Made by a program: the position numbers and the translations under genes | Shown here: positions 1 to 43,389 of the stretch, piece after piece | Layout of the letters: the number at the start of each line of letters is the position of its first letter | Numbering within the stretch: the first letter of the stretch is position 1 | DNA from: a virus | Lineage: Duplodnaviria; Heunggongvirae; Uroviricota; Caudoviricetes | Direction: 5' to 3' (one strand) | DNA length: 43,389 nucleotides | Virus record (IMG/VR): IMGVR_UViG_2778261064_000026 | Coordinates: 1 to 43,389 of that record | The notes under the pieces: generated by a model | What the model was told of the DNA's origin: nothing | Database searches by the model: none | The model's input: only the letters and a program-made list of their open reading frames with translations

Positions 1-270
1 ATGAACATTACCAAAGCAATCCATAACTATGCTCGCCGCCGTGGAATCGAACTTCAACTCGAAGATGAGCAGGTTAGATTCTGGGAGATAGAACAAGATT
101 GTGAATGGATGTTCAGCTATTCGGTTGCTCAATGTGGTTGCTTGTTCTGGAAAGGTAATGTGTATCTTCCTCGCGATATTAAAGAAGAACTTCCGGCGAT
201 GATTGACACCGATAAGAAGTTAAAGGAAGTCTTAGATTTTATCTACAAAGAGTTTATTAGCAAGAAGTAA
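1..270 (+). CDS. hypothetical protein, 89 aa (ATG at window position 1; may be 5'-truncated)
   Basis: ORF track; followed by hairpin plus T-run at 281-308; no motif recognised. Confidence 0.3.
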   Translation: MNITKAIHNYARRRGIELQLEDEQVRFWEIEQDCEWMFSYSVAQCGCLFWKGNVYLPRDIKEELPAMIDTDKKLKEVLDFIYKEFISKK

Positions 271-280
271 TTTCTAATTT

Positions 281-308
281 GGTGGGTGCAATTCCCACCG
301 CTTTTTAA
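281..308 (+). terminator. rho-independent terminator-like hairpin
   Basis: ggtgggtgcaattcccacc stem-loop followed by ctttttaaa. Confidence 0.4.
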
Positions 309-323
309 ACTGGAGAATCAAAC

Positions 324-404
324 ATGTTAGCTTTTATCTCATTCGTGGGAGGTAGTCTCACAACTATGATTAGTCTTTCTTATCTTGTCGTTAGTATGGG
401 GTGA
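324..404 (+). CDS. possible 26-aa hydrophobic peptide (MLAFISFVGGSLTTMISLSYLVVSMG)
   Basis: ATG preceded by ggag about 8 nt upstream; below ORF-track size cutoff; hand-translated. Confidence 0.15.
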   Translation: MLAFISFVGGSLTTMISLSYLVVSMG

Positions 405-407
405 GCA

Positions 408-533
408 ATGAAACAATTTCATGATGGCATTTCATCTAAGACATTCAAGAAAGAATATAGCGGATTGTGTATTAACTGGATTGATTTAATTGGTGCGGTT
501 GTGTTTGGTCTGGTAATTAGCATCAATTTTTAA
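408..533 (+). CDS. possible 41-aa small membrane peptide with C-terminal hydrophobic helix
   Basis: ATG preceded by ggggtga; hand-translated MKQFHDGISSKTFKKEYSGLCINWIDLIGAVVFGLVISINF. Confidence 0.2.
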   Translation: MKQFHDGISSKTFKKEYSGLCINWIDLIGAVVFGLVISINF

Positions 534-577
534 CGATATAAATATATCGTAATTCAAATAACAAAGAGGATTCTACT

Positions 578-823
578 ATGAAAAAGATTATCGCTGGTAT
601 CGTTCTTGCTCTGGGTTTGGTTGGTGCTGCAAATGCCGAACAATATGTACAGGGTGATAGTGTCAAGCGTGCTGCCGTTGCACCTTCTTTAAATCAACTG
701 TGTACTGAATTAGCACAGATTGCCGGAGTTGGTGACGATGACGACTTTATTACTGCGTGTGTATGGAGTCATATCGAGGATATTAATAAACGTGATGCAA
801 AACTAACTGGAAAGAAATATTAA
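578..823 (+). CDS. small secreted protein, 81 aa, with signal peptide (cleavage after ANA), two Cys and a DDDD patch
   Basis: ORF track; strong RBS aagagga; N-terminal MKKIIAGIVLALGLVGAANA; own terminator downstream. Confidence 0.5.
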   Translation: MKKIIAGIVLALGLVGAANAEQYVQGDSVKRAAVAPSLNQLCTELAQIAGVGDDDDFITACVWSHIEDINKRDAKLTGKKY

Positions 824-839
824 TGACTTACTAACCAAT

Positions 840-880
840 GCCCCTATCGTTATAATACGCGGTAGGGGCTTTTTGTTTTG
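840..880 (+). terminator. rho-independent terminator 9 nt upstream of the recombinase start
   Basis: gcccctatcg...cggtaggggc stem followed by tttttgtttt. Confidence 0.6.
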
Positions 881-888
881 GAAATGGT

Positions 889-2568
889 ATGAAAACTAAA
901 CTGTATTCGTATATTCGCTTCTCGTCTATGCGTCAGAATGATGGTTCGAGTTATGAACGACAAATCAGGATGGCGAGAGAGATTGCGGCAAAGTATGACC
1001 TTGAACTGGTAAATGATTATCAGGATCTGGGTGTATCTGCGTTTAAGGGTGCTAACTCTAAAACAGGGGCGCTATCTCGTTTCCTTGATGCAATTGGTAG
1101 ATCCGTTCCTGTTGGTAGCTGGCTATTCATCGAAAACTTGGACCGTTTATCCCGTGCCGATATTGTCAGTGCGCAGGAGTTATTCCTTTCAATCATCCGT
1201 AGGGGAATAACCATTGTTACTGGCATGGATAACAAGATCTACTCGCTGGATACTGTTACCGCTAATCCGATGGACCTGATGTTCTCCATCCTTTTATTCA
1301 TCCGTGGTAATGAGGAAAGTCAGACTAAGCGCAATCGTACTAATTCAAGCGCACTGATTAAGATTAAATCGCATCAAGAAAATCCCCAGAATCCGGCAGT
1401 GGCAATCGAGGAAGTTGGAAAGAATATGTGGTGGACTGATACCACTTCCGGTTATGTGCTGCCTCATCCGGTGTACTTCCCTGTTGTTCAGGAGATTGTG
1501 GAATTACGGAAGAATGGACGTTCAACCGCCGAAATACTGGATCACCTTAACGAGACATATGCACCACCACCAGCAGTAAGCAACAAGAAGCATTCAAAAT
1601 GGTCACGGGCAATGGTTGAAAGGTTGTTCCATACCCGCGCTTTGATTGGTATCAAGGAAGTCTCTGTAGATGGCGTTAACTATGAGTTAAAGGATTATTA
1701 CCCTCGTGTTATTGATGACCCTACGTTCTATCACCTTAAGAAAAATATTGGTGCTAGAGCATGGAACTTTGGAGACAAGGAAGAAGTTAAACCGATCCCC
1801 CTGCTTAGTGGTATTGGCCTATTGAAATGTGATCATTGCGGTTGCGCTATGGTTAAAGTGAAGGGAACAAACAAACGTTCTGACCAGTATCGTTATACAT
1901 GTGATGCGACCCGTTCACGTAGACTTGATTGCGAGCATCCAAACTGGAGTTTTCGAGGGGATCAATTAGAGAAAGCTGTATTGCAATTGCTGGCTGATAA
2001 AATCTGGATTGCTGAGGATAAGGCTAATCCGGTTCCGGCGTTGAAAGTACAGGTTGATGAAATATCACGCAAGATTGATAACCTGATTGCCCTTTCTGCT
2101 ATGACAGGAGCAACGAAGGAGCTAGCCGATCAGATTACTACCCTCAATAGCGAGCGTGAAACACTCTACAATCAGATCAAGATGGCAGAAGAGGAAATGT
2201 ATTCTGTTGACTCTCAAGGCTGGGAGAAGCTCGCAGAATTTGATTTAGAAGATGTTTATAACGAGGAACGACTAAAGGTCCGGTTTAAGATTAAGCAAGC
2301 TCTAAAGCGGATCGGGTGTAGCAGGATTGACAGAAACAAAAACTTGTTTGTACTGGAATACATCGATGGAAAGACCCAGAGAGTTGTAATAGAAAATTCA
2401 AGAGGAACGAGGAAAGGCCGGATATTCATTGATTTGAAAACTATCAATGATAGGCAGATTCTGGAGAGTAACGGGCTTGTTCTGCATCCATGTTTAGACA
2501 TGCTGACAGATAAGAACTGGAAACCAGAGGAGGAAATACCAGGTCCATTACAGGAATTTGGAATTTAA
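889..2568 (+). CDS. large serine recombinase (integrase/resolvase-type), 559 aa
   Basis: N-terminal YIRFSSMRQ catalytic-Ser motif and LDRLSR motif of serine recombinases; Cys-rich zinc-ribbon-like segment (CDHCGC...C...C); C-terminal coiled coil. Confidence 0.8.
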   Translation: MKTKLYSYIRFSSMRQNDGSSYERQIRMAREIAAKYDLELVNDYQDLGVSAFKGANSKTGALSRFLDAIGRSVPVGSWLFIENLDRLSRADIVSAQELFLSIIRRGITIVTGMDNKIYSLDTVTANPMDLMFSILLFIRGNEESQTKRNRTNSSALIKIKSHQENPQNPAVAIEEVGKNMWWTDTTSGYVLPHPVYFPVVQEIVELRKNGRSTAEILDHLNETYAPPPAVSNKKHSKWSRAMVERLFHTRALIGIKEVSVDGVNYELKDYYPRVIDDPTFYHLKKNIGARAWNFGDKEEVKPIPLLSGIGLLKCDHCGCAMVKVKGTNKRSDQYRYTCDATRSRRLDCEHPNWSFRGDQLEKAVLQLLADKIWIAEDKANPVPALKVQVDEISRKIDNLIALSAMTGATKELADQITTLNSERETLYNQIKMAEEEMYSVDSQGWEKLAEFDLEDVYNEERLKVRFKIKQALKRIGCSRIDRNKNLFVLEYIDGKTQRVVIENSRGTRKGRIFIDLKTINDRQILESNGLVLHPCLDMLTDKNWKPEEEIPGPLQEFGI

Positions 2569-2604
2569 GCGGCCTAAATCGACGTATAACGAGCTAAAAC
2601 AGTT

Positions 2605-2636
2605 AAGGGGTACAGATGTACCCCTTTTTAATTTAA
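2605..2636. terminator. bidirectional terminator between convergent genes
   Basis: aaggggtacagatgtacccctt hairpin with flanking A and T runs. Confidence 0.55.
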
Positions 2637-2641
2637 TTGCG

Positions 2642-3817
2642 TTAGGCAGCGTCTAAGAGAGTATTAAAGTATTCATCCATTAAATCAGGACTGTCGTCAT
2701 CAATACAGAAAAATTCCGGTTTATTGATGCCGTAGAAGTGAGTATGTAGCTTGAATGTATCGTCATCAAATACATCTTTCTGGGATACCCACATATTAGC
2801 CTCGTCCGGTTGATTGGTTAGGTAGTCATAAACCAGTTGCTGTAAGTGTGGTAACTCATCAATAGTCAGAGTTTCCGACCATCCATCCTTGAAATCTTTG
2901 TAGGGTGCTGCATGAGTCTTGAAGCGTTGTTTTACTTCATGCTCTAAATCAACGGCTTTCCAACCATCCTCAAACTCATGAGTAAAGATTAAGCGGTGAG
3001 TGAAGTTGCTCTTTCTGGTTTGCTCTCTCATTCGTTCTTCTGGTTTCCGGGTAGTGATTCCAAATTTAATAAATTTGTCATCTAATAATTGAATATAGAA
3101 ACTAGCCTTACCCTGATAAGTCCGGTTAGACAGTTGCACCAGTTGGTCTTTAATGCAAAGCGGACAAGTGAAAGAATCAGCACATCTTAAATGAGATTCC
3201 CATTCGTGATTATGTGTCTTGCAATAGGTTTTAAATTTAACATCCTTTAGGTGTGGGGTGTTTATGATGAATCCTTTGAAGGTGTAAGGCGTACTCTCGC
3301 AACGTGCATTGATGATTGTCTCTTTGTCCTTAATAACTTCATCAAAAGTCTTGCCACTTCTTACCCGTTGGGATTTTTCAGCCATACAGATTTTGCAATC
3401 AAAATCGAAATCATCTTTGAGAGCATGTAATAGAGATGGCGTCATGATTTGATTGTGTTCAGGGCACAAAACACGGGATTTTGTCTTGTTGCGCCCTTTC
3501 CATTCTCCTTGCCATCCGAGGAATTTCTTTCCCTTCTCATTACAACGAGATTCCATTTTCAACCATACAGCCTTTTCAGTCTGGAGTAACTCACCCCCGT
3601 TAGTATCTTCCAGTTTGCGTAATTTGTAGTCCTTATATTCTTGTGTATCTAAATTGTAGATTCGAAAGTAAGTGTGATTACCCTTCCACGGTAGGATAAA
3701 TCCACCAAATACGAAAGCAGGTTCCAGTTTAGCGATGATTCGTTGTTGGTACTCTTCCGGCGATAAACCGCGAGTTTTCTTAACAAAAGGAATTTCGGCA
3801 GCGTAAGCAAGTTTCAT
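2642..3817 (-). CDS. T5orf172 (GIY-YIG-like) domain protein with several Cys-pair zinc-finger-like motifs, about 391 aa from internal ATG
   Basis: FIKFGITTRKPEERMREQ motif; multiple CxxC/CxxH pairs; start moved to MKLAYAAE because of RBS gaggaaact; track ORF extends to 3928. Confidence 0.5.
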   Translation of the reverse strand: MKLAYAAEIPFVKKTRGLSPEEYQQRIIAKLEPAFVFGGFILPWKGNHTYFRIYNLDTQEYKDYKLRKLEDTNGGELLQTEKAVWLKMESRCNEKGKKFLGWQGEWKGRNKTKSRVLCPEHNQIMTPSLLHALKDDFDFDCKICMAEKSQRVRSGKTFDEVIKDKETIINARCESTPYTFKGFIINTPHLKDVKFKTYCKTHNHEWESHLRCADSFTCPLCIKDQLVQLSNRTYQGKASFYIQLLDDKFIKFGITTRKPEERMREQTRKSNFTHRLIFTHEFEDGWKAVDLEHEVKQRFKTHAAPYKDFKDGWSETLTIDELPHLQQLVYDYLTNQPDEANMWVSQKDVFDDDTFKLHTHFYGINKPEFFCIDDDSPDLMDEYFNTLLDAA

Positions 3818-3876
3818 AGTAGTTTCCTCTAAAATAATAAGCTCACTACTATTTATTAGAGAAAATTGTCTTACTA

Positions 3877-3904
3877 TTGCATTCTCTATCTGGATGTGTA
3901 CAAT
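3877..3904 (+). promoter_or_regulatory. sigma70-like promoter (TTGCAT, 16-nt spacer, TACAAT) for the 3971 gene
   Basis: hexamers read directly from sequence. Confidence 0.3.
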
Positions 3905-3970
3905 ACGCGACCCTAAATCCCAAACCAACCATATTGAGGTTATGCCTATAAGTTAAAAAGTGAGGTCTAT

Positions 3971-4540
3971 ATGATTCCAGTAATGGCTAAAGATATTGTT
4001 TTTACTCCTAAATCCTCCCGTGCTGCAACTCCATCGGCATTAGAACAACGCATTCTGACTCACATCAAAGAGAAGGACTTACCGTTAGTCTTTCATGGCT
4101 TTCTGGGTGAGTTTAAAGGGCTTCATTCAAGAATTGCTCTTACATGTACCCGATGCGGCAATAGAGCCGACAAATCAGCTACCAACCTGCTTAATGAAGG
4201 TAAACGCTGTGCATGTCTCAAAAGTGATTACTTTCAATATAAAGCGGGTGTGCCTTATCTCTATGTAATGAAATCAGGGGATATTGGTAAATTTGGTGTA
4301 ACAAAGTCAATCATCAAGCGACGTGTTAATCTGGGTGTACGCAATCCCGGTCATAACTTTGATATTGTCTTTGCTGGTGAAATGCCATCAATGAAACATG
4401 CTTTAGCCACTGAAAGAGCAATAAAGAGATTACTGGATGTGGGTATAGGCGGGATTGAATACGGCAAAACTGAAACATTCCACTACTGCAATAAATCACT
4501 AAACAATATAAAGAATATTGCAAGTGTGGAGTGGAACTAA
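3971..4540 (+). CDS. T5orf172/GIY-YIG-like domain protein, 189 aa, N-terminal Cys cluster
   Basis: YLYVMKSGDIGKFGVTKS motif; RBS gtgagg; stop overlaps helicase start (TAATG). Confidence 0.4.
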   Translation: MIPVMAKDIVFTPKSSRAATPSALEQRILTHIKEKDLPLVFHGFLGEFKGLHSRIALTCTRCGNRADKSATNLLNEGKRCACLKSDYFQYKAGVPYLYVMKSGDIGKFGVTKSIIKRRVNLGVRNPGHNFDIVFAGEMPSMKHALATERAIKRLLDVGIGGIEYGKTETFHYCNKSLNNIKNIASVEWN

Positions 4541-6030
4541 TGCAAGATATTAAAATTCATTTTCAAGATTACAGTTTCGTTAAGGTTGATTGCTCTCCTT
4601 CTATCGGAATGGAATTAAGAGATTATTTCTCGTTTGAGGTTGAAGGGGCTAGGTTTAGCCCCCGCTACAAGTATTCCGGCTGGGATGGACGAATAAGACT
4701 GTTTACGCATGAAAATATCCTACCAATTGGACTATTAAAAACGTTGGGTGTCTTCGTTAAAAATATGGGCTATTCAGTCTGGATTGACCCGCGATTGCTT
4801 GAGAAGGAAGATGTAACCAAAGACGCGATTAATGAATGGATTGATTCCCTAGAAGTGTATTCCGGTTCCAATAAAATCAATCCTTACTGGTATCAAAGGG
4901 AGGCAGTCTTTCAGGGTATCCATAATCGCCGTAGAATGCTGGTTCTTCCTACCAGTGCCGGAAAGTCATTGATTGCTTGTATGCTGTCTCGTTGGTACTT
5001 AGAGAACTACACCGGAAAGATTCTAATCATTGTCCCGACTACATCGCTGGTGGTTCAAATGAGGGATGATTTTGTTGATTATCGGTTATTCCCTTATGAA
5101 GCAATCCATACAATGATGAGTGGTAGCGGGAAACATCCGGGAGACAGGTTAATCACGGTTAGTACCTGGCAATCAGCTTGCAAGATGCCTCCTGAATGGT
5201 TCAAACAATATGGAATGTTGATAGTTGATGAATCGCATAAGGCTAGTGCCAAAAATATTACCAATATCATTAACGGAATGAATCATTGCCAGTTTAAGAT
5301 CGGTATGACTGGTTCCCCGAAAGAATCAAAGTGCCATTTAATGCAATACGTCGGTATGTTCGGTGATATTTCTAAGATCGTGAGTATTGACCGCCTGATG
5401 GAAGAAGGGCAGGTGACAAAACTGAAAATTAACTGTCTTTTCCTTCGTTATACCGATGAGGAATGTAGCGCGGTTAAGGGGCGAGAATATGCGGAAGAGA
5501 TCAAGTACATCACTTCGCACGGGAGACGAAATAAGTTTGTGTGTAATTTGGCGCTAAAACTCGCTAAGAAGAACGAAAACGTATTTCTGATGTTCCGTAA
5601 CACTAAACACGGAAAACTTATGTATGACGCGTTACAGAAGGTACATGATAAGGTTTATTACATTGATGGTGGAGTTAAGACAGAAGAACGTGATGAATTT
5701 AAGAAAATGGCGGAGGGTGACACCGGGATCATTTGTGTTGCGTCTTATGGTGTGTTCTCTACTGGTGTTTCAATTAAGAACTTGCACCATGTCATTTTCG
5801 GTCATCCGGTGAAAGAATCAACTATCGTTCGTCAGAGTATTGGCCGTGCATTGCGTAAACATGGTTCTAAGGATATTGCGACCGTCTGGGATCTTATCGA
5901 TCATCTGTGTATATTCGGTCGTAACGGAAAAGTCAAGCATAAAAATTATGCGGTAAAACATGCACTTGAGAGAATCCGCTATTATCTAACCGACAAGTTC
6001 AGCTATGCAACTAAAACAATTGCTATATAA
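4540..6030 (+). CDS. SF2 DNA helicase, UvsW-like (recombination/repair helicase), 496 aa from ATG 4540
   Basis: Walker A LPTSAGKS, DExH box IVDESHKAS, motif VI QSIGRALRKHG; N-terminal domain and motif order resemble my recollection of T4 UvsW. Confidence 0.7.
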   Translation: MQDIKIHFQDYSFVKVDCSPSIGMELRDYFSFEVEGARFSPRYKYSGWDGRIRLFTHENILPIGLLKTLGVFVKNMGYSVWIDPRLLEKEDVTKDAINEWIDSLEVYSGSNKINPYWYQREAVFQGIHNRRRMLVLPTSAGKSLIACMLSRWYLENYTGKILIIVPTTSLVVQMRDDFVDYRLFPYEAIHTMMSGSGKHPGDRLITVSTWQSACKMPPEWFKQYGMLIVDESHKASAKNITNIINGMNHCQFKIGMTGSPKESKCHLMQYVGMFGDISKIVSIDRLMEEGQVTKLKINCLFLRYTDEECSAVKGREYAEEIKYITSHGRRNKFVCNLALKLAKKNENVFLMFRNTKHGKLMYDALQKVHDKVYYIDGGVKTEERDEFKKMAEGDTGIICVASYGVFSTGVSIKNLHHVIFGHPVKESTIVRQSIGRALRKHGSKDIATVWDLIDHLCIFGRNGKVKHKNYAVKHALERIRYYLTDKFSYATKTIAI

Positions 6031-6031
6031 C

Positions 6032-6063
6032 AAAAAAGCGCCCACTAGAGGCGCTTTAATTTT
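6032..6063. terminator. bidirectional terminator separating rightward block from leftward late operon
   Basis: aaagcgcccactagaggcgcttt hairpin flanked by A-run and T-run. Confidence 0.6.
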
Positions 6064-6415
6064 ATCCATTCCACCGTGATTTTTTTGATCTGGAATCAAT
6101 ATGCGTAAAGGTTTTATATTTGCCTAAGCCGTATTGAGTAGGATATTTCCCATCAAGATAAGCATGGACAATATCAGGGGAGACACCCTTGACCACAATG
6201 TCAGCCGCACGACCTCGAACGTGATAGCTGTTGGTTGCACCGCCTACATTCTTGTTATGAGTCGGACAACGGTTCCCACTGTTAATAATTACTGGTTTCC
6301 CGAAGTGTTCGCGTACATCCTCAAGAATCACCAGTAATTCAGCGTCGATTGTATCATAATCACATTTTCCGCATTTACATTTAAATTCCTTGCGAGAAAA
6401 ATGCTTACTTAACAT
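6062..6415 (-). CDS. peptidase M15-family cell-wall hydrolase (putative endolysin), 117 aa
   Basis: SGNRCPTHNKNVGGATNSYHVRGRAADIV and HID motifs typical of zinc D-Ala-D-Ala carboxypeptidase-like phage lysins. Confidence 0.6.
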   Translation of the reverse strand: MLSKHFSRKEFKCKCGKCDYDTIDAELLVILEDVREHFGKPVIINSGNRCPTHNKNVGGATNSYHVRGRAADIVVKGVSPDIVHAYLDGKYPTQYGLGKYKTFTHIDSRSKKSRWNG

Positions 6416-6424
6416 ATTACCCCC

Positions 6425-6772
6425 TTAGATCATTTCGAAGATATAACCAATAAAGCGCATACCCTTGATATAATAAGGAGCAGTGCCTACACACACCGCG
6501 CGTGCATCGCCCAGACAGTTAAAGCTATAAGGATTAACCACATCAACTTCTTGTCCTACACGAAAACGATACTTAGGACGTTTAGCCAATGTAGCGACAC
6601 AAAACACGGTCCCTTTTTCATGATCGCGGATACATTCTTTATATTGTTTATGTTTAACTCTCTTCGCCTCAAAATCATGTGTCATGGATTCTGGGCTAAT
6701 GCCATTAATAAAAATACCGGAAAGCTGATCGACCGGATAAGTAGGAAATTCAGTAAAAATATTTTTAGCCAT
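6425..6772 (-). CDS. hypothetical protein, 115 aa
   Basis: ORF track; in late operon. Confidence 0.4.
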   Translation of the reverse strand: MAKNIFTEFPTYPVDQLSGIFINGISPESMTHDFEAKRVKHKQYKECIRDHEKGTVFCVATLAKRPKYRFRVGQEVDVVNPYSFNCLGDARAVCVGTAPYYIKGMRFIGYIFEMI

Positions 6773-6810
6773 GTTATACCCCCATAAGATTCTATGAGGG
6801 TATTTATGGA

Positions 6811-7494
6811 TTAAACGTATCTCATGCGCGATTTAATGTGCTTATTAATGTTCTTAAGCATCATTTCCTCGTTGCTTTCCCACGATCCTAGCGTCGAATA
6901 ACGAGTAGAAATTTTATCTGACTTAACGGCAACAATTCGCTTGCTCTGTTTCTGTATGCGTTTCTCTAAGCGACGTTTTGCCACCGCCGATCCATTCCTA
7001 GCGCGTTTGGTTCGGGATTTCTTAGGCTTGTACTTCTTCATGATAAAAGTCCCTTCCTTGTTCTCTACCTTGATGAAGTTGCCATTTTCGATGTTACGCA
7101 TCATCTTACCGCCTTTAATGGCCTTAATGTTCCCGTGGGAGTCTAAGACCTTACCGTTAGCTATTGGCACTAGCTTATTGATTTTGCCACCATCGAAATA
7201 GTGTTTCAGATAGTCGTCTTGACTGCCGATCTTCTTGTCCTTATCCCTTGCGCCCTTGATGAAGATTTGGTGTCTCGTCCCTGATCGGTTCTTGTAGTTG
7301 GTATTACCTACAGCTTGCTGAGTCCAGCGAGTAGGTCTATCAACATTCTTGTTAATCTTCTTCTGGAGTGCTCTGGAAGCAAAGATCGCCCCTTCCCCTA
7401 TCGCCCTTTCGAATGTATCGGTTGCTTTATCAGTCCATTGGCGTAACGCTTTCTTAGTCCTTAGAGCGTTTCGTTTATTGGTACTGGTTGCCAT
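6811..7494 (-). CDS. very basic hypothetical protein, 227 aa (K/R-rich)
   Basis: ORF track; RBS agggggc; composition. Confidence 0.4.
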   Translation of the reverse strand: MATSTNKRNALRTKKALRQWTDKATDTFERAIGEGAIFASRALQKKINKNVDRPTRWTQQAVGNTNYKNRSGTRHQIFIKGARDKDKKIGSQDDYLKHYFDGGKINKLVPIANGKVLDSHGNIKAIKGGKMMRNIENGNFIKVENKEGTFIMKKYKPKKSRTKRARNGSAVAKRRLEKRIQKQSKRIVAVKSDKISTRYSTLGSWESNEEMMLKNINKHIKSRMRYV

Positions 7495-7495
7495 G

Positions 7496-7666
7496 TTAGC
7501 CCCCTAATAACGAAAAGACCCCCGCCAGTGTCCTTAGCAATTGCTCATCCACGGTCATAGCCGGGAGTTCAAGCCCAAAGGACGTTAGCAGAGGTCTAAT
7601 TGCTACGTTATAAGTGAGGGCGATAATCAAGAGATAACCAAAATATTTCTTAAGTTTATTCTTCAT
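7496..7666 (-). CDS. small single-pass membrane protein, 56 aa (holin-like candidate)
   Basis: hand-translated MKNKLKKYFGYLLIIALTYNVAIRPLL...; RBS aaggggtg; overlaps next start. Confidence 0.3.
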   Translation of the reverse strand: MKNKLKKYFGYLLIIALTYNVAIRPLLTSFGLELPAMTVDEQLLRTLAGVFSLLGG

Positions 7667-7684
7667 ATATTCACCCCTTTATTA

Positions 7685-7963
7685 TTATTTTTGTTTGAGT
7701 ATGTCGAGAACTTGGTCAAATTTGGCGTCCATCGCAACCACTTTCTTCTCTATACCGTGTAGTGTTTGTTCCATGCGATAAACTCTCTCGGCGATCTGGT
7801 CGTGGTTACTTTGCATTGTTTCAAACTTCTGATTAAACAATGCATCATTGGACTCTAATTTCGACAATCTATTTTCTGTTGCTAATTGATTTCGGTGAAG
7901 TCTCCAAAGACCACCACAAATTAAGGCGATAACACCGATACCGCCATATATAATTTCAGTCAT
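7685..7963 (-). CDS. N-terminal TM plus coiled-coil protein, 92 aa (i-spanin-like or holin-like)
   Basis: IIYGGIGVIALICGGLW hydrophobic segment followed by heptad-like region. Confidence 0.4.
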   Translation of the reverse strand: MTEIIYGGIGVIALICGGLWRLHRNQLATENRLSKLESNDALFNQKFETMQSNHDQIAERVYRMEQTLHGIEKKVVAMDAKFDQVLDILKQK

Positions 7964-8004
7964 TACGCCCCCGATATTTTATAATTTAATGGCAGAATTA
8001 TTTA

Positions 8005-8047
8005 GATAAAAATAATCCCGCCTAACCCAAAAGAATTAAGCGGGATT
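8005..8047 (-). terminator. terminator-like hairpin after J-like gene
   Basis: aatcccgcctaacccaaaagaattaagcgggatt stem with U-run on minus strand. Confidence 0.4.
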
Positions 8048-8065
8048 AATTATTAGAATTAAATT

Positions 8066-11000
8066 TTAAGAAACAGAAATACCAGTAGCGGCTTTCTTAG
8101 TTACCATTACCGTTAGATCGCTGATCCATGTGCTGGGAGTCCAGTTGTTGATTGCGCTTGAACTTACTTCAAAAGTTAGCGTAACTGGTCCGTGTCCGGC
8201 TGGCATATCAATAACAGCACTATACAATCCAGTCTGTCTACCATATGCACGGTTATATAATTCAGCACCGTTCTTGCGAACAATCAAGCGACAGTTATCA
8301 TAGTAAGTATTGTTATTCGAGCCTTCACGCGCATTAAGACCACCAAAGCTAATAGCCGGAACGATAATCTGACGATCAAACGGGTGATCATCTTCAATTC
8401 GAACAGTGATTGTACCTTGCGGATAACCGGGATAGCCCAATGATGGGTTTTCGTCCCAATGTGGGAATCGACGACCAATAGCTTTCACGAAGTCACCACG
8501 CACCTGATTAGCATCAAGCATACCCAAAATGCGGCAACTTGAATTAATCGTTACGTTGTTCATTTCGCCGGAATCAGCCACCAAATGACCACGAATATTA
8601 GCGTGTCTAAAATGACAAGTGCCATCTTTGCCGATATACCATCCATCGTTACCATTCCAGTTATAAGACTGGATATAGTTACCAATTTTAGCATTATCGA
8701 TAGAGCCATCAATGATATGACCTGTTCCGATCTGTGCGTGTTGGATGTGAGCGCCGTTAATCTGGGCTGTGCCGATTTTAGCCGTGGTGATACTAGCATC
8801 ACTAATCTGGGCTGTGCCAATTGCAGCATTACGAATCATCGCATTATCGAGATAAACTTTGTTATCTTCGATACCAAACGGGCATACTTCCGATCCGTTC
8901 TGTGGAGCTACCGCGATTTTATCAGCCGTAAAGATGATTCTCGTCGGTTGCGCCGGATCGTTGGTTGCGCTCATATGAATACCAGCCACGCGACCATCTG
9001 CATTAACCGCCAGATTATATTTGCTGTTAATGGTTCCCTTCAAAGCATCGATTTTTACATCTGCTTCCTGATTCACACCAGCAATCTTGCCATCCATTTC
9101 TACCCGAACTTGGTCGATCTTACTTGCGCTTGCTGCCTCACTGGTAGCAATTGCTTGTTTCAGGGTAGTAGCAGATGCGCTAACTTCATTGGTGATATCG
9201 CCTTTCAGTTCAGCTTTAACCTGATCAATCTTAGTGGAGCTAGCTTGCTCGCTGGTAGCAATCAGACTCTTGAGAGTATCGGCTGAGGCTTGGACCGTCT
9301 GCCCTGTCTCGGTAGTAATCTGTTTATGCATTGCATCAATCTTAGCATCGGCATTAGCGCCAGCTTGAGCAATAGCATCCGCGATGGTTTCATCTAAGCG
9401 ATCTTGTAAACCAATCAGGTCTTCAAGTGCTTCTTTGTCCTGATCGTCCCAGCTAATGGTAGATTTCATTTGCATGAAATACGGTTCAGACCAAACAGCA
9501 TCATCCATACCGAAAATATCGTAGTGAGCACCACGGATATAATAATCACCGTCAGCCAAATCAAAGGAAGTATGACTAACGCTATTGGTAGTCACTGCCC
9601 TTGCATCTGAGAAAGTGTTATCGGTTGCATACTGGATGATTGACCCTGCATAGTCATGTTCTACGTCATCCGCCCAGCTAACAAACGCAGTATTAAAGCC
9701 ACCACGCGCACTAAAACCTTTCATCGGCTTATGTTGTTGGTTGATAGCCACTAAACGCGCTGGGGCGCTCTCTGAGTTGTTATAGCCCTTAACGGATACT
9801 TCTACCGTCAGTTCACGGGAAAGGCCGTTAAACTGGTTCATATCAAGCGTATAGGTCCATGATTCAGGATCGCGGGTACGGTACTGAATAGACTTACCAG
9901 CCTTGTTAGTTACCTTGATAATGTAGGCTTCAAACAGGTCACTAAACTTGTTAGTTTCACCGTTGATAACCACATCTAAGGCTTGCTGATTTTCCCATTC
10001 GATAATCAGATCATTGCCTTCAAAAGTTCCTGGTGTGCTACCCTGATTTTTGATGCGGATCACTGGCGTAGGCAGTTCATAGGTAACTTCTGGATTCTGG
10101 TTAACCAGTTCCACCCATTCGGAACGAGCAATAATACCGAAAGCACAAACGCGGTAATCGTAGGAACGATCTTTTGCCAGTGCATTGATATTGAAAATTT
10201 GCTGTGAAGTCTGTCCCAGCTTAATCCAGTTAGGTGATCCACTCACACGATAATCAATCTGGAAACCGTAGCGGTTAAAATCTTCCGGTGCGTCCCATGT
10301 CAAAGTTACGTTTTTACCGTGGATTGTCTCACCAGTTGCCTTAATTCTGAAATTAGTCGGTTTCTGTACTGTCATTGAATCCGGTAAACCGGTAGGTCTA
10401 TTGTCTGGAGTCGCCGCATAGTTCAGGTCAGTATAAACCTGAGAATTATATTCTGTGGCGGTGATAGTCATCATCCCAGCAATACCAGAATCAATCGAGC
10501 GATCAATTGCAGTAATGCGCCAAAGTGAATTATTCAGTTTCAATTCATCATAGGTAACGCTAATAACATCCCACACTTCGGCAGTGAATGCGTCAGTAGT
10601 CATGAAGCTGATAACCTGAGTGATACGAGATTTATTTCGCTCAATGCTCGCGAGTTTATCAATCTGGGCTTTAGACTTAACAAAACGATATTCAATATCT
10701 TTAGCGATAATTCGACCATCTTGACGAATAGTAGCATCGTTTTCAGCATCAGCCGGATAACGTAGCATTTGCTCGGAATAGTCAATTGATGGTTCTTGAT
10801 ACATCGCGTTAATGGTATTGAAATAACCGTTAGTGCCACCTGTTTTCAGTGATACTTTACCCATCATAATATTGTCTTCATTGAAGGTATGCTTAACAAT
10901 ATCAGGAGCATCCAGTTTCAGGGTAATTCTTCCGAAGGATTCGAACATTACCCCGCCGAAAGTCTGCATAAGGCTAGTCAAGTTCTCTTTAAAGCTGGCG

Positions 11001-11842
11001 TTCGGATCACATGCACCGTTTGAATGCAAATCCATCTGGCGTACTTGCTTACGTACTTTCAGGAATGAATCAACGTTAATGTTTTCAATTGGTACTGATA
11101 GACCATATTTTTCATTTGTTAGGTAATGGAAAATCTGGTCCACGCCGTTAGTGCTTGCCTCAATAGCATTGGTTTCGAGGTTACGGATTTTTAAGCCCAT
11201 AACATCGACCGCTACCTGGCTATTAGGCTGGAGAATATCAACACCAGCAGCCAAAGATTTGTCATCACGACGTAAAACAATACACATGGTCGCAATGCCG
11301 TTACCCTGATACCGATCATCCCAATCTGCGCCCAAATGATGTTTAGCTAAATCCAATGCGGTGTTAGGATTTTTACCCGTGCGAAACTCGACTTCTAACA
11401 CTTTGCGGTATTCTTCTTTAATGTTTCCTTTATCGAGAACACCATCACGAATTGTCATATTCTGGCTAATGAGAACATTTTTATTATCGATGTGCAGTGC
11501 TTTAAAGTGATCGATCTCACCTTCTGAAATAGCAAAAATTTGTACCAGTTTGTTGTTTTCACGCTGTGAAATTGCTTTGTAAACGCAGATTGCACCCGTG
11601 CGGGTAGTACCGAAAAGGACGGGTAATACTGTCTTAGGATCGTTTGATGTTCCTAGTGTCACCGCATTATCTGGGCTTTGTACTTTAGGTGTTTTTGGTG
11701 CGCCTACAGTGGAAGCGATCAAGGTCATTGCACCAGCAGCCATACCGATAGCGACTGCGGTCATAACAGAAAATGTTGCAGCAGCAGCCATCCCAGCAGA
11801 CGCACCAGCAATAACCGCGCCTACCAATACTTCAAATCCCAT
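8066..11842 (-). CDS. central tail fiber / tip attachment protein J-like, 1258 aa, with lambda-J-like C-terminal receptor-binding domain
   Basis: C-terminal segments TVRIEDDHPFDRQIIVP, VIDMPAGHGPVTLTF and VMVTKKAATGISVS match my recollection of lambda gpJ C-terminus; size and position after K-like gene. Confidence 0.8.
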   Translation of the reverse strand: MGFEVLVGAVIAGASAGMAAAATFSVMTAVAIGMAAGAMTLIASTVGAPKTPKVQSPDNAVTLGTSNDPKTVLPVLFGTTRTGAICVYKAISQRENNKLVQIFAISEGEIDHFKALHIDNKNVLISQNMTIRDGVLDKGNIKEEYRKVLEVEFRTGKNPNTALDLAKHHLGADWDDRYQGNGIATMCIVLRRDDKSLAAGVDILQPNSQVAVDVMGLKIRNLETNAIEASTNGVDQIFHYLTNEKYGLSVPIENINVDSFLKVRKQVRQMDLHSNGACDPNASFKENLTSLMQTFGGVMFESFGRITLKLDAPDIVKHTFNEDNIMMGKVSLKTGGTNGYFNTINAMYQEPSIDYSEQMLRYPADAENDATIRQDGRIIAKDIEYRFVKSKAQIDKLASIERNKSRITQVISFMTTDAFTAEVWDVISVTYDELKLNNSLWRITAIDRSIDSGIAGMMTITATEYNSQVYTDLNYAATPDNRPTGLPDSMTVQKPTNFRIKATGETIHGKNVTLTWDAPEDFNRYGFQIDYRVSGSPNWIKLGQTSQQIFNINALAKDRSYDYRVCAFGIIARSEWVELVNQNPEVTYELPTPVIRIKNQGSTPGTFEGNDLIIEWENQQALDVVINGETNKFSDLFEAYIIKVTNKAGKSIQYRTRDPESWTYTLDMNQFNGLSRELTVEVSVKGYNNSESAPARLVAINQQHKPMKGFSARGGFNTAFVSWADDVEHDYAGSIIQYATDNTFSDARAVTTNSVSHTSFDLADGDYYIRGAHYDIFGMDDAVWSEPYFMQMKSTISWDDQDKEALEDLIGLQDRLDETIADAIAQAGANADAKIDAMHKQITTETGQTVQASADTLKSLIATSEQASSTKIDQVKAELKGDITNEVSASATTLKQAIATSEAASASKIDQVRVEMDGKIAGVNQEADVKIDALKGTINSKYNLAVNADGRVAGIHMSATNDPAQPTRIIFTADKIAVAPQNGSEVCPFGIEDNKVYLDNAMIRNAAIGTAQISDASITTAKIGTAQINGAHIQHAQIGTGHIIDGSIDNAKIGNYIQSYNWNGNDGWYIGKDGTCHFRHANIRGHLVADSGEMNNVTINSSCRILGMLDANQVRGDFVKAIGRRFPHWDENPSLGYPGYPQGTITVRIEDDHPFDRQIIVPAISFGGLNAREGSNNNTYYDNCRLIVRKNGAELYNRAYGRQTGLYSAVIDMPAGHGPVTLTFEVSSSAINNWTPSTWISDLTVMVTKKAATGISVS

Positions 11843-12276
11843 TATTCACCCCCGAATCTATAAACTTGTTCATATTCAATGTCTGAAACAGGAATGGTCA
11901 TCCAGATACCATCTTCTTCAACGAGGCCATAACCGGAATAATGAGGAACTACGGAATAATATTTGCGGTTCCCTAATTTGTGGGCTGTGACCAGTAAGTC
12001 GCCGTCCTGTAAATCATCAGTGACTAATTTGAAATGTTTCTTAATTGGTTGAAGGATATTTGAATACCCGCTTAATTCTTTGCAGATTTTCAAGCCTTCT
12101 TCTTTAGTTGAATATTTTTTATAAAGAGAATTATATAGGTCAGTACCAGCGAGAATATCGATGATCTTACATGCAATTAGATTGCAATCATTCTCGCCTT
12201 GAACGAACTCCTGACCTATTAAAGAATTGATGTAATCAGTGATAAGCCTAGTTTTTAGCATGTTGAATACCTCCAT
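11842..12276 (-). CDS. tail assembly protein K-like (NlpC/P60-type Cys-His peptidase fold), 144 aa
   Basis: GENDCNLIAC Cys motif and downstream His; TAATG overlap with J-like start. Confidence 0.5.
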   Translation of the reverse strand: MEVFNMLKTRLITDYINSLIGQEFVQGENDCNLIACKIIDILAGTDLYNSLYKKYSTKEEGLKICKELSGYSNILQPIKKHFKLVTDDLQDGDLLVTAHKLGNRKYYSVVPHYSGYGLVEEDGIWMTIPVSDIEYEQVYRFGGE

Positions 12277-12307
12277 GCTGTTATTTACTAGGCTTAGGGA
12301 GAAGGGA

Positions 12308-13078
12308 TTATTTCTTGAAGTCTTCGTACATTCTACGAAGGTTGTATTTTGGATGGCCTAAGCTAACCATGATTTGACTCAATTTAACCGCGCCGGGTTT
12401 ACCGTTTTCAATCCACACGCGCCGGATTTCATCGTAATGCTGCCAACAGCCTTGACCTTTAGCAATACGTATAGAATGTGTATATTTCTTGGTAGAGCTT
12501 TCTGGTCGCTTGCGCCCTAGATGTGCTTTTCTAATCTTTTCGCGTGTTTCTTCTGATACAGGTTTACCATAACGGGGGTTATTCTCTCCACGAGTAGCAG
12601 CCGATAATTTAGCTAATATTTCTGGGTTTGTTACTTTTTTGCCTCTCATTGCACTAGGTTTACCATAGCGATGGTTCTTTTCACCCATTCGAGATGCCGA
12701 CATTTTAGCTCTAGATTCCGGTGTATGTTTTCTTCCGTAAAAAGGATGATTTTCACCACCATCAAAACCACCGACACCACCAGGAGCTATATTAAGACAT
12801 ACACCACGCCCCCATTTTTCGCGTGCTGCCTCCACTAACAGGATTTCACATTCAAACGCTTCCTCGGCAGTATCAAACAATTTTGAACGAACAACTTCAA
12901 ATTCATATATCGGGGTTTCTGATTCTTTATTTTTACGCTTCATCATTTTAATAACTTTACCCGATCCCACATATCCATCGTCTAGATTTGTGGTTGTTCT
13001 TTTTCCGACGTAATGATAGATTTTACCAGAGCGATTAGATTTAATAGTGGTGTGATAAACGTAATGGAATTTTTGCAT
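12308..13078 (-). CDS. GIY-YIG homing endonuclease with NUMOD3-type DNA-binding repeats, 256 aa
   Basis: N-terminal YHYVYHTT...GKIYHYVGKR...GYVGSG GIY-YIG motif; three repeats HPFYGRKHTPESRAK / NHRYGKPSAMRGKK / NNPRYGKPVSEETREKIRKAH. Confidence 0.75.
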   Translation of the reverse strand: MQKFHYVYHTTIKSNRSGKIYHYVGKRTTTNLDDGYVGSGKVIKMMKRKNKESETPIYEFEVVRSKLFDTAEEAFECEILLVEAAREKWGRGVCLNIAPGGVGGFDGGENHPFYGRKHTPESRAKMSASRMGEKNHRYGKPSAMRGKKVTNPEILAKLSAATRGENNPRYGKPVSEETREKIRKAHLGRKRPESSTKKYTHSIRIAKGQGCWQHYDEIRRVWIENGKPGAVKLSQIMVSLGHPKYNLRRMYEDFKK

Positions 13079-13152
13079 ATAGGAAAGCCCTCAAAAATAA
13101 AGAATCTCTCCTATATTTATTGAGGGCTTTAGTGTGCCATTTAGTTTCAGTC

Positions 13153-13806
13153 TTATTTTTTAGACGAGTGCCAGCGGCTTTCGCTATTCCACTTCCCGGC
13201 ACGAGAGAAGAATAGATCATTCTCGTTTCCAACATAGGATCGGTGGATACCATCGGAGGCATGACTTCGAGCGTTTTTATCTAGAACTTCCCAGATACTA
13301 TTAAGCTGAAATTCTGATTCGTTTTTACACTCATCATATTCATGTTCGATGTTAATCCCGATGGAATCGACTACCCCACGGAAAACAGGGTAAGTGGTTT
13401 CAACCTTGCCCGTGTTAGGGTTCAGGAACACCATTTCGATTTTCACATCTGATTTATCGAATTGCTTGTTTCGAATCAGGGTAATGTATTCCTCGCGAAC
13501 GTTAGAAACGGTTACGTTAATCCCGTTGTTGTTGATCTCCTTCTCTTCGGTATTCGATGAGATTTGAAGAAAATCACCCGTTGCGAGATACGTAAATCCG
13601 TTATAGTCCAAATCGAAATACCCATCTGTAAGCCGTAGAACGTCCCCTGACGCTGTTATCACTTCGATAATGTGAAACATCGATCCAGTGGAAAAAAGCT
13701 GCGGTAGCGTCAATCTAGACACGTTCTGACCTGTCTGGTCGTTGTAGACCTCGATGAAGTCCAGATTAGTACATAGTTGGCTGAATGATTCCTGAATAGT
13801 TGCCAT
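13153..13806 (-). CDS. minor tail protein (L-like position), about 217 aa from MATIQ
   Basis: position between tape measure and K/J genes; start chosen at ATG overlapping upstream stop; track ORF extends to 13860. Confidence 0.4.
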   Translation of the reverse strand: MATIQESFSQLCTNLDFIEVYNDQTGQNVSRLTLPQLFSTGSMFHIIEVITASGDVLRLTDGYFDLDYNGFTYLATGDFLQISSNTEEKEINNNGINVTVSNVREEYITLIRNKQFDKSDVKIEMVFLNPNTGKVETTYPVFRGVVDSIGINIEHEYDECKNESEFQLNSIWEVLDKNARSHASDGIHRSYVGNENDLFFSRAGKWNSESRWHSSKK

Positions 13807-14402
13807 TATACATTCTCCACTAATTCGAATTTCATCTTGCCAATCTGGGCGATCTTCCAATCGATATTTTCAGTTTTGAGAACAAATTCACCTTCTACGT
13901 TCTGATACTTGATCACCTCACCCGCCAGGACGTTCTGACGCAAGTTAGGGAAGAGTTTCATTTCACCGCCTGATTTCACGTCTTCGGTGATCGTGTAGAT
14001 TTTCTTGTGGTTCTCAAACTGTACAATCGTTCCCGCTTTCAGTGTTCCGGTGAAGTTGGAGATTCTCACCTTACGCCCACCGCGAGCAGTACCAGCAGCA
14101 GCCGTAACCATCTGGCGTACATCACCTGTATATTTTGAAAAGTAAGACAGTGGCACACTAAAAGGACGACCAAAAAGGTGACGTGCTACAAATTCTTTTA
14201 CTTCGTTAATATCCTGAGCCATGAAATTAGCTGTAAATTCTGCTTCATAAAAATGAATACCAGTAAAGCGACGCTGGAACTTACCAGAAATAGATTGCGC
14301 CTTGAAGAAAGGTTGTTTTGATTTAAGAGTAAAATCTGTGATTTTAATATTTTTGGATTTGAACATAGAAAAAGCCCCCATAGTTTTATGATTATTTATC
14401 AC
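13806..14402 (-). CDS. minor tail protein (M-like/distal tail position), 198 aa or shorter; start uncertain
   Basis: immediately downstream of tape measure; hairpin 14372-14414 overlaps 5' end so true start may be ATG at about 14381 or 14366. Confidence 0.4.
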   Translation of the reverse strand: MINNHKTMGAFSMFKSKNIKITDFTLKSKQPFFKAQSISGKFQRRFTGIHFYEAEFTANFMAQDINEVKEFVARHLFGRPFSVPLSYFSKYTGDVRQMVTAAAGTARGGRKVRISNFTGTLKAGTIVQFENHKKIYTITEDVKSGGEMKLFPNLRQNVLAGEVIKYQNVEGEFVLKTENIDWKIAQIGKMKFELVENV

Positions 14403-14417
14403 TATGAGGGCTTTTAA

Positions 14418-16772
14418 TTACATCTTACGGCGCTGTGCGTCTTCTACCGCCTGAGCAACTAACTTAGCATGACGTTTGATAGCATCCATGACCATCTTGT
14501 CTGAGCTATTAACGTTGCCGTTAATGTTCAAAGGTGCGTTAACTTCAATCGGCTGAGAGTTACCACCGCCTGATTTTTGAGCAGATAAGAAGTCTTTCAA
14601 ATCACCGTTAGTACGCTGATCAACTACTCGTTCACCCTTATCAAGCAGCCATGTACCCTCACGCGGGATGTTATCGATACCATCATGAGCCATACCGCTA
14701 ACGTTAGTAGACTTGATGTTTGCGATGTTCCCCATGTTCTGAGAAACAGCCAATGCAGCAGCCGCGATTTTTTGACCTGTGGTTACGTTGGTCGGATCGT
14801 TCCATGCATCGGTAGCAGCCGTCCACATGTTCACCGTCGCTTGTCCAATAGAGAATGCTTTATGAGCAGTGAAAGCCATCTGCATAGCTTTAGTGTTTTC
14901 CTGCCCGAAGAGAGTCATTGCAGCAGCAAAACCGCCATACATATCATCAGCTATTGACTGACGAGCATCAGCATATTTCTTCTCAATTGCAGCCATTCGT
15001 TTTTGATGGTTTTCATTGAGTTTTTCTAATTCTTCCATCCGTTTAGCCGGATCGGTGATCCCATCAATCTTGATTTTACCGGTCTTATAATCTTGTTCCG
15101 CTTCCGATTTCTCTTTATCGATTGCATTAAATTTAGCAAACGGATCATTTGGATCTTGATAGTCTAAGCTATTGGTCAACTGATTGGTTTTAAAACCATC
15201 CATTCCATGCAAAGAATCTTCAATCTGTGAATAACTTTGCTCGGTATCATTCACACGACGCATATATTCTTCGTAGGAGATAGCTTTACCATCAAGTAAC
15301 CGTTTATGGCTTTCTAACTCGTTGTCCCTGATTTGTTGCAAAACTGTTAAGGCATTCAAAGCATCAACCGGATCAGCACCCAGCATCATTTTATAGATGT
15401 TTTCTGCGTTCTGGTCTAACAGTTGCTGACGTTTAGCGGCTGCGTCTTGCTGTGAGATTAAGCCCAGATCTAAAGCAGTGTCCAAATCTTTCAAGCTGGC
15501 TTCTAACTGCTTGTTTTGAGAAGCAATAGACGCGGCTGTCTGTCCTTGCAATTTAACATCAAGAGCATTCAGTCGCTTGATTGCATCCTCGCGTGCTTTC
15601 TGTGCTTTTTCTGCGGCTTCCTTAGCCTTTTTAGCTGCCTCTTCCGCTTTCTTCTTGGCTTCTTCTTGTTCTTTTTTTGTTGGACCAGTGACGCCTCCAC
15701 CTTGACCCGTTGGGGTAAATCCAGTATCCGATTTATTTCCAGTGATAGTAATTACCGGATCGCCGTTTTTATCACGGGTAACTCCTTCACTATCCACCCA
15801 ACGATCAGGATAATTTGGTTTATTGTTGAAGCTGGCTTGTCCACCTGCTAGACCAGTAGAACTATAACCATGCTTGTTAATAAAACCACCGTTAGCCATA
15901 GCCATATTCTGGCGAGCTTTTTCAAACCTTTCATTAAACGTCTTTAATGCGTTGAATAAAGCGGTCTTTTCCCAATCTTTATCAAACCAGTTGTATAACT
16001 TGTTCATCCCTTCAACAACTGGATTTAGCGCATTTGCTGCCATACCCTTTAAGTTATCGGTAAGGGTATCCATATTTTTAGAGAATTTATTATATTCTTC
16101 GGCTGTATCATTGGTGATTTTAACAGTTTGCTGATTAATGGCGTTTACAGCTTCCTGATAAGATCCGTATTTCTGCAATTCATCAGCCATATGACTTGAA
16201 TCACTGGCTAACGATTCCATCATAAACTTAACATCAGCGATAGACGCACCAGCCTTGCGCATATCATAGAAGACCTTGATTGCCGCTTTCATCCCGCCTT
16301 GTGGATCGTTCATAAACTCGGCATAATCTTTAATCTTCAAACCTACACTTTCTAGGTCGTCTTCAATACCGCCACCGTTACGCCATGCATCAGCCAGTTT
16401 ATCTAAGGTGTCTTTGTTAATATCACCAAATTTCTCAACGGTTAAGCCAGTGCCAGAGAATTGCTTCTCTAATTTCTGGAGTGTTTCGACGGTTAAACCA
16501 GTTGCTTTTGAAACTTCGCTGTATTCCTTTACATAATCACCGATGGCATTTGCAGCAGAGACAGCACCAGCAGCCAGACCAACAAAACCACCAGCAGCCA
16601 AAGCAAGCGATCCACCAGTTCCGCGAAGGGTTCCACTTAAACTAGATAAACCACCAGACAAATCAAGATTCATTGCCCTTTCTGAAAGGTTATCAAGCAT
16701 GTCAATCGCTTGGTTGGTACTTCTCCTTAGACCGTCGTTATTCCCTTCTATTGTTACTATATGTTTTGTCAT
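14418..16772 (-). CDS. tail tape measure protein, 784 aa
   Basis: size, position after chaperone pair, long coiled-coil/low-complexity stretch KKEQEEAKKKAEEAAKKAKEAAEKAQKARE. Confidence 0.8.
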   Translation of the reverse strand: MTKHIVTIEGNNDGLRRSTNQAIDMLDNLSERAMNLDLSGGLSSLSGTLRGTGGSLALAAGGFVGLAAGAVSAANAIGDYVKEYSEVSKATGLTVETLQKLEKQFSGTGLTVEKFGDINKDTLDKLADAWRNGGGIEDDLESVGLKIKDYAEFMNDPQGGMKAAIKVFYDMRKAGASIADVKFMMESLASDSSHMADELQKYGSYQEAVNAINQQTVKITNDTAEEYNKFSKNMDTLTDNLKGMAANALNPVVEGMNKLYNWFDKDWEKTALFNALKTFNERFEKARQNMAMANGGFINKHGYSSTGLAGGQASFNNKPNYPDRWVDSEGVTRDKNGDPVITITGNKSDTGFTPTGQGGGVTGPTKKEQEEAKKKAEEAAKKAKEAAEKAQKAREDAIKRLNALDVKLQGQTAASIASQNKQLEASLKDLDTALDLGLISQQDAAAKRQQLLDQNAENIYKMMLGADPVDALNALTVLQQIRDNELESHKRLLDGKAISYEEYMRRVNDTEQSYSQIEDSLHGMDGFKTNQLTNSLDYQDPNDPFAKFNAIDKEKSEAEQDYKTGKIKIDGITDPAKRMEELEKLNENHQKRMAAIEKKYADARQSIADDMYGGFAAAMTLFGQENTKAMQMAFTAHKAFSIGQATVNMWTAATDAWNDPTNVTTGQKIAAAALAVSQNMGNIANIKSTNVSGMAHDGIDNIPREGTWLLDKGERVVDQRTNGDLKDFLSAQKSGGGNSQPIEVNAPLNINGNVNSSDKMVMDAIKRHAKLVAQAVEDAQRRKM

Positions 16773-16783
16773 AAATTACCCCT

Positions 16784-17125
16784 TTAACCGCTTCTGAGTT
16801 TCTCAAGCAAAGATGGATCAAACATGTTCAGCATTGCCGCTTTACGTTCTTCTTCTTTCTTGCGTGCAATTTCTTCCAGTTCTTCTTTAGTTTTAAAGAG
16901 TTTTTCTTCTCTAATTAATTGGAATTGGCTAGGCTTGAGTTTGCGTGCAGTTTCGCGTGTCATTCCTTGCGATGTCATATACATGGAATATTGCAACATC
17001 GCATTCTGCATATCTTGAAACGCGGGGCTTTGTGGTTCTAAGTAGGTGTCGAAAATGTATAATTTCCAAAACAGAGTGATTGGCATATTATCCATTTCAT
17101 CTTTACTAAGCCCCGATCGCATCAT
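16784..17125 (-). CDS. tail assembly chaperone, T-like frame (possible GT fusion partner), 113 aa
   Basis: position between major tail gene and tape measure; frame open upstream of its ATG into end of preceding ORF. Confidence 0.45.
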   Translation of the reverse strand: MMRSGLSKDEMDNMPITLFWKLYIFDTYLEPQSPAFQDMQNAMLQYSMYMTSQGMTRETARKLKPSQFQLIREEKLFKTKEELEEIARKKEEERKAAMLNMFDPSLLEKLRSG

Positions 17126-17154
17126 TTGCCGGAAATAGAAATTCAGAAGCGGGT

Positions 17155-17463
17155 TTACTTTACCTCGTTTTCAATTACTGCCGGATCTTGCATCAAGGAT
17201 GCTTGAGCAACTAAGCCGATTAATTCACTACGGACGTTAGTATACAGTGCTTTAACTTGTTCCATAGATTCAAATACTGGCTTACCGTCTTCATCTTCAA
17301 TACAACGAAGAATAGAACGTTCATCACGGTCTTCTTTATCGGTATTGAAAACATGTTCGTTAAATTCTTTTACTGACATAGGGCGAGCATAGAAAGTGAA
17401 TCCACCGATGGTCAGAGATTCGCGTTTAGGAGAAAGTGCGGCTAACATTTCATTAATATTCAT
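17155..17463 (-). CDS. tail assembly chaperone, G-like, 102 aa
   Basis: position directly after major tail protein gene and before tape measure. Confidence 0.45.
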   Translation of the reverse strand: MNINEMLAALSPKRESLTIGGFTFYARPMSVKEFNEHVFNTDKEDRDERSILRCIEDEDGKPVFESMEQVKALYTNVRSELIGLVAQASLMQDPAVIENEVK

Positions 17464-17509
17464 TATTGTTTCCTCTTAAGTTAATTAGATATGTTTATTT
17501 AGAATTGGA

Positions 17510-17537
17510 AACAAAAAAGCCACCCCGAAGGATGGCT
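17510..17537 (-). terminator. strong rho-independent terminator (UUCG-type tetraloop) after major tail protein gene
   Basis: minus-strand agccatcc-ttcg-gggtggct followed by ttttttgttt. Confidence 0.55.
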
Positions 17538-17545
17538 AGAGAATA

Positions 17546-18016
17546 TTAGACTTTCTGGAAAACAGCTTGTTTAACCGGAGCACCATCTACTACAAAAGTG
17601 AAGGTACGACCGACTACAGCATCTTCGCCGCCAGTCATGGTAGTTTTAGACAGGAAGCCGTTATAAGCGATGTGTACACCAGATTTTTTGGTAGCGTCGA
17701 TGTAGTAAGCAATTTTAAGCTGTACGCGCTTACCGTCTTCGGTTGCTTTAATCAGTTTTTCGTGTACTTCGTTACCCGGCATGTAGTTGATCGAAAGTTC
17801 GATATCCGGTACAGACATACGACCAACCAGCTTACGGTTATACGGACCACCGAAGTTAGGAACATCGACAGTAGAACGTTCTACACCAGTTTCCGGGAAA
17901 GCCGCACATTCTGGAATTTCCAGATAGGTTTCAGCGTCAAGATCAACGTTAGCTACATCTTCTTGCAGAAACAGACCAACGAGGCCACCAGAGAAAATAT
18001 CAAATTTAGTAGTCAT
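17546..18016 (-). CDS. putative major tail (tube) protein, 156 aa
   Basis: immediately upstream of chaperone pair; host-optimal codon usage; followed by strong terminator. Confidence 0.5.
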   Translation of the reverse strand: MTTKFDIFSGGLVGLFLQEDVANVDLDAETYLEIPECAAFPETGVERSTVDVPNFGGPYNRKLVGRMSVPDIELSINYMPGNEVHEKLIKATEDGKRVQLKIAYYIDATKKSGVHIAYNGFLSKTTMTGGEDAVVGRTFTFVVDGAPVKQAVFQKV

Positions 18017-18104
18017 TATTCTTTTCCTTCTATTTTTAAAACAATAGGGTACATGCCCGTAATTCTATTTATTTAGTTAAATGGGGGTGTTCCCCCCATT
18101 TATA

Positions 18105-21100
18105 TCATTTACAGGATTTAATAGCCGCAAGTTCAGCTTTAACAGCTTTCAACTCTTCGTTCATCGCATCATACTTAGTCGTTAATTCCTGAAAGGCTTT
18201 CACGAAAAGAGCATTGATACTAGAAACAGAAATAGTTTTAATTTCTCCTGGATTTTCGGTATCTCCATCGCTGCAAACGTGCACAGCTTCCGGCATAACT
18301 TTTTCCACATCTTGAGCAATGACACCTAATTCGCGTCCAACCACTGTATCATCAGAAAGTGATTTAACTTTATCGTAGGAATATACGGTTAAGCTGTTTA
18401 ATTTATCCAGCGCACCTTCTTCCAATTCTTCCTTGTTGATCTTAAGACGTTCATCAGATCGAATATGCACATCGTTAAAGCTACCGTTACCCGGCGTGTA
18501 AAAGAACCCATCGTGATGGAACTCAAATACAGCTTGAGGGTGTCCGTTATCAGGTGAGTTTTCCGCAGATCCAACACGAATAATTGCTTGTCCCCAATTG
18601 TTAGGGATACGACGCATACCAAAATCGACGGCAGTTGTATACCCTTGATTGGTGATTAAACTTCTTGCTTTAACAATCGGATAATAACAGTCTTGTCCAA
18701 CATAGCCATGATCGACGAATATTGGCGCTTCCACTCGCCACTGATTACCCCAATCACCTGGTTGACTAGCGGTCCAACGTTCACCATGAACATATAATCG
18801 AGCGTTATTAACATGAACCATTTCGACGCCTTTTGGACTTAATGCAATATCCCCAGCGTTCGTAAGATTTATCGCGGCATTAGTAGCATAGCTATAGAAC
18901 GCTAATCCATTATCACCACCGCCTTTACCAATATACCAGTTGTTGTTGTCAGCACACGTACCCAACAAATATACAGACGAATCACCACTTTCGGCATTCA
19001 TGATAATTGCATCAGATCCACGATTAATTTTCATTTTCCCGAAGAAGGTGTTTTTAATGGTATTATCCCATAGACGTTCAAATTCGGCTAAAAATCCTTT
19101 TGAGTCACGAAGACTTAAAACGTTATTTCGACCTGTATTGCTTGCTCCCCAATGGACGAGTTCCATATAGTCCATAGATTGACGAGAACCAGCTTTAAAG
19201 AAAAGATTGTCCTCAAGACGAGTGCTACCATCAATTCCAAGATGCAAACACCGAGCGGTTGCAGTACCACCTAAATACAATCCACCGTCCGCAAAATCAT
19301 AGCTGAATGGTCTGCGATTATTCCAACTACCAAAAGAATCTTTTAAATCGGTAGTAAGAATATGGAAGCTAGAACCATCATTGCGTAACATCAAACCATA
19401 GTTACCGCCTTTGACAGCCAAACGAGCATTTTCAGATAATGCAACTTCGCTATTCATTACAATTTTCTGGCCTTTACCACCAGTAATATGTAATTCACCA
19501 TCTTCAATCAGGTTTATCGAGTTTTGACCGTTATCGTTCCACCAAATAAAATCTTTGGTTGTTCCATCACCAAAACCAAACCAGCCATTACGAACATCTT
19601 GACCAGTGCGATAATCCATAAAATTAAAATGGCTTGATTCGTTTGGTCCTCGACGAATATCAATACCAGAATTTCCAGTAACACCGCCATCCAATGTTAA
19701 TTTCTTGACATGTAACCCGGATGTTACTGTCAGCAATAATTCCTGATTTGTATCTTCGTATCCAGTAGCAAGACGATATGCGTTATCATCAACTGTCTCA
19801 TGCCAGATTGTAGCTGGTGCACAACTACGGAAGCGACGCAACATCTTTTTAGCATTTGTCGGTTGTTCGTTTAAATGCTCAATGTCGTATTGGCCTTGAT
19901 GGTTTCCAGCAAAATTTAATGTCCCACGGTTGCTAAAGTTATTAAACGATGAAATGTTAAGAGCATCAAAAATTTCATCTGCAACAGGTTTTTCACCGCC
20001 CAGGTATTCAGGAGTATCCAACAGGTTTAAAGAAACACCACCGGAAGAAACTTGATATTCTGCTAAAACAAATCCTGTATGTGCACCATAGTAAGCGTAA
20101 AGATCGTAATTATCACCATCGGTAGGAATTGCACAAAAATGTTGTTCGTAATACCAAATAGTATAATACGCATTGAATACAACACCTTTCGGGCTATTGT
20201 TGCCGCAACGGATCACCAGTTCAATAACATTGGCTTGTCCATTCTGTCCGACGTTATAACCGTTACCACCCACTAAACGGATCTTAGCCGTACGACCGTG
20301 TTGTTGTGGCATTGTCAAAGTGCCTAGTTTAAACCAACCGCCCTCGATCCCAAAATTAAGCGTCTTCTGGAAAAGTCGGTCAATTTCTGCTTTCGAATAT
20401 GCGCCAATTTCAGCCGGAGTAGGTTTATCACCTTCGTGATACATGCGGTGAGAATATGCTAAATGACCCAATTCATCATAGCCGTATGTTCTTACCGTAG
20501 CATGTGGATTAGACCCATAAGTGAACTCAAAACCACGAGCATGATTAACACCGGATGGATGGGGAACATGCAACGCTAAAGCAATATGACCAGCTAGATC
20601 ATTCATGCGGAATGCACCAAAGTAATCAAGATTACGAGCATTTGGATCATCAAAATAGTTTGCGGTCTTAGACAGCAAATAACCATCAGTGTAAGTGTTT
20701 ACGTGTTTTTTGATGTACTTACCGTCACTCGATCCGTCGGCTGCATCAATACGGCTTTCTAAGCGTGCCAATTCAGAATCAGTGTAAGACTTGTTATTGT
20801 CAACTTTGCTATGAATTGCTGAATTTTTGGCTTCAACATCACGGGTTAATGCTGCGACGTTATCCGCTGCCTCTTGCTTGTTTGCTGCAATAACACTATT
20901 AAGGCTATCGCGCGTAGCGGTTAGCTGATTTTCCGCATAAATTTTATTTGCTGCGATAGTGCGATCAGTCTCGGCCTTAATCAAATCAACTTTGTCATTG
21001 ATAGCTTTATCATTGCTTGCGATGGTTGCATCAGTACGGGATTTAATATCATCAACTTTTTTATTGATGCGGGTGTCCAGTTCCTGAGTTGCTACAGCAG

Positions 21101-21533
21101 CCGCATTTTTATTAGCGGTGATGGTATCGGACAATTCAGATTTAACACCAGCAAGATCGGAAGCAGCTTTATTTTTATTGGCTTCGATTGTCGCGTCGGT
21201 TTCGCGTTTAATTGTATCAACTTTATTGTTAATTTCTGCGTGATTGTTGGCAATAGTAGAATCGGTAGTTCGTTTAATTTCGTCTACTTTAGCGTGAATA
21301 TTGCGGTCGTTTACTGCAATTGTGCTATCTAATTCTTGTTTGTTAGCATCAACTTTAGATTCTAATGCCGCATGAGTTTCAGGAGAAACAGAGATTTGAA
21401 CTACTTCATGATCTCGGTCTTTGGTAAAAATAACATGGTCTTTAAGGTTGATTGCTACCTCACCGACCTGTAATTGTTCCGGCGTTGGCTTTTTGCCAGA
21501 AACATTAGTTCGTTTAAATTGGATTGATTGCAT
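18105..21533 (-). CDS. side tail fiber protein with C-terminal intramolecular chaperone auto-processing domain (peptidase S74-like), 1142 aa
   Basis: N-terminal coiled-coil repeats (VDEIKRTTDSTIA / VDTIKRETDATIEA / VDDIKSRTDATIA / VDLIKAETDRTIA); C-terminal HIRSDERLK plus about 117 aa typical of self-cleaving chaperone domains. Confidence 0.8.
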   Translation of the reverse strand: MQSIQFKRTNVSGKKPTPEQLQVGEVAINLKDHVIFTKDRDHEVVQISVSPETHAALESKVDANKQELDSTIAVNDRNIHAKVDEIKRTTDSTIANNHAEINNKVDTIKRETDATIEANKNKAASDLAGVKSELSDTITANKNAAAVATQELDTRINKKVDDIKSRTDATIASNDKAINDKVDLIKAETDRTIAANKIYAENQLTATRDSLNSVIAANKQEAADNVAALTRDVEAKNSAIHSKVDNNKSYTDSELARLESRIDAADGSSDGKYIKKHVNTYTDGYLLSKTANYFDDPNARNLDYFGAFRMNDLAGHIALALHVPHPSGVNHARGFEFTYGSNPHATVRTYGYDELGHLAYSHRMYHEGDKPTPAEIGAYSKAEIDRLFQKTLNFGIEGGWFKLGTLTMPQQHGRTAKIRLVGGNGYNVGQNGQANVIELVIRCGNNSPKGVVFNAYYTIWYYEQHFCAIPTDGDNYDLYAYYGAHTGFVLAEYQVSSGGVSLNLLDTPEYLGGEKPVADEIFDALNISSFNNFSNRGTLNFAGNHQGQYDIEHLNEQPTNAKKMLRRFRSCAPATIWHETVDDNAYRLATGYEDTNQELLLTVTSGLHVKKLTLDGGVTGNSGIDIRRGPNESSHFNFMDYRTGQDVRNGWFGFGDGTTKDFIWWNDNGQNSINLIEDGELHITGGKGQKIVMNSEVALSENARLAVKGGNYGLMLRNDGSSFHILTTDLKDSFGSWNNRRPFSYDFADGGLYLGGTATARCLHLGIDGSTRLEDNLFFKAGSRQSMDYMELVHWGASNTGRNNVLSLRDSKGFLAEFERLWDNTIKNTFFGKMKINRGSDAIIMNAESGDSSVYLLGTCADNNNWYIGKGGGDNGLAFYSYATNAAINLTNAGDIALSPKGVEMVHVNNARLYVHGERWTASQPGDWGNQWRVEAPIFVDHGYVGQDCYYPIVKARSLITNQGYTTAVDFGMRRIPNNWGQAIIRVGSAENSPDNGHPQAVFEFHHDGFFYTPGNGSFNDVHIRSDERLKINKEELEEGALDKLNSLTVYSYDKVKSLSDDTVVGRELGVIAQDVEKVMPEAVHVCSDGDTENPGEIKTISVSSINALFVKAFQELTTKYDAMNEELKAVKAELAAIKSCK

Positions 21534-21567
21534 CTAATCACCTCACATAAAACAGGAATAAGGGAGG

Positions 21568-21590
21568 AGTTAACCTCCCCGCGTCATGTT
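21568..21590 (-). terminator. stem-loop/attenuator between 277-aa gene and fiber gene
   Basis: gggaggagttaacctcccc hairpin followed by U-rich tract on minus strand, then RBS gaggtga. Confidence 0.35.
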
Positions 21591-21606
21591 TTATTTAGAG
21601 AAGCAA

Positions 21607-22440
21607 TCAGTATTCCCCGAAGTCGATCCGGTCATGGATAGAAACGGCTTCAATCTCGGCTGGCGTCGGTTTTTCTTCTGTGGAATACACTTTCACCCAT
21701 CCAGAATTACCATCTTTCTGGACTGTGCGAACTCGTAAACGTGGTGCGCCGGAAGCGGTGCATGTTAGCTGCCAACCACCATCTTCATTAGGTTGAACGT
21801 GAATTAGTGAAGTATCAGCACTAAATGGGTTAGATGCGCTCGATCCCTGATAGGTTACGAAACGGTTTCCGGCTAATGCTTCGCTATCAATCGGACCCGT
21901 GAATGGATTTACACCAGCACCCAAACCAAAATCACCCTGACGTAAGATCCGGCCTTCGGTAGCAATACCGCGATCTAGAATCCCGCCATCAGGATCTAAT
22001 TTAAATTCGATGGTAGTAACTTTGTTATCGCTACCACGGGTTTTATGTGACGAGACATAAGCGTCAAAGATGACGTAGTAACCTGTGTTAGCAGCACTGT
22101 AACCAGAGTTCACAACATAGAACATACGAAAGCGTAAAGGAGTTTTATCATTCACCGCTTTCATCAACATGTCTTGATGTTCGTCATCCAGAACACGGTT
22201 TACTACTAACGTAGTTGATTCAAGTTTACGATAGCCAGCAAGTTTACCCGTAGCGTCCTGATCATACTCTTCTAACGTCTGGATCTCTGTGGATTCGGTT
22301 ATCGTCGGGAATGCTGCGATGTTCTCGATAGGACTAAATGCAGGATCGAAAAAGTCCGGCTGGTTATCCACCATAGTAGACACGGAGACTTCAACATGCG
22401 ACCCCGTGAAAATGTCTAAGTTATCTTGTGTAATATTCAT
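21607..22440 (-). CDS. virion structural protein, 277 aa, with fiber-type KPTPAEI motif
   Basis: position between connectors and fiber; C-terminal EEKPTPAEIEAVS also present in the fiber (DKPTPAEIGAYS). Confidence 0.4.
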   Translation of the reverse strand: MNITQDNLDIFTGSHVEVSVSTMVDNQPDFFDPAFSPIENIAAFPTITESTEIQTLEEYDQDATGKLAGYRKLESTTLVVNRVLDDEHQDMLMKAVNDKTPLRFRMFYVVNSGYSAANTGYYVIFDAYVSSHKTRGSDNKVTTIEFKLDPDGGILDRGIATEGRILRQGDFGLGAGVNPFTGPIDSEALAGNRFVTYQGSSASNPFSADTSLIHVQPNEDGGWQLTCTASGAPRLRVRTVQKDGNSGWVKVYSTEEKPTPAEIEAVSIHDRIDFGEY

Positions 22441-22449
22441 TATTACCCC

Positions 22450-22878
22450 TTAAAAACGCGCTAGATAAGAAAATTTAAGGCTAAGTGTCCCAACGATACC
22501 CCCATCACTAGAATCATCGTCATAATCGGTATTAGAAGCTACTGGAGTGATATCTGAAATAGAGAAGCCCAAATCTTTAAATCGTGGGTTATCCGGCTGA
22601 ATCTGGATTATCTGGCAAATACCCTCATGAATTTTCGTTTCATGAATCTGAGAATATAATTGCATTTCGATAACGCATTCAGCTTGCATTGCATTACCAC
22701 CACGGACCCTAGTGTAAGTCTCATTCATTCCGGTAATCCAACACACCACGTCATCGCTAAAACCAGTTTGAGTTTGTTCTACGTTTAAAGCCAGACCTAG
22801 ATCTTGTTCGATAATATCCTGTAAAGCACGTTTAATCTTAAGACGTGGCATATTATTAACGGTAGCGAGCATGTGCAC
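22450..22878 (-). CDS. head-tail connector/completion protein, 142 aa
   Basis: size and position after capsid gene. Confidence 0.35.
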   Translation of the reverse strand: MHMLATVNNMPRLKIKRALQDIIEQDLGLALNVEQTQTGFSDDVVCWITGMNETYTRVRGGNAMQAECVIEMQLYSQIHETKIHEGICQIIQIQPDNPRFKDLGFSISDITPVASNTDYDDDSSDGGIVGTLSLKFSYLARF

Positions 22879-23146
22879 CCCCTGCTAAAGTGATAAAGCA
22901 ATCACTGGTATTGTCACCATTGCGCTTAATGTATTGAACTTTGAAACGCTGATTTTCTACAATGACAATATCACCTTGCTTTAAATCTCCCTCACGACAG
23001 AATAAGAATTCTGTTTCTGTCCATACCCCTTGTTCGTCGGTAGTAGTAATTTCATGGTAAGCACGAATTGATTTACCACCTTCCACCACAAAAACCGGAG
23101 CACTCTTAAACATTCGATTTAATTGTGATTCTGATAATTTGAACAT
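22856..23146 (-). CDS. head-tail joining protein, 96 aa
   Basis: size and position after capsid gene. Confidence 0.35.
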   Translation of the reverse strand: MFKLSESQLNRMFKSAPVFVVEGGKSIRAYHEITTTDEQGVWTETEFLFCREGDLKQGDIVIVENQRFKVQYIKRNGDNTSDCFITLAGGAHARYR

Positions 23147-23176
23147 AGTTACCCCCTTTTATGGAGTATTTACATA

Positions 23177-23204
23177 CAAAAAAGCCCCACCGTTAGGCAG
23201 GGCT
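23177..23204 (-). terminator. partial terminator after capsid gene
   Basis: agcccc...gggct hairpin with minus-strand U6 tract directly after the stop. Confidence 0.45.
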
Positions 23205-23296
23205 AATTATTATTTTGCTTTCGGTGGACGACCCACTTTTTTAGCTGTGGCTTTCGCCGTAACTACCGGAATTTCTTCCGGTAATTCTTCGTTATT

Positions 23297-25306
23297 TCAT
23301 TCAGCGGAGATGTGAAGAACTTTCAGAGCTTCCGGCTGAGTAACAACATAATCCAGATCTACCCAGATACGCGGAACGATAGCAGACTGTGCACGGTAGG
23401 TAGTGTCGTCCATATCCAGTTCCAGACCGCCCCACTCACCGATAGTGATGCCGGAGAAGTCACCCAGAACGATGTGATCTGCCGGAATAACACCAGAAGT
23501 AACTACTTCGTAACCAGCCAGTTTGCCGTTTTCGATAATATAACCGGAAACGCCGTTATCTTTCAGGGTAGATTCCAGTTCGGCAGCGGTTGCACCGCTC
23601 ATCGCAAACTTGATCGCCTGAGCAGGAACGCCAGCGTCGGTCAGTTTAGCAATTTCTTTCAGGAAATCTTTGTAAGAGAAAGCAGCTTTCTTCTCAACGC
23701 GACCACCGTCTACCAGTTGTTTAACCAGACCAGCCGGACCACGAGCATTTTCTTTGTCAGACAGAATCAGTTGTTCCAGTTTGATACGAACAGCTTTGTT
23801 AATGTGGTCAGTGATCAGGGTAGCGATACCCGGAACGGTTTTCAGAGACTGACGGCTAATCGGGTTGCCACCAGCGAAAGTCTTAGGAGACAGTTTCACG
23901 TTCGCAAATTCAGCTTTGCTTTCCGGCGCAGCACCGTTTTCATCAACGAAGCCGAAAGCATCAACGCTGGATTTAGTCATTTTTGGAATAGCGGTCGGAG
24001 CATTCAAGCCACTGTAAACAGTCACACCCAGACGACCCAGAACAGATTCCGGCATCAGCATTTCGATGTAGGATTCAGTCATCAGTTTTTCGTCGGTGAT
24101 AGCAGTCAGATCGGCTTTGGTGTTACCAGCAGCAGCAGCACGCATAGCAGCAGCCGGAACGAATACAGAGCCACCACGAGCAGCACGACCACGCTGCATA
24201 GTTGCAGTAGCAGCCATTGCAGAAAACTCGGCTTCGTTAGCACCCAGAGCTTCACCATCTACCAGAGAGCGAATTACGTTGTTCAGGTCAAAAGTTTTTT
24301 CCATTTTAGAGTCCTTAATTTGTTCGTTATTACGTTGAGCATTGGTAATGTTATTTAGTGCCTTAGTGCGGAATGCTTCCGGCGTCATTTCTTTATTTGC
24401 CAATGCGCGTTTCAATTCTTCGTCATCAATATTTAGTTCGCGTGCAATTTCGCGAATTTCTAATTCGTCTTCTTCGGAACGTTCAGCCACTTCCTCGATT
24501 TTTTCTTCTTCAACCGGAGCAGCTTCACGTTCTTCTTTTATTTCTTCTGCTTCCCGAACAGTTGAACTATCATCATCAACACTTTCAGGATGTTCAGCGT
24601 CTTTTCCGTCTTCGAGATTTTCATTTTCTTCATTCTCTTCAACTTGGCGCTCTTGAGTTTCTTCTACTTCCGATTCTTTATTTTCTTCTACCGGAGTTTC
24701 TTCAACCTGAGCGACTTCTTTTTCTTCTTCGTCTTTAACTTGTTCGATTTGTTCTTTAGTCATATCGCGTTTCGCCTCCAAATTAACTGTGATAGTATTT
24801 AGAGAGCGATTTAAACCGACCGAATCGTCCGCTGGCACCGTGACCCACGAAATTTCGTGAGGAATCCATTTAGAAACAATGAGTTGCGATTTAGCGTAGT
24901 CGATGTGATACTCTTTAATGTCATAGCCGACCGATATTTTTTCCATCGTACCTTCAATGACTTTATTACGAATATCATTAGCCAAAGTCCCATGCTTGGA
25001 GAATTTAACCAGAGCACGACCTACGTTATCCGCATCGATTCGAGCGTTACAAACAACACCAATGTGATTATCGAAATTATGATTGAACAGCAACGGAGCG
25101 TTATTATTCAGACGAGACAGATCAACCGCTTCCGGTGTATGTACCAGAATTTCATCTAATACCACCATTTCTTGATTTTGCTCATCCCAGAATTGGCGCT
25201 GGTAAGGCTGGGTACTTGAGAAAGCAATTTCAAATTCGTATTGATCGTTATGCCCTTCGTTAATAACTCCACCGTAACCGTTAAGATCGCGGCGAAATTT
25301 AAGCAT
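23297..25306 (-). CDS. fused prohead protease (HK97/S78-like), acidic scaffold-like linker and HK97-fold major capsid protein, 669 aa
   Basis: N-terminal PLLFNHNFDNHIG and ISVGY protease-type motifs; central E/D-rich low-complexity region; C-terminal about 330 aa capsid-like; host-optimal codon usage. Confidence 0.7.
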   Translation of the reverse strand: MLKFRRDLNGYGGVINEGHNDQYEFEIAFSSTQPYQRQFWDEQNQEMVVLDEILVHTPEAVDLSRLNNNAPLLFNHNFDNHIGVVCNARIDADNVGRALVKFSKHGTLANDIRNKVIEGTMEKISVGYDIKEYHIDYAKSQLIVSKWIPHEISWVTVPADDSVGLNRSLNTITVNLEAKRDMTKEQIEQVKDEEEKEVAQVEETPVEENKESEVEETQERQVEENEENENLEDGKDAEHPESVDDDSSTVREAEEIKEEREAAPVEEEKIEEVAERSEEDELEIREIARELNIDDEELKRALANKEMTPEAFRTKALNNITNAQRNNEQIKDSKMEKTFDLNNVIRSLVDGEALGANEAEFSAMAATATMQRGRAARGGSVFVPAAAMRAAAAGNTKADLTAITDEKLMTESYIEMLMPESVLGRLGVTVYSGLNAPTAIPKMTKSSVDAFGFVDENGAAPESKAEFANVKLSPKTFAGGNPISRQSLKTVPGIATLITDHINKAVRIKLEQLILSDKENARGPAGLVKQLVDGGRVEKKAAFSYKDFLKEIAKLTDAGVPAQAIKFAMSGATAAELESTLKDNGVSGYIIENGKLAGYEVVTSGVIPADHIVLGDFSGITIGEWGGLELDMDDTTYRAQSAIVPRIWVDLDYVVTQPEALKVLHISAE

Positions 25307-25351
25307 TTAATCACCTTTAATTAATTGGGGGCATTGCGCCCCCGTTGGTTA

Positions 25352-26863
25352 TTAGGGATCGGCTGGGGAATTTTTTTCTTCACCCTCGCCATTAACGATA
25401 ATATTTAGTGCGCTCTTTTCGGCTTGAATCTCTGAGAATACTTTTTCAGGATCATCACCACGTTCCAATATAACGGCAGTACGTGATTTAAGTCCGTTAT
25501 CAATTAAAGCAATCTCGGCGCTTACGTCTTTAAATGGATCGACGGATTCAAAACGCGGACGGATAATAGTAGTGTTATCGATAATATGCGGAATTGCAGT
25601 AATACGAATCGGAACAATACCACGCGCGGAATAATGGCGTAGATATGCTTCGAAAATGGGCGACACCACTGTTTCAATCAATTTGTTTTGCAGTGCTTTA
25701 ACTCGTGTGCGCTGGGTTAATTCACCGAAACGTGCGGCGCTGTAGTTGATCTGGGAAGTATCACCAGTCAAGCCCTGTTTAAACACGCCTAAGCCCATTG
25801 ATACGCTAGTAAACATCGCATCATTGAAGCTGTTAAAGTCATCACCGCTTTGCGTCGCCTGGATGCTCTTGATCGTTGCCCCTTCCGGCAATTCCTGAAT
25901 AGTACCCGGTGCAAAATCCTGTACTACTTCCGGCGCTTGATATTGTTCATCCTCTTCACCAGTATCAAAATCGTCACCAGAATCTTTCGGACGCTCGATA
26001 AAGCCCATAGAACTAGCTGCAATACGTTTCTGGATAATTGCAGTTTCGCGGAATGCGTCTTGATGTGCGATATCCTTAATCACTGGCAGGAAATCAGTCA
26101 CACCACGCAGGGATTCGGCTGTAAGTGGTTGATAATAATGGCATACTTGCGATGCATCTACGCGATAGTTATCACCTGTGTAAGTCTGAGTCAGTAGGTT
26201 GATTTTACGAAACCAGTATGCTACTGGCTTCATTGTTTCTACGTCATACTCGATCCCCTGATAGATAGCACGTTCTTTGCTTACTTCACGGTTTAGCGAC
26301 CAGTCGCACTTATCAGCAGACAGGATAGAAACATTTAACTCATTGTTTTCTTTGGTTAAAACGATGAAGCACTCACCACCCATAACGCGCTCACGTTCAG
26401 CCATTACCAGCAGTTCACGGAAGTTAAAGCGACCGTTACGAGAGAAGCGTTTAGCATTCTGCGCCCACTTCCAGAAAGCATTCTCGATCTGCTTATTCAG
26501 TGCGCTATCAAGTTTGCCATTTGATTTAACGATTGATGGCTTCGGATCTAGGCCAGTACCAACCACCATATCGGTGATGTATTGCGTGTAGCGACTGCCT
26601 ACGGAAGTGTTTAAGGCCAGAGTACGACCCTGATCATAAAGGCGCTTACCGTTTGATTTGAGAGCCTTATTGAAGGTTCCTGTAATGGTGTCTTGTTGAA
26701 GTGATCCATCAATGCGATCACCCACCAGACCTAAACTACGAGTCGCCAAAGATCTCTGGTATTTTTCTATAGATTTGTCGATGAAAATTTTTGGTTGTTG
26801 CTGGCGGTGATTAGTTTTAACTGGAGTTTCTACCGCCTTTTTGCGTCGAAAAAGATTAAACAT
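25352..26863 (-). CDS. portal protein, 503 aa
   Basis: size and position between terminase and capsid genes. Confidence 0.6.
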   Translation of the reverse strand: MFNLFRRKKAVETPVKTNHRQQQPKIFIDKSIEKYQRSLATRSLGLVGDRIDGSLQQDTITGTFNKALKSNGKRLYDQGRTLALNTSVGSRYTQYITDMVVGTGLDPKPSIVKSNGKLDSALNKQIENAFWKWAQNAKRFSRNGRFNFRELLVMAERERVMGGECFIVLTKENNELNVSILSADKCDWSLNREVSKERAIYQGIEYDVETMKPVAYWFRKINLLTQTYTGDNYRVDASQVCHYYQPLTAESLRGVTDFLPVIKDIAHQDAFRETAIIQKRIAASSMGFIERPKDSGDDFDTGEEDEQYQAPEVVQDFAPGTIQELPEGATIKSIQATQSGDDFNSFNDAMFTSVSMGLGVFKQGLTGDTSQINYSAARFGELTQRTRVKALQNKLIETVVSPIFEAYLRHYSARGIVPIRITAIPHIIDNTTIIRPRFESVDPFKDVSAEIALIDNGLKSRTAVILERGDDPEKVFSEIQAEKSALNIIVNGEGEEKNSPADP

Positions 26864-26873
26864 GATTTACCCC

Positions 26874-27368
26874 TTATCGCGTAAGACGTAATTTGATATT
26901 TTTAATCGGGCTAATTCCCTGTTTACGTCGTTCGGCTTGAATTAATTTAGACAGTTGACGTTCATAATCAGTCTTCAATTGCTGGAGAACACCCAATGAC
27001 TCATAAGCGAATGAGTTCCCTTTTATTGTCATTGCAGATAATGCGGCTTCGTCCCCAGATAAACGGGCGAAAATAACTTGCTCGATTTTGGCGATAGTTT
27101 CCCGCAGATGTTCTTTTTTGGATTGACGCTGAAAAATAGGCAATACAGTTAATTCCTGCATTGATACCAGTTCTTCATCAAGAGTAATAACAATGGTCAT
27201 CTTCCCTTCTGGAAAGTCTAACGTTTTAATCTCGTGATTTTCCGGTGCATCATCGACCTGATAGACAACGCCTTTGCTATTACCTACCTGAATTGTTACA
27301 CCCTCTTCATTCGCCAGCGTGATTTTTTCGCCTTTACGAATTACTAAGGGAATTAGTTCTAAACTCAT
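26874..27368 (-). CDS. hypothetical head-morphogenesis protein, 164 aa
   Basis: position between large terminase and portal. Confidence 0.3.
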   Translation of the reverse strand: MSLELIPLVIRKGEKITLANEEGVTIQVGNSKGVVYQVDDAPENHEIKTLDFPEGKMTIVITLDEELVSMQELTVLPIFQRQSKKEHLRETIAKIEQVIFARLSGDEAALSAMTIKGNSFAYESLGVLQQLKTDYERQLSKLIQAERRKQGISPIKNIKLRLTR

Positions 27369-27440
27369 AATTACCCCTTATTTAATTGTTATTGGATTAA
27401 CAATATTTAGGAGTAAGCCGCCCCGAAGGACGGCGAGTTA

Positions 27441-29345
27441 TTAGAACGATGTTACCCAGCTACGGCCTCTATTTGGACGTCTGGCGATGTTTTGACGTTG
27501 TGGTCGTGTGATTGGCTTAGTTTCTTCGATTTGCTCGTCAGATTGCGTTTCAGGAGCTTTTACGGGTTCTTCTGGTTCACGGTTCAAACTATCTTTGATG
27601 GCTTCGAGTTTTTCCCATGACATTTTATTGAGTACATGGCGAGAAGCAGCATAGGAATAAGCCAGGCAGTCGAGAGCCTCGTTTCGTTGCTGACCAACTT
27701 TTACCCAACGTGTGGTGTTACCCTGCCGTTTCAACTGTTCAGAAAGCAATTGCTCGCAATAGTCATCAGGAACGTCGCCAATCTGGAAGACAGTGTGAGG
27801 ATCGCCATCTCTCAAATTCCGGTTAATCATTTCACGGATCATCGTTTTAAGGTTGTTTACGCCCAGAATTTTAAGGGTAAAACCACCCGTTCTTGTGTCT
27901 TTTACCGGAAGGATTGGTGCATCAACATTGCTTGCGCCTTTAATGGCGGTTAGATTTTGCCACCGACTACAGAATCGATAGATCACTTGCGTAGCTCGTC
28001 CGTTCGATGAGTCCACGAAAGCAGATAACATCGGGATTCGTTCACCGGATCGGGTATAGAATTTCGCTTTCAGGAAGTTGTAAAGCTGGTCATATGCTGG
28101 TGATTCGTGGCGTTCGCAGTTCACATCATAGAATGATCGGTGATCAACTACGCATAGCCCTTTACGAGAAATACCCAGCAAGGTAGATTCCAGACGGTCT
28201 TTTTGCTGGTCAACTCCACCAACCAGAGCCAGTACATCATCAGGAATATTGTCTAGGCTAATATCAGTTTTCAGCGTTTCTAATTCGTCGGCTGTGCGGT
28301 CTTCGTTAAGATCATCGAAGGTTTCACCGAGGACTGTATTGTAGAACGTTGCCAGGGACATATTCGCGTAGCTATCAGCAAAGTCCACCACACACGCACG
28401 GATAGAACTAAACGGAGACATAAGGCGGTTAGCATGAAAACCGATTACTTCCGCGTTTGGTTCGGTGGCGACCCATTCTCCCTTAGCAACAGCACGTAGG
28501 CGATCCCCTTCGGTCCAATCGGTTTCACATTCAGGGCAACGGTAAACGGCTGTATCTGGGTTGGGTAATGATTTACCGTTAATCGTATGCCAATCGAAAT
28601 GTACGTTACTCCATTCCATTACGTGCTTGTGTCCGCAATGCTGGCAAACGACATGATATTTTCTCTTATCCGAGAGTTCCCATTGTTGGTTAATCGCCCC
28701 ATCACGAGCGGTTGGAGTGGAAGCAATTACGATCCTTGCATCTTCCCCGAAAGTGGTTGCGCGTTGTTCCGCTAGCTGGATCGGGTTCCCTTCGTCTGAT
28801 TCATCAGCCGCATCAACTTCATCAAGAATAATCAAAGGGAGTGTCTTACCGCGCAAGTGTGATGGACTGTTCAGCGACATGAAATACATGAATGATCCAT
28901 TACGAAGCTGAATAATCGATGAGTTGTTAACAGCATTACGGTCTGATTTGTCGGTGATCATCGCTTTTAATTCTGGCGTTGCCTCTAATACTGGCTTCAC
29001 CTTACCAGCGATCCAAGAATTTAGTTCCCTAACGTTACTTTGCAACACCCCAATATTCGTAGGGTTACTCGCGATCCGATGGAAGATAATTCCGTTAAGA
29101 ATCATGGTCTTACCCAACTGCGCCGAACATTTAAACACAATTTTTCTACGGTCTTCGGTGATCGCGTCCATCATTCCACGTTGGAAGGGATGCAATTTAA
29201 TTAGCGATCCGGCTTTAACACCATCGGTTGCAACTACATTAGCCTCTACCCATTCGCTAGGTTTCATCGTTTTAGGTGGGCGAATTGCCGCAGAGATATT
29301 TTTAAGAATCTTTTTTAATTTGGCCTTATTAGAAATCAGTTTCAT
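27441..29345 (-). CDS. terminase large subunit, lambda gpA family, 634 aa from MKLISNK
   Basis: Walker A KCSAQLGKT; CQHCGH zinc motif; NTVLGETF and RNEALDCLAYSYAA segments matching gpA-family landmarks; RBS gaggg before ATG 29345; track ORF extends to 29420. Confidence 0.85.
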   Translation of the reverse strand: MKLISNKAKLKKILKNISAAIRPPKTMKPSEWVEANVVATDGVKAGSLIKLHPFQRGMMDAITEDRRKIVFKCSAQLGKTMILNGIIFHRIASNPTNIGVLQSNVRELNSWIAGKVKPVLEATPELKAMITDKSDRNAVNNSSIIQLRNGSFMYFMSLNSPSHLRGKTLPLIILDEVDAADESDEGNPIQLAEQRATTFGEDARIVIASTPTARDGAINQQWELSDKRKYHVVCQHCGHKHVMEWSNVHFDWHTINGKSLPNPDTAVYRCPECETDWTEGDRLRAVAKGEWVATEPNAEVIGFHANRLMSPFSSIRACVVDFADSYANMSLATFYNTVLGETFDDLNEDRTADELETLKTDISLDNIPDDVLALVGGVDQQKDRLESTLLGISRKGLCVVDHRSFYDVNCERHESPAYDQLYNFLKAKFYTRSGERIPMLSAFVDSSNGRATQVIYRFCSRWQNLTAIKGASNVDAPILPVKDTRTGGFTLKILGVNNLKTMIREMINRNLRDGDPHTVFQIGDVPDDYCEQLLSEQLKRQGNTTRWVKVGQQRNEALDCLAYSYAASRHVLNKMSWEKLEAIKDSLNREPEEPVKAPETQSDEQIEETKPITRPQRQNIARRPNRGRSWVTSF

Positions 29346-29430
29346 GTAATTACCCTCATTACGAAATATGAAGGTATTTATTAAATTGTTGATTTTTTGA
29401 TAAATACGGGTATTAATCAAAGGGGGTTGT

Positions 29431-30036
29431 ATGCTAATTAATCAGCAACAAAGAGATGTATTAGAATTAGCCTTTTCTTGTTGTACCGATCATGAATATC
29501 GTTTGCCAGTTAAGCACCATCACAAGAAGACTGATTACACAACATCTGGATTTAGTCGTGAGGAAGCGAAAGAGATTTTAATAGAATTTTACCGCGATAA
29601 TGGTTATACAGACGTTCACAACTTCTTTAAGAAGCATAGAACATCACATACAGAGTTCCAGAGAGTCCGAGATTGGTTTGATTTTGATATCAAGCGTTAT
29701 TATCGAGTGGATGACGGTCCGATCTATCGGTTGCAGTGGAAGCCGATCCGAGAAGTGTTGAAACAGAAGAGATTGAATCACGCAATTACACGCTATCGTA
29801 ACGAGGCTTTCAAGAAAGGCTATGGTGATACAAGGGAACTATTCGTTGAACTCGCTAACGTGCGTTATAGCCACTATTACAACGATCCTAAAGGGTTCTT
29901 TGAAGTGCTTCGCAAGGTTGATATAAGTCGGGGTACATACTATTCACGGTTGAAGAAGTACGGGATTAAGGCAGAGTTCTTTATGAGTATTGACGATGGA
30001 GAACTTTTTCCGATAAAATGTAAGTCCTCTAAATAA
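29431..30036 (+). CDS. hypothetical protein, 201 aa, with C-terminal HTH module paralogous to the small HTH proteins
   Basis: C-terminal RELFVELANVRY...GTYYSRLKKYGIK aligns with the 60-aa and 77-aa proteins; RBS aaaggggg. Confidence 0.4.
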   Translation: MLINQQQRDVLELAFSCCTDHEYRLPVKHHHKKTDYTTSGFSREEAKEILIEFYRDNGYTDVHNFFKKHRTSHTEFQRVRDWFDFDIKRYYRVDDGPIYRLQWKPIREVLKQKRLNHAITRYRNEAFKKGYGDTRELFVELANVRYSHYYNDPKGFFEVLRKVDISRGTYYSRLKKYGIKAEFFMSIDDGELFPIKCKSSK

Positions 30037-30064
30037 AGGTGAACATTCACTTTAATTTGGAGAA

Positions 30065-30298
30065 ATGACTATGACTACTAAAGCTACTCGCGGTCGTCCT
30101 TGCCGTTTTACCCGTGAACAGATGGCTGATATTGCCTATGCTTACTATACAGCGGATCGTGGTAAGGAAGCGAAAGAACAGATTCTTAGTGAACATGGGA
30201 TCTCAATCGCCCAATTCTATAAGAATATGAAGAAGTTAGACATTAAATTCTATGTTCAGATCGGTGATGGTCAGATCGTAGAAGCAACAGGTTTTTGA
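30065..30298 (+). CDS. small HTH DNA-binding protein, 77 aa (FTRE...KKLDIK family)
   Basis: RGRPCRFTREQMADIAYAYY...GISIAQFYKNMKKLDIK, transposase-OrfA/resolvase-like HTH pattern. Confidence 0.45.
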   Translation: MTMTTKATRGRPCRFTREQMADIAYAYYTADRGKEAKEQILSEHGISIAQFYKNMKKLDIKFYVQIGDGQIVEATGF

Positions 30299-30313
30299 GT
30301 TTTGATTCTCTTT

Positions 30314-30338
30314 GCCACTCTTCGGAGTGGCTTTTTTG
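30314..30338 (+). terminator. rho-independent terminator
   Basis: gccactc-ttcg-gagtggc followed by tttttt. Confidence 0.7.
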
Positions 30339-30381
30339 TATGTAAAACAATCTGAGCAAAATTGGTTAGATCACCAGATAC

Positions 30382-30410
30382 AAAAAGCCCAGCGCAATTA
30401 TGCGCCGGGC
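30382..30410 (-). terminator. terminator after Rha-family gene
   Basis: 9-bp stem with one mismatch plus U-run on minus strand. Confidence 0.5.
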
Positions 30411-30416
30411 GATTAA

Positions 30417-31241
30417 TCACAGTCCGAAGACTTCCAGTGATCCAACATTCTGGCGTAGACGTTCAGCCGCTTTATTTTGAATCAGAATAGTGTTGTTCGG
30501 CTTAGGAAGATTCAGAGTTGCTTTTTGTTCTTCTTCCAGAACACCCAATTCAACCAGCACCGGAAGCACATCAACAGTAAACTCAAGCTGGTAGTGAGCA
30601 TTCATGCGGCAGAAAGACAGAGAAGAGTCATTAGCAACATACCCACACGGCTTGTTATTTTCATCGTAGACGCGCTCAATGTAGCCAGCAGTACGCAAGG
30701 CCGTTAGTGCTTCTTTAACCTTCGTAGCGCCCTTTTTAGCGCCTAACAGACGGGTCATTGAATGGCTATCTACTGATTTGCGAACATGAAGTTCAATCAG
30801 CTTTTTATTTTCGCGAGTTTTCTTTAATGCCAGTTCGATCCAGTCTGTTTCTTCAAAGTCTGCATACGGGTTAACGGCTAAACGTTCCTGACGCAGTTTT
30901 TCATTTTCTTCTTTCAGTCGCTTCCATTCCTGAATAACAACCATTCGACGCTTAACATCGTAACCAGTGACAAGAGTCAGCGTCATTTCTTCGTCTAAGT
31001 GATATACTGGTTCTTTAACAGCATATCCTAAGTTATTGATTCTCTCGACAAATTCAGTTTTGAGCTGATCGATAATACCTAAAGATTCGTACATTTCGCG
31101 AATATCGCGCATTACATTGCTGTGCTTCTTATCGGTAAATTCAGCGATCTGACGGGAAGACATGGTCAGCGGTTTGGTGTTATCGACAACCAGAGACACG
31201 GAAGCAGTTTTAGCAGTATTCATAACGGTAACAGTATTCAT
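30417..31241 (-). CDS. Rha-family phage regulatory protein (antirepressor-like), 274 aa
   Basis: N-terminal LTMSSRQIAEFTDKKHSNVMRDIREM typical of Rha domain. Confidence 0.7.
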   Translation of the reverse strand: MNTVTVMNTAKTASVSLVVDNTKPLTMSSRQIAEFTDKKHSNVMRDIREMYESLGIIDQLKTEFVERINNLGYAVKEPVYHLDEEMTLTLVTGYDVKRRMVVIQEWKRLKEENEKLRQERLAVNPYADFEETDWIELALKKTRENKKLIELHVRKSVDSHSMTRLLGAKKGATKVKEALTALRTAGYIERVYDENNKPCGYVANDSSLSFCRMNAHYQLEFTVDVLPVLVELGVLEEEQKATLNLPKPNNTILIQNKAAERLRQNVGSLEVFGL

Positions 31242-31330
31242 AGTAAAAATTCCCCTTAAACGGTTTAATGATTTGGTCCTCCTAGTTCCGGCATCACCAC
31301 CGGAACAATTTTATTTATAATAGAAATTTA

Positions 31331-31663
31331 TTACCAATCGATTTCTACCTGATCTTCTTCGTAGTAAGGAATCGCATATTCATAACGCCAGTTTTCGATG
31401 ATTTCACGTTCTTCATTAGTAAGAAGGTGATTGCTAACTGGAGTCGCATTGTGATTACCAGCTTCGAATTGTTCGCGAACTTCCAGCATTGCATGAATAC
31501 CAGTTAAGGACATCAGATCAAACGGAACATGCATACTACGGGAGATTGTTTCACGGGATACGCCCCAATCATTTTCTACATGGCTAGGGCTTACAGAAAC
31601 GGTTTTGCCGGAGATTTTAACAGTCCAGTCATACAGGGATTTAGTGATGGTAAATTCTTTCAT
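31331..31663 (-). CDS. hypothetical protein, 110 aa
   Basis: ORF track; co-oriented upstream of Rha-family gene. Confidence 0.4.
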   Translation of the reverse strand: MKEFTITKSLYDWTVKISGKTVSVSPSHVENDWGVSRETISRSMHVPFDLMSLTGIHAMLEVREQFEAGNHNATPVSNHLLTNEEREIIENWRYEYAIPYYEEDQVEIDW

Positions 31664-31675
31664 GTTACATCCTCT

Positions 31676-31780
31676 TTACAAATCTAGGTCAAATAGGTTC
31701 AAAATTGTCAAGTGCGATAATCATAAAAAAGTCAGAAAATTTTGTCAATACCCCTTGACAAGACGCCAAAGGGTTGACCT
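31676..31780 (-). promoter_or_regulatory. promoter with overlapping operator-like inverted repeats
   Basis: minus-strand TTGACA, 17-nt spacer, TATGAT; inverted repeat TTGTCAA-N6-TTGACAA at about 31742-31761; outer pair AGGTCAA/TTGACCT. Confidence 0.4.
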
Positions 31781-31783
31781 AAA

Positions 31784-32236
31784 TTACAGCATATCTAAGC
31801 CTTCATCGTAACCGTAGAAGCCACCGTGAGAAGAGAAACAGATTGGTGTGTAGTCGTCGTCATCTTCGTCTTGTTCATCGTGTTCTGGGGCTTCCTGAGC
31901 GGGTTGTTTACCATAATCAGCCATAATCTGGTCAAGATCGGCGATCCCATAGTAAGAGCCTAAATCAACGTCATATTCACGAACATCAAACGGCAGGTCA
32001 TCACGAACAATAATTGCCGGAATGTTGTTGTATTGTTCACGACCTTCATCAGTAAAGCAGTCTACGATCACCGTAGGGCGACCATTACGTTTAAGAGCAT
32101 AGAAAGCAGTTGAGAAATTGGAGTCTTCGGAATGACGAATGATGTTATAACCACGATTAGCGAAAACATGCATCATAGCCAGATTATCATCATGGTTCAG
32201 ACCCAGAAGAATGAAAGGAGTTTTAGTATTGATCAT
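31784..32236 (-). CDS. hypothetical protein, 150 aa, with acidic C-terminal tail
   Basis: ORF track; RBS agagga; EHDEQDEDDDDY tail. Confidence 0.4.
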   Translation of the reverse strand: MINTKTPFILLGLNHDDNLAMMHVFANRGYNIIRHSEDSNFSTAFYALKRNGRPTVIVDCFTDEGREQYNNIPAIIVRDDLPFDVREYDVDLGSYYGIADLDQIMADYGKQPAQEAPEHDEQDEDDDDYTPICFSSHGGFYGYDEGLDML

Positions 32237-32497
32237 AGTGGAAATCCTCTAAAAGAAAGTGAATCAAACAAAGTACACTATTATTTATAACGAGAAATTT
32301 TTGTCTAATTTGAAAGGAATTGGTATTCAGTCGGCTTCGCCTCCTTCATAGATTTTGATTAAATCATCATCAAAACGAAGAAGTATCTTTAGAATATAAG
32401 AATCTTTCTTTTGGAGAAATTATAATCAGGAAGCAATTTAGCAACCGAAGGTTGCAATCCCGAAGGGATAACCAATACCTTTCATGATCATTAAAGT

Positions 32498-32720
32498 GAT
32501 CTAGAATCATCTAGTAACCAGTTAACTACTATTATCTTCAAAGTGATTATTACTATCTTTCTAGAATCAGTTAGTAACTAGTTTAAAAATCCCTTTCAAG
32601 AAAATCCTTTCAGAAGTGATTCTCGATGCCACGCAGTGGCGTCGCAGACGTTTGAGAGTGAGCGAAGCGAGCGAGCAAACTAGTTAATTCCTTCTAAGAC
32701 CATCTAGTATCATCTAGTTT
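32498..32720. repeat. cluster of CTAG-rich palindromic repeats
   Basis: ctagaatcatctagtaaccagttaact, ctagaatcagttagtaactagtt, catctagtatcatctagtt; palindromes AGTTAACT, AACTAGTT, TTCTAGAA. Confidence 0.4.
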
Positions 32721-32865
32721 AAATTAGTGTTACTAGAAGTAATTGGTTAGCGCTTCGCGCAGTCGGGCTACGCCCTCCTAATATCTTTTTGGTTATTTGT
32801 TGTTTTTGGTTTTACACATGAGCGTAGCGAATGTGTTATATAATATCTATGCACGCCCGATTCCC

Positions 32866-33110
32866 CGTTTTTGCCCCTCGCTAAGTTAATGTTTTATAAA
32901 GAGTTTTTCTCACCAATCCTTTTCGGGGGCAAATTTCAGGGGCAAAAATTAGATTTTCAGGGGCAATTATTGGCATTTCAGGGGCAAAAATGAGGGGCAA
33001 AATCACCGTTTCCCAGAATTTCAGGGGCAAAAATAGTAGGTTTCAGGGGCAAAAATGGGATAGTGAAATCTAGGGGATTTTGGTTCAGGGGCAAAATTCA
33101 GGGGCAATTT
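32866..33110. repeat. iteron array: nine direct copies of (T)TCAGGGGCAA(AAAT) plus one inverted copy
   Basis: GGGGCAA cores at about 32926, 32939, 32960, 32981, 32995, 33024, 33046, 33088, 33101; inverted at 32871; spacings mostly 13-14, 21-22, 42 bp. Confidence 0.65.
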
Positions 33111-33148
33111 TCATAGTGTAGTGCTAGTGTAGGTTTGAAAGTCCTTTC

Positions 33149-33177
33149 TTGACACTATGTAGGTTTGGTGCTATACT
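33149..33177 (+). promoter_or_regulatory. near-consensus sigma70 promoter P1 (TTGACA, 17 nt, TATACT)
   Basis: read directly from sequence. Confidence 0.6.
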
Positions 33178-33206
33178 TGACAATTTGAGAAAAAATGTGG
33201 TATAAT
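33177..33206 (+). promoter_or_regulatory. consensus sigma70 promoter P2 (TTGACA, 18 nt, TATAAT), overlapping P1
   Basis: read directly from sequence. Confidence 0.6.
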
Positions 33207-33626
33207 ATTTGTATTGAAAGTGAAAATTTACCGATTTTCCTTCCTATTGTTATCACCGTGTTAAATTGTTATATGTTTGTGAAGATTTGGATCTGAGAGA
33301 AAATCTTGTAACAAATCTTTACAATTCATAGCTCAATTAATGCTCACCGCTTTAGCAAAAAGTGCTATGCATTTTTCTAAATTGATTGAATAAACATCAA
33401 TTTGGTTAATTCGTGTTCTTCTCTTTAGCAATTCGTGCTGCGGTTTAACACATTTAACACGTCTGATAACATCTGAATAACATTTTAACATATCTCTGTT
33501 ATAAATACATATATAAGAGATAAATGTGAGGGGTTGAAAAATAAAATACAATCCCCATATAAATAATAGTGAGCGGTTAACGCTCTTTTTTAAGAAATCA
33601 TTAATCCAGATTTAGGAGGATTTAAG

Positions 33627-33809
33627 ATGGCACGACCTGTTAAGTTCACTCGTGAAATCGTTTTAGAAATGGCAAAGCGTTATTTTGAACTGACACCTGA
33701 TGTAGTGATGGGTGAATGGTTTAAAGGTGAAGGTATTGATCAATCAACCTTCCACAAACTCTTAAAGAAGTATGACATTAAAGTAAAGATTACCGCAGAG
33801 GTGTGGTAA
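33627..33809 (+). CDS. small HTH DNA-binding protein, 60 aa (FTRE...KKYDIK family)
   Basis: MARPVKFTREIVLEMAKRYF...GIDQSTFHKLLKKYDIK; RBS aggagga. Confidence 0.5.
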   Translation: MARPVKFTREIVLEMAKRYFELTPDVVMGEWFKGEGIDQSTFHKLLKKYDIKVKITAEVW

Positions 33810-33922
33810 TAACCTTTCACTGAGAATTATATGATGGCTTTAAAAAAGAAAAAGCCTCCCTTGTTGCAGCAAAGGAGGCTTGAAATGAACAATTAAAACT
33901 AACTTTCCACGGAGTATTTATA

Positions 33923-34864
33923 ATGTTATTTTCCGCTAACTTTTTCACTAACGAAGTAACCAACGCTAAAGCAGTTATCAAATTTGGCACCGAAGCAAAC
34001 AAGAAGATTCAGCCGAAAGTTGTTGCTCATGTTTCCTTTGCGCAGCAGAAATCCGCTTTCGCTGGCTTTAAAGCACATCGTGAAGCACTGATCGCGGCTG
34101 GCTTTGGTGTTGACGGTAAACTGCCTAACGGCATTCGTAAAGCAATCGACCGCGTTAAACCTGCTAAAGACGTTGCAGTAGACCGCATCGTTACTTTTAC
34201 CGTTAAGAACTCTTCTGAACTGTTCCACCTGGTTATTGCTGGTGATACTGCTATCGTTTCCGCTCCTAACATGGATTTTCAGGATACCGCTGATTGCCAG
34301 ATCACCTTCGGTCGTCGTAAAGAAGTTACCGGAAAAGCTAAACTGAACTTCACTAAATCCGGCAATCCTTACTTTGCTGTTTTCTTTAACAGCCACGCTA
34401 CCGAAAAAGAAGTTGTAGAACTGGTTGCTTATGAAGGTGAAGAGAAAGAACGTATTGAATCTTGCGAAGCATTTCTGGAACTGGAAGCACAGGTGAATGC
34501 TGTTTCTCCGGTTGTTGAAGATCGCTTTGCTGCACTGGAAGCACAGATCGCAGAACTGAAAGCTGCACTGGAAGAAAAAGACCAGATTATCGAAGCACAG
34601 AAAGCTGAGATTGAAGAACTGAAAGCTAAAGAAGTTGCTCCGGTAGCAGTAGTTGAAAACGCGGCTGATGAGGCCGCAAATGATGAAGTAGAAGTGAAAA
34701 TCGATGTGATGCGTGATCCGATGGCTGCACTGCAATTACTTCGTTCTTTTAAGGGCAAATCTCATTTTTCTAGTGATGTAGAAGATGAGGAAGAAGAACA
34801 GAAACGCAATGCTGCAATGCTTCATGATGAAATGTACGGTACTAACTTTTCTTACTGCCAATAA
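33923..34864 (+). CDS. hypothetical protein, 313 aa, with central coiled coil and acidic patches; likely highly expressed
   Basis: host-optimal codons (ctg, cgt, ggt, aac, ttc); first large ORF downstream of tandem consensus promoters. Confidence 0.5.
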   Translation: MLFSANFFTNEVTNAKAVIKFGTEANKKIQPKVVAHVSFAQQKSAFAGFKAHREALIAAGFGVDGKLPNGIRKAIDRVKPAKDVAVDRIVTFTVKNSSELFHLVIAGDTAIVSAPNMDFQDTADCQITFGRRKEVTGKAKLNFTKSGNPYFAVFFNSHATEKEVVELVAYEGEEKERIESCEAFLELEAQVNAVSPVVEDRFAALEAQIAELKAALEEKDQIIEAQKAEIEELKAKEVAPVAVVENAADEAANDEVEVKIDVMRDPMAALQLLRSFKGKSHFSSDVEDEEEEQKRNAAMLHDEMYGTNFSYCQ

Positions 34865-34867
34865 AAA

Positions 34868-34886
34868 AGGGACTCCGAAGAGTCCC
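34868..34886 (-). terminator. terminator-like hairpin
   Basis: gggactc-cgaa-gagtccc preceded by A6 on plus strand (U-run on minus). Confidence 0.4.
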
Positions 34887-34970
34887 TAGTAAGTTTAGGT
34901 TAGGTTTTGCACAACAAAGATGAGGTTATAATGAACATAATGCTACATTATTCTTTAAAGCCAGAAAAAT

Positions 34971-34990
34971 AACCGCCCCCGAAGGGGCGG
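34971..34990 (-). terminator. terminator-like hairpin
   Basis: ccgcccc-cgaa-ggggcgg preceded by aaaaataa on plus strand. Confidence 0.4.
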
Positions 34991-35148
34991 GAGGATTAAT
35001 ACTCAATCTATACTTGTTATGTTTTTATGTTGTATAGTCACTGACTATGAAAACACTGTACTGAATGTGTTTTATGGCTTTTAATCGGGAACTCTCTTTC
35101 GAAAATTCCCTGTTAAAACCACATAAGGAGAAATGGCAGATTACAATA

Positions 35149-35433
35149 TTATTTAGTCTGTTTGAAAACAAACGTTAAAAATTCGATTAAGCAATATACC
35201 CAGCATACAGTAAGCAGTAGATGCATAGAAATAGCCGGATGGAAGTTAAAAAGTGTCATACTAACTAGGCCAACAATATAAGAAATTCCTTCGACAATTA
35301 ACGCAAGACTAGCAAATGCAACAAACGCACCTAAGAATAATTCAGCACGTTCTCTATTTTCGGTTCCGAGTTTATAAGCAGAAATAACAGCCAGAATAGT
35401 AATGATGACAGCATAGGTAATAAAAGTAGCCAT
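35149..35433 (-). CDS. small integral membrane protein, 94 aa, about 3 TM helices
   Basis: three hydrophobic segments; RBS aagagga. Confidence 0.45.
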   Translation of the reverse strand: MATFITYAVIITILAVISAYKLGTENRERAELFLGAFVAFASLALIVEGISYIVGLVSMTLFNFHPAISMHLLLTVCWVYCLIEFLTFVFKQTK

Positions 35434-35527
35434 AGTTTTATATCCTCTTAAAAGTTAAGCGGGGGATGTTCTCCCCCGTAGACGTTGACCAGCTCAACAT
35501 CTTTCATACATTTATTTATAACGCGTT

Positions 35528-36094
35528 TTAAGACACATCAAATTCATCGTCTTCTTCTGGTTCTTGTTCCGGTTCATCCATTAATGGTAATTCTTCTTCC
35601 TCGTCTTCACCAAAATCTGCATTTTCGAACAAGTCCCCTACTTCATTTAAACGACGCTCGATGATCTCCCTTAGCTTATTCTTCAATGTTTTCTGATCAG
35701 TGGCAGATTCGAGAATTTCTAAAGCGTCGATTGTGGCGATCTGCAAAATAGTCTGCTTCACTTTTCCGCAATATTCCGCTAGTTGCTGTTCTACATACCC
35801 GACAGGAATCAGGAGATTCATTGCTTCCTGGTTCTCTCGTTCGGCTGCGTCCGCTAATGCTCTCTCGCGGCGTAACTTCTCTACGTCGATTTGTTCTTTG
35901 ACAGTAGTTTCCCTGAGTGGACTGATGATATTTTTTGCTATCCATTCGGTCCCTTCCTTGAGCGGTACGCGTCGTGTATTGGTGTTAAATGGCATTCCTC
36001 GTTCTTGCCATTTCTTAGCGGCGTTAATTGTATAGCCGTATAAGCGGGAAATTTCTGTAAGGGTTAATTCTTCTTTCATCCGGTTATCCTCCAT
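35528..36094 (-). CDS. Nu1-like DNA-binding protein (candidate terminase small subunit), 188 aa
   Basis: N-terminal LTLTEISRLYGYTINAAKKWQERGMPF resembles lambda Nu1 winged-HTH (TIQNWQEQGMP) as I recall it; very acidic C-terminus. Confidence 0.4.
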   Translation of the reverse strand: MEDNRMKEELTLTEISRLYGYTINAAKKWQERGMPFNTNTRRVPLKEGTEWIAKNIISPLRETTVKEQIDVEKLRRERALADAAERENQEAMNLLIPVGYVEQQLAEYCGKVKQTILQIATIDALEILESATDQKTLKNKLREIIERRLNEVGDLFENADFGEDEEEELPLMDEPEQEPEEDDEFDVS

Positions 36095-36378
36095 TAAATT
36101 TGCGTAAAATTATTTATCTGATCTGCGCATTCAGGAGAGCGCCTAAAACGCTTTATAACGAAGGGAAAGATCGAGGCGAGGAAAGGGATTGGCTGGTGTT
36201 AATAGTCGCGTAGCGACCGCGCTGGTGGGCTGCACTGCACCTGTTTTGAAATCTCACACGCACATCAAAAACCGGGGTGCCGAAAACTCGCTTTATTTCA
36301 CCCGTGGAACAGTACCTATCAATTTTGTCAAGTCTTTTTTATAAATAATCGAAAATATTTTTCACGCGAGGGCAAATC

Positions 36379-36684
36379 ATGAAGACTAAAGATATTAAGA
36401 TTGACTTTGAAACTGTTGATGACGTTCGGGAACATCGCATTGATTCTACTGGCTGCATCTTCCAGCTTACTAACTCCCCTATTGGATTGATTATCTATGT
36501 AGCAGAAGATGACGTGTACGCTATGTGGGATGGACAGGATGAGTTTAAAGGCGGGAATAGCCATCTGATCAATACTCATGAGGGATTCGATCCGACTCCT
36601 GTCTGTATGCTTGCTTATCACGTAACACTGGATGAACTACCGGAAGCAAGCGCGCGTATCCGTAAAATGAAAGATATTAAGTGA
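36379..36684 (+). CDS. hypothetical protein, 101 aa, last gene before the chromosome junction
   Basis: ORF track; terminator downstream. Confidence 0.4.
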   Translation: MKTKDIKIDFETVDDVREHRIDSTGCIFQLTNSPIGLIIYVAEDDVYAMWDGQDEFKGGNSHLINTHEGFDPTPVCMLAYHVTLDELPEASARIRKMKDIK

Positions 36685-36702
36685 TGTAAGTAATTGATTC
36701 CT

Positions 36703-36732
36703 AAGCCCTGTCCTTGTGATGGGGCTTTTTTA
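36703..36732 (+). terminator. rho-independent terminator
   Basis: agccc...ggggct hairpin plus tttttt. Confidence 0.5.
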
Positions 36733-36746
36733 TTGGAAATCGGGTG

Positions 36747-37187
<441 letters not shown>

Positions 37188-37226
37188 TCAATTCCCGCCA
37201 AGGATAGCAGGAAACCTGATGCTTTA

Positions 37227-38204
<978 letters not shown>

Positions 38205-38335
38205 TTATCGTTATGATCTACAAAGGCCACCAGCATAACAAATCCGTGGTCGGTGGCAAAAAAAGCAGATTTCGCTTATTAAAACTGCATATTGATTGAA
38301 GTTTGAATAAACGCGCGATTTTTTTAAAAAGTTTG

Positions 38336-38364
38336 TTGACCTCAGGTCATGATTTCCCTAAATT
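38336..38364 (+). promoter_or_regulatory. tRNA promoter (TTGACC, 17 nt, TAAATT, GC-rich discriminator)
   Basis: read directly from sequence upstream of serX. Confidence 0.45.
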
Positions 38365-38398
38365 AGCGCCCGTTCCAGCAAGACAGGAACGACAATTT

Positions 38399-38486
38399 GG
38401 TGAGGTGTCCGAGTGGCTGAAGGAGCACGCCTGGAAAGTGTGTATACGGCAACGTATCGGGGGTTCGAATCCCCCCCTCACCGCCA
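38399..38486 (+). tRNA. serX: tRNA-Ser (anticodon GGA)
   Basis: GGTGAGGTGTCCGAGTGGCTGAAGGAGCACGCCTGGAAAGTGTG...GGTTCGAATCCCCCCCTCACCGCCA with long variable arm and encoded CCA; ghrA neighbour. Confidence 0.9.
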
Positions 38487-38492
38487 GATTAT

Positions 38493-38530
38493 AAGCGCAT
38501 GTTATTGTTTAACATGCGCTTTTTTATTTT
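38493..38530 (+). terminator. rho-independent terminator of serX
   Basis: aagcgcatgttattgtttaacatgcgctt plus ttttttatttt. Confidence 0.7.
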
Positions 38531-38635
38531 CCCTTCCAGACAGTATGCCATCGGGTATGCCATCTGAAACCGGTTTATATGCCCCGCGATCATATCTTAT
38601 CGGACAATTTCCGATCTTTGAGCATACTGGCAAAG

Positions 38636-39478
38636 CTATACTGCCAGCATATCAGGATAGTGTTTTGCGATAATATCATTCAGTCTGTCAACCAGTTCTG
38701 GTTTTCTGAACGTGATATGCGCGGAGCCCTTCTTAAAGTATCTGATGCTGAACATCTCATCTTCATAGCTCTCTTTACCCTGAACAGACTGAATGTGATC
38801 ATCCAGACGAAGGGTGATGTTTCCCCGGTTGTCGGGGATTGGTTTACCGCTGAACAGGTGCAACATTCTTTCCAGATCGGCGAGTCGGTCAGCCTGTTGT
38901 CCGGTGATAAGATGAAATCCCCACCGGTCCCATCTCACCAGATTGTTGACGATAATTTTACTGCCAAATTTACAGGGGCAATTGGTTTTGTAATTCCAGT
39001 TCAGCCCTCTGAAGACGTTGATCACCCCTCGCTCAAACACCTCATCCTTATTCTGGTGCAGTTGTTCAAATGTGCTCAGAATGTTCGCTTCGCTGATTTC
39101 CGGAAAATTATCGTACTCCAGTGACCGGTACCATGTATCACGGGCCTGCGTATCCATTAATGACAGCATCCCGGAACGTTGCATCAGGTCACGCCAGATT
39201 TCGCGATCAAGATTCCGGGTAATGGCTTTCATTGCTGTTTCGGGTTTCTCCATCAGCCAGCAGCCGCAGCGAAAATCCTGTTTCATGGCCCAGTCCGGGG
39301 CAGTTTTACCTCCGATGCTTTCCGTCAGCACCGAGATTTCAGCCAGTTGTCGGATAAGTGTGTCGATTTGCAACAGTGTACTCTTTCGTACAGCCAGAAT
39401 GTGGCGAATGCTGGTTGAGCAGATAACGTCCGTATGCCCGTTGACCACTTCCGGACGGGAGATTGTGATATCTGACAT
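38636..39478 (-). CDS. DUF4942-type island protein, 280 aa
   Basis: recollection of conserved gene set of CP4-type E. coli islands; position beside toxin-antitoxin module. Confidence 0.45.
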   Translation of the reverse strand: MSDITISRPEVVNGHTDVICSTSIRHILAVRKSTLLQIDTLIRQLAEISVLTESIGGKTAPDWAMKQDFRCGCWLMEKPETAMKAITRNLDREIWRDLMQRSGMLSLMDTQARDTWYRSLEYDNFPEISEANILSTFEQLHQNKDEVFERGVINVFRGLNWNYKTNCPCKFGSKIIVNNLVRWDRWGFHLITGQQADRLADLERMLHLFSGKPIPDNRGNITLRLDDHIQSVQGKESYEDEMFSIRYFKKGSAHITFRKPELVDRLNDIIAKHYPDMLAV

Positions 39479-39562
39479 AATCGATATTCCTTTTTGCAGA
39501 TAAATGAAAACGCCAGCCCTGTGCAGGCTGGCGTCAGAGGAATGAAGTCTGGTGAGTGAGCT

Positions 39563-39760
39563 TCACCGGTTCTGGTGCAGAAGCTGCAGATGACGCAGGG
39601 TACGGACATCCTCCCGGGCCTGTTCGATACAGGGCAACAGTGCTGCTGAATCCGTTTTATCCTCATCGTTGTCAAAGATAATTCCCGATCCGCAGTCGAT
39701 ATTGTCCTGCAGCCACGCAATCAGAATATCCAGCGCTGTTTCCGTGGTTAATGATTTCAT
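39563..39760 (-). CDS. small island protein (DUF957-like), about 65 aa from MKSL
   Basis: ORF track (39563..39805) trimmed to internal ATG to avoid overlap; conserved neighbourhood. Confidence 0.3.
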   Translation of the reverse strand: MKSLTTETALDILIAWLQDNIDCGSGIIFDNDEDKTDSAALLPCIEQAREDVRTLRHLQLLHQNR

Positions 39761-39771
39761 GTTGTTCCTGG

Positions 39772-40263
39772 TTACCAGTCGAAAGTGGGTAAACCCGGCA
39801 GGCATTCAGCGCTGGCATCCAGATGAATGAGACTGACGCCATAACGCCGGATGAGTGTGACGACCAGACGACGGAACGTTTTTGACAGCCCCAGGCGTTT
39901 AAGCCGCAGAACCGGGTATGACCACGCATCGGTACGTAACAGATATCCGCTACCTGTAAAATGAATCCATTCTGATTCACCGAAGTCACTGGTCTGGTGT
40001 GACAGCGAGTACAACCAGGCGTTGTCCGTTTCCGTGATATGTGCGGTACTGCAGCGTATGCCGGTAAGGGTAGCAAATGGTGGCGTGCATTCTGCTGAGG
40101 TCTGGTCAGATTCATCAACAACACGAAGGGAGTAGCCGTTATCGCAGACCATGTTAATCAGTTCAGCGAGCTCAATACCATCGACGTCAACGACAATGCG
40201 CCCCATGTTCAGTGCCTGTACGTTAACGCTGTCGGCTTCCAGTGTCAGGGCCAGTTTCATCAT
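39772..40263 (-). CDS. YeeW-like/DUF5983-type protein, 163 aa
   Basis: gene directly downstream of cbtA-family toxin, as in CP4-type islands. Confidence 0.4.
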
Positions 40264-40634
40264 TTCGCCTCCGGATACTTACCCAGGGTAATGTTATTTA
40301 CCGTTCTGTAATTGTCGCGGGTCATCAGGCCGGTCGCCCGGCGAGCCCGGAGGATATCAATACTGTTTATTAACTGAGAGCGGGGACAGGTGCTGAATCC
40401 CGGCTGGTCGGTACGCACCAGCGCGTATTTTTCCACGAGAAAATTAACTGCATCACACAGTGAAATGCCTGCCTCAATATGCTGCTCAATCACACGTTCA
40501 TCGGCAAACGGTGTGTCATTCAGTGTGAGGCCATAATGCTGGTCCAGCAGTCGGATGAGCAGTGTCTGCCAGATGGTGACGGGAGACGGGCAGCGAGATA
40601 CCTCCCGTACATGTGTGTCGGATAATGTTTTCAT
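40260..40634 (-). CDS. cbtA: type IV toxin, CbtA/YeeV/YkfI family, 124 aa
   Basis: [59 protein letters not shown]... matches CbtA-family sequence as I recall it; track ORF extends to 40736. Confidence 0.8.
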
Positions 40635-40680
40635 CTTAAGTTCTCTGTAACTGGTAGTGCTAAAGGTGAGAGCTTCGGGG

Positions 40681-41055
40681 TTATGAGGTGGTTGCGGGTG
40701 CTGGTGTCGGATAAACAGCCAGATAAACGTAACCACAGGAGCCGAGGGTGTCGGCTTCGCAGGTCAGCCCTTTTGCATTCAGCGTGACGGTATGCTGATA
40801 TCGGGGATTCAGTTCACCGCTGGTGAGCATGAGTTCCAGTTGTTTCATCAGCAGCGGAAAGGCCTGGTCCAGATGGTATGCATCTGCGTCGCTGAAGCGG
40901 CCTCTGATACCGGCGCGGTCGGCAAGGTAATGCAGGCGGTTACCCTCTTGCACCAGACGAGCGCCAAAACAGGGCCTCACTGTGCAGGGAAGCCCCCACC
41001 AGGGGCGGTCGTGATTGTCATCGGGATGAGTTATCCCGGAGAGTTTGTCTGACAC
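40681..41055 (-). CDS. cbeA: type IV antitoxin, CbeA/YeeU/YafW family, 124 aa
   Basis: [51 protein letters not shown] matches YeeU-family; upstream of toxin. Confidence 0.8.
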
Positions 41056-41217
41056 GATAAAATCCTCTCTGAAAAGTGGTTAAGAATGGTTTAACGATGA
41101 CAGGTCAGCCGGCGCGCTGACCGGTTTCGGTGAAGATGTATGCATTGATGAGAATGGCCTCATCCACAGCGGCGTCTGAGGTCATCTGGTCGTACTCGTT
41201 TCCCGGGTGACGGAACA

Positions 41218-41439
41218 TCAGTTCAGGGTGACACTCATCAGCCGGACATACGGGCCAAAACTGTCCTTACGGCGTTCTGCAAACACGGCAAGAACGCCGG
41301 GAATATCCTGCACTTCACGACCAGTATACGCTTCAGCACTGCCGTGCCAGCGATACTTACCGGTACAGAACGGAAAAAGACGGGATGCAGGATGCTGTTG
41401 GTGAATACGCATGGCTTCACCACGGGTGATGATTCTCAT
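41218..41439 (-). CDS. YeeT-like (DUF987) protein, 73 aa
   Basis: MRIITRGEAMRIHQQHPASRLFPFCTGKYRWHGSAEAY... matches K-12 YeeT family as I recall it. Confidence 0.6.
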   Translation of the reverse strand: MRIITRGEAMRIHQQHPASRLFPFCTGKYRWHGSAEAYTGREVQDIPGVLAVFAERRKDSFGPYVRLMSVTLN

Positions 41440-41502
41440 GATGTGATACCTCTGAAGACAGAAGATAAAAGTGAAAACAGGTGTGATGTTGGTTGTGACG
41501 GG

Positions 41503-41994
41503 TTAAAGCAGACCATGTTCGGCAAAGGAGAAAACCTGGTTGCCACCGACTATCAGATGGTCCGGCACCCGGATATCCACCAGGCCCAGTGCCTGTACCA
41601 GACGTTCGGTGATAAGCCGGTCTGCCTTACTGGGTGTGACTTCACCGGACGGGTGATTGTGCGCCAGCACCACGGCAGCGGCATTGTGGTACAGGGCGCG
41701 TTTAATCACTTCCCGGGGATGAACTTCCGTACGGTTGATGGTGCCGGTGAAGAGGGTTTCACCGGCAATCAGCTGATTCTGGTTGTTCAGATACAGCACC
41801 CGGAACTCTTCCCGCTCCAGTCCCGCCATGTTCAGAATCAGCCATTCCCGTGCCGCACGGGTGGAGGTGAAGGCCACGCCGGGTTCATGAAGATGGCGGT
41901 CCAGGGTTTGCAGGGCCCGCAGAATGAGACTGCGCTCGCCGGGCGTCATCTCTCCGGGCAGAAAGGAAAGCTGCTGCATTGTCCCTGCCTCCAT
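41503..41994 (-). CDS. RadC-like JAB-domain protein (YeeS/YkfG/YfjY family), 163 aa
   Basis: HNHPSGEVTPSKADRLIT motif typical of RadC/JAMM fold. Confidence 0.75.
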   Translation of the reverse strand: MEAGTMQQLSFLPGEMTPGERSLILRALQTLDRHLHEPGVAFTSTRAAREWLILNMAGLEREEFRVLYLNNQNQLIAGETLFTGTINRTEVHPREVIKRALYHNAAAVVLAHNHPSGEVTPSKADRLITERLVQALGLVDIRVPDHLIVGGNQVFSFAEHGLL

Positions 41995-42480
41995 TCAGTC
42001 AATGATGCGCATAATGGCGCTGCATTCCGGATGCTGCAGGGCGTAATCCCGCAGCCGGTAATAGTGGACCGTCATGGCATAACACTCCGTACGACAGGCA
42101 TGATGACTGTACGTCATCAGACAGGCAGCAATACCGGCGGCTTCCGGGCTCATTTCAGCGCGGTTGCCGTTCATGGCATTGAACAGTACCCATGTTTCGT
42201 CATCATCGTCATCCGGTTCGGGTGCCATAAATGCCCCGCCGTTGTTCAGGGTGTACAGATTCCAGATACCACCGCAGTAGTCTTCGCAAAGACGGTCCAT
42301 CCAGCCGAAGACACGGGGCTCCAGGGTCACCCACTGTGGAATGAGGCCAAAATGCTGCGGCCAGAAGCTGATGCGCTGTTCATCAGGGACGGGAGTGGCA
42401 ACCAGCTGAGGTGGGTTATTCCCTGATGCAGTGGTTACGGAAACAGAAGGTGTGGTGGAATTATGCGAAACGGTTGTCAT
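41995..42480 (-). CDS. antirestriction protein, KlcA/ArdB-like (YfjX family), 161 aa
   Basis: conserved island gene order; acidic DDDDDE patch; family recognised from K-12 paralogs. Confidence 0.65.
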   Translation of the reverse strand: MTTVSHNSTTPSVSVTTASGNNPPQLVATPVPDEQRISFWPQHFGLIPQWVTLEPRVFGWMDRLCEDYCGGIWNLYTLNNGGAFMAPEPDDDDDETWVLFNAMNGNRAEMSPEAAGIAACLMTYSHHACRTECYAMTVHYYRLRDYALQHPECSAIMRIID

Positions 42481-42570
42481 GAGGTTATTCCTTATAAAAA
42501 GTAAATGAATGGAAGAAGCCCCGGGGCAGGAACAGATGTGAGTCAGGACTGCACTTTCAGTGAAACGGCA

Positions 42571-43389
42571 TCAGCGCATGCTCTCCAGCAGCGTTTCTGC
42601 CATCACCCACAATGCGCGATTGAGCTTAATGTCGGTATCAATGCTGTGAATGGCCCGGGTATGGATACGTTTTCCTTTTGCACTGCGACCGGAAATCCCG
42701 CCTTTCAGCATATTCTCCTGGATGGTCTGATAAGCACTCCACAGGTCCTTACCGTAATCCTCCCGGCGTCGTGGTGTCAGAATGTCGGCGGTGGTGACGG
42801 GCTGATGTTCGTCACCATAACGGTAAGTCAGTGCCGCCTGTGCCAGCGCCTGGCGTGCCGGTGGCGGCAGGACCAGCGACTGCATGGCATCACGCTTCTC
42901 CTCTATCCGGTCAAAAACGCCCACCACCTCGTAAGCCCCTTCAATGACTCTGTCCACCACATTTCCCCGGTGTGGAACACGCAATTCTCCCAGAGACTGA
43001 CCGCAGACCAGTCCATTGGTACAAATGGCACGAAAATATCCGGGTAACATCTGGTAGCTGGATGAACCGTCATGGGAGTTGAGCAGAATAATTTCAGGGA
43101 CATGCTGACCGGTTATCTGTCCGGCCCGCCGCAGACGCAGCATGTGTTTTGTGTATTCCCGGCGGCTCTGGTCGCGCACGCGGGTCTGGCAGGCAAAGAA
43201 CGGCTGAAAGCCTTCCTGCTGCAGATTTTCCAGGACGGTGATAGTGGGAATGTACGCATAGTGTTCACTGCGAGAGGTATGTCGGTTTTCCCCAAAAATA
43301 CTCGGTACATGGCGCATCAGTTCTTCGTGTGTCAGCGGACGATCACGACGTATCTGGTTCGCATAACCAAAACGACTGGCTAATCTCAT
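42571..43389 (-). CDS. DUF932-type island protein (YfjQ/YafZ family), 272 aa; ATG at window edge
   Basis: conserved position upstream of antirestriction/RadC genes. Confidence 0.55.
   Translation of the reverse strand: MRLASRFGYANQIRRDRPLTHEELMRHVPSIFGENRHTSRSEHYAYIPTITVLENLQQEGFQPFFACQTRVRDQSRREYTKHMLRLRRAGQITGQHVPEIILLNSHDGSSSYQMLPGYFRAICTNGLVCGQSLGELRVPHRGNVVDRVIEGAYEVVGVFDRIEEKRDAMQSLVLPPPARQALAQAALTYRYGDEHQPVTTADILTPRRREDYGKDLWSAYQTIQENMLKGGISGRSAKGKRIHTRAIHSIDTDIKLNRALWVMAETLLESMR

What the first reader, a model, noticed from the sequence alone, without database searches (positions are those of the whole stretch)
33149..33206. Two overlapping near-perfect consensus sigma70 promoters driving an early rightward unit
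P1 is TTGACA, 17 nt, TATACT and P2 is TTGACA, 18 nt, TATAAT, both on the plus strand; the -10 of P1 abuts the -35 of P2. Promoters this close to consensus are typical of immediate-early, host-RNAP-dependent phage genes made at very high level. They feed the 60-aa HTH gene and the 313-aa gene.
Basis: seen in the sequence. Interest (0 to 1): 0.6.

Follow-up and report, generated by a model that had tools for sequence, protein, structure and literature searches.

The report
Strong promoter pair before phage leader RNA
Two overlapping, almost perfect bacterial promoters in an uncharacterised E. coli prophage are real and conserved, but they fire into a 400-base structured non-coding leader that ends in a terminator, inside a module whose upstream DNA repeats always change together with a downstream orphan protein.

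Summary
P1 (33149-33177, TTGACA-17-TATACT) and P2 (33177-33206, TTGACA-18-TATAAT) both carry a TG extended -10 and share one base. About 0.04 perfect matches are expected by chance in the window.

A near-consensus sigma70 promoter sits at the same position in about 40 related prophage loci from E. coli, Salmonella and Edwardsiella. P2 is the constant one; P1 varies.

The promoters do not abut the 60-aa gene. They open a 380-410 nt ORF-free, AT-rich leader that folds far better than shuffled sequence (z = -6.2). It ends in a conserved hairpin plus T-run, with about 35 bases between the T-run and the start codon.

The upstream repeats ("iterons") come in at least six sequence types. Each type co-occurs with its own version of the 313-aa gene: 33 of 33 complete E. 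coli genomes for the type seen here. Repeat type does not track the promoter, the leader or the 60-aa gene.

Most likely this is the control cassette of a type-specific repeat-binding protein, probably an origin and initiator or an autoregulator, gated by read-through of the leader terminator. No transcription data were available. The promoters themselves are ordinary; the module is an unusual variant built from orphan proteins.

The parts
32866..33109 (+). Iteron array: 9 direct copies of TTCAGGGGCAAAA, spaced 13 or 21-22 bp or multiples of these, plus one inverted copy at 32866-32878. AT-rich DNA lies to its left (32780-32815).
   Evidence: 12 matches against 1.7 expected. The type co-varies with the 313-aa gene.
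33113..33167 (+). Three (TA)GTGTAGG(TTTG) boxes around and inside P1 (33127-33136 and 33157-33166 are the clearest). These are the iterons of the other common type of this phage family and are probably a recombination remnant.
   Evidence: (D11). L002 carries 9 such boxes abutting its promoter.
33149..33177 (+). P1: TTGACA-17-TATACT with TG extended -10. Predicted start near 33183.
   Evidence: The -10 varies among relatives: TATACT, TATAAT or TACACT.
33177..33206 (+). P2: TTGACA-18-TATAAT with TG extended -10, 12/12. Predicted start at A33213. This is the conserved core promoter.
33213..33626 (+). ORF-free, AT-rich (25-33% GC), structured leader of type A.
   Evidence: RNA fold z = -6.18. No conserved ORF. 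96% mean column identity in 14 loci. Lowest GC in the window. No Rfam family.
33257..33266 (+). 5' arm of a long-range helix (CGTGTTAAAT) that pairs with 33452-33461 (ATTTAACACG).
   Evidence: (I17), the MFE fold, and the alignment, where variation is confined to the internal loop next to the helix.
33353..33367 (+). Palindrome or hairpin TAGCA-aaaag-TGCTA, followed by TGCATTTTTCT.
   Evidence: Read.
33421..33439 (+). Block CTCTTTAGCAATTCGTGCT, containing TAGCA-N5-TGCT. The TAGCAATTCGTGCT part is present in all A and B leaders; the first bases vary.
   Evidence: The same 19-mer is also found in Rogue1-like lytic phages.
33491..33522 (+). Hairpin TATCTCT/AGAGATA with TATAAATAC in its loop (TATAAATA box at 33500-33507).
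   Evidence: The loop is conserved while the stem sequence differs in every leader type.
33530..33565 (+). GGGGTTGAAA-N18-TATAAATA element (second TATAAATA box at 33558-33565). It could be an internal promoter for the 60-aa gene.
33571..33591 (+). Intrinsic-terminator-like hairpin GAGCG-gttaa-CGCTC plus T6. The T-run ends 35 nt before the ATG.
   Evidence: -8.3 kcal/mol. A hairpin plus T-run is present at this position in every relative, with different stems and loops.
33614..33809 (+). Shine-Dalgarno AGGAGG (33614-33619) and the 60-aa gene p60 (33627-33809), a predicted three-helix HTH-like protein. Two paralogous domains lie at 30065-30298 and 29431-30036.
33852..33881 (.). Conserved 12-bp hairpin between p60 and the 313-aa gene. 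It reads as a strong terminator on the minus strand. A minus-strand TATAAATA box lies at 33915-33922.
   Evidence: compensatory stem changes across all iteron types.
33923..34864 (+). 313-aa orphan protein p313: a beta-rich N-terminal domain, a 60-residue coiled coil, an acidic stretch and a C-terminal LHDEMYGTNFS motif. Inferred to be the cognate binder of the iterons.
34868..34990 (.). Two GC-rich hairpins (34868-34887, 34973-34990) that close the rightward unit and the convergent leftward unit of the small terminase subunit (TerS) gene and the 94-aa gene.

Best explanation
P1 and P2 are genuine, selected sigma70 promoters. They form the exchangeable promoter cassette of a conserved control module in an uncharacterised, roughly 38-kb temperate phage inserted in ycdX.

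The module reads, left to right: AT-rich DNA; an iteron array; one or two strong promoters; a 380-410 nt non-coding, structured leader that ends in an intrinsic terminator; the small HTH-like protein p60; a conserved hairpin; and a type-specific protein (p313).

Proposed mechanism: host RNA polymerase needs no phage factor to fire P1/P2. The two promoters overlap, so only one can be occupied at a time, and their starts lie about 30 nt apart. The default product is the leader RNA, which ends at 33591. Only polymerases that read through this terminator, and through a weaker hairpin plus T-run at 33353-33377, reach p60 and p313. p313 then binds the iterons through its variable N-terminal domain and recruits a common partner through its conserved C-terminal motif. 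The most likely role is phage origin and initiator; feedback on its own expression is also possible.

Shown here: the promoter sequences and their conservation; the anatomy and conservation of the leader; the predicted stability of the leader RNA; the terminator hairpin kept through compensatory changes; and the co-variation of iterons with the protein.

Inferred, not shown: every transcription event, termination efficiency, DNA binding by p313 and any role in replication.
For: Promoters. Relatives were found in complete E. coli genomes, IMG/VR viral contigs and Salmonella assemblies.

Conservation of a 10-12/12 promoter at a fixed distance from p60:
- 14 loci with leader type A.
- 18 loci with leader type B.
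- Six Salmonella loci (L058-L063) and one Edwardsiella locus (L044); no >=10/12 match was found in L044 or L063.
- Mosaic breakpoints at about 33101 and 33246 show that the promoter block is a swappable cassette.

Leader:
- No ORF shared between leader types.
- Fold z-scores of -6.2, -4.3 and -4.9 for three unrelated leader types.
- 96% and 90% column identity within types A and B, although type B leaders sit beside p60 variants that are only 54-100% identical to the window's p60.
- A-U to G-C compensation in an internal terminator-like hairpin of the type B leader.
- A terminal hairpin plus T5-8 is present in every leader type with different stems and loops, including the unrelated GGCCGTC/GACGGC stem in Edwardsiella.

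Iteron and protein pairing:
- TTCAGGGGCAAAA (G-type) with p313.
- GTGTAGG (T-type) with a 177-aa protein followed by 146- and 80-aa coiled-coil proteins, the first two fused as one 341-aa protein in Salmonella.
- ACGGGGA with a 333-aa protein.
- CTAGGGAT with a 329-aa protein.
- GTGGAATCCGGGGGA with a 394-aa protein.
- Edwardsiella CTAAAC repeats with a 377-aa protein.
- No mismatched pair was seen, and both main types occur with both leader types.
- In complete E. coli genomes the same 33 records hold the G-type iterons and a full-length p313 N-domain.

Protein architecture: variable N-domain, coiled coil, and a shared C-terminal LHDxMYGTN(F/Y)S motif.

No CI-type repressor or known replication initiator is annotated anywhere in the prophage.
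Against: - No transcript data were available, so start sites, termination and read-through are all predictions.
- The terminal hairpin is short (5 bp, -8.3 kcal/mol) and could be leaky enough that the leader behaves as an ordinary long 5' UTR.
- Sequence variation within each leader type is low, so covariation support is limited to a few pairs.
- p313 has no detectable similarity to any DNA-binding or Rep family. Its model is poor (pLDDT 56) and its fold matches are coiled coils only.
- The perfect iteron-protein association could partly reflect shared ancestry with replacement of the middle segment, rather than selection for matched pairs.
- No convincing DnaA boxes are present.
- In some relatives the iterons lie 100-300 bp from the promoter, so they are not classical operators.
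Confidence: 0.5

Rival explanations
1. Plain early operon. P1/P2 are immediate-early promoters whose transcripts run through a long 5' UTR into p60 and p313. The hairpin plus T-run is a weak pause or a stabiliser and has no gating role.
For: Same strand, with no other >=10/12 sigma70 match between P2 and p60. The terminal hairpin has only 5 bp and -8.3 kcal/mol. A strong Shine-Dalgarno AGGAGG lies 7 nt before the ATG.
Against: This does not explain why a 415-nt ORF-free leader is more conserved than the neighbouring coding sequence, nor why it folds at z = -4 to -6 in three sequence-unrelated versions. It also does not explain why a hairpin plus T-run is kept at the same place with different sequences in every relative.
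Confidence: 0.22
2. Origin activation or priming. The main job of P1/P2 is to transcribe the AT-rich DNA next to the iteron array, opening it or leaving an RNA primer or R-loop for replication. Known parallels are pR transcription at lambda ori, the tandem promoters at the T7 primary origin, T4 oriF/oriG and ColE1 RNA II. Expression of p60 and p313 would be secondary.
For: The iterons are phased at 21-22 bp next to the strongest promoters, and the leader is the most AT-rich 450 bp of the window at 25-33% GC. The RNA is long, structured and non-coding. The phage encodes a UvsW-type helicase with a UvsW_N domain (E = 3e-34); from published T4 work, not tested here, that enzyme removes origin R-loops. 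No other replication gene is recognisable.
Against: It is not shown that the iterons are an origin. There are no DnaA boxes, p313 is not Rep-like, and no RNase H or polymerase hand-over signal can be recognised from sequence.
Confidence: 0.15
3. RNA-based immunity of the P4 CI / P1-P7 c4 / N15 cA kind. P1/P2 are constitutive in the lysogen, and a piece of the leader RNA acts on the nascent transcript to force termination before p60-p313. This would keep the prophage quiet without a protein repressor.
For: A strong promoter is followed by a long structured untranslated leader and terminators ahead of the first gene. The prophage has no recognisable CI-like repressor. A Rha/antirepressor-like gene lies nearby.
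Against: No match to any Rfam family, which as I recall includes the C4 antisense RNA family, even at E <= 10. No conserved complementary triplet of the seqA/seqB/seqC kind was found; the only leader-to-mRNA complementarity (33374-33387 against 33656-33669) is not conserved in type B leaders.
Confidence: 0.1
4. Chance consensus matches with no promoter function.
For: The region is AT-rich, and promoter-like hexamers arise easily in AT-rich DNA.
Against: The expected number of 12/12 sites in the window is 0.04, and the chance of a tandem partner is about 0.001. The region as a whole holds fewer promoter-like sites than shuffled sequence (15 against 29.9). Position and quality are conserved in about 40 related loci, including cassettes of unrelated sequence.
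Confidence: 0.02

Closest known systems
Strong early sigma70 promoters of coliphages (T7 A1-A3, T5 PN25/P26, lambda pL/pR) and overlapping promoter pairs such as gal P1/P2
   Same: Near-consensus -35 and -10 hexamers at 17-18 bp spacing with a TG extension. No phage factor is needed. Arranged in tandem.
   Different: These two overlap by one base, so they are mutually exclusive. They are followed by a 415-nt ORF-free leader closed by a terminator, not by a gene. Only P2 is conserved. No activity has been measured.
Iteron replicons and type-specific origin/initiator pairs (P1 oriR-repA, F, pSC101, R6K; lambda-family ori-O specificity types)
   Same: An array of 9-20 direct repeats phased at about two helical turns, next to AT-rich DNA and next to the gene of a protein whose variable N-terminal domain changes together with the repeats. 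The conserved C-terminal part suggests a common partner.
   Different: The protein has no similarity to the Rep_3/winged-helix family or to lambda O; it is a beta-rich domain plus a coiled coil. The repeats are separated from the gene by a promoter cassette, a long leader and another gene. They do not overlap the promoter in most relatives. There are no DnaA boxes. Replication has not been tested.
P4 PLE-CI RNA, P1/P7 c4 and N15 cA: leader-RNA immunity with premature termination
   Same: A strong promoter, a long structured untranslated leader, termination before the first gene, and a prophage without a classical repressor.
   Different: No Rfam C4-family match. No complementary target repeats found. 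No evidence of processing.
Plasmid R1 copB-copA-repA control region
   Same: A small DNA-binding protein gene, then a conserved hairpin that is a terminator on the opposite strand (a possible short antisense RNA), then the specificity protein gene.
   Different: The antisense promoter would be only a TATAAATA box with no -35. p313 is unrelated to RepA. R1 has no iterons.
Lambda nut / rrn boxA antitermination sites
   Same: CTCTTTAGCAA resembles boxA (GCTCTTTAACAA) and overlaps a 5-bp-stem, 5-nt-loop hairpin downstream of an early promoter.
   Different: Most relatives read CGCTTTAGCAA. BoxA and the hairpin overlap instead of being spaced apart. The same 19-mer lies in the opposite orientation to transcription in Rogue1-like phages. 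No N-like protein was found.

Membership tests
Sigma70 (housekeeping) promoter | -35 TTGACA and -10 TATAAT hexamers separated by 16-18 bp | tested here: met
   P1 scores 11/12 with a 17-bp spacer and P2 scores 12/12 with an 18-bp spacer.
Sigma70 (housekeeping) promoter | Extended -10 TG, optional enhancer | tested here: met
   TG is present before both -10 hexamers.
Sigma70 (housekeeping) promoter | Transcription start 5-9 nt downstream of the -10 element in vivo | not testable with these tools
   No transcriptome data are held. Predicted starts are near 33183 and at A33213.
Intrinsic (Rho-independent) terminator | GC-rich hairpin directly followed by a U-run | tested here: met
   GAGCG-gttaa-CGCTC plus T6 at 33571-33591, -8.3 kcal/mol. 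It is short, but kept in all relatives through different stems.
C4 antisense RNA family (P1/P7 c4, P4 CI, N15 cA) | Match to the Rfam covariance model | tested here: not met
   cmscan of the whole window at gathering threshold and of 32200-33950 at E <= 10 returned no such family.
C4 antisense RNA family (P1/P7 c4, P4 CI, N15 cA) | Conserved complementarity between the small RNA and two target sequences in the same transcript | tested here: not met
   Inverted-repeat search found only pairs within the leader and one non-conserved pair with p60 codons.
Iteron-type replication origin | Multiple direct repeats phased by helical turns | tested here: met
   Nine direct copies with start-to-start spacing of 13, 21, 21, 43, 22 and 42 bp.
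Iteron-type replication origin | Cognate initiator that co-varies with the repeats | tested here: met
   Six repeat types pair with six protein types and no mismatched pair was seen. Co-occurrence is 33 of 33 in complete E. coli genomes. Binding itself has not been tested.
Iteron-type replication origin | Initiator of a known Rep family (Rep_3 / winged helix, lambda O) | tested here: not met
   No hit in Pfam, PHROGs, NCBIfam, PADLOC or PDB sequences. Fold search returned only coiled coils.
Iteron-type replication origin | DnaA boxes and an adjacent AT-rich unwinding element | tested here: inconclusive
   Only one-mismatch DnaA boxes at 32810 and 33472. AT-rich stretches lie on both sides of the array.
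Iteron-type replication origin | Supports autonomous replication | not testable with these tools
   Needs a cloning and replication assay.
Lambda-type nut site | boxA consensus followed after a spacer by a boxB hairpin, plus an N-like arginine-rich protein | tested here: not met
   The boxA-like CTCTTTA reads CGCTTTA in most relatives. It overlaps the hairpin. The orientation is reversed in Rogue1. No N-like gene was recognised.
Helix-turn-helix DNA-binding protein (the 60-aa product) | Three-helix bundle with a helix-turn-helix; match to a curated HTH family | tested here: inconclusive

The most novel reading that the evidence does not exclude
The promoter pair does not primarily make protein. 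It makes a roughly 380-410-nt regulatory or primer RNA at the heart of a previously undescribed phage replication and immunity module. In this reading, a new family of coiled-coil proteins with swappable N-terminal domains recognises at least six different iteron types, and the prophage is held silent, or its origin fired, through the leader RNA rather than through a CI-type repressor.
Probability: 0.25. Interest if true: 0.7.

Novelty: new variant of a known kind. Interest (0 to 1): 0.45.

Why it matters
The promoters on their own are textbook. Their setting is what matters. This phage lineage is found in about 1% of complete E. coli genomes and in Salmonella and Edwardsiella. It has no isolated relative: the best match of its large terminase subunit (TerL) to a deposited phage is 44% identical. 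It has no recognisable repressor or replication initiator.

The module around P1/P2 is the best candidate for both functions. It offers a clean natural experiment: six repeat types matched to six protein types, flanking an interchangeable promoter, leader and small-gene cassette. That would allow DNA-recognition specificity to be mapped in an orphan protein family.

If the leader RNA proves to be the active product, this would extend RNA-based control of prophage genes beyond the P4/P1/N15 group. In practical terms, P2 and its relatives are compact, naturally optimised constitutive promoters.

Tried and rejected
- Rfam at gathering threshold over the window and at E <= 10 over 32200-33950: only the host tRNA, plus chance-level hits.
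- Near and distant DNA searches against deposited phages: nothing except a 43-nt match to a T4-like phage at 34846-34888.
- p313 against plasmids and phages at protein level: no match.
- p313 against Pfam, PHROGs, PADLOC, NCBIfam and PDB sequences, singly and as a profile: only coiled-coil noise.
- An exhaustive HMMER scan of 1.84 billion representative proteins found 13 hits, of which two (P0144, P0148) were further near-full-length relatives. The three giant repeat proteins among them carry unrelated repeat domains.
- Scan of one genome per species for p60 relatives: none confirmed.
- DnaA-box and IHF-site scans: nothing convincing.
- Partition site: rejected, because there is no NTPase gene and the element is integrated.
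- Packaging (cos/pac) site: not favoured, because the co-varying protein is not the small terminase subunit (TerS).
- Type III toxin-antitoxin: rejected, because the leader has no tandem RNA repeats.
- boxA/nut reading of CTCTTTAGCAA: rejected as a membership claim.
- A p60 homologue next to the shared 19-mer in Rogue1-like phages: none found.
- Literature search for a ycdX prophage or a comparable tandem-promoter and iteron arrangement: nothing relevant.
- The two partial p313 hits in E. coli genomes looked like possible chimeras that could map specificity. The one examined is an IS3 deletion.

Full report
**Setting.** The window is E. coli chromosome carrying a prophage.
- The host part begins at about 36700, with a truncated ycdX (36747-37172, minus strand), ghrA, and tRNA-Ser at 38399-38486.
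- In a 98.7% identical relative, the other half of ycdX lies just beyond the window's left end. The element is therefore about 38 kb and splits ycdX.
- It encodes a large serine recombinase, a UvsW-type helicase, lambda-like tail-tip and gpA-terminase genes, and one Rha/antirepressor-like regulator. Nothing is annotated as a CI-type repressor or a replication initiator.
- No deposited phage is close. The best match of the large terminase subunit (TerL) is 43.7% identical.

**The observation.**
- P1 is TTGACA (33149-33154), 17 nt, TATACT (33172-33177).
- P2 is TTGACA (33177-33182), 18 nt, TATAAT (33201-33206).
- Both are on the + strand and both have TG before the -10. They share base T33177.
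- They are the two best sigma70 matches in the 17 kb scanned, a region that overall holds fewer promoter-like sites than shuffled sequence (15 against 29.9).
- From base composition, 0.04 perfect sites are expected in the whole window. The chance of a second >=11/12 site within 60 nt on the same strand is about 0.001.
- The description is correct and is not a chance feature.

**Conservation.** Relatives were collected from four sources: 63 complete E. coli genomes, 22 IMG/VR contigs found through a leader motif, 29 IMG/VR loci found through the 60-aa protein, and Salmonella assemblies.
- Nearly every relative has a 10-12/12 sigma70 promoter at a fixed distance upstream of the 60-aa gene. The distance is -450 in leader type A (the window's type), about -371 in type B, and -325, -307 or -127 in Salmonella. 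No such match was found in L044 or L063.
- Within type A, P2 is always 11-12/12.
- P1 ranges from TACACT (10/12) to TATAAT (12/12), and two relatives carry two perfect promoters.
- Mosaic breakpoints at about 33101 and 33246 show that the promoter block is a cassette that has been exchanged.
- P1 is flanked by, and contains, GTGTAGG boxes, which are the iterons of the other common type of this family. Its TATACT -10 matches the promoter found with those iterons. The tandem arrangement therefore looks like a recombination product that was kept.

**What lies downstream.** In fact 415 nt separate the predicted P2 start (A33213) from the ATG at 33627.
- This stretch has no ORF of 40 aa or more on the + strand (its longest is 33 aa and begins inside P2), and no ORF shared between leader types on either strand.
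- It is the most AT-rich part of the window, at 25-33% GC.
- As RNA it folds at -108 kcal/mol against -78 +/- 5 for shuffles, z = -6.2.
- Two leader versions with little or no sequence similarity also fold unusually well: z = -4.3 for type B and -4.9 for a Salmonella type.
- Within types the leader is 96% (A) and 90% (B) identical. Type B leaders nevertheless sit beside 60-aa proteins that are only 54-100% identical to the window's.
- No Rfam family matches.

**Elements shared across leader types.**
- A hairpin carries TATAAATAC in its loop, and its stem sequence differs in each type: TATCTCT/AGAGATA here, UUUCGUG/CAUGAAA in type B, ACACG/UGUGU in Salmonella.
- The block TAGCAATTCGTGCT is present in all A and B leaders. 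Its extended form is CTCTTTAGCAATTCGTGCT at 33421-33439, and a second palindrome lies at 33353-33367.
- A second TATAAATA box sits about 70 nt before the ATG.
- Directly after that box comes a hairpin plus T5-8 run. The gap from the end of the T-run to the ATG is 35 nt in the window and similar in the relatives.
  - In the window it is GAGCG-gttaa-CGCTC plus T6 (33571-33591, -8.3 kcal/mol).
  - Relatives carry AGAGC-gaaaa-GCTCT, GAGAGCG-aaa-CGCTCTT, AAGAGC-aaaa-GCTCTT and, in Edwardsiella, the unrelated GGCCGTC-accc-GACGGC.
- The type B leader also contains an internal hairpin plus T-run with A-U to G-C compensation.

The conserved design is therefore a strong promoter, then a structured non-coding RNA, then a terminator, then a Shine-Dalgarno sequence and the gene.

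**The genes.**
- The 60-aa protein has no curated family.
- Two paralogous domains occur in the same phage, at 30065-30298 and at the C-terminus of 29431-30036.
- Its predicted third helix is nearly invariant across variants. This would fit recognition of the conserved leader palindrome, but that is conjecture.
- The 313-aa protein is an orphan. Thirteen proteins match it among 1.84 billion representatives. Apart from its own representative, only P0144 and P0148 are near full length, and a 28% identical Edwardsiella protein was found separately. There are no hits in plasmids or deposited phages and no family or PDB match.
- The model is poor (pLDDT 56). It shows a beta-rich N-domain, a 60-residue helix and disordered acidic parts, and fold search returns only coiled coils.

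**The key comparative result.** The upstream repeats come in at least six sequence types, and each type is found only with its own version of the protein downstream of the 60-aa gene.
- TTCAGGGGCAAAA with p313.
- GTGTAGG with a 177-aa protein followed by 146- and 80-aa coiled-coil proteins, the first two fused as one 341-aa protein in Salmonella.
- ACGGGGA with a 333-aa protein.
- CTAGGGAT with a 329-aa protein.
- GTGGAATCCGGGGGA with a 394-aa protein.
- CTAAAC repeats with a 377-aa protein in Edwardsiella.

Repeat type does not track leader type, the 60-aa variant or the leftward 150-aa gene. Both main repeat types occur with both leader types. In complete E. coli genomes the same 33 records hold the G-type repeats and a full-length p313 N-domain. 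Of the two extra partial hits, the one examined is an IS3 deletion.

The proteins share an architecture: a variable N-domain, a coiled coil, an acidic stretch, and in three types a C-terminal LHDxMYGTN(F/Y)S motif. The conserved leader between repeats and gene is an ideal substrate for crossovers, so the absence of mismatched pairs argues for functional coupling. I infer that the N-domain reads the repeats and the C-terminus contacts a common partner. Binding has not been shown.

**Mechanism.**
- Shown: sequence-perfect host-type promoters; their conservation; the anatomy of the leader; hairpins kept through compensatory changes; and the pairing of repeats with protein.
- Inferred: RNA polymerase fires P1/P2 without phage factors. 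Most transcripts end at 33591, giving a 380-410-nt RNA. Read-through supplies p60 and p313, and p313 acts on the repeats.
- Why I favour an origin and initiator role for the repeats and p313:
  - The phage must have an origin and initiator, and none is recognisable elsewhere.
  - The repeats are phased at 21-22 bp next to AT-rich DNA.
  - In several relatives they lie 100-300 bp from the promoter, which does not suit a simple operator.
- The rivals overlap with this view rather than exclude it. They are a plain early operon with a leaky hairpin, transcription that activates or primes the origin (note the UvsW-type helicase), and P4/N15-like RNA immunity. The last is weakened by the lack of an Rfam C4-family match and of conserved target complementarity.

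**Comparison with known systems.** As promoters these are ordinary members of the strong early sigma70 class. As a module, the closest analogues are iteron replicons and lambda-type ori-O specificity pairs. The protein family is unrelated to those, and the promoter, leader and small gene are interposed between repeats and gene. The module resembles the leader-RNA control regions of P4/P1/N15 in layout only. Membership in the C4 RNA family, in nut sites and in known Rep families was tested and not met.

**Verdict.** The promoters are unremarkable in kind. They anchor a conserved, unannotated control module built from orphan parts, whose logic can be tested directly.

Noticed in passing
window 537, 31312(-), 32282(-), 33500, 33558, 33915(-), 35513(-), 36340: The octamer TATAAATA, identical to the T4 late-promoter consensus, occurs 8 times against 2.85 expected (0 of 100 shuffles reach 8). 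Every copy is intergenic and points at the next gene, 30-80 nt before its start. Four copies are followed within 5-40 nt by a GC-rich hairpin. No gp55-like sigma factor was recognised. It may be a phage-specific promoter or control box.
   Followed up: partly
window 33842-33922: The hairpin between the 60-aa and 313-aa genes (33852-33881) is kept in all iteron types through compensatory stem changes and reads as a strong terminator on the minus strand. Together with the minus-strand TATAAATA box that overlaps the spacer between the ribosome-binding site and the ATG of the 313-aa gene, it could delimit a roughly 70-nt antisense RNA against that gene's 5' UTR.
   Followed up: partly
window 33421-33439; L011, L021, L026, L057 (Rogue1/C119-type phages); L009: The 19-mer CTCTTTAGCAATTCGTGCT (palindrome TAGCA-N5-TGCT) is also present, as an exact match, in lytic T1-like Rogunavirus genomes. 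There it lies in the 58-nt gap between the VRR-NUC gene gp50 and gp51, in the opposite orientation to transcription. It also occurs in an unrelated GC-rich viral contig. No p60 homologue lies nearby. This is unexplained; it could be a shared host-factor or phage-protein site.
   Followed up: partly
L060 about 2490-2510 and L062 about 2645-2665 (Salmonella relatives): A perfect sigma54-type -24/-12 element (TGGCAC-N5-TTGCA) sits between the iterons and the sigma70 promoter in two Salmonella relatives that have different iteron types. I did not see it in the window.
   Followed up: no
window 32430-32860: Left of the iterons lies a 400-bp ORF-free stretch. It holds a chain of short GC-rich hairpins with UUCG, UACG and GNAG-type loops and four copies of TCTAGAATCATCTAGTA. 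The same design is conserved in Salmonella relatives. It could be part of an origin (single-strand initiation signals) or another structured RNA.
   Followed up: no
window 31720-31748(-) and 32280-32307(-): A third near-consensus sigma70 promoter (TTGACA-17-TATGAT, 11/12) drives the leftward 110-aa and Rha/antirepressor-like genes. A weaker one overlaps a TATAAATA box and precedes the 150-aa gene. The 1.4-kb non-coding region is therefore a divergent control region.
   Followed up: no
window 1-36700: The prophage splits the host gene ycdX and uses a large serine recombinase (889-2568). It also carries a UvsW-type helicase (4531-6030), two CapR-domain proteins, one with a T5orf172/MUG113 domain (2642-3928, 3971-4540), and a NUMOD3-motif protein (12308-13078) inside the tail gene block. 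No CI-like repressor is annotated.
   Followed up: partly
window 29431-30298 and 33627-33809; L044 1368-1971: The p60-like domain of about 55 aa occurs three times in this phage (60 aa, 77 aa, and the C-terminus of a 201-aa protein). In the Edwardsiella relative two of the paralogues sit directly upstream of the leader. The family is restricted to E. coli, Salmonella and Edwardsiella prophages, with 19 clusters among 5.8 billion proteins.
   Followed up: partly
L064 (E. coli 14EC029): In one genome an IS3 element has replaced the iterons, promoters, leader, the 60-aa gene and the first third of the 313-aa gene, leaving a decayed prophage.
   Followed up: yes
window 34846-34888: The only DNA match to any deposited phage is a 43-nt stretch, 91% identical, in the T4-like phage TH57. 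It spans the stop of the 313-aa gene and the first terminator hairpin.
   Followed up: no

Follow-up and report, generated by a model that had tools for sequence, protein, structure and literature searches.

What does the 313-amino-acid (aa) protein WP_000898985.1, annotated as a hypothetical protein, do for the phage that encodes it? Its gene lies in a prophage of E. coli inserted in ycdX, which constitutes the window, that is, the whole 43,389-nt stretch of DNA that was analysed. A preliminary description of this sequence had noted a codon-optimised ORF without a known domain and had proposed a host-takeover, DNA-mimic/anti-restriction, nucleoid-associated or ssDNA-binding role for its product. 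We found no paper mentioning WP_000898985.1 or a ycdX prophage in the literature.

The ORF is a genuine gene under purifying selection: across 13 alleles the polymorphic codons were synonymous in 29 cases and non-synonymous in 8, giving a pN/pS of 0.058. Its codon optimisation was confirmed. With a CAI of 0.643 (Sharp-Li weights) it ranks at the top of the 35 ORFs in the window, next to the tail tube (0.639) and the capsid (0.513), with most other ORFs at 0.23-0.40, supporting a codon usage like that of the phage's most abundant proteins. Very high codon adaptation alone points to neither an anti-defence nor a structural role. The proposed layout of an N-terminal domain, a central coiled coil and an acidic tail was also supported (Table 1), and the peptides quoted for the latter two were located at residues 201-237 (RFAALEAQ...KAKE) and 285-293 (DVEDEEEEQ). 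Residues 1-170 are basic (pI 9.6, net charge +7) and residues 171-313 acidic (pI 4.3). A heptad register fits residues 197-236, which AlphaFold2 places in a single long helix (182-236), and this coiled coil gave sub-threshold Pfam matches of the bZIP/DivIC/ZapB type both in the 313-aa protein and in its relatives; we infer that it is a dimerisation element. For the N-domain AlphaFold2 predicted, with low confidence, the element order b1-b2-b3-a1-a2-b4-b8; the full-length and N-domain models were both mediocre (pLDDT ~57, pTM 0.63).

Table 1. Features of the 313-aa ORF and its upstream control region (positions in the window)
Feature	Position	Strand	Basis or remark
Inverted type-A iteron copy, AGGGGCAAAAACGGG on the - strand	32864-32878	-	Repeat search
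Iteron array, nine direct copies of (TTC)AGGGGCAAAA	32921-33112	+	Repeat search, co-variation
Tandem promoters TTGACA-17-TATACT and TTGACA-18-TATAAT	33149-33206	+	11/12 and 12/12 matches
Untranslated leader, AT-rich (25-33% GC)	33213-33600	+	Composition, fold
Small conserved terminator hairpin at leader end, GAGCG-loop-CGCTC + T6	33571-33591	+	Terminator scan
p60, conserved 60-aa basic helix-turn-helix-like protein	33627-33809	+	
Hairpin, 12-bp stem, then T-run	33852-33881	-	Terminator scan
-10-like box TATAAATAC	33914-33924	-	
313-aa ORF	33923-34864	+	ATG start, GGAG Shine-Dalgarno at 33908-33911
N-terminal domain (residues 1-170)	33923-34432	+	Charge, AlphaFold2, alignment, co-variation
Five-heptad coiled coil/leucine zipper (residues 197-236)	34511-34630	+	Heptad scan, AlphaFold2
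Acidic, largely disordered tail (residues 237-313)	34631-34861	+	Charge, AlphaFold2, motif comparison
DVEDEEEEQ	34775-34801	+	Within acidic tail
C-terminal motif LHDEMYGTNFS	34820-34852	+	Conserved
Two G+C-rich hairpins with T-runs	34868-34887 and 34973-34990	-	Terminator scan

The prophage has relatives in E. coli, Salmonella and Edwardsiella and belongs with them to an enterobacterial lineage whose integration sites are ycdX or hicB; prophages carrying WP_000898985.1 occur in about 1% of complete E. coli genomes. In every related prophage we found the same slot, in which iterons, a TTGACA/TATAAT promoter, a leader, the 60-aa gene and a hairpin are followed by an ORF of 305-394 aa; the spacing and order of array, AT-rich DNA and promoter vary between the types described below, and in Edwardsiella three small ORFs lie between the array and the 60-aa gene. 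The slot ORFs have CAI values of 0.53-0.72, and all encode a coiled coil and an acidic tail, behind an N-domain that is basic (pI 9.5-10) in all but type D (L027a, pI 6.3).

The finding of no known domain held up in our searches. Protein and profile queries of Pfam, PHROGs, NCBIfam, PADLOC and PDB sequences returned only coiled-coil noise for the 313-aa protein, including a lone sub-threshold PADLOC match to LmuB (E 0.004) over the coiled-coil/tail region, and Pfam, PHROG and NCBIfam gave no match for any other slot type. Among 5.8 billion proteins, a word-indexed search retrieved none that was less than 99% identical to the query. Exhaustive HMMER analysis of 1.84 billion representatives stayed within the phage's own prophage lineage, where it detected fragments and two relatives that are full-length but diverged; three further matches (P0130, P0132 and P0133) are repeat proteins and were judged false positives; the most diverged relative, used as a query, retrieved only itself. 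Foldseek searches with both of the weak models against PDB, and a search against BFVD, reached at best an E-value of 0.14 and a TM of about 0.2, and the top matches, Bet v 1-like and EspG, were rejected. At both the DNA and the protein level, homologues of types A, B or C were absent from sequenced phages and plasmids, types A and B had no TBLASTN match among 72,556 plasmids, and GTDB species representatives contained no N-domain match; the p60 query found one irrelevant Clostridium match there. A back-translated scan of IMG/VR with the C-terminal motif recovered the same prophages and an unrelated nuclease family only, and an Rfam search found nothing. In these searches no initiator family, and no other protein outside its lineage, resembled the 313-aa protein in sequence or fold.

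Upstream of the ORF we identified an array of short direct repeats (iterons) whose cores start at 32925 (with one mismatch), 32938, 32959, 32980, 32993, 33023, 33045, 33087 and 33100, with spacings of 13, 21-22, 30 and 42 bp. Exact AGGGGCAAAA 10-mers are absent elsewhere in the 43-kb window apart from the inverted copy, in which the exact sequence occupies 32869-32878 on the - strand, ~45 bp to the left of the direct array; an equivalent inverted copy is present in L004. When one mismatch at most was allowed, 9 matches were found against 3.3 expected, a number reached by none of 100 shuffles. The preliminary description had overlooked this array, whose nine direct and one inverted copies span 32864-33112 just upstream of the promoters. 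The strong promoters that it did report are present, as two tandem near-consensus sigma-70 sites that both carry an extended -10 TG; its placement of the ORF directly behind them needs correction, since they lie ~720 bp upstream and the leader, a terminator, the p60 gene and a hairpin intervene. A TTGACA..TATAAT promoter occupies the equivalent position in L004, L023, L025, L027 and L030, and the promoter block remains homologous between iteron types. The leader, of ~390 nt, is strongly self-complementary (MFE -100.9 versus -66.2 +/- 4.8 in shuffles, z -7.3), and in relatives its fold gave z values of -3.6, -5.8 and -3.1. The p60 gene, always immediately upstream of the large ORF, is 53-100% conserved over all iteron types, with a nearly invariant putative recognition helix (EGIDxSTFHKLLKKY).

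The hairpin and T-run that follow p60 are kept in all five types, with an altered stem sequence in Edwardsiella L021, and form an intrinsic terminator of leftward transcription, antisense to the 5' UTR of the ORF. Together with the -10-like box, for which no -35 element was found, this hairpin covers the translation start of the ORF in antisense orientation, and the two could define an antisense RNA of ~60-70 nt. On the 3' side, the two G+C-rich hairpins terminate the convergent TerS/94-aa operon and bound the ORF. The array itself sits in a divergent control region of 1.4 kb, flanked by the p150-Rha-TerL genes, which run leftward, and by the rightward p60/ORF genes. No DnaA boxes were found in the module of the window, and that of L004 contains three; a LexA box search returned a single match, inside the ORF, no better than chance.

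The slot was compared across 57 loci (45 + 12), which fall into five N-domain types (A, A', B, C and D), each found with its own iteron only, this co-variation comprising only about five independent types and hence few exchange events. The iteron is AGGGGCAAAA in type A, TTCA(A/G)ATGCTAC in A', TAGTGTAGG in B, TGGAATCCGGGGG in C and (AC)GGGGA(T/A)A in D. The co-variation is graded, in that the A' N-domain is 28-30% identical to that of A and its iteron is related (TTCA..GC.A); HHalign gave a probability of 0.1% for A versus B/D. Across types the arrays consist of 5-10 direct iterons, phased at 11 or 21-22 bp, and one inverted copy, with the type D iterons being contiguous and phased at 11 bp. 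Iteron sites are limited to one locus per genome, and the adjacent stretch is AT-rich (27-37% GC versus a mean of 43%).

Natural cassette swaps are seen between closely related prophages: where the rest of the phage is ~95-98% identical, precisely two cassettes, the iteron array and the ORF, are different. The left arms of L050 (type A) and L058 (type B) are 98% identical across 13 kb without a gap, and in their right arms only two segments are non-homologous, namely the array and the ORF from start to stop codon. Similarly, L004 (A) and L030/L025 (B) share TerS at 98-100% and TerL at 97-99% identity but have different iterons and unrelated ORFs, and p60 of L004 and L025 is 98% identical despite the difference in type. 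The p60 of L033 is even 100% identical to that of the window, yet this locus has type-B iterons and a type-B ORF. The core promoter lies outside the swapped cassette, indicating that the array is not simply the operator of that promoter. One slot protein, P0131, has an ORF6N domain (Pfam, 1.2e-20) joined to the same coiled coil, tail and downstream flank as the 313-aa ORF, so the position of the N-domain can be filled by a known predicted DNA-binding domain.

Alignment and co-variation thus identify the N-domain as the type-specific part of the protein. A heptad segment equivalent to residues 197-236 was found in every type, and the tail motif [LH][DM]xM[YF][GD]T is common to type A and the otherwise unrelated type B and C proteins, all three of which have the C-terminal motif LHDxMYGTxxS. 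L052 and L004 have the same N-domain but another tail (WNKY...RKAA). We noted that several of the ORF tails end in -AA, as ClpXP degrons do.

Other candidate binders of the repeats were considered and rejected. The iterons are not cosB sites for a Nu1-like TerS, as phages that differ in their iterons can have 100% identical TerS. The conservation of p60 across all iteron types, at 98-100% identity and with an invariant recognition helix in these comparisons, means that it is not the determinant of iteron specificity, and none of p201, Rha and p150 tracks the types. All left-arm genes were likewise excluded as binders, and a third co-varying gene, such as a repressor, was found neither in 13 kb of left arm nor in 6 kb of right arm.

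Co-variation together with cassette swaps is the pattern expected from sequence-specific recognition of a cis-acting DNA site. Because the ORF is exchanged between related phages only together with the array, we consider it likely that the iterons 0.8-1 kb upstream are bound in a type-specific manner by the 313-aa protein, with the N-domain as the putative iteron-recognition domain. The position of the ORF downstream of sigma-70 consensus promoters suggests that the protein probably acts early on DNA. A basic region directly before a five-heptad zipper recalls bZIP proteins, and the zipper of the Edwardsiella relative matches Pfam bZIP_1/bZIP_2 at E 5.8e-5, below the cut-off, but the similarity is limited to composition and heptads, and the region here is a predicted beta-rich globular domain of ~170 residues rather than a basic helix continuous with the zipper.

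As to what such binding would achieve, we tentatively favour the reading that the protein is the phage's origin-binding replication initiator ('replisome organiser'), to which we give somewhat less than an even chance. The basic N-domain (about residues 1-170) would recognise the (TTC)AGGGGCAAAA repeats, whose phasing of about one or two helical turns would place the bound proteins on one face of the DNA, and the zipper would dimerise or oligomerise them. The acidic tail, with its conserved C-terminal motif, would contact a conserved partner. The origin would consist of the iterons and the adjoining AT-rich region, and transcription from the tandem promoters across this region would help to open it. 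The combination of iterons, an AT-rich flank, a single locus per genome and the DnaA boxes of L004 suggests an origin-like anatomy. The early arms, which encode the serine recombinase, GIY-YIG/CapR proteins, a UvsW-like helicase, a Rha-family protein, small HTH proteins and TerS, contain no other initiator candidate.

Lambda O, a protein of ~300 aa expressed from an early promoter, has an N-terminal origin-specific part and a transcription-dependent origin, and its C-terminal part recruits the next replication factor. The 313-aa protein resembles it in size, in its presumed early promoter, in the proposed dependence of the origin on nearby transcription, and in an N-terminal part that changes together with the iterons from one related phage to another while the C-terminal part is conserved. 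Phased iterons also adjoin an AT-rich region in both, an anatomy that, along with type-specific exclusion, has been described for ori-lambda (PMC3349717). Unlike lambda O, the 313-aa protein has a leucine zipper and a long acidic tail, shows no similarity to Phage_rep_O or Phage_rep_org_N in Pfam or PHROG, and has its iterons not within the gene but 0.8-1 kb upstream. With the Rep proteins of iteron plasmids (RepA/RepE/pi/TrfA, ~22-bp iterons) the locus shares direct repeats spaced by two helical turns with an inverted copy, a gene downstream of the array, DnaA boxes (in L004) and a candidate antisense RNA that spans the translation start, an arrangement known from many rep genes of plasmids. 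However, the protein has no winged-helix Rep_3-type homology and its predicted secondary structure is beta-rich, and the element is an integrating phage without a plasmid relative, whose promoter is not overlapped by the repeats. Related SaPI/PICI elements differ in a matched initiator-specificity region and iteron, with the remainder of the element conserved, much as is observed here, but SaPI Rep is a helicase with a Walker motif and the 313-aa protein has neither an NTPase motif nor homology to SaPI Rep. Several observations count against an initiator. A CAI equal to that of the tail tube is unusual and far above expectation, as initiators are normally scarce; the phage encodes no helicase loader (such as a P-like protein) or replicative helicase, the UvsW-like protein being its sole helicase; the module of the window lacks a DnaA box; array, AT-rich DNA and promoter vary from type to type in spacing and order; the protein resembles no initiator family; and the layout also resembles the immI (arc-ant-sar) module of P22.

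In P22, immI consists of Pant, arc and ant with the sar antisense RNA, and Ant binds a repressor protein. A strong promoter, a gene for a small DNA-binding protein and then one for a ~300-aa protein, with a candidate small antisense RNA spanning the ribosome-binding site of the latter, are likewise found here. The protein might accordingly be a type-specific lysis-lysogeny regulator (an immunity repressor, an autoregulator/activator or an immI-like factor) that binds the iterons to control the divergent early promoters, its type diversity reflecting selection for heteroimmunity, a reading that we regard as rather unlikely. It would suit the location of the array inside the divergent control region, where a weak leftward promoter-like site (33183-33154) would read through it, the extra single sites that flank the promoter in Salmonella type-B loci, the conserved antisense terminator and -10-like box, which recall sar at P22 ant, the slot variant with ORF6N, a domain typical of proteins annotated as anti-repressors, and the fact that no repressor was otherwise identified in the phage. 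But a swap of the array leaves the core promoters homologous, sites close to the promoter are absent from E. coli type-B loci, and no iterons occur at other promoters. The variable domain tracks a DNA repeat and not a co-varying repressor gene, homology to Ant or Arc is absent, and CI-type repressors differ in having an HTH_3/XRE or similar DNA-binding domain, often an S24 peptidase domain as well, none of which was detected here, and operators that overlap the promoters under their control. A very high CAI is atypical for repressors, and p60, p75 and p201, which are paralogous p60-like HTH proteins, are better regulator candidates. Finally, strain BS74R-D carries two distinct prophages whose type-A modules are identical, a coexistence that fits a replication function more readily than an immunity determinant. 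The abundant protein could also coat the phased array without initiating replication, as a centromere-like, genome-organising or exclusion element that positions or pairs phage genomes (handcuffing) or that titrates or blocks incoming phages of the same type. High predicted abundance, a coiled coil able to bridge molecules, the contiguous 11-bp phased iterons of type D, which resemble ParR-type centromeres upstream of their own operon, and a cassette diversity that fits frequency-dependent selection would all agree with this, as does the exclusion of rep-lambda phages by iteron-containing lambda origin fragments (PMC3349717). We nevertheless find it quite improbable, as there is no partner NTPase (ParA/ParM/TubZ) in the module or nearby and no homology to ParB, ParR, TubR or omega, and the phage integrates by means of a serine recombinase, with all 59 of its places being chromosomal and none on a plasmid.

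The roles initially proposed share the idea of an abundant early protein without sequence specificity, acting as a DNA mimic, in host takeover, on the nucleoid or as a gp2.5/gp32-like SSB. High CAI, an acidic C-terminal half with an SSB-tail-like aromatic C-terminal motif and a predicted element order (b-b-b-a-a-b-b-b-b-b) not incompatible with an OB-like fold are in line with it, and rapid diversification of the N-domain could reflect an arms race with host defences. Such a protein leaves unexplained the strict coupling of N-domain and iteron across conserved intervening DNA, and one-to-one co-variation in the 57 loci, with its cassette swaps, is not a pattern to be expected of a mimic, a DNA coat lacking specificity or an SSB. 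Only the C-terminal half is acidic, so that the uniformly acidic surface of Ocr/ArdA-like DNA mimics is not expected, and the basic N-domain, coupled to the iteron type, argues against anti-restriction by mimicry. With no Foldseek match of the weak models to gp2.5, Ocr or any SSB and no meaningful PADLOC match, we hold these roles to be very doubtful. That the protein is a virion or assembly component (decoration, head fibre or scaffold), its CAI reflecting structural abundance as in the tail tube, is scarcely credible. An N-domain, coiled coil and variable distal tail do resemble head fibres, and there are weak PHROG matches to head proteins (E 0.006-0.04), but these are sub-threshold and span the coiled coil only, leaving no homology to a virion structural protein of the kind that the preliminary description had named as contrary evidence. 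The gene is not part of the late operon, from which it also differs in orientation; TerL lies 4.5 kb and the capsid gene 8.6 kb away, and sigma-70 consensus promoters precede the ORF. A protease/scaffold region is already fused into the capsid gene (Peptidase_S78 + Phage_capsid), and iteron co-variation would have no explanation.

A more speculative proposal, which we judge unlikely in its entirety, is that the slot harbours at least three mutually unrelated, undescribed sequence-specific DNA-binding folds (A/A', B/D and C), each swapped with its own array as a cassette in two pieces, and that the protein is produced at the level of a structural protein because it is a stoichiometric 'genome tag' and not a catalytic initiator. 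The abundant zipper-linked protein would then mark, pair or sequester phage genomes of its own type, and might serve self/non-self discrimination, type-specific superinfection exclusion or the licensing of copy number by rapid turnover. We know of no characterised counterpart of this mechanism in phages.

These analyses turn an anonymous hypothetical protein into one half of a candidate, testable protein-DNA recognition pair with five natural specificity variants, and the clean cassette swaps in near-identical phages mean that specificity is directly testable by mixing arrays and proteins. The 313-aa protein has no counterpart in any sequenced phage, and even the nearest phage TerL reaches only 44% identity. 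Should the N-domains prove to be new DNA-binding folds, synthetic biology would gain orthogonal protein/operator pairs. If the module is indeed an origin with its initiator, it would define the replication system of an unstudied lineage of temperate phages of E. coli, Salmonella and Edwardsiella.

The ORF for the 313-aa protein is present as the preliminary description had it, and its codon optimisation was borne out: its CAI, calculated with the Sharp-Li codon weights of highly expressed E. coli genes, was 0.643, the top value among 35 window ORFs, similar to that of the tail tube (0.639) and above that of the capsid (0.513). Values of 0.23-0.40 were typical of the other window ORFs; ghrA, the host gene alongside, gave 0.26. 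The coiled coil and acidic stretch were also recovered, the former with a heptad register fitting residues 197-236 within one AlphaFold2 helix spanning residues 182-236, the latter as DVEDEEEEQ at residues 285-293. The gene is under purifying selection, since 13 distinct alleles contained 29 polymorphic codons with only synonymous changes and 8 with amino acid changes (pN/pS 0.058); the long ORFs on the opposite strand are artefacts that mirror its codon bias, as commonly arise in such genes. Its RefSeq entry, WP_000898985.1, is labelled 'hypothetical'.

No homology-based membership test placed the protein in a described family. Pfam, PHROGs, NCBIfam, PADLOC and PDB sequences gave only sub-threshold coiled-coil matches, and the sequenced phages and plasmids searched contained no homologue. 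An exhaustive HMMER search of 1.84 billion representative proteins returned just two diverged full-length relatives, P0124 (50% identical) and P0128 (34%), together with fragments, three repeat-protein false positives and P0131, a chimera of an ORF6N domain with a coiled coil and tail like those of the 313-aa protein. Both AlphaFold2 models agreed on the element order b1-b2-b3-a1-a2-b4 to b8 at a pLDDT of only ~57 (N-domain pTM 0.63), and Foldseek queries with these models found no match in PDB or BFVD. From models of this quality that negative carries little weight; the N-domains lack an assigned fold and possibly represent a new one.

Relatives of p60, the 60-aa protein encoded upstream of the ORF, exist in Salmonella and Edwardsiella, where the prophage is of the same type and is inserted at the same site in ycdX or else in hicB. 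The local order is common to all: repeat array, TTGACA/TATAAT promoter, leader, 60-aa gene, hairpin with Shine-Dalgarno sequence, and an ORF of 305-394 aa. The ORFs in this slot have CAI values of 0.53-0.72, a basic N-terminal domain of ~170 residues (pI 9.5-10, type D being the sole exception), a heptad coiled coil in the equivalent position and an acidic, E/V/K-rich tail (pI 4.1-5.1). Their N-domains sort into types A (the window ORF), A', B, C and D, and homology of A to B or D was not detectable (HHalign probability 0.1%). Tails are modular, the type-A N-domain being joined to either an LHDxMYGT or a WNKY...RKAA tail (L052, L004). The C-termini (L023-L030, L027, L004, L003, L053) mostly consist of a hydrophobic residue plus Ala-Ala (-YAA, -FAA, -RAA, -KAA), expanded to AYAYAYAYAYAA in L053 and reminiscent of ssrA-like ClpXP degrons, whereas the window allele ends in -SYCQ.

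Features of the window and of related locus L004, with the iteron of each type
Feature	Position	Remarks
Large serine recombinase	889-2568	left arm
428-aa GIY-YIG (MUG113/T5orf172) protein with CapR domains; 189-aa CapR-domain protein	within 889-6030	left arm
UvsW-like helicase	4531-6030	left arm; PF21241, E 3e-34
Lysis genes, tail genes, protease-capsid fusion, lambda-type portal		protease-capsid fusion and portal on - strand
GpA-type TerL	27441-29420	- strand
201-aa protein	29431-30036	two copies of p60's HTH-like module (...ISRGTYYSRLKKYGIK...)
75-aa protein	30072-30298	next after 201-aa; one p60-type HTH-like module (RGRPCRFTREQM...FYKNMKKLDIKF)
GTTATAAATA(C/A) sites	31216, 32281, 33498, 33914, 35512	
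150-aa protein	31784-32236	first leftward gene; CAI 0.48; strongly acidic C-terminal stretch (EHDEQDEDDDDY)
G+C-rich palindromes	32329-32350, 32620-32690, 32761-32785	in otherwise AT-rich intergenic region
Second repeat family	32484-32726	TCTAGAATCATCTAGTAAC and ATCTTCAAAGTGAT; between leftward genes and iteron array
Tandem sigma-70 promoters	33149-33206	two, near-perfect
AT-rich leader	33213-33600	~390 nt, untranslated; between promoters and 60-aa gene
Small terminator hairpin	33571-33591	conserved, ends leader
60-aa gene (p60)	33627-33809	between promoters and 313-aa ORF
Conserved hairpin	33852-33881	between 60-aa gene and 313-aa ORF; read on the - strand, the terminator of the next row
Strong intrinsic terminator	33881-33852	- strand
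313-aa ORF	33923-34864	+ strand; GGAG Shine-Dalgarno 8 bases 5' of ATG
Nu1-like TerS	35528-36094	phrog_57, E 9e-17
Consensus DnaA boxes TTATCCACA	L004 9692, 9712, 9851	~200-bp insert between 60-aa gene and large ORF
Type A iteron		(TTC)AGGGGCAAAA, about 9 copies
Type A' iteron		TTCA(A/G)ATGCTAC, 9 copies
Type B iteron		TAGTGTAGG, 3-9 copies
Type C iteron		TGGAATCCGGGGG, 5 copies
Type D iteron		(AC)GGGGA(T/A)A, 11-bp period, 7-10 copies

N-domain type and iteron were perfectly associated across 45 loci and 12 further metagenomic loci. Types A and A' are graded, with N-domains 28-30% identical and iterons sharing TTCA..GC.A. The p60 variant is shuffled independently of type, those with type A being 60-100% and those with type B 53-100% identical to the window's; L033 has an identical p60, yet its iterons and ORF are type B. 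The neighbouring p201, Rha and p150 showed no correspondence with the types. Between L004 (type A) and L030/L025 (type B), TerS is 98-100%, TerL 97-99% and p60 up to 98% identical, while the iterons differ and the large ORFs are unrelated. The IMG/VR prophages L130/L050 (type A) and L144/L058 (type B) have 13-kb left arms that are 98.2% identical without gaps, and only two non-homologous segments in the right arm: the ~500-bp iteron array, and the large ORF, with boundaries exactly at its start and stop codons. Homology persists through the intervening promoter, leader, 60-aa gene and hairpin. Three candidates were ruled out by these comparisons: TerS as iteron binder (a cosB reading), being 98-100% identical across a paired swap; p60, which is homologous or near-identical across differing iteron types; and a third co-varying gene within the compared arms of L130/L050 and L144/L058.

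That a repeat in cis and a single protein domain are exchanged together is most simply explained by direct sequence-specific recognition, and we consider it probable that the 313-aa protein binds its iterons in this manner. Recognition is further supported by the graded A/A' relation, by the basic charge of the N-domain and by one allele in which ORF6N, a predicted DNA-binding domain, replaces the N-domain beside the same downstream flank. The preliminary observation was largely right and its interpretation survives in part: the protein is an orphan that is probably abundant, early and DNA-directed. The evidence favours a modular DNA-binding protein specific for iterons over a DNA mimic, an SSB or a factor for host takeover, and the non-specific roles proposed there are quite improbable. 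The 150-aa protein is the better candidate for a mimic-type early function.

The ORF had also been placed directly behind strong promoters, which is only loosely true: the tandem promoters exist, but several elements intervene (table). Despite its AT-richness, the leader has self-complementarity far above that of shuffles (z -7.3), as do those of L004 (9201-9465, -3.6), L025 (7687-7970, -5.8) and L027 (7667-7975, -3.1). Its sequence is mostly unconserved between types, with short boxes kept (CTCTTTAGCAATTCGTGCT at 33421-33439; TTATAAATAC), and it could function as RNA, either regulatory or priming, or at the DNA level as an origin's inverted repeats. On the - strand, ~30 nt separate the terminator from an upstream TATAAATAC box that overlaps the ORF start codon; the terminator's hairpin and T-run are present in 5/5 types, the Edwardsiella stem differing in sequence. 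This proximity and conservation suggest a candidate antisense RNA of ~60-70 nt covering the 5' UTR and Shine-Dalgarno sequence, resembling P22 sar or the RNAs that control plasmid copy number; a -35 element for it was not found on the - strand at 33850-33924. With up to one mismatch allowed, the GTTATAAATA(C/A) motif has five sites where 1.2 were expected (none of 100 shuffles reached five), all in the early/regulatory region and mostly immediately 5' of gene starts (p150, 94-aa gene, Rha, leader, antisense at the ORF start). The motif, similar to T4 late TATAAATA, could be a promoter box, either phage-specific or of an extended -10 type, or else an operator.

The prophage (~36 kb) is integrated in E. 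coli ycdX, adjoining ghrA. Its lineage occurs in 57 of 5,426 complete E. coli genomes, chromosomal every time, with a second integration site inside hicB (L028 and strain BS74R-D among the examples); the best TerL match among phages is 44% identical. TerS lies ~6 kb from TerL, a separation unusual for a lambda-type packaging system, and the interval holds the whole divergent control region and the iteron/ORF module. For a temperate phage of 36 kb, possession of a UvsW-type helicase is a hint of replication linked to R-loops or recombination. In Edwardsiella, L021 encodes beside its attachment site (11413-13044) a 543-aa reverse transcriptase-TIR fusion (RVT_1 + TIR), a defence-type cargo gene without counterpart in the window. 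Given the p60-type modules in the 201-aa and 75-aa proteins, these and p60 would form a small paralogous family of predicted phage-encoded DNA-binding proteins, and are candidates for the phage's repressor/Cro-like regulators. The 150-aa protein varies between relatives as much as the regulators, and none of the libraries searched contained a homologue. The G+C-rich palindromes recur in L004, where compensatory changes preserve them (CGATGCCACGCAGTGGCGTCG vs CGATGTCCCGTAGGGACGTCG), and could be the cos site of this GpA/Nu1-type phage, or structured RNAs. The second repeat family, with similar repeats in L027 (TCAAAGTGAT), comprises possible operators of the leftward promoter.

What iteron binding would serve is less clear-cut, and the reading preferred here, though tentatively, is that the array and the 313-aa protein form an origin/initiator pair. 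It is favoured by the direct repeats with one- or two-turn phasing and one inverted copy, the adjoining AT-rich stretch, the restriction of iteron sites to one locus per genome, the exclusion of core promoters from the swapped cassette, the three DnaA boxes within the L004 module and the lack of another candidate initiator in the phage. It is also favoured by precedent, since initiator specificity and iterons are known to diversify in step in lambdoid phages. The anatomy of ori-lambda and type-specific exclusion have been described (PMC3349717). Against an initiator stand the apparent absence of homology to any initiator, the unusually high CAI, the lack of a DnaA box in the window's module or at the place corresponding to that in L004, the lack of a predicted helicase loader gene and the differing layout among types.

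Also counted against it is a likeness to P22 immI, with a strong promoter, a small DNA-binding protein, a ~300-aa protein and a possible antisense RNA over its start. A transcriptional or immunity role is unlikely. Strain BS74R-D (NZ_CP063332.1; L061, L062) carries two different prophages of the lineage, one in ycdX and one in hicB, which differ in Rha, p150, TerS and 94-aa proteins but have identical 60-aa and 313-aa proteins and identical type-A modules; to a mild degree this argues against a determinant of immunity. A role in exclusion or as a centromere-like element is improbable, and a virion protein scarcely credible. The 313-aa protein is best classed as an iteron-binding, initiator-like protein, and its cassette structure allows specificity to be tested directly and unusually cleanly in a prophage lineage so far unstudied.

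What the first reader, a model, noticed from the sequence alone, without database searches (positions are those of the whole stretch)
35528..36378. Nu1-like small-terminase candidate lies 6 kb from the gpA-like large terminase
The 188-aa protein has a Nu1-type N-terminal winged-HTH signature (KKWQERGMPF) but is separated from the gpA-family large terminase (27441..29345) by the whole accessory block, including plus-strand genes. In lambda-like phages Nu1 and A are adjacent and cos lies just upstream of Nu1. Either the accessory block is an insertion between the two terminase genes, or this protein is a Nu1-fold regulator and the real small subunit is elsewhere. The GC-rich stretch around 36200-36250 (gtcgcgtagcgaccgcgctggtgggctgcactgcacc) upstream of this gene is a candidate cos/packaging site.
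Basis: partly seen in the sequence, partly recalled or inferred. Interest (0 to 1): 0.55.

Follow-up and report, generated by a model that had tools for sequence, protein, structure and literature searches.

The report
Stand-alone Nu1-type small terminase gene
A prophage inserted in the E. coli ycdX gene carries a divergent lambda-Nu1-type small terminase gene as its own transcription unit next to the attachment site, 6.2 kb from its large terminase gene. This split layout is shared by the whole prophage lineage and is not a recent insertion.

Summary
The ORF 35528..36094 (-) exists, contains KKWQERGMPF, and lies 6,182 bp from a gpA-type large terminase (TerL, 27441..29345). Genes on both strands lie between them. 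The true start is probably M6 (36079), giving 183 aa.

The protein is a divergent member of the lambda Nu1 small-terminase (TerS) family:
- It matches phrog_57, the PHROG that holds Nu1 itself, over its full length (E 6e-17).
- hhalign against Nu1 gives 93.8% probability over residues 5-107, which is more than the HTH.
- The best Foldseek hit of the AF2 model is the Nu1 DNA-binding domain.
- Its family profile reaches proteins that pass Pfam's Phage_Nu1 threshold. The protein itself does not (15.3 bits, cut-off 30).

No other TerS candidate was found. Non-adjacency to TerL is conserved in E. coli and Salmonella relatives, at 6-8 kb, and in more distant relatives. The block is therefore ancestral to the lineage, not a recent insertion.

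The GC-rich stretch is the most GC-rich 37-mer in the prophage. It contains the longest invariant non-coding run, a 16-mer, within a conserved 265-bp module upstream of the gene. That makes it a plausible cos core, but this is unproven.

One further point: identical or near-identical TerS proteins pair with two TerL core types that are only 57-64% identical.

Interest is modest.

The parts
35528..36079 (-). Small terminase gene (TerS), 183 aa from M6. Predicted layout: winged HTH (about residues 1-39), long helices (40-88, 93-125, 129-152), a disordered acidic tail, and a nearly invariant C-terminal EFD(V/L/I)S.
36080..36346 (-). Conserved non-coding module upstream of TerS. Homology with nearly all relatives compared starts at 36332-36346, whatever lies beyond. 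It is proposed to hold the TerS promoter and the cos (cosN/cosB-like) region.
36205..36241 (.). GC-rich core (73% GC). It includes the 16-mer GCGGTCGCTACGCGAC (36205..36220, read on the minus strand), which carries the dyad GTCGC-TAC-GCGAC. Proposed cosN-like cleavage region.
36326..36331 (-). TTGACA box, invariant in the E. coli and Salmonella relatives compared (within AAGACTTGACA in most). Probable -35 element of the TerS promoter. No consensus -10 lies at the right spacing.
36279..36297 (-). Copy 1 of the direct repeat ATAAAGCG(A)GTTTTCGGC, on one side of the GC-rich core. Candidate TerS-binding (R-like) site.
36141..36157 (-). Copy 2 of the direct repeat (ATAAAGCGTTTTAGGC), 140 bp from copy 1 on the TerS-proximal side of the core.
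35460..35478 (-). Terminator-like hairpin directly after the TerS stop codon. It makes TerS a separate transcription unit.
29431..35433 (.). 6-kb intervening block. It holds a 94-aa protein that looks like a membrane protein by eye (35149..35433 -), ORF313 and ORF60 (+), a 1.4-kb low-GC non-coding gap with consensus promoters, ORF150, ORF110 and a Rha-family regulator (-), and ORF77 and ORF201 (+). The units have their own promoter-like and terminator-like sites.
27441..29345 (-). gpA-type large terminase (ATPase plus nuclease domains). SD GAGGG lies upstream of the ATG at 29345. The core 27686..29298 is a swapped allele relative to close relatives.
36379..36684 (+). ORF101, optional cargo between the TerS module and the attachment site. 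It is absent in relatives L036 and L037.
36737..36769 (.). Right prophage/host junction (attR) inside ycdX. The truncated ycdX is the ORF 36747..37172 (-).

Best explanation
The gene at 35528..36079 (-) encodes the phage's small terminase, a divergent member of the lambda Nu1 family.

Proposed mechanism, by analogy with lambda:
- The N-terminal winged HTH binds sites in the conserved 265-bp module directly upstream of its own gene (36080..36346).
- The central helices oligomerise.
- The acidic C-terminal tail, with its nearly invariant EFD(V/L/I)S end, docks on the conserved N-terminal tip of the gpA-type large terminase (27441..29345).
- The large terminase then nicks a cosN-like site to give cohesive ends and pumps DNA into the capsid. 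The best candidate for that site is the GC-rich core at 36205..36241.

Unlike lambda, TerS is a separate transcription unit, with a conserved TTGACA box upstream and a hairpin terminator downstream. It sits within 0.3-0.7 kb of attP. A 6.2-kb multi-operon block on both strands separates it from TerL, and this layout is ancestral to the whole prophage lineage.

Shown: homology, fold, gene order and sequence conservation. Inferred: DNA binding, the TerS-TerL contact and the position of cos.
For: 1. phrog_57 full-length match, E 6e-17. Lambda Nu1 belongs to the same PHROG, E 1e-76, and four relatives also match (P0066, P0049, the DCP80 homologue, L033).
2. hhalign of the family against the Nu1 family gives 93.8% probability, E 1.7e-7, over residues 5-107. 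This covers the HTH and the following helical region, including the motif ERxRxxRAxADAxExxN.
3. The AF2 model has pLDDT 77.6 and shows a wHTH plus long helices. The top Foldseek PDB hit is 1J9I, the Nu1 DNA-binding domain (prob 0.99); the TerS chain 6HN7_B ranks third. A profile-vs-PDB sequence search also finds 6hn7_B and 1j9i.
4. The family profile, searched against 1.84 billion representatives, gives only 109 hits. Of ten hits scanned against Pfam, four pass the Phage_Nu1 threshold; P0281 scores 97 bits over the full length.
5. The prophage has a full gpA TerL, portal, capsid and tail set, and no other TerS hit.
6. TerS always co-occurs with a gpA-type TerL 6-8 kb away in E. coli and Salmonella relatives.
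7. The first 16 residues of TerL are identical between the window and L036, although the TerL cores are only 60% identical. This fits a conserved docking peptide.
8. Evidence for cos: the stretch is the most GC-rich 37-mer in the prophage. The invariant 16-mer is the longest invariant run; 36 of 20,000 column shuffles reached it. Flanking parts of the module differ in the relatives whose TerS N-terminal domain differs (L035 is 72% identical in residues 1-60 and 98% in 61-150), while the 16-mer stays fixed.
Against: - The protein fails Pfam's Phage_Nu1 gathering threshold (15.3 bits, cut-off 30) and has no NCBIfam hit.
- BLASTP against Nu1 aligns only 27 residues.
- RefSeq calls it 'hypothetical protein' in most genomes.
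- No experimental data exist on virion ends or on packaging for any member, and no isolated phage with a trustworthy genome carries it.
- The invariant 16-mer tracks the TerS type rather than the TerL type. It is the same with both TerL core types and differs in the 55%-TerS group. It could therefore be a TerS-binding or regulatory site rather than the cleavage site.
- The location next to att, with its own promoter and terminator, would also suit a recombination directionality factor or a regulator.
Confidence: 0.75

Rival explanations
1. The protein is a Nu1-fold DNA-binding regulator, for example a recombination directionality factor for the large serine integrase or a transcription factor. 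On this view it is not the packaging subunit.
For: In the prophages compared here whose junction could be read, it lies at the prophage end within 0.3-0.7 kb of att. In the circular form it is about 1.5-2.5 kb from the serine recombinase gene (889..2568). The wHTH is of the MerR/excisionase type: Xis and RdfS structures appear among the fold hits, and phrog_66 'excisionase' appears as a weak secondary hit for Nu1 and for the DCP80 homologue. It has its own promoter-like box and terminator.
Against: Homology to Nu1 extends beyond the HTH into the oligomerisation helices, and the PHROG match covers the full length. Excisionases of this fold are about 60-80 aa, from general knowledge. No other TerS candidate exists in an otherwise complete packaging module. 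The DCP80 26-kb piece shows no integrase near the homologue, nor does the stretch of contig L040 that was fetched.
Confidence: 0.1
2. The protein is the small terminase, but cos or pac is not the GC-rich stretch. It could lie elsewhere in the 265-bp module, downstream of TerS, in the 1.4-kb low-GC gap (32237..33626), or upstream of TerL. The GC-rich element would then be a regulatory or TerS-binding site.
For: The 16-mer co-varies with TerS type rather than TerL type. No sequence test can place a nick. The conserved module holds other invariant blocks: GCGTGTGA, TAGGCGCT, and TAAATAA and TTACGCA two bases apart. The TTGACA box lies upstream of the GC-rich core, so the core would be transcribed into the TerS leader.
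Against: The TerL-proximal intergenic region is only 85 bp, is AT-rich and has no comparable element. The 16-mer occurs once in the window. In lambda-type systems cosN lies about 100-200 bp upstream of the small-subunit gene (general knowledge); here the core lies 126-162 bp upstream.
Confidence: 0.35
3. The 6-kb block is a recent insertion that split an originally adjacent TerS-TerL pair in this particular prophage.
For: The block is built of independent units with their own promoter-like and terminator-like sites, and its content varies between relatives.
Against: The same split layout is seen in every relative examined:
- Salmonella, 6.4 kb.
- An E. coli relative at a different integration site, 8.3 kb.
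- L035 and L036.
- L033, no TerL within 6.9 kb downstream.
- L040, none within 10 kb upstream or 5.5 kb downstream.
ORF201 and ORF77, next to TerL, are 89% identical at the nucleotide level even in the relative whose TerS is most divergent among those compared.
Confidence: 0.05

Closest known systems
Lambda gpNu1 / gpA terminase with cos (cosQ-cosN-cosB)
   Same: The small subunit is about 180 aa, with an N-terminal winged HTH (W-x-E/Q-x-G-M-P motif), a helical self-association region and a C-terminal tail. The partner is a gpA-family ATPase-nuclease. A GC-rich, partly dyad-symmetric element lies about 130-160 bp upstream of the small-subunit gene.
   Different: Sequence identity to Nu1 is very low: BLASTP aligns only 27 residues, and the protein fails the Pfam PF07471 threshold. 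In lambda, nu1 and A overlap and are co-transcribed in the late operon. Here the genes are 6.2 kb apart, with a terminator-like hairpin after TerS and opposite-strand genes between them. Here the module also abuts attP. The C-terminal tail is strongly acidic, with a conserved EFD(V/L/I)S end that is not seen in Nu1.
P2-like phages (gpM small and gpP large terminase), T7 (gp18/gp19), PaP3 (p01/p03)
   Same: These are precedents for non-adjacent small and large terminase genes (general knowledge; the PaP3 paper PMC3488191 was found but not read).
   Different: As far as I recall, those separations are short (about 0.5-2 kb) and lie within the late or structural gene cluster. Here the spacer is 6-8 kb, or more in distant relatives, of non-structural genes on both strands. 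Also from general knowledge, the P2 terminase belongs to a different family.
TerS of helper phages targeted by E. coli PICI Rpp (PDB 6HN7)
   Same: The N-terminal domain of the same Nu1-type fold is recovered by both sequence profile (E 0.005) and fold search.
   Different: No PICI or Rpp context is present here. The similarity is limited to the DNA-binding domain.

Membership tests
Pfam PF07471 Phage_Nu1 | Score at or above the curated gathering threshold (30 bits) | tested here: not met
   15.3 bits, E 0.016, residues 10-82 only; no hit at E<=0.01. Lambda Nu1 scores 333 bits.
PHROG phrog_57 (terminase small subunit; contains lambda Nu1) | Significant full-length match to the family profile | tested here: met
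   E 6e-17, 63 bits, residues 2-173 against profile positions 5-190 of 199. Nu1 itself scores E 1e-76.
Nu1-type small terminase (superfamily sense) | N-terminal winged HTH of the Nu1/MerR type | tested here: met
   AF2 model. Top Foldseek hit is 1J9I: prob 0.99, TM(target) 0.58, rmsd 2.3 A over 52 columns.
Nu1-type small terminase (superfamily sense) | Homology beyond the HTH, into the self-association region | tested here: met
   hhalign 93.8% probability, E 1.7e-7, aligning residues 5-107 with Nu1 3-117. The family profile reaches proteins that pass the PF07471 threshold.
Nu1-type small terminase (superfamily sense) | Gene adjacent to, and co-transcribed with, the gpA-type large subunit | tested here: not met
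   6,182 bp apart, with a terminator-like hairpin after TerS and plus-strand genes between. The same holds in all relatives.
Nu1-type small terminase (superfamily sense) | Binds repeated sites (cosB) next to cosN and stimulates gpA nicking | not testable with these tools
   Only candidates exist: a direct repeat flanking the GC-rich core and an invariant 16-mer.
Nu1-type small terminase (superfamily sense) | C-terminus binds the N-terminus of the large subunit | not testable with these tools
   Indirect only. The C-terminal F-D-x-S is invariant or nearly so. The first 16 residues of TerL are conserved across 60%-identical TerL cores.
gpA-family large terminase (partner) | GpA_ATPase plus GpA_nuclease domains | tested here: met
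   E 7e-62 and E 2e-46, both above threshold.
Excisionase / RDF | Short (about 60-80 aa) wHTH protein, usually encoded next to the integrase gene | tested here: not met
   The protein is 183 aa, with a long helical region homologous to Nu1. Function in excision could not be tested.

The most novel reading that the evidence does not exclude
In this prophage lineage the packaging-specificity module (cos plus Nu1-type TerS, next to attP) has become a free-standing cassette, genetically uncoupled from the motor. The same TerS works with two TerL cores that are only 57-64% identical. It would do so through a short conserved N-terminal docking peptide on TerL and an acidic tail on TerS ending in EFD(V/L/I)S. 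Specificity and motor would then evolve and recombine independently.
Probability: 0.3. Interest if true: 0.5.

Novelty: new variant of a known kind. Interest (0 to 1): 0.35.

Why it matters
- **Annotation.** It gives a function to a protein that RefSeq mostly labels 'hypothetical'. The gene and its upstream module occur in 63 of 5,426 complete E. coli genomes, and relatives occur in Salmonella.
- **Gene-finding rule.** 'Small terminase lies just upstream of large terminase' is a common annotation heuristic. It fails for a whole lineage with a lambda-type terminase.
- **A natural experiment.** Identical or near-identical TerS proteins pair with two very different TerL cores that share only the N-terminal tip and the C-terminal region. 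This points to which segments carry the TerS and portal contacts.
- **Overall.** None of this overturns current models of packaging. It is a useful refinement, not a surprise.

Tried and rejected
- **Phage database at DNA level:** no match for 27000..37000. The only protein-level hit is phage DCP80. Its record is a scrambled mix of T4-like pieces plus a 26-kb piece related to this prophage, so its gene order was not trusted.
- **ORF201, the conserved ORF beside TerL, as an alternative TerS:** no Pfam, PHROG, NCBIfam, PADLOC or PDB sequence hit. Its AF2 model (pLDDT 70.5) has no fold match. Rejected.
- **Defence-system annotation of the block:** PADLOC found nothing significant.
- **A conserved RNA structure in the TerS leader,** such as a put-like antiterminator: the RNAalifold consensus is weak (-15.8 kcal/mol, unfavourable covariation term). 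Not supported.
- **A second copy of the 16-mer, or of the ATAGGTACTGT box found next to TTGACA, elsewhere in the prophage:** none found.
- **Contig ends as a proxy for cos:** the ends of IMG/VR, NCBI and Logan contigs fall at att, at gene boundaries or at arbitrary positions. None falls at the GC-rich core. Uninformative.
- **Literature:** searches for ycdX prophages and for non-adjacent terminase genes found nothing on this lineage.
- **Similarity of the core to lambda cosN:** the shared GCGACC was judged by eye to be too short to mean anything.

Full report
**Setting**

The window is E. coli chromosome carrying a prophage of about 36.7 kb inserted in ycdX.
- To the right of about 36740 lie a truncated ycdX (36747..37172 -), ghrA (37227..38204 -) and tRNA-Ser (38399..38486).
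- In strain UTME-12 the other half of ycdX and ycdY follow directly after the small ORF that starts at window position 1. The window therefore begins within about 20 bp of attL.
- A large serine recombinase (889..2568 +) lies at the left end.
- Read in the sense of the late genes (minus strand), the order is: attR, ORF101, TerS candidate, 6-kb block, TerL, head-tail joining protein, portal, protease-capsid fusion, tail genes, endolysin (6062..6415), helicase and nucleases, integrase, attL.

**The observation**

- The 188-aa ORF (35528..36094 -) and the motif KKWQERGMPF are there.
- Most listed homologues begin at M6 (36079), which follows a GGAGGA Shine-Dalgarno sequence, and RefSeq annotates 552 bp. 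The product is thus most likely 183 aa.
- TerL (27441..29345 -) is a clear gpA-family enzyme (GpA_ATPase E 7e-62, GpA_nuclease E 2e-46).
- The two genes are 6,182 bp apart.
It is the single most GC-rich 37-mer of the prophage (73% against 41.6 +/- 8.1%).

**Is it a small terminase?**

Pfam and NCBIfam give nothing at normal thresholds. At a relaxed E-value, Phage_Nu1 appears at 15.3 bits against a cut-off of 30. Four other lines of evidence are stronger:
- **PHROGs.** The protein matches phrog_57 'terminase small subunit' over its full length (E 6e-17). Lambda Nu1, fetched from NC_001416, belongs to the same PHROG (E 1e-76). So do the relatives P0066, P0049, the DCP80 homologue and L033.
- **Profile-profile comparison.** An 18-sequence alignment of the family was compared with an 11-sequence Nu1 alignment. 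The result is 93.8% probability, E 1.7e-7, over residues 5-107 against Nu1 3-117. This covers the HTH and the next helical segment, with the shared pattern E(K/R)xRxxRAxADAxExxN.
- **Structure.** The AlphaFold2 model has pLDDT 77.6. It shows a wHTH, three long helices and a disordered acidic tail. Its best PDB match is the Nu1 DNA-binding domain 1J9I (prob 0.99), and the TerS chain of 6HN7 ranks third. A sequence profile search of the PDB also finds 6hn7_B (E 0.005) and 1j9i (E 0.03).
- **Exhaustive profile search.** Against 1.84 billion cluster representatives the family profile finds only 109 proteins, most of them about 155-195 aa. Ten of them were scanned against Pfam. Four pass the Phage_Nu1 threshold; P0281 scores 97 bits over the full length.

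The protein therefore belongs to a small, divergent branch of the Nu1 family. No other ORF of the prophage that was scanned hits a TerS family. The conserved ORF201, which abuts TerL on the other strand, has no detectable similarity to anything in sequence or predicted fold.

**Is the separation an insertion?**

No. It is a property of the lineage.
- **Salmonella relatives** (TerS 68-70% identical, also integrated at ghrA/ycdX) have TerS, then 6.4 kb with a similar but not identical gene set, then TerL.
- **An E. coli relative** with 55-58% identical TerS, integrated at a different site, has 8.3 kb between the genes.
- **Close relatives L035 and L036** show the same layout.
- **Distant relatives.** L033 (43% identical) has no TerL within 6.9 kb downstream. 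L040 (profile E 9e-51) has none within 10 kb upstream or 5.5 kb downstream. There TerS follows the tail tip, endonuclease VII and lysozyme genes.
- **Structure of the block.** It is built of separate units with their own promoter-like and terminator-like sites. Terminator-like sites number 15 against 5.9 expected in the 29200..36800 scan. One lies directly after TerS at 35460..35478.
- **Function of the block.** Apart from a Rha-family regulator, its proteins have no known family.

**The upstream module and cos**

- In nearly all relatives compared, homology upstream of TerS begins at 36332-36346, whatever lies beyond. In L036 and L037 ORF101 is absent, and the att junction lies about 57 bp from that point.
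- The module contains a TTGACA box (36326..36331) that is invariant in the E. coli and Salmonella relatives compared. No consensus -10 lies at the right spacing.
- It also contains several invariant blocks and the GC-rich core.
- Seven sequences were compared, spanning the E. coli groups and Salmonella. The longest invariant run is the 16-mer GCGGTCGCTACGCGAC (36205..36220), a dyad GTCGC-TAC-GCGAC. A run this long arose in 36 of 20,000 column shuffles.
- The group with 55%-identical TerS has a different sequence there (GCTCTAGAACGAGC), which is also dyad-symmetric.
- Parts of the module that flank the 16-mer differ in the relatives whose TerS N-terminal domain differs. L035, for example, is 72% identical in residues 1-60 and 98% in residues 61-150. 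This resembles the lambda/phage 21 pattern of a shared cosN with a specificity-matched cosB (general knowledge).
- A direct repeat, ATAAAGCG(A)GTTTTCGGC / ATAAAGCGTTTTAGGC, flanks the core 140 bp apart.

All of this fits a cos region, but none of it shows where the DNA is cut. The 16-mer is the same with both TerL core types, so it could be a TerS or regulatory site instead. RNAalifold found no convincing conserved RNA structure in the leader.

**TerL mosaicism**

- The window's TerL is only 57-60% identical to the TerL of prophages that are otherwise nearly identical in this region (UTME-12, L035, L036). It is 82% identical to the TerL of Salmonella L007.
- Nucleotide homology between the window and L036 runs at 95% over 29298..36346 and at 91% over 25484..27686. 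It vanishes over 27686..29298.
- Only the TerL core is exchanged. The first 16 residues are identical and the last 80 or so are conserved.
- In Salmonella the identical TerS protein (P0049) pairs with both TerL types; L005 and L007 are 64% identical in TerL.
- In lambda the N-terminus of gpA binds Nu1 and its C-terminus binds the portal (general knowledge). The conserved ends fit those contacts.

**Distribution and verdict**

- The TerS gene with its upstream module occurs in 63 of 5,426 complete E. coli genomes. Nearly all copies are annotated 'hypothetical protein'.
- No isolated phage with a reliable genome carries it.
The 'insertion' idea should be replaced by 'lineage-wide uncoupled layout'. 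The cos proposal is reasonable but untested.
- The finding is a variant of a well-known system and is of modest interest.

Noticed in passing
27686..29298 (TerL core), compared with L001, L035, L036, L005, L007: TerL occurs as two core alleles that are 57-64% identical. The first 16 residues are identical between the window and L036, and the last 80 or so are conserved. The exchange boundaries lie inside the gene. Identical or near-identical TerS proteins pair with both alleles.
   Followed up: partly
36379..36684 (+): ORF101 has no family hit. It is optional cargo between attP and the TerS module and is absent in relatives L036 and L037. A terminator-like hairpin follows it at 36703..36727.
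   Followed up: partly
29431..30036, 30065..30298, 33627..33809 (all +): Three plus-strand proteins of the block share a C-terminal HTH-like motif, GIS..T(F/Y)(Y/H)K.LKKYDIK. The two short ones also share an N-terminal RPxxFTRE. They look like paralogous small DNA-binding proteins and could be the missing immunity or regulatory genes. ORF201 plus ORF77 is the best-conserved part of the block in the relative whose TerS is most divergent (89% nucleotide identity).
   Followed up: partly
32237..33626: A 1.4-kb non-coding gap lies in the lowest-GC part of the window (about 34-37% GC). It holds two overlapping near-perfect sigma-70 promoter matches on the plus strand (33149..33206, 12/12 and 11/12). 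Candidate early-control region or origin.
   Followed up: no
12308..13078 (-): A homing-endonuclease-like ORF (phrog_314, E 4e-32) sits inside the tail gene cluster.
   Followed up: no
2642..3928 (-) and 3971..4540 (+): Two neighbouring proteins both match the endonuclease family phrog_681 and carry CapR homology domains. The first is annotated as GIY-YIG nuclease in RefSeq. They lie next to a DEAD/DEAH helicase (4531..6030). No ORF that was scanned matched a replication-initiator or CI-type repressor family.
   Followed up: no
23297..25306 (-): The capsid gene encodes a prohead protease-major capsid fusion (NCBIfam NF045541 and the HK97 protease domain).
   Followed up: no
22595..22685 (+): ARAGORN calls a 91-nt tRNA-Glu(ttc) on the plus strand, inside the minus-strand ORF 22450..22878. 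The length is atypical, so it is probably a false positive.
   Followed up: no
L002 and L039 (PQ671644, Escherichia phage DCP80): The GenBank record is labelled Gaprivervirus. It consists of scrambled T4-like gene fragments plus a 26-kb piece related to this prophage lineage (TerL 44% and TerS 35% identical). It is likely a chimeric assembly.
   Followed up: partly
35149..35433 (-): A 94-aa protein lies directly downstream of TerS. By eye it has about three hydrophobic segments. It is conserved in the E. coli relatives and has no family hit.
   Followed up: no
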